Below are positions 1 to 64,000 of a stretch of DNA of 64,000 nucleotides, piece after piece. This DNA is from an uncultured Actinomycetes bacterium (lineage in GTDB: Bacteria > Actinomycetota > UBA4738 > HRBIN12): the NCBI GenBank assembly GCA_963749895.1, contig CAVVOG010000002.1, positions 94,511 to 158,510 of the forward strand. Direction: 5' to 3'. The position numbers and the translations under genes are program-made. The notes under the pieces are model-generated. The model did not search any database. It was not told the DNA's origin and saw only the letters and a program-made list of their open reading frames with translations. Position 1 is the first letter of the stretch, and each line of letters opens with the position of its first letter.

Positions 1-561
1 CGGCGGCGACCAGGTGCACGGGCTCGACCTCGAGCGTCGGCGAGGCCTGAGCGTCGACGAGCACCCGCACGACGTCATCGCCCCGGCGAGCCGCGACCAT
101 CACGACGTCGATCCGCCCCCAGCCCGTGACCCACGGCGCCTCGCCGTCGAGGATCACGCCGCCGCTCCGCGGAGTCGGTCGCCGTCAGCACCACCGGACC
201 GGGACGTTCCCCCGCGAGAGCGATCCCGGACCTTCGCTCACCGTGCGCCAGCGGCGCGAGCCACGCATCGCGGAGCCCCGGTGTCGACGAGGCGGCGACC
301 GCCCGGACGGGGTTGTGGTGTTGGATCCACACGAACGTGGTCGTCAGGCAGCCGCTCGGCGAGCACTTCGACCACCGGCTGGATCTCGGCGGCCGACAGG
401 TCCCACCCGCCGACCCCGGCCGGGGCCGCCATCCCGTAGAACCCCTCCGCTGCCAGCCTGTCGAGCAGGTCGGCCGGCACGAGGCCGGCCGCGTCCGTGT
501 CGAGGGCACGAGGGAACAGAAGGTCGTCGGCGAGCGATCGAGCGCGGTCCACGGGGTCCAT
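1..561 (-). CDS. Acyl-CoA dehydrogenase family protein, 3' end outside window, with apparent frameshifts near 357 and 165
   Basis: Frames join into MDPVDRARSLADDLLFPRALDTD..LDRLAAEGFYG..EVLA|SGCLTTTFVWIQHHNPVRAV..RRSGIALAG..|GGVILDGEAPWVTGWG, typical ACAD N-terminal and middle segments. Confidence 0.75.
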
Positions 562-582
562 CGCCCGGGACCGTAGCAGCGC

Positions 583-711
583 TCAGGAGTGCGGGATCGC
601 CGAGGTCGTCGTCGGCTTCGCGTGCTTCGCCTTCTTGAGCGCCCGCTTCTCCTTGAGGCTGCGGGTCGCGACCTTCTTGGCCTTCGTGGTGCCGCGGTCC
701 TTGTTCGCCAT
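583..711 (-). CDS. Small Lys-rich basic protein (42 aa)
   Basis: GGAGG RBS before ATG; MANKDRGTTKAKKVATRSLKEKRALKKAKHAK; codons fit GC3 bias. Confidence 0.65.
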   Translation of the reverse strand: MANKDRGTTKAKKVATRSLKEKRALKKAKHAKPTTTSAIPHS

Positions 712-840
712 CTGGCCCTCCTGCGGCGGGGTTCCTTCCGCAAGCGTACGCCCGTGGGATGCGCTGCGCGAACCGACCTCTGGCCCCTTGCGCATCCGCA
801 CACCCCGTGCCTATCGTCGGGCGGAGAAGGGGGAACGACG

Positions 841-1794
841 ATGGCAACCCCGACGAAGGTCCCCGAGGTCGAGCCGACCCCGACCCGGCCGAGCGCCCCG
901 ACCGTGGTGCTCCCCGACTCGGCCGTGATCCGCACGATCCCGCCCGAACGCACCCCGCCGGCCCCCGCGGCCACCACCCGACGGCTGTGGGCAGCGCTGA
1001 TCGGCCTCGCGATCGCGGTGCTCGTGGCGATCGGCGTCATCGTGTGGCAGCAGAGCCGCGTCGACGACGCCGAGGCAGCGCTCCGCGCCGCCGACACCGA
1101 CCGCGGCGTGGCGACGATCCAGGCGCAGCAGCTCCAGACCGACCTCGCGCTGGCCGAGGCCGAGCTCGCGCAGGCCCAGACCGAGGTCCAAGGGCTCGAG
1201 CGCCGGGTCGAGCGACTCGAGGCGAAGGTCGCCGGGACGACCCAGGACAACGAGCAGATGACCTCGGAGCTCGACGCCGCACAGGCCGATCTCCGCCAGG
1301 CCGAGAACCAGCTCGCTCGCGCCCAGGCGCGAGAGGCCGAAGCGAGCGCAGCCGCGCGGCAGGCACGCACCGAGTTGAACGCGATCGCCGGCGCCCCACT
1401 CGCCGACGGCGAGTGGACCGGGCGGATGTTCATGTTCGGCGGCACCCAGGTCCCGCCGATGCTCGCCTTCGACGAACGCAAGCTGTTCCGGGGGCAGGAC
1501 GCGATCGACGCGATGATCGCCGACGGCGTCCCGCGGGCGACCGCCCAGGCGTGCGGGTCCGACTGCGTCTACTGGCGGAACCCGTCGAACGGCTGGCGCA
1601 TCATGGAGGTCTCGCCGTACGCGCTCGTGACGCTGTACACGTTCGGGCCCGACACGACGATGAACCTCTCCGAGTTCACACGAGCCTTCAACGGTGAAGG
1701 ACCCCGCAACGCGAAGATCTCGGCCGCCCCGTATCGGCTCACGATGTCCGGCGGCCAGGTCACCCGGATCGAGGAGGTCCGCGTCGGCTGGTAG
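841..1794 (+). CDS. Single-TM membrane-anchored coiled-coil protein, function unknown
   Basis: Pro-rich N-terminus, TM LWAALIGLAIAVLVAIGVIVW, about 110 aa Q/E/A-rich heptad region, C-terminal globular domain with 2 Cys. Confidence 0.8.
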   Translation: MATPTKVPEVEPTPTRPSAPTVVLPDSAVIRTIPPERTPPAPAATTRRLWAALIGLAIAVLVAIGVIVWQQSRVDDAEAALRAADTDRGVATIQAQQLQTDLALAEAELAQAQTEVQGLERRVERLEAKVAGTTQDNEQMTSELDAAQADLRQAENQLARAQAREAEASAAARQARTELNAIAGAPLADGEWTGRMFMFGGTQVPPMLAFDERKLFRGQDAIDAMIADGVPRATAQACGSDCVYWRNPSNGWRIMEVSPYALVTLYTFGPDTTMNLSEFTRAFNGEGPRNAKISAAPYRLTMSGGQVTRIEEVRVGW

Positions 1795-1799
1795 CCGGA

Positions 1800-3074
1800 T
1801 CAGGGCGTCGATGCGGCGACGACCCGGCCGGCAACCGTGCAGCCCTCGCCGGGCGACGACCGGATCACGAGCGAGCCGCCCAGGGCTTCGACGCGCTCCT
1901 GGAGGCTCCGCAGGCCGACGCCCCGCCGGACCGCGTCCGGGTCGAAGCCCTCGCCGTCGTCGGTGACGCTGAAGGCGAGCTCCCCGCCGGCCCGTCGCAG
2001 CGAGACCACGACCGAGCGAGCATGCGCATGCTTCACGGCGTTCTGCACCGCCTCGAGACAGCAGAAGTACACGGCGGTCTCGACGTGCAGCGGGAACCTC
2101 CCGATCCCCGAGGCACGCACCTCGACCGGCACCGGGGCCTTCCCCGCCCGCTGCTCGAGCGCCGGCCCGAGACCCTCGTCGGCCAGGACAGGCGGACAGG
2201 TCGCGCGCGTGAGCTCGCGCAGCCCTTCGAGGGTCTCCAGCGCCTCGGCCTGGAGCGTCTCCAGCAGTGTCACCGCGCGCGCGGGATCGGACCCGACGAG
2301 CCCCTTCGCGAGTCCGAGCTTCACCGAGAGGGCCACGAGCTGCTGCTGCGCGCCGTCGTGAAGGTTCCGCTCGATCCTGCGACGCTCGTGCTCGGCGGCG
2401 TCGATCAACCTCCGCCGCCCTTCGCGACCCTCCCGGTCGAGTCGCTCCCGGCGCCGCGCGAGGAGCGCCGCCGAGCCGACCGCCACGAGGCAGAAGGCGA
2501 TCTGCCCGGAACCAGAGAAGGCAGCGTACGGCGTGTCCGAACGGATCTCGGCGATCACGACGACGGCGAGCCACCCGAGCGCGACGACCGCGGCGGCCAG
2601 ATGGGTGGCGACGACGGTCGACAGCGCCAAGGTGGCGAGGGTGAGGCCGAGCGACGGGAGGATCCACGCGACGACGGGCAGGTCGGCCGCCGGGAGGAGG
2701 ACGACCACGGCACCCATCGCGAGGGCGGCGGTCCCGAGGACCGCGCTCGCCCGGAGCAGGAGGAGACGGACGTTCGGCATCGGCGTCGAGCGCGTGAGCT
2801 CGTCCATCGGATCGGCCCACGGCCCGTAGGCGAGGGCGACCCCGCCGATCGGAAGCAGCGGGGCCACGATCAGGAGGGTGAGCGTCGCCCGGGGACCCAC
2901 CGCGGCGGCGCCGACCGAGAACGCGACCGCGGCCAGGGCCGACCCGATCCACGACCACCGGTAGCTCGGCGCGGCCGCGAGGACGCGCGCGACGTGGTCG
3001 GGAACCCGGACGCGGGTGAGCGCCCTCTCGATCGCCGATCCCGGCGCGGCGCCGGAGACCGCGGCCTCGCTCAC
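1800..3074 (-). CDS. HisKA_3-type sensor histidine kinase with an anti-sigma-like multi-TM N-terminal domain
   Basis: ERRRIERNLHDGAQQQL H-box, EAVQNAVKHA N-box, DDGEGF and GVGL G-boxes; GTG start overlaps upstream TGA. Confidence 0.9.
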   Translation of the reverse strand: MSEAAVSGAAPGSAIERALTRVRVPDHVARVLAAAPSYRWSWIGSALAAVAFSVGAAAVGPRATLTLLIVAPLLPIGGVALAYGPWADPMDELTRSTPMPNVRLLLLRASAVLGTAALAMGAVVVLLPAADLPVVAWILPSLGLTLATLALSTVVATHLAAAVVALGWLAVVVIAEIRSDTPYAAFSGSGQIAFCLVAVGSAALLARRRERLDREGREGRRRLIDAAEHERRRIERNLHDGAQQQLVALSVKLGLAKGLVGSDPARAVTLLETLQAEALETLEGLRELTRATCPPVLADEGLGPALEQRAGKAPVPVEVRASGIGRFPLHVETAVYFCCLEAVQNAVKHAHARSVVVSLRRAGGELAFSVTDDGEGFDPDAVRRGVGLRSLQERVEALGGSLVIRSSPGEGCTVAGRVVAASTP

Positions 3075-3742
3075 CCTGCTCCGATCCCGGCCCGAGCGGG
3101 TCTCGTCGCCCCGACGAGGCGGTGCCGAGGCCCGCCCCGGGTCACCCACGCGGTCGAGGTCGAGGCCAGCACCGCGAGGCCGAGGCCTCCGACCAGCAGC
3201 CATCTGCCGTACAGGTGCCCCCAGGTGGTGGAGGTGGGCTCGAGGCCGAGCGAGACGTCGTACGCGGTGGGCACCACCACGAAGATCGTGACGAGGCCGA
3301 CCGCGGCGAACAGCCCGGCGCGGGTCCGCCCGACCGCGACGGTGCCCACCGAGGCGAGACCGAGGGCGACGCAGCACATCGCGATGAAGCCCGCCGTGAG
3401 GCTCACGACCGTCCACCCGACATCGGCGGAGACGAGCGCCGCGCCCCAACACACGAGCGCCACCGACAGGACGGCCGCGCCGCGCAGGCCCCGGACCCAC
3501 AGCAACGGCGTCGGCGTCGGCGCCGTGGTGCGCTCGGTCCCGTCGTCGACGGTGAAGCCGACACACACGGCCAGCAGCATCGCGACGGCCGGCAGGTTCT
3601 CAAGGGGTGGGGGTCGTTCGGCGGTTCGAGCTACCGCCATCGCGAGCCCCGACAGCGGCACCGCCACCAGGAACGGCGACCAGCGGGTCGCCCGGGCGAC
3701 CGGCCGGGCGAGCTGCCTCGCCTGGCGCCCCCGGGGACGCAC
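3071..3742 (-). CDS. ABC transporter permease-like membrane protein
   Basis: About 6 hydrophobic segments; translationally coupled within the ABC operon. Confidence 0.75.
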   Translation of the reverse strand: MRPRGRQARQLARPVARATRWSPFLVAVPLSGLAMAVARTAERPPPLENLPAVAMLLAVCVGFTVDDGTERTTAPTPTPLLWVRGLRGAAVLSVALVCWGAALVSADVGWTVVSLTAGFIAMCCVALGLASVGTVAVGRTRAGLFAAVGLVTIFVVVPTAYDVSLGLEPTSTTWGHLYGRWLLVGGLGLAVLASTSTAWVTRGGPRHRLVGATRPARAGIGAG

Positions 3743-3743
3743 G

Positions 3744-4541
3744 TCAGAACCACCCTTCCGGGATCTGCAGGATGCCGAACGCGATCGCGCCGGCGAGTCC
3801 GGCGGCACCGATGACGACCGGGACCGGGCGGACCCGGTCGCGCAGGAACGCGGCGCTCGAGTACGCGACGGTCACGCTGACGAGGTACGCCAGATGCCAC
3901 AGGTGCAACGCGACGTCGTCGTGCCACACGACCCAAGGGATCACCCAGATCAACGGGGTGAACGTGTGGAGCGCGAGCACGACCACGCCGCCGATCACGT
4001 TCGGGATCCATCGGGCGATCATCACGCCGAGCGCCCCGATCGCGGCGATCACGAAGGGCGTCTGCACGAGCATCAGGAACTCCAGATCCTCGGGGAGCCC
4101 GCCGATCTCGGCCCCGTGCAGGATCGCGACGACCGATGCCCACACGATCGACACGCTCACGGGTCCGATCACGACCCCCAGGAGCTGCGCAGCCGTCCGG
4201 GCACCGAGCGGCGCGGGGGCGCTCCCGAACAGCTCGTCGGTCCCGTCGCGCCTGGACCGCAGGGCGCCGAGGTTCGCGGCGAACAGGGTTCCGACCATGA
4301 GTGCGAGCCCGAGACCGAGGAACAGGATGCTCAGGCTGTACCCGCTCCCCGGCGACCCACCGGTCACGACGAACCAGAGCCCGAGACCGATCAGGAACGC
4401 CGGGTGGCGGAGCATCTTCCGGGCCTCCACCCGCGCGAGAGCCCACACGACCGCGGGAGGCGCCGCTTCCTCCGTGTGCGGGATCGCCCGACCCCGCATC
4501 TCTCGGGCGGCCGCCCTGGTCGTCTGGGTGGCGGTGGCCAT
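3744..4541 (-). CDS. ABC-2 type permease
   Basis: LARVEARKMLRHP N-terminal helix and RSRRDGTDELFGSAP coupling motif; about 6 TM; TGATG overlap with the ATPase gene. Confidence 0.8.
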   Translation of the reverse strand: MATATQTTRAAAREMRGRAIPHTEEAAPPAVVWALARVEARKMLRHPAFLIGLGLWFVVTGGSPGSGYSLSILFLGLGLALMVGTLFAANLGALRSRRDGTDELFGSAPAPLGARTAAQLLGVVIGPVSVSIVWASVVAILHGAEIGGLPEDLEFLMLVQTPFVIAAIGALGVMIARWIPNVIGGVVVLALHTFTPLIWVIPWVVWHDDVALHLWHLAYLVSVTVAYSSAAFLRDRVRPVPVVIGAAGLAGAIAFGILQIPEGWF

Positions 4542-5413
4542 CAGGCCGCCTCCTCCTCGTGATCCAGCGCCCGGTTCCCGACCAGGAGCAGGTAGCCGTC
4601 CTCGAGCGACGGCTCGACGAGGTCGGCGTTCGCAGGCGCCTCGCCGATGTGACGGTGCCGACCGTCGCCGGTCCGCCATGACAGCTGGGCCGCCGCGGAA
4701 CGTTCCCCGGCGAGCCAGACACGCCCGCGCGCCACGTCGATCAGCTCGGCGGGCGTCCCATCGAACAGGGCTCGACCGTCGAGCATCACCACGACCCGTG
4801 GGCACAGGGCCGCCACGTCCTCGGTTTGGTGGGTGGAGAGCACGACGGTGCGGTCCTCGGCGCGCTCGGACACGATCTCGCGGAACCGGAGCCGCTGCTC
4901 CGGGTCGAGGCCGGCGGTAGGCTCGTCGAGCACCAGCAGGTCGGGGTCCCCGAGCAGCGCCTGCGCCAGGGCGACGCGACGACGCATCCCGCCCGACAGT
5001 GCCTTGATCTTCGTGCCCGAACGCGACTCCAGCCCCACGAGGGTGAGCACCCGTCGCACCTCGTCGTGCCGCGCCCGCGTGTCGGTCATCTCCTTGAGGA
5101 TCGCGACGTAGTCGACGAACTCGAACGCGGTGAAGGACCTGTGGAACCCCGGTTCCTGCGGCATGTAGCCGAGGCGCCGGCGGATCGACACGCGCTCGTC
5201 GGCCTTGCCCGGGTCCCACCCCAGCAGCCGAAGGTCGCCGGCATCGGGCGCAAGGACGGTGGCGAGCATCCGCAGCAGCGTCGTCTTCCCGGCGCCGTTC
5301 GGGCCCAGCAACCCGGTGATCCCCGCGCCGGCGTCGAACGTGACCCCGTTCAGCGCGCGGGTCCGCAGGAACGACTTCTCGACCCCGGTGATCTGGACGG
5401 TCGGCAGGCTCAT
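4541..5413 (-). CDS. ABC transporter ATP-binding protein
   Basis: Walker A GPNGAGKTT, signature LSGGM, Walker B LLVLDEPT, H-loop STH. Confidence 0.95.
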   Translation of the reverse strand: MSLPTVQITGVEKSFLRTRALNGVTFDAGAGITGLLGPNGAGKTTLLRMLATVLAPDAGDLRLLGWDPGKADERVSIRRRLGYMPQEPGFHRSFTAFEFVDYVAILKEMTDTRARHDEVRRVLTLVGLESRSGTKIKALSGGMRRRVALAQALLGDPDLLVLDEPTAGLDPEQRLRFREIVSERAEDRTVVLSTHQTEDVAALCPRVVVMLDGRALFDGTPAELIDVARGRVWLAGERSAAAQLSWRTGDGRHRHIGEAPANADLVEPSLEDGYLLLVGNRALDHEEEAA

Positions 5414-6249
5414 CGGAACGCTCCTTCCTCGAAGCTCTCTCGGCGGCGGCCCAGGACCCATGCCGACGCGGCGATCAGGACGGCGAAGGCCAGCTGGGGA
5501 CCGGCTCGGAACGCCGCGAAGCGATCGCCGGACGCCCATTGGAGGGAGACGGCGACGACGATCCACGACCCTACGACGATCCCCACCGCGAGCCGGTGGT
5601 GGATCGCCGTCGACAGCGCGAGCGCGGCGAGCGCCAGCCCCAGCGAAGGGAGGAGCCACGCGAGCGCCTCCCAGCCCCGCCACGGCAGTGCGACGGCACC
5701 GAGCGCGGCGATCGCGACCGAGGCCACCAGCACGGCGGTGGCGCGGACCATCAGCAGACGGGCGGCGGGCATCGGCGCGCTCACCCCGATCTCATAGGTG
5801 GGGTCGACCCCCGGCCCGTAGGCGAACGCGACGCCGAGCACCGGGAGCAGCGCCGCGAGCACGAGGAACCCCCACATCGCCAGGTCCTCCCGGACGTCGC
5901 CGTGGGCGAGGTTCGCCAGCACGACGGCCTGTCCGAGCGCGACCGCCTCCGCGATCAGCCACGACAGTCGGAGCGAGGGGGTCGCCGCGAGGATCCTGCC
6001 GATGTGCTCGCGGACGCCGAGCCGCCGCAGTCCTCGTTCGATCGCACCGGCCCGCGGTGCGTCGACGACCTCTGCGACCTCCACCCACATCCGTTCCAGC
6101 CATGCGTGATCCGCGTCGACCGCCACGGCGACGCGGCACGCGTCGCACGCGAGCAGGTGCGCCTCGATCGACGACGCGCGCGCGTCGTCGATCGTCCCGT
6201 CCGCGTAGGCGGCCAGCATCGCCTCGTCCGCGTGCCAGGTCGTCGTCAT
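5410..6249 (-). CDS. zf-HC2 (ZAS) anti-sigma factor with multi-TM C-terminal domain
   Basis: EAHLLACDACR HxxxCxxC motif; ATGA-coupled to ECF sigma gene. Confidence 0.9.
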   Translation of the reverse strand: MTTTWHADEAMLAAYADGTIDDARASSIEAHLLACDACRVAVAVDADHAWLERMWVEVAEVVDAPRAGAIERGLRRLGVREHIGRILAATPSLRLSWLIAEAVALGQAVVLANLAHGDVREDLAMWGFLVLAALLPVLGVAFAYGPGVDPTYEIGVSAPMPAARLLMVRATAVLVASVAIAALGAVALPWRGWEALAWLLPSLGLALAALALSTAIHHRLAVGIVVGSWIVVAVSLQWASGDRFAAFRAGPQLAFAVLIAASAWVLGRRRESFEEGAFR

Positions 6250-6776
6250 GCGAGCGCTCCTCTCAGCTCCGCGCGAGCGCGCATCATCCGGGTCTTCACC
6301 GTGCCCTGCGGGATCCCCAGCAGCGCGGCGGCTTCCTTCGTCGAGAGGCCGTCCAACACCGTCGCCTGCATCACGGCGCGGAGCTCCGGCGACAGTCGGT
6401 TCAACGCGACGCCGAGGTCGCCGTGCTCGACGCCGAGGAGCACCTCGTCCTCGGCGGACGCCACCAGTTGCCCGCGGCCCAACGGCGAGGGCACCGGGTG
6501 CGGGCGTGCGCGCAGCCGATCGACGAGCCGGCGGATGCCGATCCCCCAGATCCAGGCCGCGACCTCACCGGTCCCCCGGTACCGGCGGGCGCCCTTCCAC
6601 ACCGCGACGAACGTGTCCTGGACGACCTCCTCGACGACGCCGCGATCGGACATCCTCCGGGCGAGCCGGAGGCTCAGCCACGGGGCATGGCGCTCGAACA
6701 GCGCGCGGAGCGCCTCCCGATCGCCACCGGCGACCGCGGCCACCAGGGCATCGTCGCTCTCGTCGCGCGCCTCCAT
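6246..6776 (-). CDS. ECF RNA polymerase sigma factor
   Basis: Region 2 EEVVQDTFVAVW and region 4 LSTKEAAALLGIPQGTVKTRMMRAR. Confidence 0.95.
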   Translation of the reverse strand: MEARDESDDALVAAVAGGDREALRALFERHAPWLSLRLARRMSDRGVVEEVVQDTFVAVWKGARRYRGTGEVAAWIWGIGIRRLVDRLRARPHPVPSPLGRGQLVASAEDEVLLGVEHGDLGVALNRLSPELRAVMQATVLDGLSTKEAAALLGIPQGTVKTRMMRARAELRGALA

Positions 6777-6785
6777 GACCCCCCT

Positions 6786-6812
6786 GTCGTGCGCGGAGGC
6801 GCGAACGGTTCA
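6786..6812 (-). promoter_or_regulatory. Candidate autoregulatory ECF promoter TGAACC-N17-CGAC
   Basis: GAAC-type -35 and CG-type -10 located 9 nt upstream of the sigma ATG. Confidence 0.45.
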
Positions 6813-6903
6813 CGCCGCAGCACGTCGCCCCCCGGCACGCACGAGCCTACGCCCGGCGGGAGGCGGGAGGCGGGAGACGCATCGGAACCCGAACGCCGGG
6901 CTC

Positions 6904-8001
6904 TCAGCCCGTCGTCGCGGTGACGACGTAGTCCTCGGCGTCGGCGTCCCACTCCAGGGCGATCACGCCCTGGGTCTGAGCCGCCTTGCAGAACTGCAGG
7001 AATCCGCCGTAGCCGAACTTCTTCTCGCTGAACCCCGGCTCGACCTTGCGGACCTTGTCCTTCAGGCCGGACAGGACGGGGGGAGCGCCCTTCGCCTCGA
7101 TGTCGGCGACCACCCCCTGGAGCAACGCGAACGCCTCGGTCTCGCCGCCGTGCGACGGCAGCGACACCTCCGGGTCACCCTTCGCGGAGCCCTCGGTCAG
7201 CTCGATCACGTTGCGCTCGGCCAGGTGCAGCAGCAGCTCGCGGAACCCACGGAACCCGACCTCGGCCTCGCTGAACGTCGGATCCTTGCGGAGCAGCGCG
7301 CGCTTCACCGACGATGCGAGGACCGCCCCGTTCGACATGCGCTGCAGGCCTGCGACCGTCTGTGCGATCACGACCGCGAGCGAGTCGAGGTCGCGGGTGC
7401 CGGTCTCGTCTTCGACGTCCTCCTCGGGCTCGGGGAGATCTTCCACCGCCTTCACGGCCCGTGCGGCGCGCTCGGGCTTCGCCGAGGTGGCCCGCTTCGC
7501 CCGACGACGCCCGGTCGGCACGTCGACTCCCTCGAGGGTGTCGTAGAACAGGAACTCGTCACACGCCGGCGGGAGCATCCCAGAGGTCGAGCCCTTGATC
7601 CCCACCCCGATCACGCGCTTGTTCAGCTCCCGGAGCTTGTGGACGAGCGGTGTCAGATCGCTGTCGCCGGTGCAGATCACGAAGGTCGTGACGTACTCAC
7701 GCTCGAAGGCGAGCTCGAGCGCATCGACCGCCATCTTGATGTCGGCCGCGTTCTTGCGCGAGGCCCCCATCCGCTGGGGGATCTCGATCAGCTCCACGTG
7801 GTGGCGGGTGAGCATCCGCCGGTCCTCGTCGAACGACGACCAGTCCGCGTAGGCCTTCCGCGCGATCACCCGGCCCCGCTCGGCGAGCGCGTCGAGCACG
7901 GGTCGAAGGTCGAACTGCATCCCACGCAGGTTGTCCCTGGCGCCGATCGCCAGGTTCTCGTAGTCCAGGAACAGGGCGATCCGTTCTTCGTCGGTGTCCA
8001 C
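6904..8001 (-). CDS. NYN (LabA/DUF88) domain protein with two OST-HTH/LOTUS domains
   Basis: ALFLDYEN, KNAADIKMAVDALE, GDSDL; two C-terminal repeats DPTFSEAEVGFRGFRELL and EPGFSEKKFGYGGFLQF. Confidence 0.9.
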   Translation of the reverse strand: MDTDEERIALFLDYENLAIGARDNLRGMQFDLRPVLDALAERGRVIARKAYADWSSFDEDRRMLTRHHVELIEIPQRMGASRKNAADIKMAVDALELAFEREYVTTFVICTGDSDLTPLVHKLRELNKRVIGVGIKGSTSGMLPPACDEFLFYDTLEGVDVPTGRRRAKRATSAKPERAARAVKAVEDLPEPEEDVEDETGTRDLDSLAVVIAQTVAGLQRMSNGAVLASSVKRALLRKDPTFSEAEVGFRGFRELLLHLAERNVIELTEGSAKGDPEVSLPSHGGETEAFALLQGVVADIEAKGAPPVLSGLKDKVRKVEPGFSEKKFGYGGFLQFCKAAQTQGVIALEWDADAEDYVVTATTG

Positions 8002-8058
8002 GCCTCGCAGCCTAGCCCTCGCCGCGGCCCCGTGCCCCAGGTAGCCTTCCCGTTCGAC

Positions 8059-8628
8059 ATGGACGCACCTGACGAGATCGAGACCGAGCGGCTTCGCCTG
8101 CGTCGCTCCCGCCCAGAGGACGCCGAGGCGATCTCGGTTTACCGGAGCCACCCCGACGTCCACATCCATCAGGGCTGGGACCGCACCGATCCCGCCGGGA
8201 TCCGCGCCGAGATCGAAGAGATGCTGACCCGGTCCCCGGGTGAGGCGGGAGGCTGGGTCCAGTTCACCGTCTTCGAACGGGACACCGGGACGTTGGCCGG
8301 CGACGTGGGGATGGCGCCGGCCGACGGCGAGCCCGGGGTGATCAAGATCGGCTACACGATCGCGCCCTCGTTCCAGGGGAAGGGCTACGCGACCGAGGCC
8401 ACGCGCGCGCTCGTCGCCCTCGCGTTCGACGGGCTCGGCGCCGACGTGATCCGAGCCTATGCCGGAGCGCAGAACGCGCCCTCGATCCGGGTGATGGAGA
8501 AGCTCGGGCTCGAGCTGATCGAGCGCTTCGAAGGTGAGGACGAGGACGGCCACTGGACGGGCGTGCGGTACGAGCGCCGGCGCGACGATCAGGAACCGAG
8601 GACGCGAGCGACGGCGATGCCGTCGTAG
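8059..8628 (+). CDS. GNAT N-acetyltransferase (RimJ/RimL type)
   Basis: IETERLRLR, IGYTIAPSFQGKGYATEA, NAPSIRVMEKLG. Confidence 0.9.
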   Translation: MDAPDEIETERLRLRRSRPEDAEAISVYRSHPDVHIHQGWDRTDPAGIRAEIEEMLTRSPGEAGGWVQFTVFERDTGTLAGDVGMAPADGEPGVIKIGYTIAPSFQGKGYATEATRALVALAFDGLGADVIRAYAGAQNAPSIRVMEKLGLELIERFEGEDEDGHWTGVRYERRRDDQEPRTRATAMPS

Positions 8629-9851
8629 ACGAGCGTCGCAGGGGCGGTTCCCACGGCCGCGATCCGTCCCTTCGATGCCACGGCGACCGACCGGAAGATG
8701 CTGTCCCCCCCGGGGAACGGCACGACCACGAACCCGCCCGTGCCGAACCCCCCGTCCGCGGCACCGTTCCCACGGATCCGGAACAGCGCGGCGTCACCGT
8801 CGACCTGCCCCGCCATCACGATCTTCTTGCCGGACGCCACGGCCCCGAACCAGTACTCGAGGTCGACACCGGCGTCATGGAAGACGACGCCGTCGCCGCC
8901 TCCCCACGCCAGATCCAGGTGGCCGCTCGCGTTGAACCGTGCCACGAACGGATCCCACCCCCCGGTGAGTCCTCCATCGGTGTACCCCGTCACCATGAAG
9001 AACCCGAGGGATCGCATGACCACGGACCCAACGTTGTCGAACGGACCCAGGTCGAGCAGCGTCTTCCCGTCCCCGCCACCGAAGTCCTTCGGCCGCGTGC
9101 CGTCCGGCGCGAAGCTCACGATCGCGACGTCGACCCCCCCCACGTCGCCGACGGCAAGGAGGGCGTCGCTGGTTCCCCAGCGCGCCAGGTCGGTGAACGC
9201 GACATCGCGAGACGCGAACCCAGCCGTCGCGATGCCGTCGCGAGAGAACCCCCGATCCAGCCGACCGTCGGCCCGCAGCCTCAGCACGAGCATCGACGTC
9301 CGCTCGAAGTCGCCGGTGGTCCCCCCCACCGCGATCTTCCCCTCCGACAAGGGCACGACGGCTCGCGCTACCGCGAACCCCGGGGTGTCGACCACCACGA
9401 TGCCGTCACCGCCGAACGTTCGGTCGAACGCCCCATCGGGCTTCAAGCGGACGACGACGATCCGGACATCCGCACCCCTCTGGGCGCCTCCGACGATCAC
9501 GATCTTCCCGTTGCGCAGCACGGCGATCTCGCCCAGCGTGTCATCACGGCCGAACACGTCGATCCGCACCCGACCCCGGCGACCGAACGTCCGGTCGATG
9601 CGGCCCTTCGCGGTCATCCGGGTGAGCGCCAGATCGCGATCGCCTTCCTGACCCGATGACCCGGCGACGATCAGCTCCGTACCCTGGGTCGCCACCGACG
9701 TGCCGGCGGCACCCTGTGGGAACCCAACCGTGGTGCGGCCATCGCCACTGAACGAGGGATCGAGATCGCCAGGAGCGGCGTGAACGGCGCTGGGCGGCAG
9801 GGCGGCGGTGACCGCGATGAAGGCCGCGAGGACGAGGCGCACGATCCGCAT
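8589..9851 (-). CDS. Secreted delta-60-repeat beta-propeller protein
   Basis: Signal peptide ending AVHA; repeats GDLDPSFSGDG, GAFDRTFGGDG, GRLDRGFSRDG with GKIVIVGG. Confidence 0.85.
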   Translation of the reverse strand: MRIVRLVLAAFIAVTAALPPSAVHAAPGDLDPSFSGDGRTTVGFPQGAAGTSVATQGTELIVAGSSGQEGDRDLALTRMTAKGRIDRTFGRRGRVRIDVFGRDDTLGEIAVLRNGKIVIVGGAQRGADVRIVVVRLKPDGAFDRTFGGDGIVVVDTPGFAVARAVVPLSEGKIAVGGTTGDFERTSMLVLRLRADGRLDRGFSRDGIATAGFASRDVAFTDLARWGTSDALLAVGDVGGVDVAIVSFAPDGTRPKDFGGGDGKTLLDLGPFDNVGSVVMRSLGFFMVTGYTDGGLTGGWDPFVARFNASGHLDLAWGGGDGVVFHDAGVDLEYWFGAVASGKKIVMAGQVDGDAALFRIRGNGAADGGFGTGGFVVVPFPGGDSIFRSVAVASKGRIAAVGTAPATLVYDGIAVARVLGS

Positions 9852-9919
9852 CAGACGGCTCCTGGAGCGACTGGTGATCCACGAACCATGCACCCGCCCA
9901 CCCGAGCGGTCAAACCGAC

Positions 9920-11271
9920 TCAGGCGAGCGAGGGCCAATCCGTCCCGTGCGCCTCCACGAATCGATCGAGCAGCGAGCGGGCCAGCTCCTCTGAGCCGAC
10001 GAGGGGGTGGGTCGCGAGCGCTTCACGTGCGGCGGCGAGCGATCCGGTGACCGCCGCCTCCACCGTGAGCCGCTCGTAGCTCTTCACCCGATCGAGCAGC
10101 CGCTCCGCGTGCACCGGGAGGTCGCCCTGCGGCAGGGCCTCCGCGCCATCGCGGGAGGCGATCGAGCTCACCTCGACGACGTCCGCGTCGTGGAGGGTCG
10201 AGATCGCACCACGATTCACGGTGTCCAAGATCAGCCTGGCCGGCCGCCCATGGACCGCGGCCGTGATCACGGCGGCGGCCACGCCTTGATAGCCCTCGTC
10301 GTCGAGGACGTCCGCGTGGCCGCCGCGACCCTCACCCGTCTCGCGGGCGAAGTAGGTCGCGCCACGTTCGCCGACGGCCGCTTCCCAGGCCGAGGCCGCC
10401 CCGGCCAGGTCGCCCGCCTCGACCCGCTCGCGCAAGCGTCGACCACGAGGTGTCGTGCAGCTCGAGCAGCTGCCGCGCCCGCGAGACGCCGGAGCTGAGG
10501 ATGTTCGCCGTCGCACGCGCGGGATCGTCGTAGAAGACCATGTACTCGTTCGGGAGCATCCCGACGCGCCGCACCTGCTCCGGGTCGAACGGCCGCCAGT
10601 GGGGGTCGGCCTGCTGGAGGTCCTCGAACCGGTCGAGCAGCTCGGGCAGCCGGTCGGCGCCGTCGACCACGACGCGATGGATCCATCCGCAGTGGTTCAG
10701 CCCCGCGTAGTCGACCTGGACCTCTTCGGCCGGTCGACCCAGGAACGCCGCGATGCTCCTGTGCATCGCCGCAGGCGTGTCGCACACGCCCACGACCCGC
10801 ACCGAGGTCTGGTCGCACGACGGCCTGCGCCACGATCCCGACGGGGTTCGTGAAGCAGATCAAGAGCGCGTCGGGAGCGACCTCCTCGATCAGCCGGGCA
10901 TGGGCGAGCATCGACGGGATCGTCCGCATCGCCATCGCGAACCCGCCGGGGCCGGTCGTCTCCTGACCGAGCACACCGAGGGCGAGCGGGACCTCCTCGT
11001 CGACGACGCGTCCGGCCTCCTGGGCGGGCCGGATCGCCGAGTAGACGAAGGACGCCCCCGCGATCGCGGAGCGAGCATCGGGGTCGGCGCGCACCGTGAA
11101 GGGGGCTCCCCACGTGGCGCTCAGGTGGGCGCCGAGCGCCCCCATCACCTCGAGGCGGTCGGGGTCGACGTCGTGCAGCACGACCTCGGTCAGCCCCAGG
11201 TCACGACGCCGGCTCAGCCCGTTCAGCACGAACGGGGTGCGTATCCCCGCGCCCAGCAGGGTCAACCTCAC
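9920..11271 (-). CDS. Family 4 glycosyl hydrolase (6-phospho-beta-glucosidase-like), with apparent +1 frameshifts near 10818 and 10434
   Basis: LGQETTGPGG, FTNPVG, GVCDTP, GLNH, LPNEY and ALATHPLV motifs spread over three frames. Confidence 0.85.
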
Positions 11272-12455
11272 GTGTCGAGGACCTCGATCCGGGCCGTGGA
11301 CGGCGCGCGCTCGGCCTGGAGCCGACCGCCGACCCGCTCGGCCTCGCGCATCAGACGCAGGACGTTGCGCCCTGCGATCTTCGTCAGCTCCTCGTCGGAG
11401 TACCCGCGCGCGGCGAGCTCGTCGAACAGCGCCGGATAGCGCGCGACGTCCTCGAGCCCCTCGGGCATCGACGGCGTCCCGTCGAAGTCGCTCCCGATCC
11501 CCACGGCATCGATCCCGGCGACCTCGCGGACGTGGTCGACGTGGTCGGCGACGTCGCCGATCGTGGCGGCGACGTCGCCCTGCGCGCCGAACCAGGCGTC
11601 GAGCGCTTCGCGGACCTTCGCTGGATCGTCGGGGTACTCCGCACGCAGCCGGTCGGCCTCCGCCCAGGCCGCGCGGTTCGCCACGGCGCCCTCGCGGGCG
11701 ACGAACGTCGGAACGAACGCCACCATCACGACGCCACCGGTCCGCCCGACGAGTTCGAGCACGTCGTCGGGGACGTTGCGGGTGACGTCGCACCGCGCAC
11801 GCGCCGAGGAGTGCGAGAAGACGACGGGCGCCTCGGAGACCTCGATCGCCTGGCGCATCACGTCGTCGCTGACGTGGCTGCAATCGACCAGCACCCCGCA
11901 CCGGTTCAGCTCCCGGACGACCTCTTCCCCGAACCGCGTCAGTCCGCCGTTGGGACGCCGGCCGGTGGCCGAATCCGCCCACGGCGTGTCGTCGTTGTGC
12001 GTCAGGGTGAGGTAGCCGGCGCCGAGCGCCGCGAGCGTCCGCAGGGTCCCGAGCGACGACCCGATGCAATGGCCGCCCTCCACCCCGATCGTCGACGCGA
12101 CCCGTCCCGACGCCGCCACCGCCTCGACCTCGTCGGCCGTGTGGGCGAGCGCCATCCGGTCGGGGTTCGCGGCGACGAGTCGCCGGACCGAGTCGATCTG
12201 TTCGAGGGTCTGCGTCACCGCCACCCCCTCGTCCAGATCCGACGGCACGTAGACCGACCAGAACTGCCCTCGGAGACCGCCCGCCTCGGCACGGGGCAGA
12301 TCGGTCTGCAGGTCCGGGCAGGGGCCTGCGGGATCGGGGACGGGGTCGCCGTCGACCCAGCGCTCCCGCAGCGCCCACGGCAGGTCGTTGTGGCCGTCGA
12401 TCAGGGGCGCGGAGCGGAGGAGCTCGACGATGCGGGGGCTCGCCTCGGTCATCAC
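11268..12455 (-). CDS. Membrane dipeptidase (peptidase M19)
   Basis: IDGHNDL, LTLTHN, VDCSH, FSHSS, GIGSDFDG. Confidence 0.95.
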   Translation of the reverse strand: MMTEASPRIVELLRSAPLIDGHNDLPWALRERWVDGDPVPDPAGPCPDLQTDLPRAEAGGLRGQFWSVYVPSDLDEGVAVTQTLEQIDSVRRLVAANPDRMALAHTADEVEAVAASGRVASTIGVEGGHCIGSSLGTLRTLAALGAGYLTLTHNDDTPWADSATGRRPNGGLTRFGEEVVRELNRCGVLVDCSHVSDDVMRQAIEVSEAPVVFSHSSARARCDVTRNVPDDVLELVGRTGGVVMVAFVPTFVAREGAVANRAAWAEADRLRAEYPDDPAKVREALDAWFGAQGDVAATIGDVADHVDHVREVAGIDAVGIGSDFDGTPSMPEGLEDVARYPALFDELAARGYSDEELTKIAGRNVLRLMREAERVGGRLQAERAPSTARIEVLDT

Positions 12456-12489
12456 CGAGGCGAGCCTACCCGCACCGTTGCGGACGTGA

Positions 12490-13524
12490 TCAGGCGATCT
12501 TCGCGACCCGTGCCTGGCCCGGCACGAGCGACCAGATCGTCGTGAAGAGGTGGCCGCGCGCGGCCGTCGTCGCCGTGGGGAGCGGCAGACCGGTCGCGAC
12601 CTCCTGGCAGTGGCCGGCGGGCATGTGGCAGGCGCTCACGGTCCCGCCGGTCCCGAGCCCGAGCTCCGCCGCGAGCCAGCTGGCCTCGTCGAACTCGGTG
12701 ACGTAGACCGTGCCGTCCGGACCGGTGTTGAGGTCGATGATCGACGTGAAGCCGTCCGCGACGACCGAGCACCTCGGGTCCGTGCCGCACTGCGCGTGGC
12801 GCGTCCCCCGCTCGATCCGCCAGATGCGGGACGCCCCGGTCGGCGCGGGGAAGCCCTTGAGCTCACCGACGTAGTAGGCGCCGTCCGGACCGATCGTGAC
12901 GCTCGTCGCCACGGGCTCGGCAGGCATCATGTCCGGCAGCTCGCACACGAACGCGAACTCGTCGGGCGCGTCCGGGCATCCCGCGAGCGCCTTCGCGTTC
13001 GCGGTGGACACGAGCTCGTTCGGGAACGCCGCCACCCAGTTCACGCGGCCGGTCTCGCTCACCCGGAGCAACGAGTTGCCCGCCGCGTCGGCGACCAGCG
13101 CCGCCCCGCCCGGGGCTCTCGCGACGTCGAACGCGTTCGACTCGACCGGGCCGCCGGCCGGGTTCACCTCGGCCTCGTACCCGGCGATGTCGGCCATCGG
13201 CCACGCGGTCGTGCCGGTGATGCGGTAGAGCATCCCCTCCTCGCCGCCGGAGATCGCGTGCAGCGACCGGCGGCCGATCGGGGCGACGTCGACCACACCG
13301 GGAAGATCGATCACCTTCGTCCCGGTCCCCTTGCGGAGCTCCACCACGCCGGCGCCGGTGTCGGCCACCGCGAGCGCGCCGTCGGGCATCGTGGCCAGCC
13401 CGAACAGCGGCGAGGCGAAGTCGTAGTCGGGAACGTCATCGGCCTGTGCGACCGACGGCAAGAGCAGGAACGCCGCAAGCACCCCGAACACCCGGAGCGC
13501 ACGCGAACGAGCAGAACGAACCAT
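12490..13524 (-). CDS. Secreted ScyD/ScyE-family beta-propeller protein
   Basis: Signal peptide AQA; LVADAAGNSLL and EPVATSVTIGPDGAYYVGELKGFP. Confidence 0.8.
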   Translation of the reverse strand: MVRSARSRALRVFGVLAAFLLLPSVAQADDVPDYDFASPLFGLATMPDGALAVADTGAGVVELRKGTGTKVIDLPGVVDVAPIGRRSLHAISGGEEGMLYRITGTTAWPMADIAGYEAEVNPAGGPVESNAFDVARAPGGAALVADAAGNSLLRVSETGRVNWVAAFPNELVSTANAKALAGCPDAPDEFAFVCELPDMMPAEPVATSVTIGPDGAYYVGELKGFPAPTGASRIWRIERGTRHAQCGTDPRCSVVADGFTSIIDLNTGPDGTVYVTEFDEASWLAAELGLGTGGTVSACHMPAGHCQEVATGLPLPTATTAARGHLFTTIWSLVPGQARVAKIA

Positions 13525-13719
13525 GGGATCCCCCCCTTTTCGAGAACCCTCCCTGTCTAGCACGGGTCGCCGCGAGGGGGAATAGGCCGTCGGTCGAGGA
13601 TGGGTCAGCCGGGAGCGACGCGGACGTCCAGACGCCGATGCGGAGGTGACCCGATCCGATCCCGCGGTCAGCCAGCGTGATGGCGCCGGGGACGTACGTC
13701 GTGCGACCCTGTCCGCCGC

Positions 13720-14931
13720 ATGCGTCGACCTCTCGTCATCCTGTTGTTCGCGGCGATCTTCGTGGCGGAGATCGGGTGGTCCGGCGTGGCCCCCCTGATC
13801 CCGGACTTCCAGGATCGCTACGACCTGACCGAGACCCAAGCGGGACTCGTGTTCACGCTCGCGAGCCTCGGCATCTTGCTCGCGTCGCTCCCGGCCGGAG
13901 CGCTCAGCCGGCGGTTCGCGGTGCGGACGCTGACGCTCTGGGGGATGGCCTCGATCACGGTCGCGAACCTGCTGCTGGCGGTGGCCGAGACGTTCCCGGT
14001 CGTGCTCGCCGGACGCGTCTTCTTCGGGATCGGGCTCGGGATGATGTGGGTGACCGGGACCGCCTGGATCCACGCCGCAGCGGGTGACGCGGCGCCGCGG
14101 GCGCTCGCGATGACCACGGCCGTGGTGGGGGTCGGCGCGCTGATCGGTCCGGCGATCACCGGCGTCGTCGCGGAGCAACTCTCCCTGGGAGCCCCGTTCG
14201 TCGGGCTCGGCCTGGTCTCGGCGGCGATGACCGTCGCGCTCCTCCTGGCCCCGTCGCGCGTCGGGCGAACCCCGGAGCCGAGCCCCCCGCTCGCAGAGAT
14301 GCTCAAGGCCGTCGGCGTCGATCACCTGATGCTGACGAGCATCGTGCTCACGCTGGCCGTCTCGATGATGTGGATGACGAGCGACCTGCTGGTACCGCTG
14401 CGCCTGGACGAGCACGGCTTCTCCTCGTCGGGGATCGGCCTCGCGCTGTCGCTCGCGTCCGTGATGTTCGTCGGGGCGAGCGCCCTGACGGCGCGCCACG
14501 CCGAGCGCTACGCGACGATCCGCCTCTCAGCCGCGTGGACGCTGGCGATGGCGGCCGGGATCGCGGTGGGGGCGTCCGGCACGTCGACCGCCGCCACGCT
14601 CGTGTTCCTCGCGATCGCGGGCTCGACGTCCGGCGTGCTGATCGCGCTCACGTACCCGCTCGGCGTGACCGGCGCCGAGCGCGGGCACTTCTCGGTCGCC
14701 GTGGTCGGCGCGATCCTCAACATGGTCTGGGCCGGCGCCGGCCTCGTCGGTCCCGCGGCCGGCGGGGCGCTCTCCGAGGCCCTCGGAGATCAGGCCGCGT
14801 TCCTCGTCCTGGCCGTCATCGCCGTCGCGAGCGCCGCGTGGATGTGGCTGCGCCGAGACCGAGGCGCGGTGACGCCCGAACAGGCCGAGGCGGCGGCCGC
14901 CGCCGCCGCCGTGACCGAACACCCGCTCTGA
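13720..14931 (+). CDS. MFS transporter
   Basis: 12 hydrophobic segments; motif-A-like GALSRRFA; 403 aa. Confidence 0.9.
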   Translation: MRRPLVILLFAAIFVAEIGWSGVAPLIPDFQDRYDLTETQAGLVFTLASLGILLASLPAGALSRRFAVRTLTLWGMASITVANLLLAVAETFPVVLAGRVFFGIGLGMMWVTGTAWIHAAAGDAAPRALAMTTAVVGVGALIGPAITGVVAEQLSLGAPFVGLGLVSAAMTVALLLAPSRVGRTPEPSPPLAEMLKAVGVDHLMLTSIVLTLAVSMMWMTSDLLVPLRLDEHGFSSSGIGLALSLASVMFVGASALTARHAERYATIRLSAAWTLAMAAGIAVGASGTSTAATLVFLAIAGSTSGVLIALTYPLGVTGAERGHFSVAVVGAILNMVWAGAGLVGPAAGGALSEALGDQAAFLVLAVIAVASAAWMWLRRDRGAVTPEQAEAAAAAAAVTEHPL

Positions 14932-14935
14932 GCAG

Positions 14936-16556
14936 CTACGCGAGCGCCTTGCGCTTGCCCTTGTCCCGCAGGATCTCCCGCACGCAGTGGTGGCCGGGCA
15001 GACCCGTCACCCCACCGCCCGCGTGGGTCGCGCTCGACGCCTGGTACAGGCCGCGGATCGGCGTGCGGTAGTCCGCGTACTCGGGTGCCGGTCGCATGTG
15101 GAACAACTGATCGACCGCCAGCTCCCCGTGGAAGATGTTGCCCCCGATCAGGCTCCAGTCGTCCTGCATCTGCTTCGGCCCGATCACCTGCCGGTGGAGC
15201 ACCGAGGACTTGAACCCTGGCGCCACCGTGTCGATCCGGTCGACGAGCCGGTCGGCGTAGGCCTCGAGGTCGTCCTGGTGACCGTCCTCGTCGGCCCAGT
15301 CCGCGGGGACCCACTGGGAGAAGCACGACATCACGTGGATCCCCTCGGGCGCGAGCGTCCGGTCGAACACGGTCGGGAGCGCCGTGTCGCTGAACGGCAG
15401 CGTCGCCGCCTTCCCCGAACGAGCGTCCTGGAACGCGGTCTCGAGGTACTCGAGGTCGTCGAGGACCTGGATCGCACCCCCGTGGATCTGCGGGTCGTAG
15501 TCGGGGTCGGCCGCGAAGGTCGGCAGCTCGGACAGGGCCATGTTCGACCTTCACCGTGCCGCTGCGGGTGCGCCAGTGCTCGATGTCGCGCACGAACGTG
15601 TCCGGGAGCTCGCTCGGCGAGAGGTGCTGGAGGAACCCGATCTTCGGGTGGACCGTCGTGACGACGACCGGCGCCAGCAGCTCCTCGCCGTCGGTGAGCA
15701 CGACCCCGCGCACCCGATCGCCGGCCGTGATCACCCGGTCGACCTTCGCGTTCAACCGGAGCTCGGCGCCGTGGAAGACCGCGGAGTCGGCGCACGCCTT
15801 CCCGACCGCGCCCATCCCGCCCTCGGGGTAGCCCCACGACGAGATCTGGCCGTCGCCGACGTCGCCGACGGAGTGGTGCATCAAGACGTAGGCGGTCCCG
15901 GGCTCCTCGGGCCCGGCCCAGGTACCGATGATGCCGTTCACCGCCAGGAACCCCTTGAGCACCGGCGACTCGAACCACCGGTCGAGCAGGTCCGCCGCGC
16001 TCATCGTGAACAGCCGCGTGATGTCCGCCACCGTCTGCGCATCGATCTCCTTGCGGAGCATCCAGCCCAGCTGGGCGACGTCCTTGATGTCCTTCGGGTC
16101 GCGCGAGCCGACCGTCGGCGGCGTCTGCCACAGCATCGGCGACAGGATCGCGCCGATGCGTCCGATCCACTCCTCGTACGCGAAGTACGTATCGGCGTCA
16201 CGCTTCGAGAACCGCCCGATCGACTCGCGGGTCTTGTCCTCGTCCTCATGGCGGACGATCGACCCGTCGGGCAGCGGCAGGTATCCCAGGCCTTGCGGGA
16301 AGATCTTGTAGCCGAACCGCTCCAGCTGCAGGTCGCGTTGGATCGACGGCGGCATCAGGCTCATCACGTAGCTGAGCGTGGTGACCTTGATGTCAGGCGC
16401 CTCGGGCCACGGAGCCATCGTGTCGGCGGCGCCGCCCGGCTTGTCGCGCGCTTCCAGCACGACCACCCGCGCGCCGAACTTCGCGAGGTACGCCGCGGCG
16501 ATGCAGCCGTTGTGCCCGCCCCCGATCACGACGGCGTCGTAGACGTTCGCTCCCAT
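14936..16556 (-). CDS. Phytoene dehydrogenase-like FAD-dependent oxidoreductase, with apparent +1 frameshift near 15545
   Basis: IGGGHNG FAD motif, GYPEGGMG, GNIFHGEL, THAGGGVTG; an extra G between VKV and NMALSELP. Confidence 0.9.
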
Positions 16557-16658
16557 GGTCCCTTCCCCTCGGACGTGGACAGCCCCGACGCTATCCCACG
16601 AGGGTCAGGCAGCGGGAACCGGCCAGTGGCCCTGCTCGGCCGGGTCGAGCGGCCCACA

Positions 16659-16698
16659 CGGAACGAGCCCGGGCCTCGAAGTGCCCGGGCTCGTTCCG
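16659..16698 (-). terminator. 16-bp GC-rich hairpin, probable terminator
   Basis: CGGAACGAGCCCGGGC-N8-GCCCGGGCTCGTTCCG just after the stop of 16711..17142. Confidence 0.6.
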
Positions 16699-16710
16699 AT
16701 GGCTCGATCG

Positions 16711-17142
16711 TCAGCTCGATGTGCCCTCGAAGAAGGCCTCGGACCGGTCGTTCCCGTACAGGGCCCACAGTACGAAGACCCCGACCAGGAGCGTGAAGAA
16801 CCCGCGGTACAGGTAGGCGCCCGCGTGGTGGGTCACCATCGCGTACAGGGCGATCCCCATCACGATCGCCTCGACGATCGCGACGAACAAGCGCATGCCC
16901 TTGCTCCCGGACATGATCCCGGCGGCGACGATCAACAGCAGGATCGCCGCGATCGCCTCACCGATGACCGTGCCGGTCACGGAACCGTCCGACAGAGCGC
17001 TGCCGTTGTCGGCGAGGAAGTCCTGGATGTTGTCGCGGAACGCGAGCAACACGACGGCCGAGACCGCCGCCAGGAACGCCTGGATGTACAAGATCACCCC
17101 GATGAAGGTGACCACCCCCGGTCGGGCCGGTCTCATCGACAT
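16711..17142 (-). CDS. 4-TM membrane protein, function unknown
   Basis: GGAGG-like RBS; RPGVVTFIGVI start; four TM segments; SEAFF C-terminus. Confidence 0.8.
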   Translation of the reverse strand: MSMRPARPGVVTFIGVILYIQAFLAAVSAVVLLAFRDNIQDFLADNGSALSDGSVTGTVIGEAIAAILLLIVAAGIMSGSKGMRLFVAIVEAIVMGIALYAMVTHHAGAYLYRGFFTLLVGVFVLWALYGNDRSEAFFEGTSS

Positions 17143-17519
17143 CGTGAAATTCCTCCCCTCACACGCGCCGGCCGGGCGCCGACGCTCGATCCCACAGGTG
17201 CGCCAGCGCTGCGCTTCGATCGGTCATAGAACGTCACGCTCACGCCTCGGGCACGATCGGTGAGGGTATTGGTCGCACTCCGAGCAAACAAGACCAGAAC
17301 CCATTCATGATTCGAGCACCTGACCAACTCCCGCACGAAGATCCTCGCCTGGGGGCGGCGGAGCTCGAGCTCCGCCGTGATGCGCCGTAACACCTCACTC
17401 CCGAGCTTGGTGTTCGAAACGACGACGGCCGGCCGAACTCGGTGAGGATCGTCAGCAGCCGGGCTGTGTCCCTGTCGGATCCCCGGCCATCGGCGAGAGG
17501 ATAGGCAAGCCGCGGAGGC

Positions 17520-18101
17520 TCAGCCCTTGCAGGGATCGGCGCCGGCCCCGCAGAGCGTCACGTCGTAGCGCTCCGCCAACCGGGCGGCGAGCGCGCGGCG
17601 GTCGATGAACCCGAGCATGCCCTTGGCCTGGTCGAGCACGGCGGGATCGGTGGTCTCGGGCGGAAGCATGATCCGCTCGACCACGCACCCGCCCTCGAAC
17701 ACGTAGGTCCGGGTCTCCCCCGTTGCCGAGCTCGCCTGGAAGGCATCGGCGCCCACGGCGCGGGGGTCCGAGAAGGGCTCGCCCTGCGGGTCGCACGACG
17801 CGGTGAGATGCACCTCGATGACCCGTGAGGCGACGCCGACGACCGACGACGTCAGCCAGTACGTCGTGGAGTCCCTCCGGACGTCCTTGTCGAGGAAGCT
17901 CCAACCCGCCGGATACCCGGTGATGCAGGGGAGGCGGGTCGCGCTCTGGACCGACTGCGCGATCAGGATCATCGTCTCGTTCGCTTCGGAGCACAGCGGC
18001 TCCGTGCCGTGCGCGAAGGGGTTGTTCCCGTCCTGGGGTGGCGCGCACGCCGCGAGGACCCACGTCGCGACGAGCAACGAGATGGCGAGACGACGGCTCA
18101 C
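17520..18101 (-). CDS. Cys-rich lipoprotein, homologous to the C-terminal domain of 48505..50583
   Basis: Lipobox LAAC; AQSVQSATRLPC..PAGW; 6 further Cys; GTGA-coupled to the kinase fusion. Confidence 0.8.
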   Translation of the reverse strand: MSRRLAISLLVATWVLAACAPPQDGNNPFAHGTEPLCSEANETMILIAQSVQSATRLPCITGYPAGWSFLDKDVRRDSTTYWLTSSVVGVASRVIEVHLTASCDPQGEPFSDPRAVGADAFQASSATGETRTYVFEGGCVVERIMLPPETTDPAVLDQAKGMLGFIDRRALAARLAERYDVTLCGAGADPCKG

Positions 18102-19831
18102 AGGCCCGCCCCCAGGCTCGACCAGACGAACGACGCGGCGATCAGGACGCCGATCCCCGCCGCGACCGTGAGCCCCACGCGACGGAGGCTCCAACGCTGG
18201 ATCGAGATCGGCTCTCGCGGCGGGGCGAGCTCGCGGAAGCGTTCGGTCAGGCCTCGTCCGTCGGCCTTCACCGCGCGCTGCAGCTCAGTCGGGACGGCCA
18301 AGCCCTTGATCGCGGCGAACGCCTCCGCGATGTCGTCCGGGGTGAAGTACGCGAGCGCCCGCTGATAGACCCGTTCGGCATCGGTCCGAAGAGCCAAGGT
18401 CAGCATCATGTTCGCGAGGTCGACCGCCTGTCGCCACGGCGTGGGGCGGACCTCCAGGAAGAAGACGTCGATGTACTTCAGATGCCCGCGCTGGACCAGC
18501 AGGTTCGATGGCTTGATGTCGCGAGCCGCCAGCCCCTCGTCCCAGAGCTTGCGGACCATCGCGAGGCCCTCGTCGATGATCTCGTCGGTCACCTCGGCGT
18601 CGCCCAGCTCCTTCGCGTCCTCGAAGAAGCCCGTGACGAGCATGTACTCGCGATCGGGGGTGAGCTCCACGACCCCGTGGTTCGTCGCCACCGGGAACCC
18701 CACGTCGTCGAGGAGGCGCAGCGCGTAGTCCTCGTACTGGACCAGACGCCTGACGGAGCCGAACGGGACCTCGTCCTCGAGACGCCCGTACATGACCGTC
18801 CGGATGACCTTGTAGGAGCGATCCGAGCGTACGTGGCGCATCGTGTAGAGCTTCGCGAACAGGTGCTCGTCGAGCTCGGCGACCTTGATCCGCATCGGCG
18901 TGGAGGCACCGGAGCCCTCCTCGCCGAAGGGCTTGACGTCATCCACCGTGTAGCCGAGCTGATCGTGGACCGCCGCCACGATCGCCTCACCCCGGGCCCC
19001 CCCGAGATCCACGTGCGCCGCGTTCCCGCCCTTGTAGGCCACCGGCTCCACGTCGTCCGACGCGAAGAAGCGGAAGGCCGGGATCGCGAAGCTCGCCGCC
19101 AGCAGCACGCCGAACGCCACGTCGAGCGGGTGGCTCGCCCCGAGGTACACGCGGGACAGGCTGAGGGCGCCGATCAGCACGCCCGCCGCCCACGCGGCCC
19201 GCCGCCGGACCGGCCCGGAGGGCGCGAAGCAGTAGACGATCGAGATCATGGTGACGGCGAAGGTCGTCACGGCGATCGACGGAAGGGACGCGCCCCGCCA
19301 GTCGCCGACGATCTCCACCCCCATCGGACGCGGGCGGCCGATCGCATCGATCAGGATGACGGTCAGCCCGTCGACCACCACCAGGAGGCCGACGAACGTG
19401 AACAGGTGCCGCCAGCGCTTGAAGACCAGGAGCCCGATCAGGGTCGCGATCCTGAGCGCCCAGACCACCTCGGGTTGACCCAGCCGGTCGATGACGTTCA
19501 TCGCGGACGTGAGCCACGACGCACGGATGCTCGCGAACCACAGCACGATCGGCGACTCAAGCTGCTCGATCGTCCCATCCACCTCTCGGAAGACGACGAA
19601 CAGCCCGGTGACCACGGTCAGCAGCGCGAACGCCACCAGGAGGCGTCCCGAGCGACCGATCTCGCGCGGCAGCGGCGGTGGCTCACCCGACGGGCGACGA
19701 CGACCCATCCGGCCCTGCGGCACCTCGGACGTGGTCTCGATCGTCCTCTCCTCGACTCGGCGGAAGGGCTCCCGCGACGCCCTCGGCACGGACGTCCGGC
19801 GGAGCCTACCCAGGAGGCACAGCGGAGGCAA
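18098..19831 (-). CDS. PAP2-like membrane domain + protein-kinase-like domain fusion (start uncertain: 19831, 19789 or 19708)
   Basis: GRPRP, LPSIA, SRVYLGASHPLD; kinase motifs GEEGSGAS, FAKLY, ARDIKPSN, IDVFF; C-terminal TM. Confidence 0.85.
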   Translation of the reverse strand: MPPLCLLGRLRRTSVPRASREPFRRVEERTIETTSEVPQGRMGRRRPSGEPPPLPREIGRSGRLLVAFALLTVVTGLFVVFREVDGTIEQLESPIVLWFASIRASWLTSAMNVIDRLGQPEVVWALRIATLIGLLVFKRWRHLFTFVGLLVVVDGLTVILIDAIGRPRPMGVEIVGDWRGASLPSIAVTTFAVTMISIVYCFAPSGPVRRRAAWAAGVLIGALSLSRVYLGASHPLDVAFGVLLAASFAIPAFRFFASDDVEPVAYKGGNAAHVDLGGARGEAIVAAVHDQLGYTVDDVKPFGEEGSGASTPMRIKVAELDEHLFAKLYTMRHVRSDRSYKVIRTVMYGRLEDEVPFGSVRRLVQYEDYALRLLDDVGFPVATNHGVVELTPDREYMLVTGFFEDAKELGDAEVTDEIIDEGLAMVRKLWDEGLAARDIKPSNLLVQRGHLKYIDVFFLEVRPTPWRQAVDLANMMLTLALRTDAERVYQRALAYFTPDDIAEAFAAIKGLAVPTELQRAVKADGRGLTERFRELAPPREPISIQRWSLRRVGLTVAAGIGVLIAASFVWSSLGAGL

Positions 19832-19858
19832 CCGGCCGCTGAGCGGTGCAGGACCGCG

Positions 19859-20473
19859 TCACGCGGCGGATCCGCGGGGCAGTCTCAGGGCGATCGCCAC
19901 GGTCGCCCCCATCATCGTGCCGAGGGCGAGTCCGCCGAGCACGTCGAGCGGGTTGTGCGCGCCCAGATAGATCCGGGAGAACGCGACGAGCGCGACCACG
20001 AGCCACGGAACGATCCGCCAACGGCCGCGCAGGTAGGGCGTCACGACCCACGCGAGTCCGGTGACGAGCACGACGTGCCCGGATACGAACGAGACCCCCG
20101 AGTCGGGGGCACCTGCGCGGACCTCGACCACGGGCTCGGTGACCCCGGGGCGCTCCCGCTGGATGTCCAGCACGTTCCACACGAACCGCTCGGCGGCAAG
20201 CTTGCCCACCGTGATGAGGACCGCAGCGAGCGCCAACCACCACCGACGGAAGACCAGCGCCACGACCGCGACGATCGGCCCGACGAGCAGCACCCCCAGG
20301 AGCTGGGCGCCGTGCATCACGGGGGTCAGCGCGTCCGTCGACCCGTTGATCGCCCGGAAGATCGCCTGCTCCCACTCCGGGACGGTCCCGTGCCGTGCCA
20401 CCGACGCGGCCAGCCCGAACACGACGAGACCCGCCCCGATCGCCACCGCGCGGAGTCGCTGAACCGGATCCAC
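19859..20473 (-). CDS. PAP2 family phosphatase
   Basis: QRERP, SFVSGH, SRIYLGAHNPLD. Confidence 0.9.
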   Translation of the reverse strand: MDPVQRLRAVAIGAGLVVFGLAASVARHGTVPEWEQAIFRAINGSTDALTPVMHGAQLLGVLLVGPIVAVVALVFRRWWLALAAVLITVGKLAAERFVWNVLDIQRERPGVTEPVVEVRAGAPDSGVSFVSGHVVLVTGLAWVVTPYLRGRWRIVPWLVVALVAFSRIYLGAHNPLDVLGGLALGTMMGATVAIALRLPRGSAA

Positions 20474-20480
20474 GGCGCCC

Positions 20481-20490
20481 ATCGTAGGAT
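20481..20490. promoter_or_regulatory. Overlapping bidirectional -10 elements (TACGAT on minus, TAGGAT on plus)
   Basis: ATCGTAGGAT; each hexamer lies exactly 7 nt before an in-frame GTG (20473 minus, 20498 plus). Confidence 0.6.
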
Positions 20491-20497
20491 GCGCGCC

Positions 20498-21226
20498 GTG
20501 ACGACCACGCCCGCTCCCACCGCGCACCGCCCGCTCCTCGACGACCATCGCCGAGCCGCCCTGTACGCGACGCTCCTGCTGGCCGCGCTCGTGTTCATGG
20601 TGGTCGGTGTCGGGAAGCACCCGACCGTGGCCGCCCCCGAGACCACGATCCCGGCGATCGGCGAGATCGACGAGAGCGTCTACGACTCGATCGTCCCGCG
20701 CCGGAACGACATCCTCACCTCGGTGTTCAAGGCGTTCGACGTGACCGGCAAAGGCGTCGTGACGATCCCGCTTCGCATCGCGTTGGTCGCGATCTTGCTG
20801 GTCCGTCGCCGGTGGCCGGCCGCCGTCGCGTTCATGATCGCCTGGGCGACCTCGGAGATCGCGATCGAAGTGATGAAGGGGTACTTCCAGCGGGGCCGGC
20901 CCTCGCAAGCGCTGGTCGAGACGGTCGGGTTCTCCTTCCCGTCGGGCCACGCCACCGCCGGCGCGGCGATCGCCGTGGCGATCGTGTTCGCCTTCCTCAA
21001 GCCCGGTCACCGCCGGCGCGTGTGGGTCCTGTTCGCGGTCGTCTTCGCCTTCACGATGGCCTTCTCACGTGTGTACCTGGGAGCGCACTGGCTGTCTGAC
21101 GTCGTGACGGGCGTGCTGCTCGGTTCGATCTGCGCGATCGGGGGGTTCGCCCTGGTCGACGAGGTCCAGCACCGGCGTCACCGGCCGGACACGACCGAGC
21201 CGGTCGATCAGCCCGTGGCAGGCTGA
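20498..21226 (+). CDS. PAP2 family phosphatase (undecaprenyl-PP/PGP phosphatase-like)
   Basis: All three motifs intact: KGYFQRGRP, SFPSGH, SRVYLGAHWLSD. Confidence 0.92.
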   Translation: MTTTPAPTAHRPLLDDHRRAALYATLLLAALVFMVVGVGKHPTVAAPETTIPAIGEIDESVYDSIVPRRNDILTSVFKAFDVTGKGVVTIPLRIALVAILLVRRRWPAAVAFMIAWATSEIAIEVMKGYFQRGRPSQALVETVGFSFPSGHATAGAAIAVAIVFAFLKPGHRRRVWVLFAVVFAFTMAFSRVYLGAHWLSDVVTGVLLGSICAIGGFALVDEVQHRRHRPDTTEPVDQPVAG

Positions 21227-22332
21227 GCGTCGGCCTGTACGGCCTCGAGCTCCGCGGCGATCGACCCCGGCGGCGGCGTGTCGCGCAGCCAGCCCTTCTT
21301 CCCGCGCCAGATGAAGTACGTGACCGCGCCGAGCGGGATCTGCAGACCGTAGGTGAGGACGCGGAAGACAAGGACGCCGGCCACGATCTCGGCATGCTCG
21401 CCGTTGTCGATCGCGGTGAGGCCGCCGATGTAGCCGAGGTCGATCACCCCGGCACCGCCCGGCGTGATCGGGACCGCCGAGAGCAGCCGGCTGAACGTGT
21501 AGATCGCGAAGATCTCGACCGTCGAGACGTCCTGCTCCGACACCCCCATGTGCCGCAGCGACAACACGAGGACGAAGCACAGCGCCACCTGGCTGAGGAT
21601 CGTGGTCAAGGTCAACCGGATCCAGCGTCGGTTGACGAGGATGATCGTCTCCCGGCGGAACTTCACCGTCTTGTCGCCCATCCCCTCGACCGGCGGCTTG
21701 CGCACCACCTTCAGGAGGGCGGAGAAGACGCGGCCCAGCAGCTCGCCGACCTTTCGGGCCATGTCCTCGCTCTTGAAGACCAGCACCAGAAGGACCACGG
21801 CCCCGATCAAGATCGCCGCGCCGATCAGCGCGGCCGTGACCAGCCCCGGGTTCGTGTTGCCGGTGACTACGAGCAGCACGAGGGCGATCATCGGCATCCC
21901 CAACTTCGCGAAGATGTTCCAGATGCCCGTCACGCCGACGTACAGCGTGATCTCGCCAGCCGTGAAACCCCACGAGTTCAGCATGGCGGCGCTCACGCCG
22001 ATCGCGAGGGCGCCGCCGGCCGGCAGGGTGTTCGCGACGGTGGTGCTGGTCTGGGTGACGACCGCGGACTGCCCGAGCGACATGCCCATCAAGGCGGCCT
22101 GGTTCGCCAGCCAGTAGGTGTAGAGGTTGAACACCATCGCCGCCATCAGCGTCCAGAACTCGAGCGGCGTGAGGGTCCTCATCGCGTCCCAGACCTCGCC
22201 GTAGTCGGCGAACTTCGGGATCGCGACGGTGAAGATCAGGATGACGACGGCGATGCCGAAGACGAACGCCACGATCTGACCGGGCGAGATCTTCCTCTTC
22301 GTCTTCTCGGGCGTCGCGGGTCCGTCCGTCAC
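21208..22332 (-). CDS. UPF0104 / lysylphosphatidylglycerol synthase TM-domain (flippase-like) protein
   Basis: ANTLPAGG, AVPITPGGAGVID and VLVFRVLTY motifs. Confidence 0.85.
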   Translation of the reverse strand: MTDGPATPEKTKRKISPGQIVAFVFGIAVVILIFTVAIPKFADYGEVWDAMRTLTPLEFWTLMAAMVFNLYTYWLANQAALMGMSLGQSAVVTQTSTTVANTLPAGGALAIGVSAAMLNSWGFTAGEITLYVGVTGIWNIFAKLGMPMIALVLLVVTGNTNPGLVTAALIGAAILIGAVVLLVLVFKSEDMARKVGELLGRVFSALLKVVRKPPVEGMGDKTVKFRRETIILVNRRWIRLTLTTILSQVALCFVLVLSLRHMGVSEQDVSTVEIFAIYTFSRLLSAVPITPGGAGVIDLGYIGGLTAIDNGEHAEIVAGVLVFRVLTYGLQIPLGAVTYFIWRGKKGWLRDTPPPGSIAAELEAVQADAQPATG

Positions 22333-22383
22333 GGCGCCGGACGATATCACGCTGCCCTGATCAGGAGGCCATGCGATCAGGTC

Positions 22384-22914
22384 TCACCAGGTGCTCGCCG
22401 TCGCCATCGAGGCCACCGACAGCACCAGGAGCGAGAGCGCGACACGGCCGGCGACCTTGAGCGCCCCCTGGCGGCGGGCGATCTCGGCGCCCTGCTCGGG
22501 GGTCGGTGGGGCGCCGCTCTCGGCGACCTGCCGCTGGAGCGCCATCATCGCCCGCACGTTCGGTCGGGTGACGAACATCCCGATCGAGGCCGCTGCGATC
22601 GCGGCGACCATGCCGATCGTCAGGGCCAGCCCGTAGCCGGTGCCCACGAACCCGCCGAACGACGACGCGTCGGTCGCCAGCTTCACGTACATCACGAGCC
22701 CCGCGACGATCGTGATCCCCGCGAGCAGCAGGAAGCGATCGACGAGCTTCCGGACGCCGAGCAGTTGCCCCATCATCGGCCCGGCGGCCGGGCCGATCGC
22801 CGCCGCGCTCGGCTGCAGGAAGACGACGAACAGGAACACGCCACCGACCCACGCGGCCCCCGCGAGGATGTGGATCAGGCGGAACACGAACCAGAACGGC
22901 TCGAGACCGAGCAT
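22384..22914 (-). CDS. 4-TM membrane protein (CopD/DUF2269-like)
   Basis: RLIHILAGAAWVGG N-terminal motif. Confidence 0.7.
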   Translation of the reverse strand: MLGLEPFWFVFRLIHILAGAAWVGGVFLFVVFLQPSAAAIGPAAGPMMGQLLGVRKLVDRFLLLAGITIVAGLVMYVKLATDASSFGGFVGTGYGLALTIGMVAAIAAASIGMFVTRPNVRAMMALQRQVAESGAPPTPEQGAEIARRQGALKVAGRVALSLLVLSVASMATASTW

Positions 22915-22993
22915 GAAGCCCCCCTTCCGGTCACGACCGCCGGAGTATGCGCCTGCCGGGAGATGGAGGCACGTCCTTTCGCGCCCTGGCGAT

Positions 22994-23037
22994 TCATCGC
23001 TTGCTGATTTGACTCATCGCTGAAACGTCCCTACGGT
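22994..23037 (+). promoter_or_regulatory. SigA-type promoter TTGACT-N17-TACGGT with TCATCGCT direct repeats (candidate ArsR operator)
   Basis: -35 at 23009-23014, -10 at 23032-23037, GTG 7 nt later; repeats at 22994 and 23014. Confidence 0.65.
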
Positions 23038-23044
23038 CCGGCTC

Positions 23045-23359
23045 GTGACGGTCGTGCCCGAGGCGATCTTGGATGAAGCGGCGCACCGGTTCGCGCTGCT
23101 CGGCGACCCGACGCGGCTCCGGCTCGTGAGCGTCCTGCACGAGCGGGGGCCCTGCACGGTCGGCGAGCTGACCGAGGCGACCGGAGGCACGATGCCCAAC
23201 GTCTCGCAGCACCTCGCCCGGCTGGCCCGCGGCGGTATCGTGAAGCGCAAGCGCGAAGGACGGTCCGTCCGGTACTGGATCGCCGACCCGACGATCGAGG
23301 ACCTGTGCACGATCGTGTGCGCCAGCGTCCGGGACCGGGCCGAGGTCCTGTCGAGGTGA
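23045..23359 (+). CDS. ArsR/SmtB family regulator
   Basis: LGDPTRLRL, NVSQHLARL, C-terminal LCTIVC. Confidence 0.92.
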   Translation: MTVVPEAILDEAAHRFALLGDPTRLRLVSVLHERGPCTVGELTEATGGTMPNVSQHLARLARGGIVKRKREGRSVRYWIADPTIEDLCTIVCASVRDRAEVLSR

Positions 23360-23363
23360 CCCG

Positions 23364-24965
23364 GTGAGCGAAGGCTACGGCGGCGTGCTCGGCGCGGTGG
23401 TGGACACGCCCGGCGACGTCGACCTGCTCGAACACGCCTCCACGAGCGGTCGCGCGCCGCGGATGGTCAAGGTGATCGACCAGTCGCGGTGCATCGGGTG
23501 TCACGCGTGCACCACCGCCTGCAAATCCGAGAACGAGGTCCCCCTCGGCGTCACCCGCACGTACGTGAAGTACGTCGACGTCGGGGTGTTCCCCCAGGCG
23601 CGCCGCGCCTTCCAGGTGACCCGGTGCAACCAGTGCGTCGACGCCCCGTGCGTGGCGGCCTGTCCGACCGCGGCGATGCATACGCGTGACGACGGCATCG
23701 TGGACTTCGACAAGAGCGTCTGCATCGGGTGCAAGGCGTGCATGGCCGCCTGCCCCTACGACGCGATCTTCATCAACCCCGACGACCACTCAGCGGAGAA
23801 GTGCAACTTCTGTGCGCATCGCCTGGACGTCGGCCTGGAGCCGGCGTGCGCCGTGGTCTGTCCGGTCGAGGCGATCTTGGTCGGCGACGTCCACGACCCG
23901 TCGTCGAAGGTGGCGGCGATCGTCGAGCGCGAGCCCGTCACGGTCCGCCGCCCCGAGAAGGAGACGAAGCCGAAGCTCTTCTACAAGGGTGCCACCCAGG
24001 CGACGCTCGACCCGATCGCGGCGCGCCGACCCGAGGGCGGCATCTTCATGTGGTCCGAACAGCCGAGCGGTCCCCACACGGTGACCTCGGGCCACCCCGG
24101 TGATCCCGCGAACTCATCGGCGGCCGCCGTGCTCGCCTACGACGTGGCGCACTCGGCGCCGTGGGACTGGCGGGTCAGCCTCTACACGTGGACGAAATCG
24201 ATCGCGGCCGGCGCGTACCTGGTGCCGCTGCTGCTGATCGTGATCGGCGCCCTGTCGTGGTCGTCGTGGCTGTGGACCTGGGCGGCACCGGTCGTCGGCC
24301 TGCTCTTCCTGGCGATCACCGGTGGCCTGCTCGTGTGGGACCTGGAGCACCCCACCCGCTTCTACATGATCTTCACCCGGCCGCAGTGGCGATCGTGGCT
24401 GGTGCGGGGTGGGTTCATCATCCTGGGCTACGGCGCGGTGCTGTCCCTGCACCTCCTTGCCACGATCGCCGGGCTCGACGACGTACCCGGCTGGCTCGCG
24501 TGGGCGGGTGCCCCCCTGGCGCTCCTGGCCGCCGTCTACACCGCCTACCTGTTCGCGCAGTCGAAGGCACGGGACCTGTGGCAGAGCCCGCTGCTGGCAC
24601 CGCACATCGCCGTGCAGGCCGGGCTCCTCGGAGGCGCCGTGATGCTGCTGCTCGCCGTGGCCGCCGACCAGACGGCCACGGGGATCGACGCCCTGGAGTG
24701 GCTCGTTGCCGTCGCGGCGGGGCTCCACCTCCTGTCGGTGCTCGGGGAGATCACGCTCGCCCACCCCACCGCGCACGCGCACCTGGCCGCGTGGGAGATG
24801 ACGAGCGGCCGGTACGGCGCGTTCTTCCGCATCGGCATCGTGTCGGTGGCGGCCGGGCTCCTGGCGCCGGTCGCCGGGTGGTGGGTCGCCCCGCTCGCCC
24901 TCGCGGGTCTGCTGGCCCACGAGCACGCGTACGTCCAGGCCGGCCAGTCCGTCCCGCTCGCATAG
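23364..24965 (+). CDS. Fused 4x[4Fe-4S] (NrfC/PsrB-like) and NrfD/PsrC membrane anchor
   Basis: CIGCHACTTAC, CNQC..PCVAACP, CIGCKACMAACP, KCNFC..CP; then PWDWRVSLY and DLEHPTRFY. Confidence 0.92.
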   Translation: MSEGYGGVLGAVVDTPGDVDLLEHASTSGRAPRMVKVIDQSRCIGCHACTTACKSENEVPLGVTRTYVKYVDVGVFPQARRAFQVTRCNQCVDAPCVAACPTAAMHTRDDGIVDFDKSVCIGCKACMAACPYDAIFINPDDHSAEKCNFCAHRLDVGLEPACAVVCPVEAILVGDVHDPSSKVAAIVEREPVTVRRPEKETKPKLFYKGATQATLDPIAARRPEGGIFMWSEQPSGPHTVTSGHPGDPANSSAAAVLAYDVAHSAPWDWRVSLYTWTKSIAAGAYLVPLLLIVIGALSWSSWLWTWAAPVVGLLFLAITGGLLVWDLEHPTRFYMIFTRPQWRSWLVRGGFIILGYGAVLSLHLLATIAGLDDVPGWLAWAGAPLALLAAVYTAYLFAQSKARDLWQSPLLAPHIAVQAGLLGGAVMLLLAVAADQTATGIDALEWLVAVAAGLHLLSVLGEITLAHPTAHAHLAAWEMTSGRYGAFFRIGIVSVAAGLLAPVAGWWVAPLALAGLLAHEHAYVQAGQSVPLA

Positions 24966-24975
24966 GAAGACGCCG

Positions 24976-27897
24976 ATGACCGAACCCCACGACCTCGACC
25001 GCCTCGCCGAACGGGTCAGCGCCGCGAAGGAGGCGACGTTGGCCCGGGGCGAGACCTTCTATCCGGGCCCCAGCCGCGTCCACCTCGCGTCGTTCCCGCC
25101 CAAGGAGCGCTGGGACGACTGGGTCGAGCTCGACCCGAAGGCCTGGCCCAGGAAGGTCGAACGGCGCTCGATGCTCGTGCCGACGACCTGCTTCAACTGC
25201 GAGTCGGCATGCGGGCTGCTGGCCTACGTCGACCCCGAGACCCTCCAGGTCCGCAAGTTCGAGGGGAACCCGGAGCACCCGGGCTCGCGGGGCCGCAACT
25301 GCGCGAAGGGGCCCGCCACGCTGAACCAGATCACCGACCCCGACCGGATCCTCTACCCGCTCAAGCGCACGGGCGAGCGCGGCGGCAACGACTGGGAGCG
25401 CGTGTCGTGGGACGACGCGCTCGACGACATCGCCGCCAGGATCCGAGCCGCGATCGTCGAGGACCGTCAGACCGAGGTGATGTACCACGTCGGCCGGCCC
25501 GGCGAGGACGGCTTCACCGAACGGGTCCTGGCATCGTGGGGCGTCGACGGCCACAACTCGCATACGAACGTGTGCTCCTCGGGCGCGCGGGCCGGCTACC
25601 ACTTCTGGACCGGGATCGACCGCCCGAGTCCCGACCATGCGAACGCCGACGTGATCCTGCTGATCTCCTCGCACCTGGAGGCCGGCCACTACTTCAACCC
25701 GCACGCGCAGCGCGTGATGGACGCGAAGGAGCGCGGCGCGAAGCTGATCGTGTTCGACACGCGTCTGTCCAACACGGCCACCCACGCCGACGAGTGGGTT
25801 GCGCCGTGGCCGGGCACCGAGCCGGCGATCCTGCTGGCGGTGGCGAACCACCTCCTACAGACCGGCACGTACGACCGGGACTTCATCCGCCGCTGGTGGA
25901 ACTGGCAGGAGTACCTGCGAGCGGAGCGTCCGGGCGAGCCCGAGACCTTCGAGCGGTTCGAGGAGATCCTGCGTGACCTCTACACGGACTTCACGTTCGA
26001 GGCGGCGGCCAAGGAGTCGGGCATCGACGCCGCCCAGATCGAACGGGTGGCGCGGATCGTGGCGACGGCCGGCACCCGACTGTCGACGCACTCGTGGCGC
26101 TCCGCCGCGGCCGGCAACCTCGGTGGCTGGCAGGTCTCGCGCACGCTCTTCTTCTTGAACGCCCTGCTCGGCGCCGTCGCGGTGCCTGGCGGGACCTACC
26201 CGAACGCCTGGAACAAGTTCGTGCCGAAGCCGATCCACGTGCCCCCGCACCCGCACGTGTGGAACGAGCTCACCTGGCCGCTGGAGTATCCGCTGGCGCT
26301 GAACGAGCTGTCGTTCCTGCTCCCCCACTTCCTCAAGGAGGGACGCGGACGCCTCGAGGTCTACTTCTCCCGCGTCTACAACCCGGTGTGGACGAATCCC
26401 GACGGCTTCTCGTGGATCGAGGTCCTCACCGACCCCGAGAAGGTCGGCCTGCACGTCGCACTCACGCCCACCTGGAACGAGACCGCGTTCTTCGCGGACT
26501 ACGTGTTGCCGACCGGCGTGGGCTCCGAGCGCCACGACCTGCACTCGTACGAGCAGTACGACGGGCAGTGGATCGGGTTCCGCCAGCCGGTGCTGCGGGC
26601 CGCGCGCGAGCGTCTCGGCGAGACCGTCGAGGACACCCGTGACGCGAACCCCGGCGAGGTCTGGGAGGAGAACGAGTTCTGGATCGAGCTGTCGTGGCGG
26701 ATCGACCCCGACGGCTCGCTCGGGATCCGGCAACACCACGAGTCGAAGGCCGAGCCCGGCACGAAGCTCTCTGTCGACGAGTACTACGGCTGGATCTTCG
26801 AGCACTCCGTCCCCGGGCTCCCCGAGGCCGCCGCGGCCGAGGACCGCACACCCCTCGAGTACATGCGCCGCTACGGGGCCTTCGAGGTCCGCGAGAACGT
26901 CGGTCCCGTCTACACGCGGGAGGTCCCGACCGAGGAGCTCGAGGACGTCCACGTGACCGACCTCGGCCGCGTCTACACCCGCGCGCCGAAGCCCGACGAT
27001 CCGAACATCGTCCCGATGGGCGGACCTGAACCTGACGGCGAAGGGCGCCGACCGGTCGGGGTCGAGGTCGACGGCACCGTCCTCCGCGGGTTCCCGACCC
27101 CGAGCGGCAAGCTCGAGTTCTGGTCCCGGACGCTCGCGGAGTGGGGGTGGCGTGAGCACGCGCTGCCGGGCTACATCCGCAGCCACGTCCACCCGCAGCA
27201 CATGGAGGACGGGCAGATGCCGTTGATCTCGACGTTCCGTCTGCCGGTGCAGATCCACACGCGCAGCGCGAACGCGAAGTGGCTCGACGAGATCGCGCAC
27301 ACGAACCCGCTGTGGCTCCACACGAGCGACGCGACACGGCTCGAGGTCCGGACCGGCGACCTGGTGCGGGTCGAGACCCAGACCGGCCACTTCGTGGTGA
27401 AGGCGTGGGTGACCGAGGGCATCCGTCCTGGTGTCGTCGCGTGCAGCCATCACATGGGCAGATGGAAGCTGCACGACACCGGGCAGCGGCAGATGATGGC
27501 GACGGTCGCGCTCGAGCACGAGGGGGATAGCTGGGCGATGTCGCGGAAGACCGGCGCCCGGCCCTACGCCTCCGACGATCCCGACACGTCGCGGATCTGG
27601 TGGACGGACGTGGGCGTGCACCAGAACCTCACGTTCGGCGTGCATCCCGACCCGATCTCGGGCCAGCATTGCTGGCACCAGGCGGTCCGCGTGCGGAAGG
27701 CCGAGCCCGGCGACGCGTACGGCGACATCTCGGTCGACACCGATCGGGCGCACGAGGTCTATAAGGAGTGGCTGACCCTCGCCAGGGACGCGCGGAGCGT
27801 CTCTCCCGACGGCACCCGGCGGCCCTACTGGCTGATGCGCCCCCTGAAGCCGGGCAAGGACGTGTTCCGCCTCGACACGGGGGCACCGGCACCGTGA
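24976..27897 (+). CDS. Mo/W-bis-MGD oxidoreductase catalytic subunit (Psr/Sre/Soe-like), no Tat signal
   Basis: FS0 motif CFNCESAC..NCAKG, RILYPLKR, Cys ligand in SHTNVCS, GFPTPSGKLEF. Confidence 0.92.
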   Translation: MTEPHDLDRLAERVSAAKEATLARGETFYPGPSRVHLASFPPKERWDDWVELDPKAWPRKVERRSMLVPTTCFNCESACGLLAYVDPETLQVRKFEGNPEHPGSRGRNCAKGPATLNQITDPDRILYPLKRTGERGGNDWERVSWDDALDDIAARIRAAIVEDRQTEVMYHVGRPGEDGFTERVLASWGVDGHNSHTNVCSSGARAGYHFWTGIDRPSPDHANADVILLISSHLEAGHYFNPHAQRVMDAKERGAKLIVFDTRLSNTATHADEWVAPWPGTEPAILLAVANHLLQTGTYDRDFIRRWWNWQEYLRAERPGEPETFERFEEILRDLYTDFTFEAAAKESGIDAAQIERVARIVATAGTRLSTHSWRSAAAGNLGGWQVSRTLFFLNALLGAVAVPGGTYPNAWNKFVPKPIHVPPHPHVWNELTWPLEYPLALNELSFLLPHFLKEGRGRLEVYFSRVYNPVWTNPDGFSWIEVLTDPEKVGLHVALTPTWNETAFFADYVLPTGVGSERHDLHSYEQYDGQWIGFRQPVLRAARERLGETVEDTRDANPGEVWEENEFWIELSWRIDPDGSLGIRQHHESKAEPGTKLSVDEYYGWIFEHSVPGLPEAAAAEDRTPLEYMRRYGAFEVRENVGPVYTREVPTEELEDVHVTDLGRVYTRAPKPDDPNIVPMGGPEPDGEGRRPVGVEVDGTVLRGFPTPSGKLEFWSRTLAEWGWREHALPGYIRSHVHPQHMEDGQMPLISTFRLPVQIHTRSANAKWLDEIAHTNPLWLHTSDATRLEVRTGDLVRVETQTGHFVVKAWVTEGIRPGVVACSHHMGRWKLHDTGQRQMMATVALEHEGDSWAMSRKTGARPYASDDPDTSRIWWTDVGVHQNLTFGVHPDPISGQHCWHQAVRVRKAEPGDAYGDISVDTDRAHEVYKEWLTLARDARSVSPDGTRRPYWLMRPLKPGKDVFRLDTGAPAP

Positions 27898-28778
27898 GCG
27901 TCGCCCGCGCGGACCTGCTGCGGGCGCTCGGGGCGCTCTGCGAGGCCCCCGACCCTGGACACGACGCGGTCGCGGAGGCGCTGGGGCTCCCCGCGCCCGG
28001 CGGCGACGGCACGTTCCTGTTCCAGGTGTACCCGTACGCGTCGGTGTTCCTCGGCGCGGAAGGGATGCTGGGGGGTGAGGCGCGCGACCGCGTCGCCGGG
28101 TTCTGGCGCGCGCTCGGACTGACCCCGCCGCCGGAGCCCGACCACCTGGCCGCGCTGCTCGGTCTGGCCGCTGCGCTCGCGGAGGACGAGACCCTCGAGC
28201 GCGACCCCGCGCGTCGCGCGATGCGGCACCAGGCGCGAGGCGCCCTGCTGCGGGAACACGTCTGGTCGTGGGCGATGCCGTTCCTCCGGGCGAGCGCCCG
28301 GGCCGGAGGACCGTTGCACGCCGCATGGGCCGCGCTGGCCGAGGAGACGCTGCTCGACGAGCTCCACGCGACCGGGGGTCCGACCGACGAGCTGCCGGCG
28401 GCGCTCCGCGCGGCGCCCGGCTTCCCCGACGACGACGCCGGGCTCGACGAGATCTTGCCCGCCGTGCTCGCACCGGTGCGCAGCGGGATCGTCGTCACCC
28501 GTGACGACCTGTCACGTGCCGGCCGGCTGCTGGGCGTCGGTGTTCGGATCGGTGAACGCCGCTTCATCCTGCGTGCGATGCTCGAACAGGACCCCGCGGG
28601 CACCTTCGAGTGGTTCGCCGGGGAGGCCGCCGCATGGGCGGCGGTGCACGCGGACACCCGCGACGTCCTCGGGGCGATCGCGACGTTCTGGGAGGAACGG
28701 GCCCGGGCCGCCAACGCCCGCTTCCTCCACCTGGCCACGATGGCGGAGGAGGTGATGGTCGGTGCAGCAGATCGGTGA
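27894..28778 (+). CDS. TorD/DmsD family molybdoenzyme chaperone
   Basis: YPYASVFL, EPDHLAALL, LREHVWSW; coupled to the Mo subunit gene. Confidence 0.85.
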   Translation: MSVARADLLRALGALCEAPDPGHDAVAEALGLPAPGGDGTFLFQVYPYASVFLGAEGMLGGEARDRVAGFWRALGLTPPPEPDHLAALLGLAAALAEDETLERDPARRAMRHQARGALLREHVWSWAMPFLRASARAGGPLHAAWAALAEETLLDELHATGGPTDELPAALRAAPGFPDDDAGLDEILPAVLAPVRSGIVVTRDDLSRAGRLLGVGVRIGERRFILRAMLEQDPAGTFEWFAGEAAAWAAVHADTRDVLGAIATFWEERARAANARFLHLATMAEEVMVGAADR

Positions 28779-29337
28779 GACGCCGGCGACGACGGCCGGC
28801 ATGACGGAGGAGGACCTCCGCAGGATCGTGCGCGAGGAGATCCAAGCGGCCATGGGCAAGGATCCGGGCTCGCAGCGGGCGGCGATCATCGCGTCGAAGG
28901 GCACGCTCGACTGGGCCTACCCCCCGCTGATCTTGGCGACGGCCGCGTCCGCGACGGGGATGGAGACGTCGGTGTTCTTCACGTTCTACGGGCTGAACAT
29001 CCTGTTGAAGGACTTCGACAAGGAGCTGAAGGTCGGTCCGACGGGCAACCCGGCGATGCCGATGCCGATGCCGATGCCGCAGCTCGCGACGATCATCCCC
29101 GGCATGGTGCCGATGGCCACGAAGATGATGAAGTCGAAGTTCGCCGGCAAGGGCGTCGCCCCGATCGGCGAACTCCTCGACCTGTCGGTCGAGCTCGGCG
29201 TGCGGTTGATCGCCTGCCGGATGACGATGGACGTGTTCGGGTACGAGGAGTCGGAGTTCCGTGACGGCGTCGAGTACGCGGGCGCGGCCGCCTTCATCTC
29301 GGAGGCCCGCAAGGCGAACGTCACGCTGTTCATCTGA
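28762..29337 (+). CDS. DsrE/DsrF-like (DrsE_2) sulfur relay protein
   Basis: SKGTLDWAYPPLILA, FFTFYGL, LIACRMTMDVFG. Confidence 0.9.
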   Translation: MQQIGETPATTAGMTEEDLRRIVREEIQAAMGKDPGSQRAAIIASKGTLDWAYPPLILATAASATGMETSVFFTFYGLNILLKDFDKELKVGPTGNPAMPMPMPMPQLATIIPGMVPMATKMMKSKFAGKGVAPIGELLDLSVELGVRLIACRMTMDVFGYEESEFRDGVEYAGAAAFISEARKANVTLFI

Positions 29338-29353
29338 GACGGAAGGGGGAGCG

Positions 29354-29596
29354 ATGTCGGAGGTGGCCGAGGACCGTGTCCTCGACATGCGGGGGTTCCA
29401 GTGCCCCATCCCGGTCGTGAAGACGAACCTCGCGATCAAGGAGATGGCCGACGGCGAGGTCTTGAAGGTGCTCGCCACCGACAAGGGGGCGCTGTCGGAC
29501 TTCCCCGCGTGGGCGGAGGACACCGGCAACACGCTCGTGTCGTCCGGCGAGGAAGGCGACGCGCTCGTCTTCTTCATCCGCAAGGGCGAGGACTGA
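29354..29596 (+). CDS. tusA: TusA family sulfurtransferase
   Basis: LDMRGFQCPIPVV (CPxP) and LATDKGALSDFPAWA. Confidence 0.9.
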   Translation: MSEVAEDRVLDMRGFQCPIPVVKTNLAIKEMADGEVLKVLATDKGALSDFPAWAEDTGNTLVSSGEEGDALVFFIRKGED

Positions 29597-29605
29597 CCCA
29601 CCGGG

Positions 29606-31165
29606 ATGCGGCGACCGGGGCTGTCCCGACCGACGAGGGGTGATCTCCTCGCCGGGGTCACGGTAGCGCTGCTCCTCGTCCCCCAGTCGCTCGGTCTCGC
29701 GACGATCGCGGGGCTGCCGCCCGAGCAAGGCGTCTACGCCGCCGCCCTCGCGCCACTCGTGACGGCGTTCACATCGTCCTCGCCGTACCTCCAGGCGGGC
29801 CCCACGGCCATGACGTCGCTCCTGACGCTCGGGGCGCTGACCGCGATCGCGACGCCGTTCACACCGGACTACGTGAAGCTCGCCGCGCTGCTCGCCTTGA
29901 TCGTGGGGGTCGTGAGGATCCTGGTCGGCGCGCTCCGCGGCGGGACCGTCGCGTACCTGATGTCGCAGCCCGTGGTCGCGGGATTCACCGCCGCCGCGGG
30001 CCTACTGATCGTCGCCTCGCAGGTCCCCCCGATGCTGGGGGTGAGCGGGGACCCGAGCTCGCCGATCCGATCCGCCGTGGAGGCCATCCTCGACCCGGCC
30101 GCGTGGGAGATGGCCGCGCTCGCGATGTCGGCGATCGCATTGGTGGTGATCATCGGTGGCCGGCAGATCCATCCGCTGTTCCCCGGCGTCCTGCTCGTGA
30201 CGATCGGCGCCATCGTCGCGAGCGAGTTCCTCGGCTACACCGGTGCCACCATCGGCGACATCCCGTCCGGGTTCCCTCCGCTATCCGTGTCGCTGCCGTG
30301 GGGTTCGGTCGGAAGCCTGCTGGTCCCCGGAGCGGTGATCGCGCTCGTGGGGTTCGCCGAGCCGGCGGCGATCGCCCGCCACTACGCGACCACCGAGCGC
30401 GGGCTCTGGGACCCGAACCGGGAGTTCGTCAGCCAAGGGCTCGCGAACATCGCGACCGGGATCGGCGGCGCGTACCCGGTGGGCGGCTCGTTCTCCCGGA
30501 GCGCGCTGAACAAGCTGGCCGGCGCCGAGACCCGCTGGAGCAGCGTGGTCGTCACGCTGGCAGTCCTGGCGGTCCTGCCCTTCATGGGTCTGCTGGCGCC
30601 GCTGCCCACGGCCGTGCTCGCGGCGACCGTCGTGGCGGCCGTGCTCGCGCTTCTCGACCCCCGACCATTACGGGAGTTCTTCCGACTGGGCAGGGTGCAG
30701 TTCCTCGTCGGCCTGAGCACCTTCGCGGCGACGCTCGCGACGGCACCGCACGTCGAACGCGGGGTGATCGTCGGGATCGTCCTGGCCGTCGTCGCCCACC
30801 TCTGGCGCGAGATCCGACTGAACGTCCAGACCCGGATCGACGGGCACACCCTGCACGTGCATCCCCGGGGTGTCCTGTACTACGCCTCGGCACCCAGCCT
30901 GGAGGACACGGTGGGACGTCTCCTCCACGAGCACCAGGACGCGACCGAGCTGGTCGTGCACCTCGACGGGCTCGGACGCGTGGACGTGACGGGAGCGCTC
31001 GCCTTGCGCGATCTGCTCGCCGACGCCGTCGAAGCCGGTCTCGACGTCGAGGTCGTCGACGTCCCGCTCCAGGCCGCCAAGGTGATCGAGCGCACGTTGG
31101 TCGGGACCGCGCCGGTGTCGTTCCTCGGTCGAACGACCGACGGAAGCGGAGGGTCTTCCGTCTAG
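29606..31165 (+). CDS. SulP sulfate permease with STAS domain
   Basis: GDLLAGVTVA..PQSL, AGPTA, GGSFSRSALN; C-terminal STAS with VDVTG. Confidence 0.92.
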   Translation: MRRPGLSRPTRGDLLAGVTVALLLVPQSLGLATIAGLPPEQGVYAAALAPLVTAFTSSSPYLQAGPTAMTSLLTLGALTAIATPFTPDYVKLAALLALIVGVVRILVGALRGGTVAYLMSQPVVAGFTAAAGLLIVASQVPPMLGVSGDPSSPIRSAVEAILDPAAWEMAALAMSAIALVVIIGGRQIHPLFPGVLLVTIGAIVASEFLGYTGATIGDIPSGFPPLSVSLPWGSVGSLLVPGAVIALVGFAEPAAIARHYATTERGLWDPNREFVSQGLANIATGIGGAYPVGGSFSRSALNKLAGAETRWSSVVVTLAVLAVLPFMGLLAPLPTAVLAATVVAAVLALLDPRPLREFFRLGRVQFLVGLSTFAATLATAPHVERGVIVGIVLAVVAHLWREIRLNVQTRIDGHTLHVHPRGVLYYASAPSLEDTVGRLLHEHQDATELVVHLDGLGRVDVTGALALRDLLADAVEAGLDVEVVDVPLQAAKVIERTLVGTAPVSFLGRTTDGSGGSSV

Positions 31166-32568
31166 GCCGGTGCGTCCGCAGCCGAGTAGGTCGACACGAA
31201 GTCGAGCAATCCCAAGATCCCGCTTCGCGCCACCAGCCGGACGGGGATCCCCTCGCGGTCCAGCATGCTCGCGGCGATCGAGGCACGGTGCCCGTTCGTG
31301 CACAGGGCCCACAGCTCGCGGTCGCGCGGGAGCGAGGCGAGCCGATCGGGGAGATCCCCGACGAACGCCAGCACGCTGCCCGGCACGACGCCCTCGCTGT
31401 TCCACTCTCCCGGCTGCCGCACGTCCAGCACCGTGGGCGGGTCACCCGCCACGATCCGCTCGCGCAGCTCCTTCGTCGTGGCGATCGGGTAGTAGCGGAT
31501 GTCGTTGCCCTCGGCACGCCAGGCCTCGACCCCGCCGGCGAGGTAGCCGACGGTTCGGTCGTAGCCGACGCGGATCAGCTGTGCGACGGCCTCAGGCAGC
31601 GACTCGTCGATCGGCTCGGGCAGGACCAGGACGTGCGGCACGTCGAACGCGGTGACCCAGCCGACGTAGGTGCCGAAGCCGTCGTTCAGCTCCACGTTCA
31701 GAGAGCCGGGAAGGTGGGCTTCTGCGAACTCGATCCGATCGCGGGCGTCGATCACGACCATCCCGGCCGTGAGCAACCCCGCCGCCTCCGCCGGGGTGAG
31801 CGCGGCGACCGACGGGAGGGCGCCGAAGACCTCCGGTCCGCGGCGGTTGAGGGGCGCCATGTGCGGGTAGTACCGCGGGTACTCCATCAGTCCGGTCAGC
31901 TGCTGGCGCGCGAACGAGCCCTCGTCGGGTGCCAGGAGCGCCCCGTTGTGCCCGCGCTCGAGCTCGATCGTCGACATCCGGTCGGCGTTCGGCAGGGTCG
32001 AGACGCAGAAGCTCCCCGCGCCGTGCGTCGGCATCAGCTGCACGTGGCCCGGGAGCGACCGGAAACGCTGGACGGTCTCGAACTGCAGGCGCGTCAGCTC
32101 GTCGACATGCGCAGGCCCGAGCAGATCCGTCCGGCCGGCGCTGCCGACCAGCAGGCTCCCGCCGGAGAACACAGCCTCGGGCGTGTCGGGATCGGCCCCG
32201 TGCACCGCCCACGACAGGTGTTCGAAGGTGTGCCCCGGCGTCGCCCACGCCCGGAACGTGAGGTCACCGATCGGCACCTCCTCGCCCTCGTCGGCGGGAC
32301 GGTGGTCGAACGCGTACTCCCCCTTCGCCGGGGCGACGATCTCGGCACCGGTCGCCTCGGCGATCTCACGGGCTCCGGAGATGTAGTCGTTGTGAACGTG
32401 CGTCTCGAGGACGGCACGGATCCGCACACCCTTGGCCACAGCCGCCTCGACGAACCGCCATGCGTCTCGCTGAGGGTCGACCACCACCGCGTCGTCGCCC
32501 GACGACACGAGGAAGGAGCTGTCGCCCAGTCCCAACGTCACGAAGACCTCGACGTCCATCCGGTTCAC
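31162..32568 (-). CDS. MBL-fold persulfide dioxygenase + two rhodanese domains (CstB-like)
   Basis: ETHVHNDYISG, TPGHT, AGRTDL, PTHGAGSFC; rhodanese HLPGS and CTNGHR. Confidence 0.9.
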   Translation of the reverse strand: MNRMDVEVFVTLGLGDSSFLVSSGDDAVVVDPQRDAWRFVEAAVAKGVRIRAVLETHVHNDYISGAREIAEATGAEIVAPAKGEYAFDHRPADEGEEVPIGDLTFRAWATPGHTFEHLSWAVHGADPDTPEAVFSGGSLLVGSAGRTDLLGPAHVDELTRLQFETVQRFRSLPGHVQLMPTHGAGSFCVSTLPNADRMSTIELERGHNGALLAPDEGSFARQQLTGLMEYPRYYPHMAPLNRRGPEVFGALPSVAALTPAEAAGLLTAGMVVIDARDRIEFAEAHLPGSLNVELNDGFGTYVGWVTAFDVPHVLVLPEPIDESLPEAVAQLIRVGYDRTVGYLAGGVEAWRAEGNDIRYYPIATTKELRERIVAGDPPTVLDVRQPGEWNSEGVVPGSVLAFVGDLPDRLASLPRDRELWALCTNGHRASIAASMLDREGIPVRLVARSGILGLLDFVSTYSAADAPA

Positions 32569-32575
32569 CCCCGTC

Positions 32576-32851
32576 TCACCCGATGCTGAGGAACATCCGC
32601 TCGAGCTCGTCCGCGTCGATCCCCGCCGCCGCGTCGCCCTCGGTCACGCACCGTTTCAGGCCGCTGGCCACCAGACGGAACCCCACCTTCTCGAGCGCAT
32701 GGCTGGCGGCCGACACCTGGCGGACGACCTCCCGGCAGTCCCGGCCCTGCTCGATCATGCGGATCACCCCCGCCACCTGGCCCTGGACCTTCCGCAGGTT
32801 CACGAGCGCTGCGTCCATCGTGCGATCGTCGAGCTCCACGAGCACCCCCAT
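32576..32851 (-). CDS. CsoR/CstR family repressor (CstR-like, lacks the Cu-ligand His)
   Basis: LRKVQGQVAGVIRMIEQGRDC..GLKRC. Confidence 0.88.
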   Translation of the reverse strand: MGVLVELDDRTMDAALVNLRKVQGQVAGVIRMIEQGRDCREVVRQVSAASHALEKVGFRLVASGLKRCVTEGDAAAGIDADELERMFLSIG

Positions 32852-32872
32852 CGCGTCGGGTATCGCGGGACC

Positions 32873-32891
32873 ATACCCCTACCGGTAGGGG
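32873..32891. promoter_or_regulatory. CsoR/CstR-type G/C-tract operator
   Basis: ATA followed by perfect palindrome CCCCTACCGGTAGGGG (32876-32891), adjoining a TATGGT -10 on the minus strand. Confidence 0.7.
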
Positions 32892-33189
32892 AAGGCGAAT
32901 CGACCGGACGGGCGATGGGGCGTACGCTGGGGTCAGGCGCACCCAGGAGGGATGGTGGTCGTGAAGCCGACCGACGGACGTCACGCGTTCCTCGACCCGG
33001 GGCCCCACCTCGAGTCACAGACGATGGCCCTGCCCGTGCACGCACGGACCGGACACCTGCCGACGAGGGTTCACCTGCGGCGGGGGTTCCGGTTACGCGG
33101 CAGGCTCGTACGGTTCGCGTCGCATCGCCGCAAGAGCTCGGCCGGCTACGGCTGAGCCCTGAGCACCGTCGCTGCCCTATCGTGGGCGG

Positions 33190-34446
33190 ATGCCGCCGAA
33201 GAAGGAGATCCTCGACGTCGCGGGCCGTGAAGTCACGGTCTCGAACCCGGACAAGGTCTTCTTCCCGTCGCTCGGACTGACGAAGCTCGATCTCGTCCGC
33301 TACTACCTGGCGGTCGCCGACGGGGCGCTCCGCGGGGTGGGCGGTCGCCCGATGGCCCTGAAGCGCTACGTGAACGGGGCCGACGGTGACTTCTTCTTCC
33401 AGAAACGCGCGCCGTCGTCCCGTCCCGGCTGGATCGAGGTGGTCGAGCTGGCGTTCCCCTCGGGCCGGACGGCCCACGAGATCGTCGTGCGCGACGCCGC
33501 CCAGCTGGCCTGGATCGTGAACCTCGGGTGCATCGATCTGAACCCACACCCGGTCCGGGCCGGCGACCTCGAGCACCCGGACGAGCTCCGCGTCGACCTC
33601 GATCCCGTCCCCGGAGTGGCGTGGACGCAGATCGTGGAGGTGGCGCTGGTCGTGCGCGAGGTCCTCGCCGAGCAGGGCCTGACGGGCTGGCCCAAGACGT
33701 CCGGCTCGCGTGGGATCCACGTGTACGCGCGGATCGAGCAGCACTGGCCGTTCGGCGAGGTCCGACGCGCCGCGGTCGCCCTCGCGCGCGAGGTGGAGCG
33801 GCGGGCGCCCGACCTGGCGACCAGCGCCTGGTGGAAGGAGGAGCGCCACGGCGTCTTCATCGACTACAACCAGAACGCGAAGGACCGCACCGTCGCCTCT
33901 GCCTACTCGGTGCGCCCGACCCCCGATGCCCGTGTCTCGGCGCCGATCACCTGGGACGAGGTCCCGGGGTCGGACCCGGCGGAGTTCACGCTCACGACCG
34001 TGCCCGGACGGTTCGCCGAGATCGGTGACCCGTGGTCGGGGATCGACGACGCGGTGGGCTCGCTCGACGGCCTGCTGGCGCTGGCAGCCGAGCAGGAGGC
34101 CGCCGGCGCGAGCGACGCGCCGTGGCCGCCGCACTACGCCAAGACGGCCGACGAGCCACCGCGGGTCCAGCCCTCGAAACGCCGACGCGGGGAGATCCCG
34201 GTCGTCGAGATCGCCCGAGCGAAGACGAAGGACGAGGCACTCGAAGGCCTCGAGCGCTGGAAGGCGCGTCACCCCGACGTGGTCACCCACCTTGCGCCCG
34301 ACGACGTGCTGGTCGACGCGATGCGCGGACGGTTCACGACCTGGACCCGCATCCGCGTCCGGCTCACGAACGTCCCCGAGGCCGACCGTCCGGGCCAGGA
34401 GCCGCTCGAGGTCGACTACGACCCGGCCGTGGAGTGGCAGCGGTGA
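33190..34446 (+). CDS. LigD-type primase-polymerase (Prim-PolC-like)
   Basis: SNPDKVFF, FFQKR, DELRVDLDP, KTSGSRGIH, FIDYNQN. Confidence 0.92.
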   Translation: MPPKKEILDVAGREVTVSNPDKVFFPSLGLTKLDLVRYYLAVADGALRGVGGRPMALKRYVNGADGDFFFQKRAPSSRPGWIEVVELAFPSGRTAHEIVVRDAAQLAWIVNLGCIDLNPHPVRAGDLEHPDELRVDLDPVPGVAWTQIVEVALVVREVLAEQGLTGWPKTSGSRGIHVYARIEQHWPFGEVRRAAVALAREVERRAPDLATSAWWKEERHGVFIDYNQNAKDRTVASAYSVRPTPDARVSAPITWDEVPGSDPAEFTLTTVPGRFAEIGDPWSGIDDAVGSLDGLLALAAEQEAAGASDAPWPPHYAKTADEPPRVQPSKRRRGEIPVVEIARAKTKDEALEGLERWKARHPDVVTHLAPDDVLVDAMRGRFTTWTRIRVRLTNVPEADRPGQEPLEVDYDPAVEWQR

Positions 34447-35531
34447 GCGGGTACCGAGGTCGGCGCACGCGCAAGGGCGAGGGCCCGATGCTCGCGAAGC
34501 TCGAGCGCGAGCTGCCGGCCGGTGACGGCTGGTCGTACGAGCCGAAGTGGGACGGGTTCCGCACGATCGTCACGGTCCGGGACGACGAGATCGGGCTCGC
34601 CAGCCGCGACGACCGGCCGATGGTCCGGTTCTTCCCCGAGGTGGTCGAGCTGCTGAAGGAGCTCCCGACGGGCGACCTCGTGGCCGACGGCGAGCTGATC
34701 CTGGTCCGTGACGACGGAGGCTTCGCCTTCGAGGAGCTCCAGCTGCGACTCCACCCTGCGGAGTCCCGCGTCCGGAAGCTCGCGGCCGAGATCCCCGCCA
34801 CGCTGGTCCTGTTCGACCTGCTGGCCGACGGCGACGAGGACCTGCGCGGCCGGCCACTGGCCGAGCGCCGGGAACGGCTGGTGTCGGTCGCGGAGCGGAT
34901 CGGCGCCGGGCTCGTGCCGGAGGACGCCGCCGGACGCGCGCCCGGACCCGAGGTCCTGCGCACCCCGTGGACCGAGGATCCCGAGGTCGCCGCCCGGTGG
35001 TTCGCCGACGAGGAGGGGCTCGGCCTGGACGGGATCGTCGCGAAGCGCCTGGACCAGCCGTACCAGCCGGGGATCCGGGGCTGGACGAAGGTGAAGCACC
35101 GGCGCACCGCCGACTGCGTGGTCGGCGGCTACCGCGTGGCGAAGGGGGGCGACGGCGTGGGATCGCTGCTGCTCGGGCTCTACGACGCGGAGGGACACCT
35201 CCACTACGTCGGGCACACGTCGTCGTTCAAGGCCGCCGAGCGGCGAGCGATCCGCGAGGCGCTCGCCCCGCTCGAGGGCGGTGCGGGCTTCGGTGGGATG
35301 GCGCGGTCGCCCGGTGGTCAGAGCCGCTGGTCGGGCGGACGCGACACCGACTGGGTGCCGCTCGACCCCGTCGTGGTCTGCGAGGTGGCGTTCGATCGGA
35401 TGCAGCAGGGTCGCTTCCGCCATGCCGCGACCTTCGTCCGCTGGCGTGACGACCGGACGCCGGCGTCGTGCACGTTCGCGCAGATCGGCGCCGAGCCACC
35501 CATGTGGCCCGGCATGGAGGGAGATCGCTGA
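34443..35531 (+). CDS. ligC: ATP-dependent DNA ligase LigC
   Basis: YEPKWDGFR, DGEL, DGIVAK, KVKH, SLLLGLYD, SRWSG, RFRH. Confidence 0.9.
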   Translation: MSGYRGRRTRKGEGPMLAKLERELPAGDGWSYEPKWDGFRTIVTVRDDEIGLASRDDRPMVRFFPEVVELLKELPTGDLVADGELILVRDDGGFAFEELQLRLHPAESRVRKLAAEIPATLVLFDLLADGDEDLRGRPLAERRERLVSVAERIGAGLVPEDAAGRAPGPEVLRTPWTEDPEVAARWFADEEGLGLDGIVAKRLDQPYQPGIRGWTKVKHRRTADCVVGGYRVAKGGDGVGSLLLGLYDAEGHLHYVGHTSSFKAAERRAIREALAPLEGGAGFGGMARSPGGQSRWSGGRDTDWVPLDPVVVCEVAFDRMQQGRFRHAATFVRWRDDRTPASCTFAQIGAEPPMWPGMEGDR

Positions 35532-36004
35532 TGCAGCAGGTCCACCCGTTCCTGTGGTTCGACGGCCGGGCCGAGGAGGCGGCGACGTTCTACGTGTCGC
35601 TGTTCGACGACGCCGAGATCACCGACGTGCAGCGGAACCCGCAGGGCGCGCCGGGATCGCCCGGCGAGGTGATGACGGTCGGCTTCCGGCTCGCGGACCA
35701 GCGGTTCACGGCGCTGAACGGCGGCCCCCAGTACTCCTTCACGCCCGCGGTGTCGTTCTTCGTCCGGTGCGACGACCAGGCCGAGGTGGACCGGCTGTGG
35801 GACGCGCTGACCGACGGCGGCCAGGAACAGCCCTGCGGGTGGCTCGTGGACCGCTTCGGCCTGTCCTGGCAGGTCGTTCCGGCGCGACTGATGGAGCTGC
35901 TGGGCGATCCGGACCCCGAGCGGGCGCAGCGCGCGATGCAGGCGATGCTCAAGATGCGCAAGATCGACGTCGCCGCGCTGGAGTCGGCGGCCGACGGCCG
36001 GTGA
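35531..36004 (+). CDS. VOC/PhnB family protein
   Basis: PFLWFDGRAEEAATFY, ALNGGP, CGWLVDRFGLSWQV. Confidence 0.92.
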   Translation: MQQVHPFLWFDGRAEEAATFYVSLFDDAEITDVQRNPQGAPGSPGEVMTVGFRLADQRFTALNGGPQYSFTPAVSFFVRCDDQAEVDRLWDALTDGGQEQPCGWLVDRFGLSWQVVPARLMELLGDPDPERAQRAMQAMLKMRKIDVAALESAADGR

Positions 36005-36050
36005 GGAGCCGTCCTACGATGGAGCCATCACCGACCCGGGAGGGACCGCG

Positions 36051-36407
36051 ATGACGGACGACGCGAAGCAGGCATGGACCGACGTCGGGGAGAAGTTCGC
36101 CTCGCTGGGGCGCCGGGTGGCGCAGCGCTACAAGGAGTCCGAGACCCCAGAGCGGACCGAGGAAGAGCGTGAGCGTGAGCTCGAGCGGGCCGCGAAGGAA
36201 CTGGTCGACGAGCTGGGGCGCGGGGTCTCGGCGTTCGCCGACACGGTGCGCGACCAGGAGGCGAAGGAAGAGCTGATCAGCGCCTTCAAGGTGATGGGCG
36301 ACGCGATCACCGCGACGTTCGAGGAGGTCCGCGACGGCCTGCGCTCGAGCAAGGGCTCCCCGGAGCCACCGGAGCGGCCCGAGCCACCGAGCTCACCGGA
36401 CGCCTGA
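36051..36407 (+). CDS. Hypothetical helical protein
   Basis: GGAGG RBS, GC3-biased codons, amphipathic charged helices. Confidence 0.7.
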   Translation: MTDDAKQAWTDVGEKFASLGRRVAQRYKESETPERTEEERERELERAAKELVDELGRGVSAFADTVRDQEAKEELISAFKVMGDAITATFEEVRDGLRSSKGSPEPPERPEPPSSPDA

Positions 36408-36445
36408 GGCGGCGCGACGTCCCCGTCCACGGTGAGGCTCTCTCC

Positions 36446-37585
36446 GTGACGATGACGCCGCGCGAGCGCGTGCTGGCAACGCTCCGGCACGAGGAACCGG
36501 ACCGGGTACCGATCGTCCTGGGCGTCAGCAACGCGACCGGCATCAAGATGGGCCCGGTCCGGGAGCTCAAGCGTCGGCTCGGGATCGACACGCCGGAACG
36601 CTGGCTGTACCGCTGGCCGGAGCTGGGGACCGCCGAACTCGACGAGATCCTCCTCGAGCGCCTGGGCACCGACGTCCGAGGCGTGCTCGACGTCGAGCCG
36701 GCCTGGGTGCTCGAGCGCAACGCGACCAGGCCGCCGCACTCCGACTACGTCAACTCGTGGGGGTCGGGCGCCGTCGAGGTCGGACCCGAGGACTGGTTCC
36801 CCGCGGTCTGTCCGATGGCCGACGCCACGACGATCGCCGAGATCGAGGACTACCCCTGGCCCGACATGGACGACCCGACCCGCGTGGCCCACGTCGCGGA
36901 CGAGGCCGCGGCGCTCGCCGCCGAGGGCCGCTACGCGATCATGGCGACGCCGTGGCTCCTGTTCCCGCTCGAGAGGGCGTTCGCGATGCAGGGCATGGAC
37001 GTGTTCCTCGCGAACCTCGTGTTCCATCCCGAGTTCTGCGAGGCCCTGCTGTGGAAGATCGAGAGCCTCTGCAAGACCCTGATGGGGCACTGCCTGGAGG
37101 CGCTCGGGCCCAACGTCGACATCATCAAGATCGGCGACGACCTGGGGACGCAGGACAGCCTGCTGATGTCACCGGATATGTACCGGCAGGTGCTGAAGCC
37201 CGTCCACGCCGACTACATCGCGTTCATCCGCGAACGCACCGATGCGAAGGTCTTCTTCCACACCGATGGCGACGTGTTCCCCCTGATCGACGACTTCATC
37301 GAGATGGGCGTCGACATCCTCAACCCGATCCAGACCTCCGCCGGGAAGATGGCGGACCTGCCGGAGCTCAAGGCGCGCTGGGGTGACCGGCTCGTGTTCT
37401 GCGGCGCGATCGATACCCAACGGATACTGCCGCGCGGCACGCCGCAGGAGGTCCGCGACGAGGTCCGTCGGGTGATCGACGTCCTCGCCCCCGGGGGCGG
37501 CTACATGGTCAGCTCGGTGCACTCGGTGATGAACGACGTCCCCGCCGAGAACATCCTGGCGATGGTCGACGCCGTGATGGAGTGA
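36446..37585 (+). CDS. Uroporphyrinogen decarboxylase / MtaA-CmuA family protein
   Basis: MTPRERV..EEPDRVP, GDDLGTQ, FHTDG, LNPIQ, GAIDTQ, LAPGGGY. Confidence 0.9.
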   Translation: MTMTPRERVLATLRHEEPDRVPIVLGVSNATGIKMGPVRELKRRLGIDTPERWLYRWPELGTAELDEILLERLGTDVRGVLDVEPAWVLERNATRPPHSDYVNSWGSGAVEVGPEDWFPAVCPMADATTIAEIEDYPWPDMDDPTRVAHVADEAAALAAEGRYAIMATPWLLFPLERAFAMQGMDVFLANLVFHPEFCEALLWKIESLCKTLMGHCLEALGPNVDIIKIGDDLGTQDSLLMSPDMYRQVLKPVHADYIAFIRERTDAKVFFHTDGDVFPLIDDFIEMGVDILNPIQTSAGKMADLPELKARWGDRLVFCGAIDTQRILPRGTPQEVRDEVRRVIDVLAPGGGYMVSSVHSVMNDVPAENILAMVDAVME

Positions 37586-37682
37586 CGGGACTTGACACCC
37601 GTGGGGGGGACGGGAACCCTTCGCGGGTCCGCACCGACGCAGGGGGAGCCGTGTGTCGTTCGCCGAAGGAGGACGCCGCGAC

Positions 37683-38344
37683 ATGGATGACCTCGATTTC
37701 CGCGTTCGGAACCGGACGTACGGGGCGTTCGTCGACCTCGGCCGGGCGCCCACCCCCGAGGAGGTCGGTCGCCTGGCCCGCCTCGGGGTCGACGAGATCC
37801 GGGCGTCATGGCGACGCCTGCGCGACCAGCACGCGCTCGTGCTCGACCCGTCGGCGGACGACAGGATCTGGATGGCGAACCCGTTCTCGGGCGTGCCGAC
37901 CCCCTACCGCGTCCGGGCCGACGACCGGTGGTGGTTCGCGAACTGCGCGTGGGACTCGTTCGGCATCTGCGCGGCGCTCCACGTCGACGGCCGGATCGAG
38001 ACGATCTGTCCGGACTGCGAGGAGCCGATCACGATCGAGGTCCGCGACGGCCGCCCCGACCGCGAGGACCTGGTGTTCCATTGCCTCGTTCCCGCCCGGC
38101 ATTGGTGGGATGACATCGGCGCCACCTGAGGCGCGATGAACCTCTTCCGGTCGGAGGGCACGTGACGCGGTGGCTGGACGGACGTGAGCCCGGCGCGACG
38201 ATCCACGTCACGACCCTGTGTGAGCTGGCGATGCGCTGGTGGGGCGACCGCTTCGATCGCGACTGGCGCCCGCACACCCGGGAACACAACCAGGCGATCC
38301 TCGACGGTCTCGGGCTGACCGGCGACTTCTGGGCGCTCGCCTGA
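37683..38344 (+). CDS. MerB-like organomercurial lyase, probable selenoprotein (UGA at 38127-38129; apparent 1-nt deletion near 38157)
   Basis: ANPFSGVPT, NCAWD, CPDC, WWDDIGAT-UGA-GAMNLFRS; coding continues in a shifted frame HVTRWL..GLTGDFW. Confidence 0.75.
38141..38158 (+). promoter_or_regulatory. Candidate bacterial SECIS hairpin
   Basis: CCUCUUCC-GGUC-GGAGGG; the GGUC loop starts 19 nt after the UGA. Confidence 0.6.
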
Positions 38345-38370
38345 CGGTACTCCGCCGCGGCTTGGAGCGC

Positions 38371-39063
38371 TCACCCTCTCCGTCGTGGACGCGCAGCGCT
38401 CCCGAGCAGCCGTTCGAGGCCGTCGAGGACCAGATCCAGCCCGAACTCGAACTCGTCGCCGTCCGCGCCAGCGCCACCGGCCGCGAACCACGTCGCCAGG
38501 TCGGTGAGGTTCGGGTATCCGTCAGGGTCGAGCTGCTCGATGAACCCCTCGGCCATCGCGGGAGCATCGTCGGCGTCCATCGGCAGCGCAGCTTCCTGCA
38601 CGGCGAAGCCGTACGTGTAGCTGTCGAGGAGCGAGTACGCGTGCCCGACCATCTCGATCGAGAAGCCACCTCGTCGGAGCGTCCCGATCACCGCGTCGTG
38701 GTGGCGGAGCGTGGCTGGACCGGGGCTCCGCCGCGAGTCCATCAGCGCGATCGCCCAGGGGTGACGCCGAAGGACGTCGCGAGCAGACACCGCCCGTACA
38801 CGGATCGCCGATCGCCAGTCGACCTCCGCGGGCGGGAACGCGATCTCGGCGAAGACGGCGTCGATCATCCCGCCCAGGATCTCGTCCTTGTTCGCGACGT
38901 GGTGGTAGATCGCCATCGGCTTGACGCCGAGCTGCTCGGCGAGCGAACGGATCGTGAGCGCATCGAGACCCCGGGCATCCGCGACGGCGACCGCACCCGC
39001 CAGCAAACGCTCACGGGTGAGCGGGACCCGCTGCACCGCACCGTCGCCGTTCTTCGCCGTCAT
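38371..39063 (-). CDS. TetR family regulator with TetR_C domain
   Basis: GLDALTIRSLAEQLGVKPMAIYHHVANKDE; LRRHPW; FEFGLDLVLDGL. Confidence 0.93.
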   Translation of the reverse strand: MTAKNGDGAVQRVPLTRERLLAGAVAVADARGLDALTIRSLAEQLGVKPMAIYHHVANKDEILGGMIDAVFAEIAFPPAEVDWRSAIRVRAVSARDVLRRHPWAIALMDSRRSPGPATLRHHDAVIGTLRRGGFSIEMVGHAYSLLDSYTYGFAVQEAALPMDADDAPAMAEGFIEQLDPDGYPNLTDLATWFAAGGAGADGDEFEFGLDLVLDGLERLLGSAARPRRRG

Positions 39064-39122
39064 CCGCGTCGATCCTCCGTCGCGTTCCACCTCGCCGGTT
39101 GACGAACGGCATCGTACACCAG

Positions 39123-39155
39123 TACCGTACTAAGTACGACGTACTTAGTACGGTA
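39123..39155. promoter_or_regulatory. 33-bp palindromic TetR operator
   Basis: TACCGTACTAAGTACG-A-CGTACTTAGTACGGTA between the divergent tetR and ddn-like genes. Confidence 0.8.
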
Positions 39156-39174
39156 TGCGAGAGGAGGAACCGAC

Positions 39175-39609
39175 ATGCCGATGCCGAGGTGGCTCGCCAA
39201 GGTCAACCGACGCGTCTTCAACCCGATCGAGATCCGCCGGGGGGTCCGGCCGGTCCTGGTCCACGTGGGTCGCTCGTCGGGGACGACGTACCGCACCCCT
39301 CTGGACGCCCACCCCGTCGAGGGTGGGTACGTCTTCATCCCGAACTACGGACCGGGCTCCGACTGGGTCCGCAACATCCTCGCCGCCGGGGACGCGCGGC
39401 TCCGGCTCGAGGATGAGGAAGTGGCACTGACGTCGCCGCGGATGGTGCGCAAGGCGGACGTGTGGTCGGCGCTGCCGGCCGGCACGAAGACCCCGCCGGG
39501 GATCAAGGACGATTCGGAGCTCCTACGGATGGACGTGGTCGAGACCGACGTGCCCGCGACGACGTCGACGGTGCCCCCGGGAAGAATCGAACTTCCGCAC
39601 ACGGTTTAG
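39175..39609 (+). CDS. F420-dependent (Ddn-family) nitroreductase-like oxidoreductase
   Basis: HVGRSSGTTYRTPL and YGPGSDWVRNILAAG; GGAGG RBS. Confidence 0.88.
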   Translation: MPMPRWLAKVNRRVFNPIEIRRGVRPVLVHVGRSSGTTYRTPLDAHPVEGGYVFIPNYGPGSDWVRNILAAGDARLRLEDEEVALTSPRMVRKADVWSALPAGTKTPPGIKDDSELLRMDVVETDVPATTSTVPPGRIELPHTV

Positions 39610-39643
39610 GAAACCGATGCTCTATCCACTGAGCTACGGGGGC
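39572..39643 (-). tRNA. tRNA-Arg(CCT)
   Basis: GCCCCCG acceptor stem, D-arm GCTCAGTGGATAGAGC, anticodon loop TTCCTAA, T-arm GGAAGTTCGATTCTTCC; CCA not encoded. Confidence 0.95.
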
Positions 39644-39867
39644 GGGGGATGCATTCTCGCAGGTGAGAACGCCCGCCTGAAGCCTCTGAGAGGATCGCCC
39701 GAGCTTGATGGGCCACTTGGGGCCACACCCAGGCCGCAGTACCTGAGTGCCTCTCGGAGCGGAAGTACGTCCGGTCGAGATCCGGACGGAGGGTGCTGAC
39801 GAGACTCAAGTATGAAGGCCAGAGGGTCTACTTGAGTCGCCTGTATGATGCTTTCCTACGCATCGAT

Positions 39868-40228
39868 GGCGAGCGTTCAGCGGCGGACCCGGACCACGAG
39901 GAAGGGATCGAAGTACGTCTGCTATCGGGTCCGGTACCGAGGTACTGACGGGCGGGAGCGATCGAAGAGCTTCGCCCAGCGCCGAGATGCGGTGAAGTTC
40001 GCGTCATCCGTCGAGACGGATCTCATGAGGGGTCAGTGGACCGATCCCGCTCTCGCAAGGATCCCCTTCGGGACGTGGGCTTCCGACTGGCTCGCTGCGA
40101 AGCGGCCTTCTCTGAAGCCGAAGACCTATTCGAGCTACGAGAGCCTTCTGCGTGTCCAGATCGCCCCCTATCTCGCAGCACGACCCATCGGGGCTCGATG
40201 GGAAGCCTGCTGTTGGACCGCCCCTTGA
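39868..40228 (+). pseudogene. Truncated tyrosine integrase (arm-binding and SAM-like domains only)
   Basis: YRVRYRGTDGRERSKSF..DLMRGQWTDP..KPKTYSSYESLLRVQIAPYL; no catalytic domain; next to a tRNA. Confidence 0.85.
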
Positions 40229-40372
40229 GATGTTCGATCGGAAGGAGCGGTACTGCCTAGTGGCGCACGTCCACGTGGTCAACGGATCTGCCGCAGGAGA
40301 TGTCCGAATGTCGGCCATGCGATGGATATCCGTAGGAGCATGACGCTACCGTCTGCGATGAAGGGAGTCCGG

Positions 40373-40876
40373 ATGCGTCCGATCCTCGTGTGCCTCATCA
40401 TCTGTGTCCTCACGGCCTGTTCGGGCAGTGACTCGACGCCGCAGCCGCTGGATGAAGGCTCGTCCCCAACAAGCAGCTCGGGCGCGGACCTCGAGGCCGC
40501 CGAGATAGCGGCGTTCAGCGCGAGCCGCGATCAGATCTGCGCGGAGGCGGGCGGCGACGTCACCGAGATCGCCGCCGAGTGGATCGATGCCGAAGGAGCC
40601 TCAGACGCGGATGTGGTTGTTGGTATTCGGAAGATCATGGCTCGTATCGAGCAGGCGCAAGGACAGCTCGATCAGCTCTCGGTCCCGACATCGCTCGTCG
40701 CGTTCGTGACCCAGGACGATGCCCGGCGCGAGAAACGGATCCGTCTGTTCGAGAGGCAGATCGTCGCGTTCGAAGAGGGTCGCCCCAACCTCACGTCGCT
40801 CTTCGAGCAGATGACACAACTCGACGGCGAGGGGGAATCCGTCGAGGACACTTACGGCCTCGTGCACTGCGTGTGA
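40373..40876 (+). CDS. Lipoprotein, function unknown
   Basis: Lipobox LTAC, Ser-rich linker, helical domain with 2 Cys. Confidence 0.75.
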   Translation: MRPILVCLIICVLTACSGSDSTPQPLDEGSSPTSSSGADLEAAEIAAFSASRDQICAEAGGDVTEIAAEWIDAEGASDADVVVGIRKIMARIEQAQGQLDQLSVPTSLVAFVTQDDARREKRIRLFERQIVAFEEGRPNLTSLFEQMTQLDGEGESVEDTYGLVHCV

Positions 40877-41193
40877 TCCCACACGAGCCGCATGGCGGGT
40901 GCGCCGCCAGAAGCCCCCGGCAGCGATCCTGCCGGGTCGTCGAGAGCCGCACGATACCTCCGGAGGATGATCGACGGCTCCCAGGGTGACGAGTTCGTTC
41001 CCGAGGCTCGCGGGAGCGCTGAGCACGAACCCACGCGGGGGCCCGCTCGAACCCGCGATCCGGGGCGCCCCGCCGCGGTCGGTCCCGTCGGTCGTGGGTC
41101 GTTCACCTCGTTACACCGCGGAGGAACCGTGCGAGCGTCGCGCTGAGGCGCTGGGCACCCCGAGCGGCGCTCCTCGGGGGAGGAGGGTTCGAC

Positions 41194-42933
41194 ATGCGGT
41201 CCCTGAGATGTGCGGTTCATCACGGCCTCACGGTCTTCACCATCGGTGCGCTCGCTCTCACCTCGCTGACGTGCTCGCCGGACGCGGAAGCGCAAGCTGC
41301 GACCACACCCTGCGATCCGCCGGCGGTGTTCCCGATCGAACGGCTGCGGCCCGGCATGCAGGCGACGGGATGGACGGTGGTGCAGGGAACCGAGCCGTCC
41401 TCGTTCGCGGTCGAGGTGCTCGGCGTGCAGCCCGACGCGATCGCTCCGGGGTTCGACGTCATCGTGGTCAAGGCATCGGGTCGGGTCATCGAGCGGATCG
41501 GCGGCATCGCCGCCGGGTTCTCCGGATCACCCGTCTACCGCGGCGACCGGCTCGTCGGGTCGATCTCCTGGAGGACGGACGGAGACGCCCACTACGCGGG
41601 CCTGACACCGGGCTCGCTGCTGGTCGGGCTCCTGGACCAGCCAGACACCAGCGCTCCGTCACCGAGGTCGGTCGCGCTCGACGGCTCGCTCCGTCGTGCC
41701 ATCGCGCGCGACGCCGGGGTGGCTCTGGCTGAGGCGCCCGCGACGATGTCGCAGGTCCCCGTTGCCCTGGCGCTGTCGGGCGTATCGGCGGATCGAACGA
41801 GCGAGGTGGCGGACCGCTTCGCCGAGCGGGGTCTGTCCGCCGTTCCGTACCTGGCGAGTGCCTCGACGGCGACCCGCGCGATCGAGGCCGAGCCCCTGCA
41901 CCCGGGGGACTCGTTCGTGGCGGCCCTCAGCTACGGCACCGTGACCTACGCAGCGATCGGGTCGGTCACGATCGCGTGCGGCGATCACGTCGTGGCTTTC
42001 GGCCATCCCTTCACGCACGCGGGTGGCGGTCGCTCGAGCGCCGCGATGGGCGCCGAGGTCGTGACCGTGGTACCCGGCGACTACCCGTTCAAGATGGCGA
42101 ACGTGGGCACGCTCCGCGGCGTGGTCGATCAGGACCGCCTCGCCGGCGTTCGCGCGATCCGAGGCATCGCCCCGCACTCCGCCGTGGTGAGGGCCCGTAT
42201 CGAGAACCGCGACATGGGATCCACGCTGCGCACGGTGACCCGCGTGACGGACGCCGAGTGGCTCGGGGACGTCGCCTGGGACCACGTCTACGCGTCGATC
42301 TACGCGGGGCTGGACGCGGATCGTGGGTCGGTCGCCATGCGGTGGACCGTCGAGGGTATGGCCGACGGCGCACCGTTCTCGATCACGATGCGGAACGCGT
42401 ACTCGGGCTCCGACGTGACGTGGGGACCCGCCGGCGATGCCTCCGCGACGATGTGGTCGTTGAGGAACGCTCCAGGCCACCTGAAGGTGACGCGGGTCTC
42501 GGTGGACGCGACGGTTCGGGAACGTGAGGTCGGGGTCGCGAAGGTCCATCACCCCAGGACCGCCAGCGACCTCATGCCGGACCTCAAGGTTCGACGCACG
42601 ATCGACGTTCGGCCCGGCGACACGCTGCGGGTGAAGGTTCCGGTCGTCTCGCCAGGCGGTCGCGTCGTCCAGGTCGCGCGGAGCTTCTCGATCCCCGACA
42701 CCGCGACCGGCTCCGGGAGGCTCGAGATCCAGCTCGGGAACCCCGGCTTCTGGGTGGAGGCGGATACGGTGAAGGCGCTCCTGTGGAGGCTTCAGAACCA
42801 ACTCTCGTCGGACGAGCTGCGGATGCGTCTGCGCGTGAAGGGGCTCGATCGTCCCGTGAACAGGCGGATCGCGATGCCCTGGCTCCTGGAGGGAGAACCG
42901 ATCTCGGTTCGGCTGAACGTCGAACGGGGCTAG
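41194..42933 (+). CDS. Secreted SpoIVB (peptidase S55) domain protein
   Basis: GWTVVQGTEP, GIAAGFSGSPVY, AFGHPF, QDRLAG. Confidence 0.88.
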   Translation: MRSLRCAVHHGLTVFTIGALALTSLTCSPDAEAQAATTPCDPPAVFPIERLRPGMQATGWTVVQGTEPSSFAVEVLGVQPDAIAPGFDVIVVKASGRVIERIGGIAAGFSGSPVYRGDRLVGSISWRTDGDAHYAGLTPGSLLVGLLDQPDTSAPSPRSVALDGSLRRAIARDAGVALAEAPATMSQVPVALALSGVSADRTSEVADRFAERGLSAVPYLASASTATRAIEAEPLHPGDSFVAALSYGTVTYAAIGSVTIACGDHVVAFGHPFTHAGGGRSSAAMGAEVVTVVPGDYPFKMANVGTLRGVVDQDRLAGVRAIRGIAPHSAVVRARIENRDMGSTLRTVTRVTDAEWLGDVAWDHVYASIYAGLDADRGSVAMRWTVEGMADGAPFSITMRNAYSGSDVTWGPAGDASATMWSLRNAPGHLKVTRVSVDATVREREVGVAKVHHPRTASDLMPDLKVRRTIDVRPGDTLRVKVPVVSPGGRVVQVARSFSIPDTATGSGRLEIQLGNPGFWVEADTVKALLWRLQNQLSSDELRMRLRVKGLDRPVNRRIAMPWLLEGEPISVRLNVERG

Positions 42934-43038
42934 CGGTCGGCCGGCTCGCGCGGCACGGGAGGGCCTGGGGGCCGGGTCGCGGATGCATCGGTGTCCTGGC
43001 GGATCCGGGTGAGCGCCCCGGAGCGGATGAACCCGGCG

Positions 43039-43491
43039 TCAGCCGCGGGCTCGCAGCGCGGCCTCGATCTCGTCGAGGTGTTCCCCGCGGTGATCGAACC
43101 GCATCGCGTTGATCGGGGCCACGGGATCGTGCGGCCACAGGCGCTCGAGCGGGAGCTCGGCCACGCGCGCATCCGTCTGCTCGGCGATCTCCAGCGCGAG
43201 CCGGGCGGCGTCCCTCGGCCGGATCGCGTGCAGCAAGGGACGGGTCGAGTCGTTGAGCCAGTCGCCGTCGGGCTCGGCGTCGCCGGGCGCCCACGGTTCG
43301 TCGCGATCGATCTTCTCGGCGAGCACCAGGACGCGGATGTCCCAGTACGCGATGTGTCCGAGCACGCCGGCGACGGTCCAGTACTCGTTCACGGGTGCCT
43401 CGAGGGTGTCATCGTCCAGACCCTCGACGAGCGCGCGCATACGCTCCCGCTCACGGGTGTTCGCCTCGATGAAGGAGCGATCCTCAACCAC
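43039..43491 (-). CDS. DinB / mycothiol-dependent maleylpyruvate isomerase-like protein
   Basis: WTVAGVLGHIAYWD and HRGEH. Confidence 0.8.
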   Translation of the reverse strand: MVEDRSFIEANTRERERMRALVEGLDDDTLEAPVNEYWTVAGVLGHIAYWDIRVLVLAEKIDRDEPWAPGDAEPDGDWLNDSTRPLLHAIRPRDAARLALEIAEQTDARVAELPLERLWPHDPVAPINAMRFDHRGEHLDEIEAALRARG

Positions 43492-43528
43492 GCTGCCACC
43501 CTACCCGCCGCCGCGATACGCCGAGGGG

Positions 43529-43631
43529 TCACCTCACGACGTCGTTCTGCATCGCCCACAGGGCCGCCGCGGCGCGCGTCGAGACCCCGATCTTCGCGTA
43601 CACGTGCTGGATGTGATGGTCGGCGGTCTTC
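43529..43631 (-). pseudogene. C-terminal remnant of a LuxR-HTH regulator
   Basis: Not in the ORF track; reads KTADHHIQHVYAKIGVSTRAAAALWAMQNDVVR*. Confidence 0.75.
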
Positions 43632-43937
43632 GACGAGAACGCCTCCTGGCACACGCCCGGACGCGCGATCGGCGGCGACTACGTCGGCCGCGAGGCCGTC
43701 TTCGGTCAGTTCGGCCGGTACGCCGGCGAGACCGGCGGCACGTTCAAGGCCGCGCTGCAGGACGTGTTCGCGAGCGCCGACGGCCGGGTGATCGGCGTGC
43801 ACCACAACAGCGCCGAGCGTGACGGCAAGCTGCTGGACGTCGAGTGCTGCATCGTCTTCGAGGTCAAGGACGGCCGGCTGGTCGACGGCCGCGAGTTCTT
43901 CGGCGACCTCTACGCCTGGGACGAGTTCTGGTCGTAG
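43626..43937 (+). pseudogene. 5'-truncated SnoaL/NTF2-like gene
   Basis: Not in the ORF track; VFDENASWHTPG..GDYVGREAVF..CIVFEVKDGRLVDGREFFGDLYAWDEFWS*; in-frame TGA at 43614 and no start codon. Confidence 0.75.
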
Positions 43938-44123
43938 CCACACCGTGCAGCCGTCCTTCGGCGTCCCGATGGGGCTCGACCTCGTCGGGACGCCGTAGGC
44001 ATCGCCGCGCTCGTCGATGCATGACCCCCAGACTCCGGAGCGGCTCCGGAGAGCCGCTGGCGCCCGGAGCACGATGCGCGTAGGGTCAGCCGACCGTCGT
44101 CGGACAGCGGGCAAGGGGGGGAC

Positions 44124-46277
44124 GTGTCCGGGCAAGGTCGAATCGCGCGCTGGCCGACCGTGCTCGTCGTCGGCGCCGCGATCGGGGTCGTCGAGTCGCT
44201 GCTCGCGGTCGCGTTCGCGTCGATCGTGTTCGGCGGGCGTATCGACTACTTCACCGCTGAGGGCGTGGGCCTGTACCTCGGCGCCGCCTTCTTGACCCTC
44301 GCCTTCATCGCGTGGCGCGCAGGTGCGCGCGGCGTGGTCGGCGGCCTGCGGGCGACGACCGTGGCGCTGCTCTCGATCGTCGCCGCCACGACCGGCCTCA
44401 GGGCGAGAGGGAGCCCCCAGGAGGGGTTCATCGCCGTCGTCGCGGCGACGCTGGTCGTGACGGTCTCGGTCGGGATCGTGCTCCTCGTCATCGGGACGCG
44501 CCGACGCGGCGACGTGCTCCGCTACGTCCCCGTTCCGGTCGTGGGGGGGTTCGTCGCCGGCGCGGGGTGGCTCCTCGTTCAGGGCGGGATCCACTTCGCG
44601 ATCGACGAACCGCTCTTCTACACGGGCCTCGAGGAGCTCGCCGACGGGCGCGCCCTCCGCCTGTGGCTCCCCGCCGTGGCCTTCGGGGTGGTCGTGCTGC
44701 TCGCGGCGCGGATCACGAAGAAGCCCCTCGCGGTCCCGGTGACGATCGGCATCGGGGTGGCGGGGTTCGCGGTCGTCGCCCTCGCGACCGGGGCCTCGAT
44801 CGACGACGTCCGTGCGGGTGGATGGCTGGTCGGACCGTTCAAGGGGGACATGACCTGGAAGACGTGGAGCACGCTCGCGCTGACCGACGCCGACTGGCTC
44901 GCCGTCGCACGATCGTGGGCGCCGATCGTCGTCGCGGTGGGGGTCGCCGCTCTGGTCCTGCTGAGCGATCTCGATGGGATCGAGGCCCACCTCGACCGGA
45001 ACCTGGACACGAACGAGGCGTTCCGTGTCGCGGGGCTGCTGAACCTCGTCTCGGGCGCCCTCGGTGGGATCCCCGGCTTCCACGATCGTCACCTCACGAC
45101 CGCGGCGGCCCGCTCGGGCGTCGACGCCCGGCGCGCGGGCCTGGTCGCCGCGATCGTCCCTGCGGCCGCGCTGCTGTTCGGTGCGACGGTCATCGAGTCG
45201 ATCCCCAAGATGATCGTGGGCGGGATGCTCGTGTTCGTGGGCCTGTCGCTGATCGTCGAGTGGGCCTGGGACCGACGACGGTCGCTGCCCCGGATCGAGT
45301 ACGTCGTCGTCATGGTGATCCTCGCGGTCGTCGTGGCCAGGGGGTACATGCCGGGGATCGTCGTCGGGCTCGTGCTCGCGGTGATGCTGATCGCGGTCAG
45401 CTACGGCCGCATCGACCTGGTGCACGAGGTCACCTTCGGCGGGGTCTACCGCAGCAGCGTCGACCGTCCGTCGGCCGAACGCGAGCTCCTCGATGCCCAG
45501 ACCGACCGGGTGCTTCTCCTGCGGGTGAGCGGACACATGTTCTTCGGCTCCGCCAACCGTCTGCTCGAGCGGATCCGGGCGCGCGTCGACGGCGACGAAC
45601 CTCCCCGCTTCGTCGTGATCGACCTCCAGCGGGTGACCGGCGTCGACGCCTCGGTGGCGGCCACCCTCGTGAAGGCCGAACGGCTGGCCTCCGTCCAGGG
45701 GTCCGAGATCGTGCTCACCGGCGCCTCCGCCGGCGTCCGCCGACGCCTCGAGCGCGGCGGCGCGCTCGGCACGCAAGGCCTCGTCTCGTTCGAGCCCGAT
45801 CTGGACGACGCCCTGCAACGGTGCGAGGAGGCCCTGCTGGAGGGGATCGGGGCGGAGGCGGAGGACGTCGCGGGTCTGGGCGGTCTGCCTTCGCGCCTCG
45901 TCCCCTACCTCGACCGTGTGCCCGTGGCGGAGGGAACCCTCCTGCTGCATCAGGGCGGGTCGGCCGGCGACATCTACGTGCTGGCAGAGGGTCGCCTCGT
46001 CGTGGAGACCAGCACGCCGGAGGGCAGGCGTGTCCGCGTGCGGACGCTCCGCCCCGGGGTGGTCGTCGGGGAGATCGCACTCTACTCGCGGGTCCCACGC
46101 ACCGCGGACGTCGTCGCGGAGACCCCGTGCGTGGTGCTCCGGTGTTCCCGTGAACGGATCGCGCGGATGGAGGCCGACGATCCCGAGGCGGCCGCCGGTC
46201 TGCACCGCTGGCTCGCCGGCACGTTGGCCGACCGACTGAGCGACACGATGCGCACGTTCGACGCGCTGATGGACTGA
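44124..46277 (+). CDS. SulP-STAS-cNMP-binding anion transporter (copy 1)
   Basis: RYVPVPVVGGFVAG, STAS GHMFFGSA..IDLQRVTGVDAS, cNMP VVGEIALY..RTADV. Confidence 0.9.
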   Translation: MSGQGRIARWPTVLVVGAAIGVVESLLAVAFASIVFGGRIDYFTAEGVGLYLGAAFLTLAFIAWRAGARGVVGGLRATTVALLSIVAATTGLRARGSPQEGFIAVVAATLVVTVSVGIVLLVIGTRRRGDVLRYVPVPVVGGFVAGAGWLLVQGGIHFAIDEPLFYTGLEELADGRALRLWLPAVAFGVVVLLAARITKKPLAVPVTIGIGVAGFAVVALATGASIDDVRAGGWLVGPFKGDMTWKTWSTLALTDADWLAVARSWAPIVVAVGVAALVLLSDLDGIEAHLDRNLDTNEAFRVAGLLNLVSGALGGIPGFHDRHLTTAAARSGVDARRAGLVAAIVPAAALLFGATVIESIPKMIVGGMLVFVGLSLIVEWAWDRRRSLPRIEYVVVMVILAVVVARGYMPGIVVGLVLAVMLIAVSYGRIDLVHEVTFGGVYRSSVDRPSAERELLDAQTDRVLLLRVSGHMFFGSANRLLERIRARVDGDEPPRFVVIDLQRVTGVDASVAATLVKAERLASVQGSEIVLTGASAGVRRRLERGGALGTQGLVSFEPDLDDALQRCEEALLEGIGAEAEDVAGLGGLPSRLVPYLDRVPVAEGTLLLHQGGSAGDIYVLAEGRLVVETSTPEGRRVRVRTLRPGVVVGEIALYSRVPRTADVVAETPCVVLRCSRERIARMEADDPEAAAGLHRWLAGTLADRLSDTMRTFDALMD

Positions 46278-46286
46278 GGAGGGAAC

Positions 46287-48481
46287 GTGTCCACGCCGCG
46301 ACGAACCGAAGGATGGCCGGTCACGATCGCCGCAGGGATCATCGTCGGCGCCGTCGAGACCGTGCTCGCCGTGGCGTTCGCCGCCTTCGTGTTCGGGGGG
46401 CTGCTATCCCAGAGCCTGCCCGACGGCATCGGCCTGTACCTTGCCGCCGCCGTCTTGACCCTCGCGACGCTCGCGTGGCGGGCAGGCAGGCGCGGCGTCG
46501 TCGGGAGCGTGCAGGACGCGGCGGCGGCCGTCCTCGCGGTCGCGGCGGCGGCGGCCGCCGCGAAGGCCACGCAGCTCCAGCAGGTCGCGACGCTCGCCGG
46601 ACTGGAGGATTACGAGGGACCAGACGTCTTCCTCACGGTGATCGCGGCCACGCTGGTCGTCACGGTCCTGTGCGGCGTGGTCTTCCTGGTGCTCGGGTGG
46701 CGCCGGTGGGGGAACCTGATCCGGTTCGTTCCCTATCCGGTCGTCGGTGGGTTCCTGGCCGGCACGGGCTGGCTCCTCCTCACGGGGGGATCTACGTCGC
46801 GTCGGGCGTCCAGGTCGACCTCGACAGGTTCGGCGACCTGGCGCGCCCGTACACCTCGGCGCGCTGGGTCCCCGCCTTCGCCTTCGGCGTGATCCTGCTG
46901 CTCGCGGTCCGGATCGTCCGGAAGCCGCTGGTGATCCCGCTGACGATCGGCCTCGGGCTGGTGGGGTTCGTCGCCGTGGCACTCGCCACCGGTTCGGGCC
47001 TGGACGAAGCCCGTGACGGGGGGTGGTTGCTCGGGCCGTTCGAGACCACCAGGCTGTGGCAGCCTTGGACCCTGCGCGCGGCCACGGGCGCGGACTGGTC
47101 GGCCGTGATCGGATCGTGGCCGACGATCGCCACCGCCGTGTTCGTGGCCAGTCTGGCCCTTCTGTTCAACGTCGGAGGGACCGAGCTCGTCCTGGACCGG
47201 GACCTCGACTCGAACGCGGAACTGCGCGACGCGGGCGTGTTGAACGTCGTGTCGGGAGCGCTCGGCGGGATCCCCGGGTATCACGCGCTCAGCCTCACCG
47301 CCCTCGCGGCCCGGATGAACGTCGACGCGCGCCGTGCGGGCTTGATCGCCGCGCTCGTTCCCCTGGCGGCCGTCGTGGCAGGCGCCTCGGTCGTCGAGCT
47401 GATCCCGCGGGCGATCGTGAGCGGTGTGCTCGTGTTCCTGGGGCTCGGCTTCATCGTCGAGTGGGTGTGGGACAAGCGCAGGACCCTCCCACGGCTCGAG
47501 TACCTGGTGGTCCTCGTGATCCTCGGGGTCGTCATCGTCCAGGGGTACCTGCCCGGCATCGCGGTCGGCTTGGTGCTCGCCGCCGTGCTGTTCGCGTTCA
47601 GCTACGGGCGGGTCGACCTGGTCCGCGAGGTCCCGTTCGGTGACACGTACCGGAGCAGCGTCGACCGGCCGGGCACCGAGCGCGCCGCGCTCCGCGCGGT
47701 GCGTGACCGCGTCTCGATCCTGCGTATCAGCGGGTTCGTGTTCTTCGGCTCGACCGCACGCCTCCTCGAGCGGATACGGGCCGGGACCGCGTCGTCCCCA
47801 CCACCGCGGATCCTGGTGATCGACCTCACGCGCGTGACCGGCATCGACTCGTCTGCCGTCGCGGCGTTCGCCAAGGCGATGCGCCTGATCCGTGCGCGTG
47901 GATCGGAGATGATCGTCACGGGCGCGTCCGAGCCGGTGCGCGCCCAGCTCGAGCAGGGCGGGGTGACCGAGCGGGATCGGATCGTCCGGTTCGAGCTCGA
48001 CCTCGATCGAGGCCTCGAGCGATGCGAGGAACTGCTCCTCGAGGAGCAGCCTGCTCCCGACGAAGACCTGTCACGAGGCGCCGTCGGGCCCCCCGCCGGC
48101 CTCGCCCCGTACATGGAGCGGGTCGCGGTGGACGAGGGAGCGGCCGTGCTGCGCCAGGACGAACCGCCCGGCGACGTCTACGTCTTGATGGAGGGTCGGC
48201 TGGCGGTCGAGACCGTCACCCCGGAGGGCAAGCGCGTGCGCCTCAAGATCTTGCGCCCGGGGGTCGTCGTCGGTGAGGTCGCGCTCTACACCGGTGCGCC
48301 TCGCATCGCCGACGTCGTGGCCGACACGCCCTGCGTGCTCCTGCGATGTCCTGGCGAGCAGATCGCGCGGATCGAGGCCGAGGACCCCGTGGTCGCGATC
48401 GCCCTGCATCGCTGGTTCGCGCAGACGCTCGCGGGGCGGCTCAGCGAGACGATGGGCTCGTTCGACGTGCTGCTCGACTGA
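46287..48481 (+). CDS. SulP-STAS-cNMP-binding anion transporter (copy 2), with apparent -1 frameshift in a G run near 46788
   Basis: RFVPYPVVGGFLAG in one frame and the remainder in another; collinear with copy 1. Confidence 0.85.
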
Positions 48482-48504
48482 AACCGCGGTCCGCGATCGC
48501 ATCG

Positions 48505-50583
48505 CTACGGACACGGTGGAGCCAGCACGCCGCACAGCACCTGGTCCTCGTCTTCGGCCACGGCGGCGATGAGGTCTGCCCTCGGTGTGAACTTGAGCCC
48601 CCCACCCGGTGAGAACGACGGGACGTTCGCGCCGGTGACCGACCGACGGTAGGACACGCAGACCCTGCCGAGCGGGAGTTGCTGCGTCCCAGCTGTGGGA
48701 GCAGGACAGGAGTCGGTGAGGGTCACGGTCACGGCCTCGGTTCCCTGGATGCCGAGGCTGAAGACGGCCCGTCCGCGGACGGTCTCGGCCGTCACCACGC
48801 CCCACCCATAGGGCAGATCACCGACGCACGGCAGTCGCGTGGCCTCCGGTACCGCCTGCGCCATCAGCTGCATCGCCTGCCCCGTCCCGCACCCCGGCGC
48901 GGTCACGGTGCCTCGTGTGGGGAAGAACAGCCCCACGGCCATCAGCCCGGTGAGCAGGGCGAGCACCAGGTATCCGATCATCATCACGACCCGTCGGATG
49001 CTCCAGCGCTGGATCGAGATCGGCCGGCGTCCCGGGGCCATCGAACGGAACTCGGCCAGGAGGTCTCGGCCGTCCTGCTTCACGTGCTGGCGCAGCTGCG
49101 TCGGGCTCGCGACCCCCCGCGTCGCCGCGAAGGCCTCCGCCAGCTCGTCGGGGCTGAAGTAGCGGAGCGCAGCCTGGTACACGGTCGGCGCGTCCGACCG
49201 GAGCGCCAGGACGAGCATCATGTTCCCGAGGTCCACGGCCTGCCGCCACGGAGAAGGCCGGACCTGCACGAAGAACACGTCGATCAGCTTCAGCTCGCTG
49301 CCCCGCACCATCAGGTTCGCCGGCTTGATGTCGCGGTGGGCGAGCCCCACGTCCCACATCTGCCGGATCAGCGCGAGTCCCTGGTCGATCAGGTGCTCGT
49401 CCACCTGGGCGTCCCCGATCTCGACGGCCTCGTCGAAGAACTCCATCGCGATCAGGTACTCGCGTTCCGGCGTGATCTCGGCGATGCCGAGCGGCGCCGG
49501 GGTCGGGAACCCGTACTCACCCAGCATCCGCAGGGTGTAGTCCTCGTACTCGACGAACCGACGGACGGTCTGGAACGGCGTCTCGTCCTCGAGGCGCCCG
49601 TAGAGCATCGTGCGGCCAAGCTTGTACCAGCGGTCGGCGCGGACGTGGCTCTTCGCGTAGAGCTTCGCGAAGATCGCCCGCCGGTGTCCGTCCTCGTCCG
49701 TCACGGTGAGCTTCAGAGGGGTCGAGCCACCGGAGCCCTCGAGCCCGACCGGCTTCAGGTCGTGCACCGTGAACCCGAGCTGGTCCTGGAGCGCGGCACG
49801 GATCGCCTCGCCCCGTCGGCCGCCGACGTCGAGGTGCGCGGCCTTACCGCGCGCCCCGTAGCGGACCGGGAAGACGTCGTTCGGGGCGAACGCCCGGAAG
49901 GCGGCGAGCGGGATCGCGACGCCGACGATCGCACCGAACGCCACATCGGTGAAGTGGTCCACCCCGAGGTAGATCCGCAGGACCCCGGTGACGACGATCG
50001 CACCGGTCGCGGCGAGCTTCGCCCACCAGCGTGGTCGGCCTGGAACGACGAGCATGTAGGCGACGCCGATCGCGAGGATCGCGGTCGCACCGCTCGGGAT
50101 CGACGGGGTCGCGTAGCCCTCCCATGCCGCCAGCTGGTGGACGCCGAACGGTCGCGGCCGCAGCGCGACGAGCTCGAGTCCCTGCAGGAGGGCGCCGGCG
50201 AACCCGAGCGAGACCATCCAGATCACGAGATGCCGCCATCGGCGGAACCACGCGGTCGCGACGACGAGCAGCACCCCCAGCGCCGCGAACCCGACCCGCG
50301 ATCCCAGCGTGTGGGTCTTGCGGGCGACCGCGTCGAGCCACCCCGTTCGGAGCCGGATCACGCCCTCGGTGATCCGCGCGTCGAACCGGTCCAGCGGCGA
50401 GGAGTCGATCCGCAGCCACACGCACCCGGTGACGACCACGGCCAGCAGGAGGATCACCCAGATCCAGCCCGTGTACCCGATCTGCTTGGGCAGCGGTGGG
50501 GGGGCGCCCGTCGGCCGACGACGACGGCGCGTGGAGACCACCGCGTCGGCCGACGGGCGTACCACCTCGTCACGCTGGTCCAT
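48505..50583 (-). CDS. PAP2-like + protein-kinase-like + extracellular Cys-rich domain fusion
   Basis: LRPRP, TPSIP, LRIYLGVDHFTD; GLEGSGGS, FAKLY, HRDIKPAN, IDVFF; TM followed by AQAVPEATRLPC. Confidence 0.88.
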   Translation of the reverse strand: MDQRDEVVRPSADAVVSTRRRRRPTGAPPPLPKQIGYTGWIWVILLLAVVVTGCVWLRIDSSPLDRFDARITEGVIRLRTGWLDAVARKTHTLGSRVGFAALGVLLVVATAWFRRWRHLVIWMVSLGFAGALLQGLELVALRPRPFGVHQLAAWEGYATPSIPSGATAILAIGVAYMLVVPGRPRWWAKLAATGAIVVTGVLRIYLGVDHFTDVAFGAIVGVAIPLAAFRAFAPNDVFPVRYGARGKAAHLDVGGRRGEAIRAALQDQLGFTVHDLKPVGLEGSGGSTPLKLTVTDEDGHRRAIFAKLYAKSHVRADRWYKLGRTMLYGRLEDETPFQTVRRFVEYEDYTLRMLGEYGFPTPAPLGIAEITPEREYLIAMEFFDEAVEIGDAQVDEHLIDQGLALIRQMWDVGLAHRDIKPANLMVRGSELKLIDVFFVQVRPSPWRQAVDLGNMMLVLALRSDAPTVYQAALRYFSPDELAEAFAATRGVASPTQLRQHVKQDGRDLLAEFRSMAPGRRPISIQRWSIRRVVMMIGYLVLALLTGLMAVGLFFPTRGTVTAPGCGTGQAMQLMAQAVPEATRLPCVGDLPYGWGVVTAETVRGRAVFSLGIQGTEAVTVTLTDSCPAPTAGTQQLPLGRVCVSYRRSVTGANVPSFSPGGGLKFTPRADLIAAVAEDEDQVLCGVLAPPCP

Positions 50584-50782
50584 CGAACCTCCTCCGCAGG
50601 GATCCTCGCACGATCGGATCGCCGCGAGGAACCTCTACGACTCGGATCGCAGACATCACCTCACGCGGTTCGATCCCACGCCCGGCACGTAGCCACGCAC
50701 CCAGGCTCCCGGGGACTCACGGGTTGCGCACCACGTCGCCTGCTGTCAGGCTCGGCGCCCGGACCATCGAACAGGGGGGTCG

Positions 50783-51640
50783 ATGGATCGCACCGCCGCG
50801 TCGACACGTTCCACGCACCCGACCAGCGCGCTCGAGGAACCGCCGCCGTTCCACACGCTCCTCGGGCTGGCTCGCTACCTGACCGTCTGCGGGCTCGCCG
50901 GGGTCGCCGCCGGCATCCTGGTGGGCGGCGTCGGCGGGCGCCTGTTCATGCGCATCGCCGGAGCGGCCGGGGGTGAGCGGGCGCGGGGGGCGACCACCGA
51001 GGCGGGGTTCACGGTCGGCGAGATCACGTTCGGGGGGTCGCTCGGGCTCGTCATCTTCATCGGGCTGTTCACCGGCATCGCCGGAGCCGCGTTCTACGTG
51101 ATCTTCCGGCCATGGCTCTCGTGGGCGGGACGATGGCGCGGGGTCGCGTTCGGGATCGTCCTGTTCGCGCTGGGAAGCGCGACGTCCGACATGCTGAACC
51201 CGGACAACGTCGACTTCGTGATCCTCGGGAGCGAGGTGCTCGTGATCGCGCTGATCGTGGCGCTGTTCGTCGCGTTCGGCGCCCTGGTCGATCCCGCGTT
51301 CGGCTGGCTCGACCGACGCCTGCCCGGCGGTGGGCGGGGGCACCCGATCGCCTCGGGTGGGTACGTGGTGGCCGCGATCCTCGGGGTCGCGTTCGGGATC
51401 GCCCTGCTGGGTCAGACGATGTTCACCCGCAGCGCGTGCGATTGCGATCCGCCGATCGTCGCGTCGGTCTTCATGCTCATGGCCGCGGTGGGAACCCTCG
51501 GCTGGATCGCGACGGCCTTCTCCTCTTCAGCGCGGCTCCGCTCGACCGCGCGGCTCCTGGGTCTCGTGGGGGTGAGCGGGGCGGCCGTCGCCGGACTGCT
51601 GCGGGCGATCGGCGACGCGGCCGAGGTGATCCGGGGGTGA
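50783..51640 (+). CDS. Multi-TM membrane protein, function unknown
   Basis: About 7 TM; GGVGGRLFMR..TTEAGFTVGEIT; CDC loop. Confidence 0.8.
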   Translation: MDRTAASTRSTHPTSALEEPPPFHTLLGLARYLTVCGLAGVAAGILVGGVGGRLFMRIAGAAGGERARGATTEAGFTVGEITFGGSLGLVIFIGLFTGIAGAAFYVIFRPWLSWAGRWRGVAFGIVLFALGSATSDMLNPDNVDFVILGSEVLVIALIVALFVAFGALVDPAFGWLDRRLPGGGRGHPIASGGYVVAAILGVAFGIALLGQTMFTRSACDCDPPIVASVFMLMAAVGTLGWIATAFSSSARLRSTARLLGLVGVSGAAVAGLLRAIGDAAEVIRG

Positions 51641-51737
51641 CCCCCGTCAGGGTCCCGCGATGGTTGGGACCTCCGGCCTCAGGTCCGTCGAGCACCCCCC
51701 GTAGGGTGATGCCACCGGTTCCGGTGAGAGGTGGACG

Positions 51738-52274
51738 ATGCTCGACACACCGGGGCACGGGGGGGAGGACGGCGGCGCCGTGGACGAGGGGTCCACGGAC
51801 GATCGTGGGACGACGCGCTTCCGCCGTGCGCTCCCGTGGGTCCTGTCCGTCACCCTGGGGATGCTGCTGGGGTCGTCGCTGTTCGTCCTGAGCTACGCGG
51901 AGGGCCTCTCGTACTTCAGCAACGACCCGGCGGCCTGCGCGAACTGCCACGTGATGCAGCCGCTCTACGACACGTGGCAGCGCTCGCCGCACGTGAACGT
52001 CGCGGGGTGCAACGACTGCCACACGCCCCACACCTTCGTCCGCAAGTACCTGTCGAAGGCCCGCAACGGCTGGAACCACTCGGTCGCCTTCACCCTGCAG
52101 AACTTCGACGAGCCGATCCAGATCAAGCCCTTCAACGCGGTGGTGCTGGAGGAGAACTGCCGGGACTGCCACGAGGACCTCGTGAACCAGATCACCGGCC
52201 ACTACGGGTCCGAAGACGACGGACCCGAGTGCGTCCGGTGCCACAGCGACGTCGGCCACACCACATCCCGATGA
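51738..52274 (+). CDS. nrfH: Tetraheme cytochrome c quinol dehydrogenase NrfH
   Basis: TM anchor; CANCH, CNDCH, CRDCH, CVRCH; SNDPAAC. Confidence 0.93.
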   Translation: MLDTPGHGGEDGGAVDEGSTDDRGTTRFRRALPWVLSVTLGMLLGSSLFVLSYAEGLSYFSNDPAACANCHVMQPLYDTWQRSPHVNVAGCNDCHTPHTFVRKYLSKARNGWNHSVAFTLQNFDEPIQIKPFNAVVLEENCRDCHEDLVNQITGHYGSEDDGPECVRCHSDVGHTTSR

Positions 52275-52293
52275 CGATCAGGAGGAACGAACG

Positions 52294-53721
52294 ATGAAGC
52301 GCACGCCCTTGTACGTCGGCACGATCGTGGTCGTCGCGCTCGTGACCGCCGGCGTGATGCTCCTCGGCCAGAACGTGATGGAGCGCCGGGCCGAGGGTGA
52401 ACGCGCGGTCTTCAACGTCGTCGACCTCGACGAGACCGTGGCCGATCCCGAGGTCTGGGGCGAGAACTTCCCACGGCAGTTCGACGGGTACGAACGCACG
52501 GTCGACACCGAGCGCACGACCTTCGGCGGCAGCGAGGCCTTCGACAAGCTCGAGGCCGACCCGAACCTGAAGACGATCTTCGCCGGCTACGGGTTCGCGC
52601 TGGAGTTCAACGAGGAGCGCGGCCACATCTACACGCTGTTCGACCAGGAGGAGTCGGCGCGGGTGACCGAACTCGACCAGCCCGGGTCGTGCCTGCAGTG
52701 CCACGCCTCGAACACGATCGCGTACTACGACGCCGGCGTCGAGGCCGGCGCCGAAGCCGTGACCCCCGACGTGGGGTTCGACGACCCGCGCCGGGTCGAG
52801 GCCGTGCTGAGGGGCTTCGAGATCGTGAACTCGCTCCCCTACGAGGAGGCGAACGCGCTGGTCGAGCACCCGGTGTCGTGCATCGACTGCCACGACCCCC
52901 AGACGATGGACCTGCGGGTGACGAAGCCCGGGTTCCTGCTCGGGGTCCGCGAGCTCGCGGACTCCGACGAGCCGCTGGCCCATCTGCCGAGCATCGAGGA
53001 GTGGCGCGAGGGCGACCGCGCCGAGCCGTACGACCCGAACGCCCTCGCCTCGCGGCAGGAGATGCGCACGATGGTCTGCGGGCAGTGCCACGTGGAGTAC
53101 TACTTCAAGGGCGAGACGAAGCAGCTGACGTACCCCTGGAACGACGGCATCAACGCGAACGACATCCTCGGCTACTACGACGAGGAGGGCTTCTCGGACT
53201 GGGAGCACGCGATCAGCGGCGCCGGCGTCCTGAAGGCGCAGCACCCCGAGTTCGAGCTCTGGAACACCGGGATCCACGCCCGTTCGGGCGTGGCGTGCGC
53301 CGACTGCCACATGCCGTACCGGCGTGAGGGCGCGTTGAAGATCAGCGACCACCAGGTGCGCAGCCCGCTGCTCGACGCCTCGGCGTCGTGCGGCACGTGC
53401 CACCCCTATGCGGAGAGCGAGCTGGTGGCGCGCGCCGAGACGGTCCAGGCCCGCACGCGCGAGATGCTGCTGCTCGCCGAGAACGCGACCGTCGACCTGA
53501 TCGAACGGATCGCGGCGGCGAAGGAGGCGGGGGCGACCGACGCGCAGCTCGCTGAGGCACGGGGCTTCCAGCGCACGGCGCAGTGGTACACGGACTTCGT
53601 GAACGCGGAGAACTCGATGGGCTTCCACTCGCCGCAGGAGGCGGCCCGGCTGCTCGCGTTGGCCCTGGATGCCGCACGCGAGGGGTCCATCTCGGTGGCC
53701 GAGGTGACCGCCAAGCTCTGA
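52294..53721 (+). CDS. nrfA: Pentaheme ammonia-forming nitrite reductase NrfA (CXXCH heme-1 variant)
   Basis: ERGH, CLQCH, CIDCH, CGQCHVEYYF, KAQHPEFE, CADCH, CGTCH, ENSMGFH. Confidence 0.93.
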   Translation: MKRTPLYVGTIVVVALVTAGVMLLGQNVMERRAEGERAVFNVVDLDETVADPEVWGENFPRQFDGYERTVDTERTTFGGSEAFDKLEADPNLKTIFAGYGFALEFNEERGHIYTLFDQEESARVTELDQPGSCLQCHASNTIAYYDAGVEAGAEAVTPDVGFDDPRRVEAVLRGFEIVNSLPYEEANALVEHPVSCIDCHDPQTMDLRVTKPGFLLGVRELADSDEPLAHLPSIEEWREGDRAEPYDPNALASRQEMRTMVCGQCHVEYYFKGETKQLTYPWNDGINANDILGYYDEEGFSDWEHAISGAGVLKAQHPEFELWNTGIHARSGVACADCHMPYRREGALKISDHQVRSPLLDASASCGTCHPYAESELVARAETVQARTREMLLLAENATVDLIERIAAAKEAGATDAQLAEARGFQRTAQWYTDFVNAENSMGFHSPQEAARLLALALDAAREGSISVAEVTAKL

Positions 53722-53871
53722 ACCCGGGTTCAGGGCTCGGTCCCGACGAACGGCCTAGGCCGTTGCTCCCTTCCGCCATAGGCCAACGAGCCGGTACCCT
53801 GATGTCCTGAGGAAGGACCCCCTGCGGGGCTCGTGGCGCCCCCGCCTTCCTCCGTGGGAGGACCCGCTCGG

Positions 53872-55092
53872 ATGTCCCGACGTCTATCGACCGCTGCCGT
53901 CGTCGCACTGGCTTCACTCTCCATGTCGCTGATGGGCGCCTCACCGGCGTTCGCCGTGGGAACGACACCCGTCCCTTCGTGGATGACGGACGGGCGGCTC
54001 TACGCCTCGCTCACGGACGGCGACCGGATCTACGTCGGAGGTGAGTTCACGCAACTCAGGTCTGCTCCCCTCGGGACCCCCGGCTCGGCGATCTCCGTCA
54101 GCAACCTCGGAGCGATCGACCTCTCGACCGGGGAAGGGGTCCCCGGGTTCACCCCCGCCGTGACGCACGCGACCTATGCCCCCTTCGTCCGCGCCATGGT
54201 GCTGTCGCCCGACGGCTCGCGGCTGTACATCGGAGGACGCTTCGACGCGGTCGATGGCGTGAAGCGGCGGAACGTGGCGGCGATCGACACCTCGGATGGC
54301 TCGGTCATCGCGAGCTTCAAGCCCAGGGTCGGGAGCCTCAAGAACCAGGTGTTCTCGCTGCTCCTGTCGCCGGACGGCTCGACCCTGTACATCGGGGGCA
54401 AGTTCGGCAAGGTGACCGGCGTGGTGCACAAGAACATCGCCGCCGTCAGCACCGCCAACGGGTCGCTGCTCGACTGGACGTCGACCCCGAACAACAGCGT
54501 CCGGTCGATGGACTTCTCATCCGACGGCGACACGATCTTCATGGTCGGGGCGTTCAGCGCGGTCGACGGTCAGGCCAGGGAATCGATCGCCCGGATCAAC
54601 ACGGCGACCGGAGCGCTGCACGCGTGGTTCGTGCCCGGGTCCTTGATCTCCGGTCCCCCGATGACCGGGTGGTCCGTCGACGCGACCGCCACCACCGTGT
54701 ACGGGGGGTTCGGTCGAGGCCCGAACTGGTTCGGTGCCTACCGGGTCTCCGACGGGTCCCAGGTCTTCCGTCGGAGCACCGTCGGCAACGTGCAGAAGGT
54801 GATGATGTCGCCGGACGGCACCCAGTTGTTCGTGGGAGGACACTTCGGAACGGGCCGCCTCACCCAGACGTTCACCGAATGCGGCAGCACGCCGTTCCGT
54901 GGGCTGCTGATCGCGAGTCCCGTGAACGGAACGGTGTCGTGCTCGTGGATCCCGCAACTCGAGCCCTACGGGAGCAACTACGAGGGGGTCTGGGACTTCA
55001 CGCTGACCGCCGAGCATCTGTGGTTCGTGGGGAACTTCACGCACGTGGGCGGCGTCGCCCAGGCGAACGTCGCTCGCCTCCCCCTCACGTAG
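53872..55092 (+). CDS. Secreted beta-propeller repeat protein
   Basis: Signal peptide AFA; repeats IYVGGEF, SPDGSRLYIGGRF, SPDGSTLYIGGKF. Confidence 0.8.
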   Translation: MSRRLSTAAVVALASLSMSLMGASPAFAVGTTPVPSWMTDGRLYASLTDGDRIYVGGEFTQLRSAPLGTPGSAISVSNLGAIDLSTGEGVPGFTPAVTHATYAPFVRAMVLSPDGSRLYIGGRFDAVDGVKRRNVAAIDTSDGSVIASFKPRVGSLKNQVFSLLLSPDGSTLYIGGKFGKVTGVVHKNIAAVSTANGSLLDWTSTPNNSVRSMDFSSDGDTIFMVGAFSAVDGQARESIARINTATGALHAWFVPGSLISGPPMTGWSVDATATTVYGGFGRGPNWFGAYRVSDGSQVFRRSTVGNVQKVMMSPDGTQLFVGGHFGTGRLTQTFTECGSTPFRGLLIASPVNGTVSCSWIPQLEPYGSNYEGVWDFTLTAEHLWFVGNFTHVGGVAQANVARLPLT

Positions 55093-55127
55093 TCCGAGAT
55101 CCACGCCGCCCCGTAGGCTGACGGCCC

Positions 55128-55679
55128 ATGGGCCGGTACGTGGCGCTGCTGCGCGGGATCAACGTGGGCGGCAGGAACCCGATCCGCATGGTGGAGCTGA
55201 AGGCGTGCTTCGCGCGGCACGGGTTCGCCGACGTGACCACGTACATCCAGAGCGGCAACGTCGTGTTCTCGGCTCGCGGGCCGGCCGCCGCGCTCACCGA
55301 GCGGATCGAGACGATGCTGGCGGCCGAGTTCGACTACGACGCGAGCGTGGTGCTCCGCAGCCGTACCCAGATGAAGGCGGTCGTCGAGGGCGCCCCGGCA
55401 GGCTTCGGCCACGATCCGGCCACGTACCGGTCCGACGTGATCTTCCTGAAGCGACCGCTCACCGAGACCACGGCGCTGGCGGAGGTCTCGACGCGGGAGG
55501 GCGTGGATCGCGCGTGGGCTGGCCCGGGGGTCCTGTACTTCGAACGCGTCGCCGCCAGGGCGTCCCAGAGCCGCCTGTCGAAGATCGTGTCGTCACCGAT
55601 CTACGCGCGCGTCACGATCCGCAACTGGAACACGACGACGACGCTGCTCCGACTGATGGAGACGGCCCCGCAGCCCTGA
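55128..55679 (+). CDS. DUF1697 family protein
   Basis: YVALLRGINVGG, TYIQSGNVVF, TIRNWNT. Confidence 0.92.
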   Translation: MGRYVALLRGINVGGRNPIRMVELKACFARHGFADVTTYIQSGNVVFSARGPAAALTERIETMLAAEFDYDASVVLRSRTQMKAVVEGAPAGFGHDPATYRSDVIFLKRPLTETTALAEVSTREGVDRAWAGPGVLYFERVAARASQSRLSKIVSSPIYARVTIRNWNTTTTLLRLMETAPQP

Positions 55680-55697
55680 GCGGTCGGGTGTCCGGTG

Positions 55698-56393
55698 TCA
55701 GGATGCCTCGCCACCGGATGCCTCGCCACCGGATGCCTCTTCGCTGAGTCGAATTGGATCGAGCAGCACGACTCCCTCTTCGGACCGCTCGACGAGCCCC
55801 TCGTCCTTGAGCTGGAGGAGGGTCCGCCCGACCACCTCACGCACCGACCCCACGGCGTCGGCCAGCTCCTGCTGGCTCACCGGCGCGACCAGCCGGCGCG
55901 ACCGGCCCGGCGATGCCAGGTCGAGGAGCTGGCGCGCCACCCGCTGTCGGACCGTCAGGAAGGCGTGCTGTGAGATGTCGTCGAACGCCTGATGCAGCTG
56001 ACGTGTGAGCTCCTCCGCGCACGCCTTCGCGACGTCGGGGTCGGACGCGATCAAGGAGCGAACCGTCTCGACCTCGAAGGCGACCACGGCGGAGGTCGTC
56101 ATCGCCTGGACGTTGGTGGGTGCAGGCCCGCTCAGCACCAGGACCAGACCGACGATGTCGCCGCGACGTGCGTACCGCACCGTGACCTGCCGGCCCTCCC
56201 CAGAGGTCAGGAAGACTCGAAGCAAGCCGTCCACGACGACGAGGACGCTCGGCGATCCCCCGTCCCGATACACGACCGACCCGGCCGGCACCTGGATGCG
56301 GATCGCGTCGGCCAGGAGACGCTCGACCGCCTCACGCGGGAGGGAGCGCAAGAAGCCCTCGTGCAACGTGCCGTGGAGGGGCCCGTCGAGCAC
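55698..56393 (-). CDS. Crp/Fnr family transcriptional regulator
   Basis: cNMP fold GLLRVFLTSGEGRQVT; HTH SQQELADAVGSVREVVGRTL; RBS GGAGGTG. Confidence 0.92.
   Translation of the reverse strand: MLDGPLHGTLHEGFLRSLPREAVERLLADAIRIQVPAGSVVYRDGGSPSVLVVVDGLLRVFLTSGEGRQVTVRYARRGDIVGLVLVLSGPAPTNVQAMTTSAVVAFEVETVRSLIASDPDVAKACAEELTRQLHQAFDDISQHAFLTVRQRVARQLLDLASPGRSRRLVAPVSQQELADAVGSVREVVGRTLLQLKDEGLVERSEEGVVLLDPIRLSEEASGGEASGGEAS
55701..55739. repeat. 15-bp tandem repeat, about 2.6 copies, at the Crp C-terminus
   Basis: GGATGCCTCGCCACC x2 plus GGATGCCTC; encodes EASGG repeats. Confidence 0.85.
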
Positions 56394-56442
56394 AGCATCA
56401 CCTCCGCCCTCTGATAACGAGCTTACCGACGCCCCGGATCTC

Positions 56443-56460
56443 GTGTGACTTCGGTCACAC
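56443..56460. promoter_or_regulatory. Consensus CRP-family box
   Basis: GTGTGACTTCGGTCACAC, i.e. TGTGA-N6-TCACA, between crp and the divergent gene. Confidence 0.85.
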
Positions 56461-56554
56461 CAGCGGGTGCGCGAGGTCACTGACACGACCGCGCGATGAG
56501 GTCACCCTGGTGATGTCGGATCCGACGCACGACGGGCGACGAGAGGAGGACGTC

Positions 56555-56755
56555 ATGAGGACGATCGAGTACCGGATCGAGGAACTGCCGCACGCCGAGG
56601 GCGACGTCCGCATCAAGGAACTCGTGGAGCGGCTGAGTGATCTGGGCGCCGAGGGGTGGGAGGTCGCGAGCGTCGACCTCACTGCACACCCCGGATACGT
56701 GGCGGGGCCGCTGCAGGTCCTGCTGCAGCGAACGGTGGAGGCCGAGAGGCCCTGA
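56555..56755 (+). CDS. Small DUF4177-like protein
   Basis: IEYRI..LSDLGAEGWEVASV..LLQR; GAGGAGG RBS. Confidence 0.8.
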   Translation: MRTIEYRIEELPHAEGDVRIKELVERLSDLGAEGWEVASVDLTAHPGYVAGPLQVLLQRTVEAERP

Positions 56756-56805
56756 CGGCTGGTCGCGGGAGGGGAAGCCTGCCCCGTCGCGGGGGTGGGC
56801 ACGGA

Positions 56806-56837
56806 CGAGGGGCCGCCCCGGAAGGGGCGGCCCCTCG
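56806..56837 (+). terminator. 14-bp hairpin with GGAA tetraloop
   Basis: CGAGGGGCCGCCCC-GGAA-GGGGCGGCCCCTCG. Confidence 0.6.
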
Positions 56838-56882
56838 GCATCTGGGCAGGACCGCGATCGCGGTGCGCCCTATGCTGCCGCG

Positions 56883-57677
56883 ATGACCGGGAACACGGAC
56901 TGGCCCCACGGCGCCCGGTGTGCCGTGGCCTTCACGTTCGACTTCGACGCAGAGGAGGGGTGGATCGCCGACGATCCCGCGAACGCCGACCGGCCCGGGG
57001 TCCTCTCGCAGGGCGCCTACGCCGCAAAGGTCGCGATCCCCGAGATCTTGGCACTCCTCGAACGGGCCGGCGTCCGAGCGACCTTCTTCGTGCCCGGACG
57101 GGTCGCCGAGCGACACGGGGAGCGCGTCGCGGAGATCATCGCCGCCGGTCACGAGCTGGGGCACCATGGGTACACCCACACGTCGCCGACGGAGCTGAGC
57201 CGCGACCAGGAGGAGGCCGAGCTCGCGAAGGGCCTCGAGGTCCTGCGGGGGTTCGGCGCCGAGGTGACCGGCTATCGCTCCCCCGCATGGGAGTTCAGCC
57301 CGAACACGCTCCGACTCCTGGAGGCTCACGGGTTCGCGTACTCCTCGAACCTGATGGACGACGTGCGCCCCTACCGGCACGAGAACTCGTCCGTGGTCGA
57401 GGTCCCCGTCCAGTGGATCTTGGACGACGCGCCGCACTTCTGGTTCGGCGTCGACGACTGGGGCAAGACGATCGCGACGACCGCGCACGTCCGTGCGCTG
57501 TGGGAGGAGGAGTTCCTGGGGATCCGCCGGATAGGGGGTGCGTGCGTGTTCACGATGCACCCGCAGGTGATCGGTCGGCCGAGCCGCCTCGCCTTCCTCG
57601 AGGACTTCATCGGGTTCGTGACCGACCACGACGACGTCTGGGTGGCGGCCACCGCCGAGATCGCCTCCCGCGTCTGA
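56883..57677 (+). CDS. Polysaccharide deacetylase (CE4/PuuE-like)
   Basis: TFDFD, ATFFVPG, HELGHHGYTH, GYRSP, TMHPQVIGR. Confidence 0.92.
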   Translation: MTGNTDWPHGARCAVAFTFDFDAEEGWIADDPANADRPGVLSQGAYAAKVAIPEILALLERAGVRATFFVPGRVAERHGERVAEIIAAGHELGHHGYTHTSPTELSRDQEEAELAKGLEVLRGFGAEVTGYRSPAWEFSPNTLRLLEAHGFAYSSNLMDDVRPYRHENSSVVEVPVQWILDDAPHFWFGVDDWGKTIATTAHVRALWEEEFLGIRRIGGACVFTMHPQVIGRPSRLAFLEDFIGFVTDHDDVWVAATAEIASRV

Positions 57678-57763
57678 CGCACGCGACACCGGTCCTCGAC
57701 CCGGGTGCACCGGTGCCGTAGGCTCCGGTCCTGCCCGCGGACCGACACGAGGGGGATCGATAC

Positions 57764-58933
57764 GTGGAGGACCGCACCTTGCACCGTGCCGTCACGCCGC
57801 TGCTCGCGGCCGCGATGGCGATCTTCGTGTTCACGGTCGTGATCGGGATCTTGAACGGGACCGACGTGTGGAAGCCCGCGCACGGGCCGCTGCTGGCTCA
57901 CGTGCACTCGGGCACGCTCGGCTGGATCACGCTCGCGATCTTCGCCGGGGCGTCCTGGATCGTGGCCGCGCCGCTGCCACGCCTCCTGCGCGACGGGGCG
58001 ATCGTCGCCGTCGTCTTCTACATCGCGATGTTCTGGATCGATTCCGAGCCGCTGCGGCCGGTCGCCGGAACGCTGATGCTGGCAGCGATCGTGTGGTTCA
58101 CGGTCTGGGTGTTCCAGCAGCGGGCCGGACGGACCCGGACGGTGCCGAGGCTGTCGATCGAGCTCGCGGCGGTGAACCTGACGATCGGCGGGATCCTCGG
58201 CGTGCTGCTGGGGCTGGACCTCGCCGGAACGATCGATCTGCCCGAGGGCATCGCGGGAGCCCACCCCGCGATGATGGTGGTCGGGTACCTGATCCTCGCA
58301 GGCGTGGCGATCGCCGAGCAGCTGATGGGCGGTTCGGGAACCCAGGATCTCCCCCGGTCGGGTCAGGTCCAGGCATGGCTCTTCTTCGTCGCGGGGATCG
58401 CGCTGGCCGTCGCCGTGCTGTTCGACATCCAGCCGTTACTGGGCCTGAACCTGCTCGGAGAGATCGTGGGCATCGGCATCCTGCTCGTGCGGAACCGTCA
58501 CGCGATCGTCGCCGCCGGGTGGCCGCGGGCCTCCGCCCGCCTCCACGGCGCGACCTCGATGCTGTTCACGCTCCCGGCCCTCGGCCTGCTCGGCTACCTG
58601 ATCGCGAACTACGCCGACGACGTCGAGGCAGCGCCCCGTGGACTCTTCCTGGCCCTGGACCACGCCACGTTCATCGGCATCCTCACGAACGCGATCCTCG
58701 GGCTCGTGCTGGTCGTCACGGCCGCCCGCAAGGAGGTCTGGGCGTGGGCCGACGGCCTCGTGTTCTGGGGCATGAACGTCGGCCTCACCACGTTCATCGT
58801 GGGATTGGTCGCCGAGGAGGCGGCGATCAAGCGGATCGGGACCCCGGTGATGGGCGCCGCGATCCTGCTCGGGCTGCTGACCGCCGCGGTACGGATGCGG
58901 GCGGAGGCCCGGGTCGTGATCGACACGGCGTGA
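57764..58933 (+). CDS. 12-TM membrane protein with three His-bearing repeats
   Basis: AHVHSGTLGWI, AHPAMMVVGY, DHATFIGI. Confidence 0.75.
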   Translation: MEDRTLHRAVTPLLAAAMAIFVFTVVIGILNGTDVWKPAHGPLLAHVHSGTLGWITLAIFAGASWIVAAPLPRLLRDGAIVAVVFYIAMFWIDSEPLRPVAGTLMLAAIVWFTVWVFQQRAGRTRTVPRLSIELAAVNLTIGGILGVLLGLDLAGTIDLPEGIAGAHPAMMVVGYLILAGVAIAEQLMGGSGTQDLPRSGQVQAWLFFVAGIALAVAVLFDIQPLLGLNLLGEIVGIGILLVRNRHAIVAAGWPRASARLHGATSMLFTLPALGLLGYLIANYADDVEAAPRGLFLALDHATFIGILTNAILGLVLVVTAARKEVWAWADGLVFWGMNVGLTTFIVGLVAEEAAIKRIGTPVMGAAILLGLLTAAVRMRAEARVVIDTA

Positions 58934-58971
58934 CGGCGGACGGTCGTCGGCCGCCTGCGGATCCGTGGCTG

Positions 58972-59187
58972 TCAGTGACCTCCGCAGGCGCACGCGCCGC
59001 CGCACGCGCACCCACCGGCGGATGGCGCCGACCCGAGCGACCCGGTGGCGAACACCGAGAAGCGTCGCCGCACGCGGTCACTTCCGCATGCGGGGCACGC
59101 GACGGCGACATCCACGGAGGACGTGATCGAGCGCGTCACCTCGAACGGACCCTCGCACGACAGACACAGGTACTCGTAGGTCGCCAT
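58972..59187 (-). CDS. FmdB family zinc-ribbon protein
   Basis: MATYEYLCLSC..CPACGS..RRFSVF..CACGGACAC. Confidence 0.88.
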   Translation of the reverse strand: MATYEYLCLSCEGPFEVTRSITSSVDVAVACPACGSDRVRRRFSVFATGSLGSAPSAGGCACGGACACGGH

Positions 59188-59244
59188 CGCGTCGCAGGAT
59201 ACCGGTCGGCGTGCAGCGGCGCGGCGGCCACCGGAACGCCCGGC

Positions 59245-60645
59245 TCACTCCTCGGCGGTGCGAGCCTCGATGATCCGGACCAGTTCGCGGTCGACGTCCT
59301 CGGGCAGGGCAACGGGTTCGTGCTCGGCCCGGATCCGCCGCACCTGCTCCCGTGCGAGCTCCCGCGGGTCGGGTGGGAATCCGAGATCCTCGACGGAGGG
59401 CACCGTCAGGTCGTCGAGCGCCTCGGGTCCTGCCGGACCGTCGATCGGGGGCAGGCCCTCGCACGCGTCGCAGATCGCCCCGAACAGCTCGGCGTCGAGG
59501 ACCACGTTCACGTCGTCGTACACCGAGGCGCCGTGGAGCGTGCCGGTCCCCGTGATCATCTCGGCCCGACCGGCCGCCGCGACCGCCATCAAGGAGACCG
59601 CGTGCTGGACGCCGGCCTGCCAGTCCTGCGTCTTCGCGCCCGTGTCGAGCGACAAGATGTTGATCGGCACCCGGTACCGGTGGGCGAGCTGGGCGAACGC
59701 GAGCTTCAACAGCGTGTCCTCCGGCCCCCAGTCCTGCCGGTAGCTGCCGGCGCGCAGATCCATGAACGTCGGGTACGGCCCGCAGAACGTGACCGCGCCC
59801 GGGACGAGCGCTTCCACGATCGTCATCCCGCCGACCATCTCCGCGTTCATCGACACGAGGGTCCCGGCCAGGGTCGACGGCGCCGTCGCGCACGGGATCC
59901 CCATCGAGATGAACCCCGACGGGAGCCCCCCACGCGCGAACTCGATCGCGGCCTCGATCGGCCCCTCGTCGTACATCAGCGGGCTGATGCAGCACTGGTA
60001 GGTGGACACGATCGGGCGCCGTCGCAGCTCGAGGTCGCCGCCCGCTACGACGCGGGCCATCTCCAGGACGGCCTGCGCGTCACGACGGCTGTAGGTCTCG
60101 TTGTGCTGGGCGTGCTTCGTCGAGTGCCCCAACATCGCGCGAGTGATGTGGACCGCCTGCGTGTGCGGCGGGACGTCGGCGGGCGCGACCGTCGGCCACA
60201 GGTAGCCCACCTCCGGCACGGCGTCGACGACCCGTGTCGTGTCGATCAGGTCCTGGAGCGTCGAGGCGCGACGTCGCCCCGTCTCGGGGTCGACGATCAA
60301 CGCGGCGGTCCCGTCGCCGGAGAGCCAGCCCGCGCTCCCGTCGACCGGCAGGTCCAGGTCGGGGTCGCGGGCGGCCATCAGGAACGACGGCGGCACGAGC
60401 GCCATGCACTCCTCGACCATCGCCGGAGCGAACCGCACCCGCATCTCGGCCTCGTCGACCCGCGCGCCCGCACCGGCGAGCTCTGCACGGATCGCGGCGG
60501 AACGGACCTGGAGGCCCACCTCGTCGAGGACCCGCAGGGTCGCCTGATGGACCCGCTCGACCTGATCCTCGGTGAGGACCTCGATCGTCCACGGGCCACG
60601 GAGCCCACGGATCGTCCGAGGCACGACGTCGGTCGGCGCACTCAT
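59245..60645 (-). CDS. Trimethylamine methyltransferase (MttB superfamily, non-pyrrolysine)
   Basis: VHQATLRVLDEVG, ISPL, ATAPSTLAGTLV, DWQAG; no in-frame TAG. Confidence 0.88.
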   Translation of the reverse strand: MSAPTDVVPRTIRGLRGPWTIEVLTEDQVERVHQATLRVLDEVGLQVRSAAIRAELAGAGARVDEAEMRVRFAPAMVEECMALVPPSFLMAARDPDLDLPVDGSAGWLSGDGTAALIVDPETGRRRASTLQDLIDTTRVVDAVPEVGYLWPTVAPADVPPHTQAVHITRAMLGHSTKHAQHNETYSRRDAQAVLEMARVVAGGDLELRRRPIVSTYQCCISPLMYDEGPIEAAIEFARGGLPSGFISMGIPCATAPSTLAGTLVSMNAEMVGGMTIVEALVPGAVTFCGPYPTFMDLRAGSYRQDWGPEDTLLKLAFAQLAHRYRVPINILSLDTGAKTQDWQAGVQHAVSLMAVAAAGRAEMITGTGTLHGASVYDDVNVVLDAELFGAICDACEGLPPIDGPAGPEALDDLTVPSVEDLGFPPDPRELAREQVRRIRAEHEPVALPEDVDRELVRIIEARTAEE

Positions 60646-62033
60646 CGGGTCGCCTCCTCGATCGCGTGGGTGACGGCCGGGTCGAGGGGTGGCGGTTCGT
60701 GCGACGCCAGGAGGTCGCGGACACGATCGGCCGCGTGCGCCGGTGGTTCCGGCCGCCCCGCCTCCTCCCACGCCTCCCAGGTGCTCGTGTCCATGCACCT
60801 CGACACCCACGCCTCGCGGAAGTGGTGCAGGGTGTGCTGTTCGCCCAGGAAATGCTCCGCGGGTCCGACGTCGGCGATCACCTCGACGGCGAGCGTCTCG
60901 TCGTCCACGTCGAAGCCCGGCGGGATGAACCGGACGAGGTCGAACAGCTCGGCGTCCAACAGCAGCGCGGTGAGCGAGGAGACGCGGCCGTCCGCCCGCT
61001 GACCCGCGCCGGCCAGGACGTCGGGCGGCGACATCCACCCGGCGGTGGCGGCCAGCCCTCCCTCCACCCCGGCTCGCCAATCCGAACCGGCGGCCCTCGT
61101 CGGGAACGCCGGCAGCTGCGACCTGATCCGGACGTCCTCCGCCAGCTGGACCCATGCCATCCGGAGCCGCGGCGGTCCGGGCGCGGAGGCACCGATCGTC
61201 ACGCGGGCGTCGGGCACCAGGAGCCGGAGGCAGACCGCGGCGGCGAGGGAACCGGCGAACGCACGGTCGAGAGGCGCCTCACCGGCCACCACCGTGCAGG
61301 GGATCCCCGCAGAGACGATCGACGCGGCGGCATCGAGCCGCTCGATCACCAGCGGACGATCGAGCGTCACGACCACGGACAGCGGTGGGCGATCGCCCAG
61401 CGCGTCGGGTCCGCCGGCGAGCGCCGACGCGACGGCCACGATCGCCCGTGCCGCGTCGGGGTCGGAGGGCACCTCGACCTGGAGGTGCTTCCCGGTCGCG
61501 GCGACCAACGGGGGCAGGTCACGGACCACATCCGTCGCCGCGACCGGCCCGACCACCCCGATCTGCGGCACCGCGTCGGCGAGTCGGGCGGCCTGCACGG
61601 CGTCGTCGCGGGTCGACGGCCGCCGCTTCCCCGTCTCGAGCTCGTCGACGGTCGCCGCGACCCCGCCGCCACCGAGCCACGCCACGGATCCGTCCAGGGT
61701 CAGGTCACAGGCAGGGTCGCGCCCGGCCAGGACGAACGGCGCCGCCGCGTCCCGGAGCACCGAGTCGACGAGCGAGGCCGGCAGGTGGACCCGCTTGCGT
61801 TCGTCGTCGACGACGGCGGCCGTCGTGCCCAGCCGCGCGCGCGCGTACGCGGACGGGACGACCACCCCGTCGTCGGCCAGGCGACGCTCGACCGCGCCGC
61901 GGATGCGCCCGAGCTCGCCTGCATCCAGCACGGCCACCCGGCTCGCGCGCCACAGCGGCAGCACCCGCGCATCGGGGAGGGACCTCGGGGCTCGGTCCCG
62001 CACGGCGTTGATCGGTTCCACGTTCGCCTCCAC
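60642..62033 (-). CDS. Divergent MttB-superfamily paralog
   Basis: LAGRDP, TGKRRPST, VDDETLAVEVIADVGPAEHFLGEQHTLHHFR; ATGA-coupled to the downstream mttB. Confidence 0.75.
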   Translation of the reverse strand: MEANVEPINAVRDRAPRSLPDARVLPLWRASRVAVLDAGELGRIRGAVERRLADDGVVVPSAYARARLGTTAAVVDDERKRVHLPASLVDSVLRDAAAPFVLAGRDPACDLTLDGSVAWLGGGGVAATVDELETGKRRPSTRDDAVQAARLADAVPQIGVVGPVAATDVVRDLPPLVAATGKHLQVEVPSDPDAARAIVAVASALAGGPDALGDRPPLSVVVTLDRPLVIERLDAAASIVSAGIPCTVVAGEAPLDRAFAGSLAAAVCLRLLVPDARVTIGASAPGPPRLRMAWVQLAEDVRIRSQLPAFPTRAAGSDWRAGVEGGLAATAGWMSPPDVLAGAGQRADGRVSSLTALLLDAELFDLVRFIPPGFDVDDETLAVEVIADVGPAEHFLGEQHTLHHFREAWVSRCMDTSTWEAWEEAGRPEPPAHAADRVRDLLASHEPPPLDPAVTHAIEEATR

Positions 62034-62119
62034 GGTCGGCCGGTCCCGGCCATCGTAGGGAGGGGCCGAGACGCGCCGGGCGGCCATCCATCCCGCAGCC
62101 GCCGGGACCTGCGGCAGGC

Positions 62120-63361
62120 TCAGGTCCCGGTCGGGTCGCCCCAGACCGCCCGCGACCTCGCCGTGTCCACCGGGCCCCGGCCCAGCAGGGGGAACAGCCA
62201 CGCCTTCGTGAGCGCGGCGACCCCGCCCATCGCCGTCAGCACCACCCCGGTGACGCCGACCCCGGCGCCCACGAACCCAGCCCCTCGGAGCGCGAGGAAG
62301 ACGAGTCCGAGGTTCAGCACCGCCACCTGGATCGGCGCCGCCAGCTCGACCGCCGCGAGCGACCGTCGGCGTCGGTCGGGGTGGCCCGGGGTCGCCATCG
62401 GCAACAGGTACGACCAGGCGCCCAGGAGCACCTGGACGAGCCACCCGCCCACGAAGGCGACCAGGAATGTCGTGCGGAACGAATCGAACCCCGATGGACC
62501 ACGGCCGAGCGCGAGCGCGTACAGGACCGACCCGGACACGAACCAGCCGATCCCCGCGATCATGTGCCAGGCGGCGACGGGTGGGCGGAACGAGCGTTCG
62601 ATCCGCAGGGTCGACACGAGCAGCGCGACGACGCCGAGCGCACCCGTCGCGTAGAGGACGCCGCCGACCGTCAGCAGCGGGGTCGACCCCAGGTCCCACC
62701 CCAGCAGCTGCACGAGGAGCCCGACCACGAACAGCACGAGGACCACCCGCCCTCGCCACGGGGCCATCCGCACGCGCAGGACGGTCGGCAACAGGGTGAT
62801 CAGGGTCCCCACGACGGTGAGCGAGGCGAACCCGAGCACGTTCATCGTCATGTGGCCGCGTCGCAGGTGCAGGTAGGTCTCCCCCGTCACGAGCCGGGCG
62901 CCGATCGTGGTTCCGAGCGTCGCCCCGATCAGCACGAAGAAGAGCGCGGCGGCGTAGAACGCGATCGGCAGGGCGTGACGCCGGACGACCGCGCGGCGCC
63001 AGGACCGCGCGAGCATCCACGCCAGGAACCCCATCGCGACGGCGACGCAGCCACCGCCGGCCCCGGTGAGCCACGGGGTCGACGTGGACATCCCGACCGC
63101 GACCGCCGCCGCGCCCGTCGTGAGCAGCGCGAACTGCGTCCAGGTCGTCCATGTGGGAGGGGCAGGCGTGGCGGTGAGCGCGAGCATGAAGTTCTGCATC
63201 GCGCCCGAGATCGCCGTGGCGACCGCACCGACGAGGGCCAGGTGGATCGGGAGCCACCAGCCCAACCGTCGCTCCGGCGGCAGCAGGAGCGCGAGCCCGG
63301 CGAGCGTGAGCCAGATGCGCGCCGCGGTCTGATACACCGAGGTGACGGCGCGGGGCTTCAT
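62120..63361 (-). CDS. Multi-TM His-bearing membrane protein (NnrS-like or copper-oxidase-associated)
   Basis: WLPIHLALVG and HMTMNVLGFASLTVVGTLITLLPTVLR. Confidence 0.7.
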   Translation of the reverse strand: MKPRAVTSVYQTAARIWLTLAGLALLLPPERRLGWWLPIHLALVGAVATAISGAMQNFMLALTATPAPPTWTTWTQFALLTTGAAAVAVGMSTSTPWLTGAGGGCVAVAMGFLAWMLARSWRRAVVRRHALPIAFYAAALFFVLIGATLGTTIGARLVTGETYLHLRRGHMTMNVLGFASLTVVGTLITLLPTVLRVRMAPWRGRVVLVLFVVGLLVQLLGWDLGSTPLLTVGGVLYATGALGVVALLVSTLRIERSFRPPVAAWHMIAGIGWFVSGSVLYALALGRGPSGFDSFRTTFLVAFVGGWLVQVLLGAWSYLLPMATPGHPDRRRRSLAAVELAAPIQVAVLNLGLVFLALRGAGFVGAGVGVTGVVLTAMGGVAALTKAWLFPLLGRGPVDTARSRAVWGDPTGT

Positions 63362-63532
63362 CGGCTCCGAAGTCTAGGCGCGAAGCGGTGACTCCATCAC
63401 GAGACGTTCCGGTCACCAGACCGCGCGTCAGGAACGTTCTGTCTCGTCATGAGACCATCTTGTCGACGCAACGTTGACGACTCCCCCCTTTCGAGCGTCC
63501 ACTATCGGGAGCGAAGGAGAGAGGGAGCCCGA

Positions 63533-64000
63533 GTGAAGCTCGACGCGCTCGACCGCGCGATCCTCGACGTCCTCCAGGAGGACGGACGGATCTCGGTCCA
63601 GCGGCTCGCCGACCAGGTCGGGCTGTCGCGCCCCGCCGCGTACGCGCGTGTGCGGAAGCTCGAGTCCTCCGGCGTGATCGCCCGCTATGCCGCCGTCGTC
63701 GACCCGCAGGCCGCCGGGTTCGATCTGCTGTGCTTCATCGGGGTACGCGTCGCGGTCCATTCTCACGACGTCGTCGAGCGGACCCGTGAGGCGCTCGCGG
63801 CCCTGCCTCAGGTCCTCGAGTGCCACCACGTCACCGGCCAGTTCGACTACCTGCTGAAGGTGGCTCTGCGCAACCGGACCGAGCTCGAGCGGTTCATCGT
63901 CGAGCGCCTCACGGCCGTGCCAGGGATCGAGCGCATCAACACCTCGCTCGTCCTGCACGTGGCGAAATCGACGACCGCGTTCCCGATCGACGATGACCAT
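63533..64000 (+). CDS. Lrp/AsnC family regulator (stop codon beyond window)
   Basis: Not in the ORF track; LDALDRAILDVLQEDGRIS..LADQVGLS..ECHHVTGQFDYLLKV. Confidence 0.92.
   Translation, partial: MKLDALDRAILDVLQEDGRISVQRLADQVGLSRPAAYARVRKLESSGVIARYAAVVDPQAAGFDLLCFIGVRVAVHSHDVVERTREALAALPQVLECHHVTGQFDYLLKVALRNRTELERFIVERLTAVPGIERINTSLVLHVAKSTTAFPIDDDH

Follow-up and report, generated by a model that had tools for sequence, protein, structure and literature searches.

An actinobacterial gene module joining a degenerate PAP2 domain and a kinase-like domain to lipid-handling membrane proteins

Gene content of the locus

Five clustered genes lie at positions 17520-22350 of the window, by which is meant the whole 64,000-nucleotide stretch of DNA that was analysed, and this cluster, already proposed in the first-pass annotation, was borne out by third-position GC frame analysis and by the list of open reading frames (ORFs). 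The central gene (18098-19708, minus strand) encodes a 536-aa protein in which a PAP2 fold is joined to a kinase-like domain. It had been given a start at 19831; the gene itself is present, but its start is now taken as the ATG at 19708, which retains a conserved N-terminal motif. Its TGA stop overlaps, as GTGA, the GTG start of a gene for a 193-aa lipoprotein (17520-18101, minus strand).

Two stand-alone PAP2 genes follow on the other side. PAP2-A (19859 to about 20482, minus strand), whose start is uncertain with the ATG at 20482 as a candidate, scores 50.2 bits against Pfam PAP2, keeps the C2 (FVSGH) and C3 (SRIYLGAHNPLD) motifs intact, and weakly resembles the undecaprenyl-diphosphatases of NCBIfam, with scores far under the cut-offs. 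PAP2-B (20489-21226) scores 72.5 bits with intact FPSGH and SRVYLGAHWLSD motifs, matches the NCBIfam models for SepP and PgpB in part, with scores under the cut-offs, is 34% identical to the PAP2 domain of the fusion protein, and is of the PAP2 type that most often follows the ectodomain gene in related loci. The SGH and SRxYLGAH motifs previously ascribed to both proteins are intact, but PAP2-B had to be reassigned to the plus strand, so that it diverges from PAP2-A and converges on the fifth gene. The latter (21208-22350, minus strand) encodes a 380-aa UPF0104 flippase-like membrane protein, as first suggested, with 72.7 bits against Pfam LPG_synthase_TM (PF03706; cut-off 33.4) and 38.2 bits against TIGR00374 (cut-off 43.2). 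A 176-aa membrane protein encoded 34 nt upstream of it (22384-22914, minus strand) gives no Pfam or NCBIfam match and, among 80 loci, accompanies the closest relative alone; whether it belongs to the module is doubtful.

Two domains of the fusion protein

The fusion protein consists of a cytoplasmic RRRPSGEPPPLP motif, a six-helix PAP2 domain, the kinase-like domain, and a C-terminal transmembrane helix (residues 508-533), in that order. Its membrane domain scores 27.1 bits against Pfam PAP2, marginally below the cut-off of 27.2; its profile matches PgpB in the PDB (5jki, E 4.9e-11), and a Foldseek comparison of the AlphaFold model (mean pLDDT 79.9) with the same structure gives TM 0.77 and rmsd 3.2. 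The fold is thus shared with PAP2 phosphatases such as PgpB, BcrC, and LpxE/LpxT. PAP2-A and PAP2-B keep all motifs of these enzymes, with NCBIfam equivalog scores far below the cut-offs, whereas the fusion domain lacks the C1 Lys, the C2 His, and the canonical C3 His: RPRP at 125-128 has no Lys, SLPSIAV replaces PSGH (PSIA at 143-146), and SRVYLGASHPLD replaces SRxxxxxHxxxD, leaving SR..S192-H193..D196. This degeneration, correctly noticed in the first-pass annotation, extends across the family. SGH or Kx6RP is kept in none of 87 fusion copies from homologous loci, and in an alignment of 117 homologues (alignment numbering plus 24 gives that of the 536-aa fusion) the C2 position reads S-x-P-S-(R/I/P)-(P/A), with His absent from all 117, while the C3 His position is occupied by D, S, or E in 112 (86, 19, and 7, respectively). 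Arg101/103, Ser120, and Arg162 are conserved in this alignment.

It might be argued that the fusion is a bifunctional enzyme whose PAP2 domain still acts as a phosphatase through the one-residue-shifted H193, since 88 of the 117 homologues have a His directly after the canonical C3 site, and D196, the C3 Asp, is retained together with the Arg and Ser residues that bind phosphate. However, the C3 Asp has not moved with the His, which therefore lies one helical position away from the canonical site, and the C2 His and C1 Lys are missing altogether; in addition, the predicted complex has the ectodomain described below lying over the C1 loop. The loci retain active PAP2 genes next to the fusion gene, and one relative even carries an active PAP2 fused to the dead one, suggesting that the dead PAP2 does not supply phosphatase activity. 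A shifted His, which the first-pass annotation had named as a way in which activity might persist, is thus a very improbable explanation.

All of the kinase motifs reported earlier (G-loop, AK, RDIKPSN, and DVF) are present, as GEEGSGASTP (residues 262-271), FAK, ARDIKPSN, and IDVFF, with K286, D397, K399, N402, and D414 as the key residues; in alignment numbering, K262, D373, K375, N378, and D390 are invariant in the 117 homologues. The catalytic loop is HRD(I/V/L)KP(A/S)N or ARD(I/V)KPSN in 118 of 120 family proteins, and a loop of the HRDxKxxN type is a signature of protein Ser/Thr kinases. Judged from these sequences, the domain appears to possess a complete set of ATP-binding and phosphotransfer residues together with a Ser/Thr-type loop. 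As also remarked in the first reading, an activation segment and APE motif are absent: neither these nor a P+1 loop, the elements that hold peptide substrates in canonical protein kinases, could be found in the sequence or in the AlphaFold model, where only eight residues separate DVF from the next helix. In the model, strand 3 is separated from helix C by an additional helix, and the kinase domain is anchored in the membrane at both ends.

Foldseek searches with the fusion model gave kinase matches at E about 3e-6 (CaMKK2, RIO kinases, Bud32, and PknB), with the PknB structure 1mru_A at E 1.9e-5. By sequence, the best match among solved kinases is the Bud32-like 8k20_B (E 0.022 with a single sequence and 2.8e-4 with a profile), and Rio2 is also among the best PDB matches. 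RIO1 is matched by 27 of 44 family members and, at E <= 0.01, APH by 22 and the Kdo family by 12, whereas Pfam kinase scores in the fusion family, including that of Pkinase, stay below the gathering thresholds. RIO kinases carry an insertion between strand 3 and helix C, which the extra helix of the model may resemble. Such likenesses, along with the missing activation segment, would be consistent with a nucleotide-driven switch or scaffold, in which the kinase fold works as an ATPase or conformational switch, like Bud32 or RIO, and gates or assembles the partner PAP2 and UPF0104 proteins with no separate phospho-acceptor substrate. A pure switch, however, would not require K399 and the whole phosphotransfer set to be invariant, and it explains the transcription-factor modules fused to some relatives no better than signalling does; we regard it as improbable. 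The domain shares with RIO, Bud32, and Kdo/WaaP kinases the short link from the DFG equivalent to the next helix, the lack of an activation loop, and the extra helix before helix C, but it differs from them in having the catalytic-loop Lys of Ser/Thr protein kinases, in scoring near or below the family cut-offs, and in being membrane-embedded, and nothing in its surroundings pointed to ribosomes, KEOPS, or LPS.

The ectodomain and the conserved neighbourhood

The lipoprotein carries a signal peptide with the lipobox L-A-A-C at Cys19, followed by six further conserved Cys in a mature domain with the motif AQSV(P/Q)SAT..PC. It is homologous to the C-terminus of relatives of 731-734 aa (BLASTP E 4e-22 and 3e-20) and represents the ectodomain of these longer kinase proteins, split off as a separate gene product; this homology is absent from the first-pass annotation. 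Its AlphaFold model (pLDDT 90.4) aligns by VIA-align with BT_1490, MTC28, LpqN, and 3lyd at Z 8.3-8.5, a middling match (about 8.5) that points to a Mog1/PsbP-like sandwich. Mean column identity is 43% in the ectodomain and 65% in the kinase, the former being the more divergent.

Modelling of the lipoprotein together with the fusion protein gave an ipSAE of 0.69 (0.70, 0.65, and 0.69 in separate runs), compared with 0.01 for the best of three controls; the runs share at least 83% of contacts, and the partner pLDDT is at least 80. Of 80 solved complexes, 58 pass the mark set for the complex tool, as do 2 of 110 mismatched pairs; these counts are only rough here because custom alignments were supplied. 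In the predicted complex, the conserved AQSVxSAT helix of the ectodomain (24-34) meets residues 38-62 and 121-140 of the fusion, including RPRP at 125-128, which places the ectodomain on the outer face of the dead PAP2 domain; both surfaces are periplasmic in the predicted topology.

A second paralogue, also absent from the first-pass annotation, is encoded in the same window at 48505-50583 (minus strand, 692 aa). It is 49% identical to the fusion protein (E 4e-153 in a search of its own genome; also recovered by tblastn), and its ectodomain is fused after the C-terminal transmembrane helix. Its PAP2 motifs are likewise dead (LRPRP, TPSIPS, and LRIYLGVDHFTD), and its N-terminal motif, RRPTGAPPPLP, carries Thr where most family copies have Ser. 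Neither the neighbouring ORFs nor tblastn revealed an adjoining PAP2 or UPF0104 gene.

The fusion protein is widespread in uncultured actinobacteria and unstudied, with two paralogues in this genome and up to six per genome among the matches listed elsewhere. An ectodomain lies directly downstream in 65 of the 77 loci with at least 800 nt of downstream sequence (41 split and 24 fused) and is missing in 12. A PAP2 gene is found nearby in 40 of 47 fully flanked loci, a UPF0104 gene within 5 kb in 30 of these 47, and SGH plus Rx5Hx3D in 74 of 79 stand-alone neighbouring PAP2 segments. The neighbourhood, whose conservation was decisive for the earlier reading, is thus conserved, and the cluster is more than chance, because homologues are surrounded by the same set of genes. 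The conserved partners are without exception lipid-handling proteins; unbiased clustering of the loci did not return FHA or PP2C genes as conserved neighbours.

Fusions link every part of the module. In one relative, active PAP2, dead PAP2, kinase, and ectodomain form a single chain, and the suggestion to look at actinobacterial kinase-UPF0104 fusions proved fruitful: Nocardia and Mycolicibacterium records contain distant relatives in which PAP2, kinase, and UPF0104 are joined, with PAP2 motifs intact in 114-115 and DFG in 109 of 120. Rv0585c, named in the same suggestion as a possible example, is described as a conserved integral membrane protein. Among the best 150 family representatives, the PAP2-kinase unit is preceded by STAND NTPase and TPR modules in five and by a receiver domain in two, one of which also has a LuxR-type HTH. 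The juxtamembrane motif is retained in these relatives. In one relative, P0289, the N-terminal motif has no Ser.

The triple fusions bring in the main rival to signalling, a lipid (or lipid-linked sugar) kinase, which would phosphorylate a lipid in the inner leaflet, so that UPF0104 could flip the product, as the flippase domain of MprF does with Lys-PG, and the active PAP2 could remove or transfer the phosphate outside. The dead PAP2 and the ectodomain would then bind lipid or act as a scaffold. The single-chain proteins with intact PAP2 and DFG, the active PAP2 fused to the dead PAP2-kinase-ectodomain unit, the conserved PAP2 and UPF0104 neighbours, the lack of an activation segment, a trait of APH and of Kdo/WaaP-type kinases too, and the predicted membrane anchoring of both kinase ends all favour this route. 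On the other hand, the catalytic loop is Ser/Thr protein kinase-like, the receiver/LuxR and STAND-TPR fusions are hard to reconcile with a metabolic enzyme, several diverging paralogues occur per genome, and the second paralogue in the window has no adjoining PAP2 or UPF0104. We consider the lipid-kinase route possible but less likely than signalling.

A putative receptor-like kinase and its closest known systems

The explanation that we tentatively prefer, with a probability of roughly 0.45, is a receptor-like Ser/Thr-type kinase tied to lipid-phosphate turnover. Outside the membrane, the dead PAP2 domain, which keeps the phosphate-contacting Arg and Ser and lacks the catalytic His pair, would form a sensor with the disulfide-rich Mog1/PsbP-like ectodomain seated on its degenerate active-site loops, the ectodomain being a separate, translationally coupled lipoprotein at this locus and a fused domain in the second paralogue. 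What this outer assembly senses might be a lipid phosphate or the state of the active PAP2 and UPF0104 proteins encoded nearby, which may dephosphorylate and flip lipid phosphates, for example in polyprenyl-phosphate or phospholipid-phosphate turnover. The cytoplasmic kinase domain, tethered at both ends and devoid of an activation segment, could then phosphorylate a cytoplasmic protein; candidate targets are the conserved juxtamembrane RRP(S/T)GEPPPLP tail of the kinase protein itself, or the regulators with which some relatives are fused. The data show the architecture, the dead and intact motifs, the conserved neighbourhood, the fusions, and the predicted docking, whereas what is bound, which protein is phosphorylated, and which way the signal runs are proposals of this reading.

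The first-pass annotation had offered either a receptor kinase with a dead phosphatase as lipid-phosphate sensor or a lipid (de)phosphorylation and flipping cycle. It is partly supported: the former gains from the fused and split ectodomain, the predicted docking, and the N-terminal receiver/LuxR and STAND-TPR modules, and the latter, which we hold to be the less probable, from the triple fusions. Several observations speak against a receptor kinase. The missing activation segment, P+1 loop, and APE motif are an absence common to small-molecule kinases and RIO/Bud32, the conserved partners all handle lipids, and FHA and PP2C genes are not among them. Single chains of active PAP2, kinase, and UPF0104 in distant relatives suit an enzymatic pathway no less than they suit signalling. 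Moreover, the motif Ser is absent from P0289, the N-terminal tail (pLDDT < 50 at residues 1-17) shows no confident docking in the model, kinase scores are subthreshold, and the ectodomain fold match is middling. The module may represent a means, hitherto undescribed, by which envelope lipids are monitored or handled; literature searches, like the first-pass annotation, gave no description of a dead-PAP2 kinase module or of a characterised system with such a layout.

Among known systems, PASTA receptor kinases of the PknB family similarly span the membrane, binding ligand on the extracytoplasmic side and carrying the kinase in the cytoplasm, and the catalytic loop of the fusion family is mostly HRD(I/V)KPAN-like. 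They differ in that the fusion kinase has no activation segment or APE motif, falls short of the Pfam Pkinase cut-off, and sits between a six-helix PAP2 fold and a transmembrane helix, with a dead phosphatase and a Mog1/PsbP-like domain in place of PASTA as sensor. UPF0104 belongs to the same LPG_synthase_TM family as MprF and is fused to a cytoplasmic enzyme-like domain in distant relatives; unlike MprF, it has no aminoacyl-PG synthase domain here, its partners are a kinase fold and PAP2, and it scores 47.6 bits against bifunc_MprF (cut-off 600).

M. tuberculosis MviN combines a MurJ-type membrane domain with an intracellular pseudokinase, unable to bind ATP, and an extracellular domain (PMC12599244). 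It thus resembles the fusion family in running from a polytopic domain that handles lipid carriers through a kinase fold and a transmembrane helix to an ectodomain, with one of two catalytic-type domains dead (PMC12599244). The roles are reversed, however, since the fusion has a dead membrane enzyme fold, PAP2 and not MurJ, and an intact kinase, and a FhaA/PknB link was not seen.

The Nocardia and Mycolicibacterium triple fusions have a homologous kinase (E 1e-12 to 1e-19, 25-30% identity) and link the same three functions, but their PAP2 is intact, their loop reads HRDLRxAN with DFG kept, their UPF0104 is fused, and the ectodomain is absent. Literature searches found no functional study of these proteins, and their records are titled 'lysylphosphatidylglycerol synthase domain-containing protein'.

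Gene set and conserved neighbourhood of the locus

The G+C content of the window is approximately 70%, because of which many spurious open reading frames (ORFs) are present, and genes were called from third-position G+C by frame together with the ORF list. The lipoprotein gene (17520-18101, minus strand) and the gene of the PAP2-kinase fusion (18098-19708, minus strand) were assigned in this way, the latter with a Pfam PAP2 score of 26.9-27.1 bits at a cut-off of 27.2, as was the gene of a 176-aa membrane protein (22384-22914, minus strand). Two stand-alone PAP2 genes lie next to the fusion, PAP2-A (19859 to ~20482, minus strand; Pfam PAP2, 50.2 bits) and PAP2-B (20489-21226, plus strand; 72.5 bits), whose candidate start codons are divergent and approximately 6 nt apart. 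The UPF0104 gene (21208-22350, minus strand; 380 aa) matches Pfam PF03706 (LPG_synthase_TM) with 72.7 bits, compared to a gathering score of 33.4, over profile positions 2-302 of 302. In NCBIfam, PAP2-A and PAP2-B resemble undecaprenyl-diphosphatases and PgpB at sub-threshold scores only, and the lipoprotein and two membrane proteins of 176 and 143 aa have no match in either Pfam or NCBIfam. The motifs quoted in the first-pass annotation were all found in the ORF list, but the orientation of PAP2-B had to be corrected to the opposite strand. A contig from a DNA run joins window position 19611 to 21243, skipping the 1631 bases that hold PAP2-A and most of PAP2-B; it may derive from a relative, since its shorter side is only 24 letters long. 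The PAP2-A match is also absent in L001, the most closely related locus.

Related loci were sampled from a one-genome-per-species collection, which gave 592 matching stretches, 548 of which encode a relative, and the best 80 loci were used. All of these come from metagenome-assembled genomes, mostly labelled Actinomycetota, Acidimicrobiia or Ilumatobacteraceae, with one Armatimonadota, one Methylomirabilota and one plain 'uncultured bacterium' label as exceptions. When the neighbourhoods were scored by tblastn with the window's proteins, the ectodomain, which corresponds to the lipoprotein, was found directly downstream in 65 of the 77 loci that have 800 nt or more of sequence beyond the fusion gene, as a separate gene in 41 and in frame in 24 (two of these 'fused' calls being doubtful owing to very long open frames), and was missing in 12. 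In 47 loci both flanks extend for 5 kb or more; the ectodomain is encoded in 43 of these, a stand-alone PAP2 gene occurs within 4 kb in 40 and a UPF0104 gene within 5 kb in 30, and 29 loci combine all three. The commonest order is fusion, ectodomain, a PAP2-B type gene and a convergent UPF0104 gene, and a second fusion paralogue is present in seven loci. The stand-alone PAP2 segments retain SGH and Rx5Hx3D in 74 of 79 cases and all three PAP2 motifs in 71, the exceptions being mostly contig ends or merged frames. The gene-neighbourhood survey proposed in the first-pass annotation thereby bears out its block of clustered genes, with the ectodomain in 65/77, PAP2 in 40/47 and UPF0104 in 30/47 loci; chance clustering could be rejected because the neighbourhood recurs across related loci.

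Unbiased clustering of the ORFs of these loci, checked with Pfam, placed the module in roughly one third of them between truB/DHH/rbfA/infB/nusA and ribF/rpsO/pnp, on the opposite strand (for example in L013, L015, L021, L023, L027, L031 and L037-L039); 28 loci include PNPase and 26 include IF-2. The module keeps a stable position, unlike a mobile element. The window's own context differs from this nusA-infB/rpsO-pnp setting. No FHA or PP2C genes were found as conserved neighbours by the same clustering. In one locus (L012:9429-11981), the open frame continues past the ectodomain into a putative atypical-kinase sequence, which from its motifs may be of the ABC1/UbiB type.

The fusion protein and its ectodomain

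Starting from the ATG at 19708, the fusion is 536 aa long and retains the N-terminal motif RRRPSGEPPPLP, which is at least 90% conserved in the family; the motif pattern is present in 89 of 120 database proteins, and many of the others have short start calls. The AlphaFold model, built on a 44-row alignment (pLDDT 79.9), shows a PAP2 part of six membrane helices and one outer amphipathic helix, a poorly modelled linker (residues 219-232), a kinase-like domain (~238-500) and a last transmembrane (TM) helix (508-533). The PAP2 fold was recovered by Foldseek against Bacillus subtilis PgpB (5jki; TM 0.77, rmsd 3.2 over 200 columns) and by the family profile against PgpB (E 4.9e-11), and Pfam PAP2 matches 41 of 44 members at E ≤ 0.01 (27.1 bits against 27.2 for the window's fusion).

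The three catalytic motifs of the PAP2 half were examined in 117 aligned homologues (alignment numbers plus 24 give the 536-aa numbering) and in 87 copies from the loci. Active PAP2 enzymes carry KxxxxxxRP as motif C1; in the fusion, RPRP is retained and the Lys seven residues before it is missing, Kx6RP being found in 0/87 copies. Motif C2 (PSGH, with a catalytic His) reads PSIA in the window, and SGH occurs in 0/87 copies; across the homologues it follows S-x-P-S-(R54/I23/P13)-(P81/A27), so that with the loss of the His the two positions are occupied by R/I/P and then P/A. In motif C3 (SRxxxxxHxxxD), Ser replaces the nucleophilic His in the window, and the homologues have Asp (86), Ser (19) or Glu (7) at this position. 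A His is found one residue later in 88/117, which might suggest a residual phosphatase activity through the shifted residue; the C3 Asp stays in register, and Rx5Hx3D is present in 4/87 copies. We consider such an activity highly improbable. The C1 Arg, C2 Ser and C3 Arg, which contact the phosphate in active PAP2 enzymes, are retained in the fusion. The PAP2 half is dead and faces outward, with its phosphate-contacting residues kept.

The kinase half shows a different pattern of conservation. Its Gly-rich loop GxEGSGGSTP, FAK, (H/A)RD(I/V)KP(A/S)N and ID(V)F are all present, and K262, D373, K375, N378 and D390 (alignment numbers) are invariant in 117/117 homologues. The catalytic loop reads HRD(I/V/L)KP(A/S)N or ARD(I/V)KPSN in 118 of 120 proteins, SRDIKPSN in one, and could not be matched to the pattern in the other. 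A Hanks-type activation segment ending in APE, with a P+1 loop, was not found: APE is absent, and only eight residues separate DVF (414-416) from the helix that begins at 424, so that there is no room for the segment. The window's fusion scores 16.9 bits to PF00069 (Pkinase), compared to a gathering score of 31.7; at E ≤ 0.01, this profile matches 35 of 44 members (best E 1.7e-6), RIO1 27, APH 22 and Kdo 12, the last three giving no match in the window's fusion. Foldseek with the kinase part returned CaMKK2, RIO kinases, Kae1-Bud32, PknB and APH(3') at E ~3e-6 to 4e-5, and the family profile a Bud32-type chain (2.8e-4) and TTK (3e-4). A single-sequence search of the PDB gave marginal matches only (best E 0.022), and the ESM Atlas gave only the family's own clusters, titled 'PAP2 superfamily/RIO domain-containing protein'. 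With its matches split among Pkinase, RIO1, APH and Kdo, the domain has a kinase fold whose chemistry is intact but which cannot be placed cleanly in any one curated family. The matches to RIO and Bud32 are compatible with an ATPase switch resembling these proteins, and the catalytic loop of RIO and Bud32 differs from that in the fusion family; we regard such a switch as improbable. The kinase half faces the cytoplasm, with a membrane attachment at either end, and is apparently competent.

The lipoprotein has a signal peptide and a lipobox (LAAC), read directly from the translation as M/V-SRR-LAISLLVATWVLAAC, and six further conserved Cys residues beyond the lipobox Cys; fused forms lack the counterpart of the lipobox Cys and have a TM helix instead. 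Its GTG start overlaps the TGA stop of the fusion gene (GTGA). Approximately one seventh of the homologues listed are ~735 aa long; Pfam gave no match for their additional C-terminal part, of which the lipoprotein in the window is a homologue (E 4e-22 and 3e-20; 34-36% identity). By this homology, the lipoprotein is the missing ectodomain of the fusion. A frameshift artefact as the source of the split could be rejected because of the lipobox, the GTGA overlap and the 41 split loci. The model of the lipoprotein (pLDDT 90.4, pTM 0.86) resembles the Mog1/PsbP-like sandwiches BT_1490, MTC28 and LpqN, followed by PsbP, Mog1, Tsi3 and DcrB; VIA-align Z scores of 8.5, 8.5, 8.4 and 8.3 against 3hlz, 4pws, 6e5d and 3lyd, with rmsd 3.0-3.3 over 111-113 residues, are middling for the tool, the best Z being typically 7-8. 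Foldseek found nothing for the ectodomain at E ≤ 1e-3, its best match being RseB (1.8e-3).

Prediction of a complex between the fusion and the mature lipoprotein gave an ipSAE of 0.69 (runs 0.70, 0.65 and 0.69), above the tool's mark, compared to 0.01 for the best of three controls. The mark was reached by 58 of 80 solved complexes and 2 of 110 mismatched pairs, a calibration that holds only roughly here because custom alignments were used. The runs share at least 83% of contacts, and the partner has a pLDDT of at least 80. The predicted interface comprises residues 38-62 and 121-140 of the fusion, including the RPRP remnant of C1, and, on the ectodomain, the most conserved helix AQSVxSAT (residues 24-34) and the C-terminus. 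In the predicted topology, the two surfaces lie outside the cytoplasm, an agreement that serves as a check not supplied to the prediction. The model supports binding of the ectodomain by the fusion, and we know of no solved complex like this pair. The ectodomain is attached to the dead PAP2 genetically and, by prediction, would be so physically.

Relatives and possible functions

The family comprises at least 7147 database proteins at E ≤ 1e-3, and the kinase domain alone matches 993, 665 and 290 representatives of 50% identity clusters, among 1.84 billion, at E ≤ 1e-3, 1e-10 and 1e-30, respectively. When 401 genomes were sampled evenly across the phylum, 51 gave matches at E ≤ 1e-10, concentrated in the window's own family (17/22) and one other (20/21), with up to six matches per genome among those listed; the tally includes two genomes flagged as unpublished (G239 and G120), on which no other claim rests. 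The window's own genome (3.1 Mb, 98% complete) has two strong copies. The second paralogue (48505-50583, minus strand) is 49% identical and of the fused long form, with dead PAP2 motifs and a Thr in the N-terminal motif, and no PAP2 or UPF0104 gene was found alongside it by tblastn and among neighbouring ORFs. Divergent from it lies the gene of a polytopic membrane protein (315 aa; 50693-51640, plus strand) for which Pfam gave no match.

Some members carry additional domains. One representative, P0270 (924 aa), has in order an active PAP2 (motifs KSWTDRPRP, FPSGH and SRVYLAAHWFSD), an RRRPSG motif, a dead PAP2, the kinase, a TM helix and the ectodomain. Among the best 150 representatives, five (P0253, P0259, P0262, P0269 and P0367) have an N-terminal STAND NTPase with TPR repeats, and two (P0289 and P0312) an N-terminal receiver domain, together with a LuxR-type HTH in P0312. 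The juxtamembrane motif is kept in P0270, P0289 and P0312, the sequences of which were inspected, with the Ser missing in P0289.

The first-pass annotation proposed a comparison with actinobacterial kinase-UPF0104 fusions, and these do exist: weak kinase matches (25-30% identity) lie in single chains of ~800 aa with PAP2, kinase and LPG_synthase_TM domains. With one of these triple fusions as query, 8000 candidates were scored and 536 of them matched at E ≤ 1e-3. Of the 120 matches listed, nearly all have the three Pfam domains together, in records including Nocardia and Mycolicibacterium; the PAP2 motifs are intact in 114-115 of the 120 and 109 retain DFG, and the catalytic loop reads HRDLRxAN, Arg taking the place of Lys in all 12 variants listed (117/120). 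The neighbours of two such genes (SNF2, LigD, GH1 and FtsH) are unrelated and therefore give no clue to a pathway. Rv0585c is described as a conserved integral membrane protein and is listed, in one paper, among proteins of MmpL-linked lipid export. The active PAP2 and UPF0104 partners are conserved next to the fusion, or fused in relatives.

We tentatively interpret the assembly as a receptor-like kinase, with a probability of roughly 0.45. What its outer part detects would be a lipid phosphate or how active the partner PAP2 and UPF0104 proteins are, and the kinase would in response phosphorylate a protein in the cytoplasm. This reading is preferred because of the Ser/Thr-type catalytic loop, the receptor-like layout, the faster-diverging ectodomain and the paralogue families, and above all because the fused receiver/LuxR and STAND-TPR domains are signalling parts. 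Against it stand the missing peptide-binding activation segment, the lack of FHA or PP2C neighbours, the purely lipid-handling company and the pathway-like triple fusions, and the same four points leave room for a lipid kinase acting in a modify-and-flip route, which we consider rather unlikely.

A still less likely arrangement is an ATP-driven lipid-phosphate relay made up of the kinase, UPF0104 and PAP2. The protein-kinase-fold enzyme would phosphorylate a polyprenyl phosphate, another lipid or a lipid-linked head group at the inner leaflet, the UPF0104 flippase would carry the product across, and PAP2 would spend the phosphate outside, resulting in one-way translocation or in phosphoryl delivery to extracytoplasmic acceptors. 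Such delivery, from undecaprenyl diphosphate, is carried out by LpxT. In the family studied here, one PAP2 copy would have died and, with the ectodomain, become a regulatory or lipid-holding subunit.

Among known systems, the nearest analogue is mycobacterial MviN, which has the same layout of a polytopic lipid-carrier domain, kinase fold, TM helix and ectodomain, with the kinase fold as its dead part (PMC12599244). PknB-type receptor kinases share the logic of a receptor-like kinase, whereas their sensor and activation segment are not shared by the fusion. The UPF0104 gene, in contrast to MprF, has the TM region without the C-terminal aminoacyl-PG synthase domain, and scores 47.6 bits to the MprF equivalog NF033480, for which the cut-off is 600. 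The literature searched, outside supplements, contained no description of a PAP2-linked kinase, PAP2-RIO, PAP2-flippase or PAP2-UPF0104 protein; the terms PAP2, phospholipid and flippase do not occur in the main text of a bacterial STK atlas preprint, and the Lipocone preprint has PAP2 in other contexts only. A family of this kind may be listed in the supplements of these or the other papers. The folds themselves are known, but their combination, in which a pseudo-phosphatase forms the outer half of a kinase, appears not to have been described. If the receptor-like reading is true, this would be the first case in which a bacterial receptor kinase has a PAP2-type pseudo-phosphatase for its outer part, and would tie Ser/Thr-type signalling directly to envelope lipid-phosphate turnover. 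The family is large and occupies a fixed nusA-infB-truB-ribF-rpsO-pnp position in many lineages, yet has no described function. The question can be tested experimentally because triple-fusion relatives occur in culturable Mycobacteriales, and these proteins provide a first functional context for many non-MprF UPF0104 proteins.

Expression and other features of the window

Contigs from two metatranscriptome libraries match three stretches with 0-1 differences: 17766-17916 in the lipoprotein gene (0 differences), 19574-19724 at the 5' end of the fusion gene (1 difference) and 20420-20847 in PAP2-A/B. A third RNA run gave no matching contigs. The contigs are short and none spans two genes, and they could stem from carried-over DNA, so that the evidence for expression is weak.

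Several other genes of the window were observed. An FAD-dependent oxidoreductase of the amine-oxidase/phytoene-desaturase-like type (14790-16556, minus strand) has its Pfam matches on 15551-16556 and Arg/Pro-rich text past ~330 residues, and the frame 14936-15550 (minus strand) reaches 0.95 in third-position G+C; the arrangement resembles a frameshift, which may be genuine or an assembly error. At 23045-27897 (plus strand), a putative ArsR-like small regulator, read from the sequence, lies ahead of a 4Fe-4S dicluster protein fused to an NrfD-type membrane subunit, together with a 973-aa molybdopterin oxidoreductase. A SulP permease fused to STAS and a cyclic-nucleotide-binding domain (44025-46892, plus strand) has directly behind it another SulP N-terminus, which is truncated (204 aa). 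Finally, a NapC/NirT-type tetrahaem cytochrome (PF03264, E 2e-14) and then a cytochrome c552 nitrite reductase (PF02335, E 1.8e-121) are encoded at 51705-53721 (plus strand), an NrfH/NrfA-like pair in an actinobacterial genome.

Follow-up and report, generated by a model that had tools for sequence, protein, structure and literature searches.

The MerB-like gene at positions 37683-38344 of the 64-kb window (the whole stretch of DNA that was analysed; G+C content, 70.8%) is very probably a single gene of about 220 codons, encoding a MerB-type organometal lyase with selenocysteine (Sec) as its third catalytic residue. The open reading frame (ORF) from ATG 37683, a start that agrees with the N-termini of homologs (M-D-[DE]-x-D-L), closes with ...HWWDDIGAT and is directly followed by TGA at 38127-38129. 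Past this TGA the same frame reads GGC GCG ATG AAC CTC TTC CGG TCG GAG and continues as G-A-M-N-L-F-R-S-E-G-T up to a second TGA at 38163-38165. The C-terminal 61 codons (Table 1) matched the read-through part of homologs in 40 loci by tblastn, with 73% identity in the search of the source genome itself. Both observations with which the preliminary description had begun, an ORF that stops at WWDDIGAT with its frame continuing through the TGA and coding that resumes after a 1-nt gap (HVTRWL..FWALA; ORF 38162-38344), were confirmed in the sequence.

Table 1. Coordinates and basis of the features of the lyase gene (positions of the window)
Feature	Position	Strand	Basis
Shine-Dalgarno-like AGGAGG	37667..37672	+	10 nt before ATG; read in sequence
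N-terminal 148 codons: winged-helix region and first two thirds of MerB domain, with Cys and Asp of N-C-A-W-D	37683..38126	+	PF03243, 60.7 bits
In-frame TGA, probable Sec codon, equivalent to MerB Cys159	38127..38129	+	Column conservation, MerB alignment
Read-through codons G-A-M-N-L-F-R-S-E and first base of next codon	38130..38157	+	In-frame reading
SECIS hairpin: 5' arm 38142-38148, loop GGUC 38149-38152, 3' arm 38153-38159 (shortened by the missing base)	38142..38159	+	RNAalifold consensus, pair counts
Single missing base (A in homologs), frame broken	38157..38158	+	Homolog comparison
C-terminal 61 codons (H-VTRWLDG...DFWALA), shifted frame, last third of MerB domain	38159..38341	+	ORF 38162-38344
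True stop TGA of lyase gene	38342..38344	+	ORF reading

UGA codon and read-through in homologs

A protein search with the 148-aa part gave 4427 homolog clusters (90% identity) at E <= 0.001 among 4504 candidates. Among the matches listed (120 of 4427), all 120 ended at the UGA column, after ...W-W-D-D-I-x-x-T (119 recognised by pattern and 1 by eye). The DNA around the gene was fetched for 73 species-level genome loci, and the codon at the Sec column was TGA in 70 of these and TAG in 1 (L014); the remaining two were unreadable at this column, one being frame-shifted just upstream (L046) and the other cut by a contig end (L042). A Cys codon was found at this column in 0 of the 73 homologous loci. 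Terminal stops of the homolog genes were mixed (TGA in 45, TAG in 18, and TAA in 5 of 68 loci) while the internal TGA was near-exclusive, so the internal TGA does not merely mirror a stop-codon preference. Beyond it, a read-through of 63 to 91 aa was present in 67 of the 68 complete loci. Homologs had been proposed as a check on the identity of this codon and on conservation downstream of it, and on both counts (TGA in 70/73 loci, conserved read-through in 67/68 complete loci) they support the earlier proposal that a UGA at the catalytic Cys position encodes Sec.

The same arrangement was found in the window's order and in metagenomes. From 32 genomes of the order, profile searches recovered 33 matches that were full-length and in a single frame, and every one of these had exactly 1 in-frame TGA (4 of the 33 were in unpublished genomes); the profile search was used in place of a DNA-level search of 40 relatives, which had given mostly short chance matches. 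All 12 metagenome contigs that shared the 31 bases from the TGA onward had TGA at the Sec column followed by read-through. Homologs had the consensus U-[GS]-[TA]-M-N-L-F-R-S-E-E-H around Sec. When 46 full-length read-through proteins were aligned, the Sec column was flanked on both sides by residues without any variation (C87 and W89 before; R155, G210, L211, and W216 after), while D90 and the motif P-A-R-H-W-W-D-D-I were nearly invariant. Full-length Cys forms were sought with the C-terminal 71 aa, which returned 9 proteins; among the 6 examined, which were frame-shifted, started at an internal Met, or were chimeric, there was no clean Cys form. By record title, carriers belonged to Gaiellales, Acidimicrobiia, Solirubrobacterales, Chloroflexota, Dormiibacterota, and Acidobacteriota. 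From these data we infer that Sec is inserted at the UGA in this MerB-like clade, named T-U here after the residues at the position.

The locus with TAG at the Sec column belongs to Blastococcus jejuensis JCM 15614 (L014:3442-3444). Its hairpin and a 71-aa read-through are intact and its genome has a tRNA-Sec (66.8 bits); the TAG may reflect a point-mutated pseudogene or a base-call error.

MerB domain and active site

Pfam family PF03243 matched the 148-codon part with 60.7 bits, covering profile positions 1-80 of 126, and the protein with read-through with 100.5 bits, covering positions 1-124 of 126. An AlphaFold2 model of a full-length homolog, built on the alignment of the 46 read-through proteins, formed one compact domain (mean pLDDT, 97; pTM, 0.92), to which the closest solved structures in Foldseek were MerB2 (5c17; TM, 0.70-0.74) and E. 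coli MerB (3f2f, 3f0o, and others). Alignment of the family profile to PDB sequences placed N-C-x-W-D on MerB Cys96/Asp99 and the Sec column on Cys159, where the aligned stretches were F-C-S-H-V-H-F-F-A-S (an entry with C160S) and T-C-K-Q-I-H-Y-F-S-S (MerB2). At the positions of the MerB triad, the clade thus has an invariant Cys (C87), a nearly invariant Asp (D90), and Sec instead of Cys as the third residue. Both assignments made from the sequence beforehand, of NCAWD to Cys96/Asp99 and of T-U-GAMNLFRS to Cys159, were borne out by these alignments, the latter against MerB and MerB2 alike.

Cys-type MerB-like paralogs were seen in a genome of the same genus (L123; G020 C49:4615-5178) and in one of the same family (L126; G077 C16:16038-16577). 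These share with the T-U clade the MerB-like domain, C-x-x-D, and the pattern ...-C-x-x-M/L-N/L-L-F-x-S-x-x-H/L... over the Sec region, but they have a true Cys codon at the U column, lack an in-frame stop, and are only 28-34% identical. Judged by sequence, the Sec clade and these paralogs are a classical Sec/Cys pairing.

SECIS hairpin

Bacterial SECIS elements (bSECIS model) usually have an apical loop with a G in it, placed some 16-37 nt from the UGA. The window has such a hairpin just 3' of the UGA, formed by CTCTTCC (38142-38148), the loop GGTC (38149-38152), and GGAGG.. from 38153, whose loop begins 19 nt beyond the last base of the UGA; the loop GGUC matches that of the E. coli fdhF SECIS. 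The 51 nt from the TGA aligned without gaps in 69 loci, and RNAalifold predicted a consensus hairpin at columns 16-21/28-33; for the pair counts it was taken as a 7-bp helix (columns 16-22/27-33) with a 4-nt loop. Standard pairs occupied 95.4% of 476 cells, compared with 50-65% when the 3' partners were slid, and both-sided (compensatory) changes were found in 5 of the 7 pairs (31 cells). For four of five measures 0 of 500 shuffles attained the observed value; for the fifth, 'further pair types', 23 of 500 did. C-T-T / A-A-G in place of C-T-C / G-A-G is an example of such covariation and combines a Glu-to-Lys change in one arm with a synonymous Leu change in the other. Compared with Rfam at E up to 10, the region 38050-38300 had chance snoRNA-like matches only and matched no SECIS family. 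The hairpin that had been proposed from the window sequence, with its loop at 19 nt, is thus upheld by covariation among homologs.

Selenocysteine machinery

The source genome (3.1 Mb, 98.4% complete) was searched for the genes of Sec insertion, as the preliminary description had suggested, and these were all found: tRNA-Sec (71.4 bits, with ARAGORN in agreement as SeC(tca)), selA (501 bits), selB (283 bits), and selD (353 bits), the three protein genes each above its cut-off. Almost the whole order appears to use Sec, since selA was over its cut-off in 105 of 121 of its genomes (a tally that includes unpublished genomes). With selA nearly universal, its co-occurrence with the lyase gene is uninformative in this order.

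The selD gene (L011:1531-1533, G000 contig C3) itself encodes a selenoprotein. Its in-frame TGA falls in G-A-G-U-A-C-K, and about 30 nt downstream there is a candidate hairpin that likewise has GGUC in its loop. The selB gene (G000 contig C1, L010 about 860-2671, minus strand) is split over two frames, the first covering model positions 2-374 (GTPase, domains II-III) and the second covering 442-576 (the typical C-terminal winged-helix end; ...RKYAVPLVEWMDREG...). Because selD of the same genome needs Sec insertion, an assembly indel is the apparent cause of this split.

Frame break in the window copy

The 1-nt gap that had been placed at about 38157 was confirmed and lies between 38157 and 38158, one base further to the right. 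Intact homologs have GAG GAG CAC or GAA GAG CAC where the window has GAG G-G CAC, with one A missing; TGA-bearing homologs read GGAGGAGCAC, GGAAGAGCAC, or a near variant at this site. The missing base sits in the 3' arm of the SECIS, so about 6 pairs are all that the hairpin of the window retains, and in one of these U-A has become U-G. Restoring the one base (GAG GAG CAC), which had been said to repair the frame and to extend the stem, does both according to the homologs.

Contigs from unrelated metagenomes (Logan) were compared at the same site. Four contigs from two runs stopped aligning at 38155-38157 and none bridged the site; two of the four matched the window at 98.7% identity (4 of 318 bases different) and 99.3% identity (1 of 153 bases different), and the best word share among the listed runs was 0.40. 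The loose end of two contigs from one run (X7; 98.7% and about 89% identical) continues with AGCAC..., so that the extra A is present there. As the base is present in all intact homologs and in the X7 contigs, the deletion belongs to this assembly or strain alone.

We consider the frame break very likely to be an assembly indel error and not biology, because selB, a GH4 glycosidase, and a SulP gene are frame-split in the same assembly as well; a point against an assembly error is the position of the missing base outside any homopolymer, since sequencing indels more typically fall within one. The family-4 glycosyl hydrolase gene (10046-11274, minus strand) extends over three frames, with the N domain, profile positions 1-70 of the C domain, and then positions 112-195, which amounts to two frame breaks in about 1.2 kb. 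The SulP sulfate-permease / STAS / cNMP-binding gene (46335-48478, plus strand) extends over two frames (profile positions 8-128 and 165-379), with the junction at a run of six G near 46784-46789. Two further sites were seen in the window. The coding signal of an FAD amine-oxidase-like gene (14939-16550, minus strand) is lost at about 15546 and another frame takes over, so this gene is probably broken in frame as well, its downstream piece having no Pfam match; a frame-break candidate at 59275-59740 had no Pfam match either. The GC3 heuristic used to find frame breaks missed the merB junction and therefore undercounts breaks. Among homologs, other frame breaks within the lyase gene occur at L045, L046, L047, and L057 and in G056 C16 and G066 C54, mostly in long-contig metagenome-assembled genomes (MAGs).

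Genomic context

The neighbours of the gene in the window (UroD/MtaA-like, TetR, glyoxalase-like, and ligase-like) were beside it in 0 of 73 homolog loci. The UroD/MtaA-family gene, which had been taken as a hint that the substrate may not be mercury, therefore says nothing on the substrate, and that part of the preliminary description was not borne out (0/73 loci). Neighbours at homolog loci were purH, aldehyde dehydrogenase, PRTase, and similar genes, and the largest shared cluster in an all-against-all clustering of neighbours (71 loci scanned) comprised 8 loci, with purH; the neighbours shared in this way are housekeeping genes. No mer genes lie beside the lyase gene in the window, and the best match to the MerA model in the source genome (315 bits) was below the cut-off of 454, in agreement with the earlier remark that there is no mer operon nearby; a MerB-like mercury pathway would consequently be without its usual partner. 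The lyase gene appears to encode a stand-alone enzyme.

Downstream of the gene, a tRNA-Arg(CCT) (39570-39643, minus strand) is followed at 39845-40225 (plus strand) by a 127-aa fragment of a phage-type integrase, of which just the SAM-like N-terminal domain is present. The two features likely mark the boundary of a genomic island, about 1.2 kb beyond the end of the lyase gene.

Comparison with SaoL and MerB

SaoL (NCBIfam NF040728), as described by Haft and Gwadz (bioRxiv 10.1101/2022.07.06.499078), is a MerB-like organometallic lyase selenoprotein that marks a nine-gene SAO locus in anaerobes, and the relevant passages of two reviews (PMC9312934, PMC13188914) list only the C-U SaoL entry as a MerB-like selenoprotein. 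SaoL resembles the T-U clade in its MerB fold (PF03243), in having Sec at the Cys159-equivalent position with the equivalents of Cys96 and Asp99 kept, in database entries that break off at the UGA, beyond which the domain continues, and in a substrate that is perhaps not mercury. Against NF040728, which has a cut-off of 140, the window protein scored 47.8 bits and a full-length homolog 44.7 bits; SaoL has C-U whereas the window has T-U, and among the matches listed (120 of 4427) 119 ended in T (114 of them in F-T) and 1 in N; and, unlike SaoL, the T-U clade had no conserved neighbourhood in the 71 loci scanned, as judged by neighbour clustering. Membership in SaoL was ruled out by the score below cut-off, by T-U instead of C-U, and by the absence of a conserved neighbourhood in these loci. 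SaoL had been named in the preliminary description as an example of a MerB-like selenoprotein; such a protein is indeed in print, but the gene itself is no SaoL member (45-48 bits versus 140). The T-U clade is a separate clade and much larger than SaoL.

With MerB and MerB2 (EC 4.99.1.2; PDB 3f0p, 3f2f, and 5c17) the clade shares the fold (Foldseek E, 3e-11 to 1e-9; TM, 0.57-0.74), Pfam family PF03243, and the aligned catalytic positions Cys96, Asp99, and 159. It differs from them in that Cys159 is replaced by Sec, in an identity of 17-21% in the structural alignment, in the stretch V-P-A-R-H-W-W-D-D-I just before Sec, which is specific to the T-U clade, and in the absence of a mer operon at the locus. 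Scores were 42.2 bits with the NCBIfam MerB model NF009710 (cut-off, 193) and 40.3 bits with NF033555 (cut-off, 200), and no NCBIfam model attained its cut-off for the T-U clade. One NCBI member (P0039) is named 'organomercurial lyase' at 147 aa. Literature searches on MerB and selenoproteins gave SaoL-related papers only and none on the T-U clade; supplementary tables of selenoproteome studies, outside the scope of these searches, may list it.

Alternative explanations

Three other readings of the window were weighed against that of a Sec-containing lyase interrupted by an assembly indel. In one, the selenoprotein family is real and the window copy is a recent pseudogene, made by a true one-base deletion in the 3' arm of its SECIS. 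The deletion is unique among all homologs seen and lies outside homopolymers; split copies also occur in two other genomes of the order (G056 and G066), and the tRNA-Arg and integrase fragment some 1.2 kb away suggest a variable region. Profile searches of 8 other genomes from the genus did not find the Sec-type gene in any, as would fit gene loss in this lineage. Against this, the C-terminal 61 codons are free of further defects and keep the invariant residues, and frame splits also affect several unrelated genes of the assembly, among them the selB that the Sec-containing selD requires. Near-identical environmental contigs moreover break at this very site, and the extra base is present in those from X7. 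We therefore regard a true pseudogene as unlikely, and an assembly indel in an intact Sec-containing lyase gene remains the preferred reading.

Far less probable still is that the TGA at 38127 is a true stop, with a 147-aa truncated MerB-like protein before it and a separate small protein started at the conserved Met two codons later. Gene callers do annotate the 147-aa form thousands of times, most loci have ATG at columns 10-12 after the TGA, and a few recorded ORFs start at MNLFRSEEH. However, TGA made up 70 of 71 stops at the Sec column versus 45 of 68 terminal stops, loci of the Acidimicrobiia-type clade have ATC or ATT instead of that ATG, and the stop falls on the column of the catalytic Cys159, while the single-chain model folds as one compact MerB domain (pLDDT, 97) and the hairpin at SECIS distance shows covariation. 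Equally hard to credit is a combination of Sec recoding with programmed ribosomal frameshifting at GGAGGG: the break does lie inside a structured, G-rich element, but no homolog needs a frameshift. This reading is already contradicted by homologs that read through in one frame, namely, among complete sequences, 67 of 68 genome loci and all 10 metagenome contigs, and also the 33 matches of the order. A single Sec-containing lyase gene, frame-split in this assembly, thus accounts best for the window.

Proposed function and implications

Under the mechanism that we propose, the UGA at 38127 would be recoded by SelB and tRNA-Sec, guided by the 7-bp hairpin, which carries a GGUC loop and starts 15 nt after the codon. 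By analogy with MerB, for which this mechanism is established, Cys87 and Sec148 would then bind the metal of an organometallic substrate, and Asp90, the Asp of N-C-x-W-D, would protonate the leaving carbon. It is likewise by analogy that we infer the lyase chemistry and the substrate of the T-U clade. Since the gene stands alone, with neither a mer operon nor a SAO locus, methylmercury and other carbon compounds of soft metals or metalloids are all candidate substrates; the family-specific W-W-D-D beside Sec may shape a different pocket.

The data support a second, larger, Sec-only clade of MerB-fold selenoproteins after SaoL, and with it a further instance, apparently an independent one, of Sec at the metal site of MerB. 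Taken together, they tentatively suggest an undescribed Sec-only family with thousands of members, mostly in aerobic soil and sediment bacteria of at least four phyla, that would possibly act as a stand-alone MerB-fold lyase with a Cys/Asp/Sec site and a unique W-W-D-D pocket on an organometal(loid) substrate outside the mer and SAO systems.

For annotation, the source assembly has frequent single-base indels, so its frame breaks are not to be taken as biology, and gene-level frame breaks in such long-contig MAG assemblies should be read with care. Thousands of database entries stop at the Sec codon and are without the last third of the domain and a key catalytic residue (120 of 120 among the matches listed). 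Environmental merB surveys probably count genes of the T-U clade; if the joint reading is true, metagenomic merB counts would include a large, mis-truncated, and functionally different class. Once read-through is recognised, a large clade is added to the prokaryotic selenoproteome, in aerobic soil lineages with few known selenoproteins. The family raises the testable question of carbon-metal bond cleavage without a mer operon, and one candidate activity, should the joint reading hold, would be mer-independent demethylation of methylmercury.
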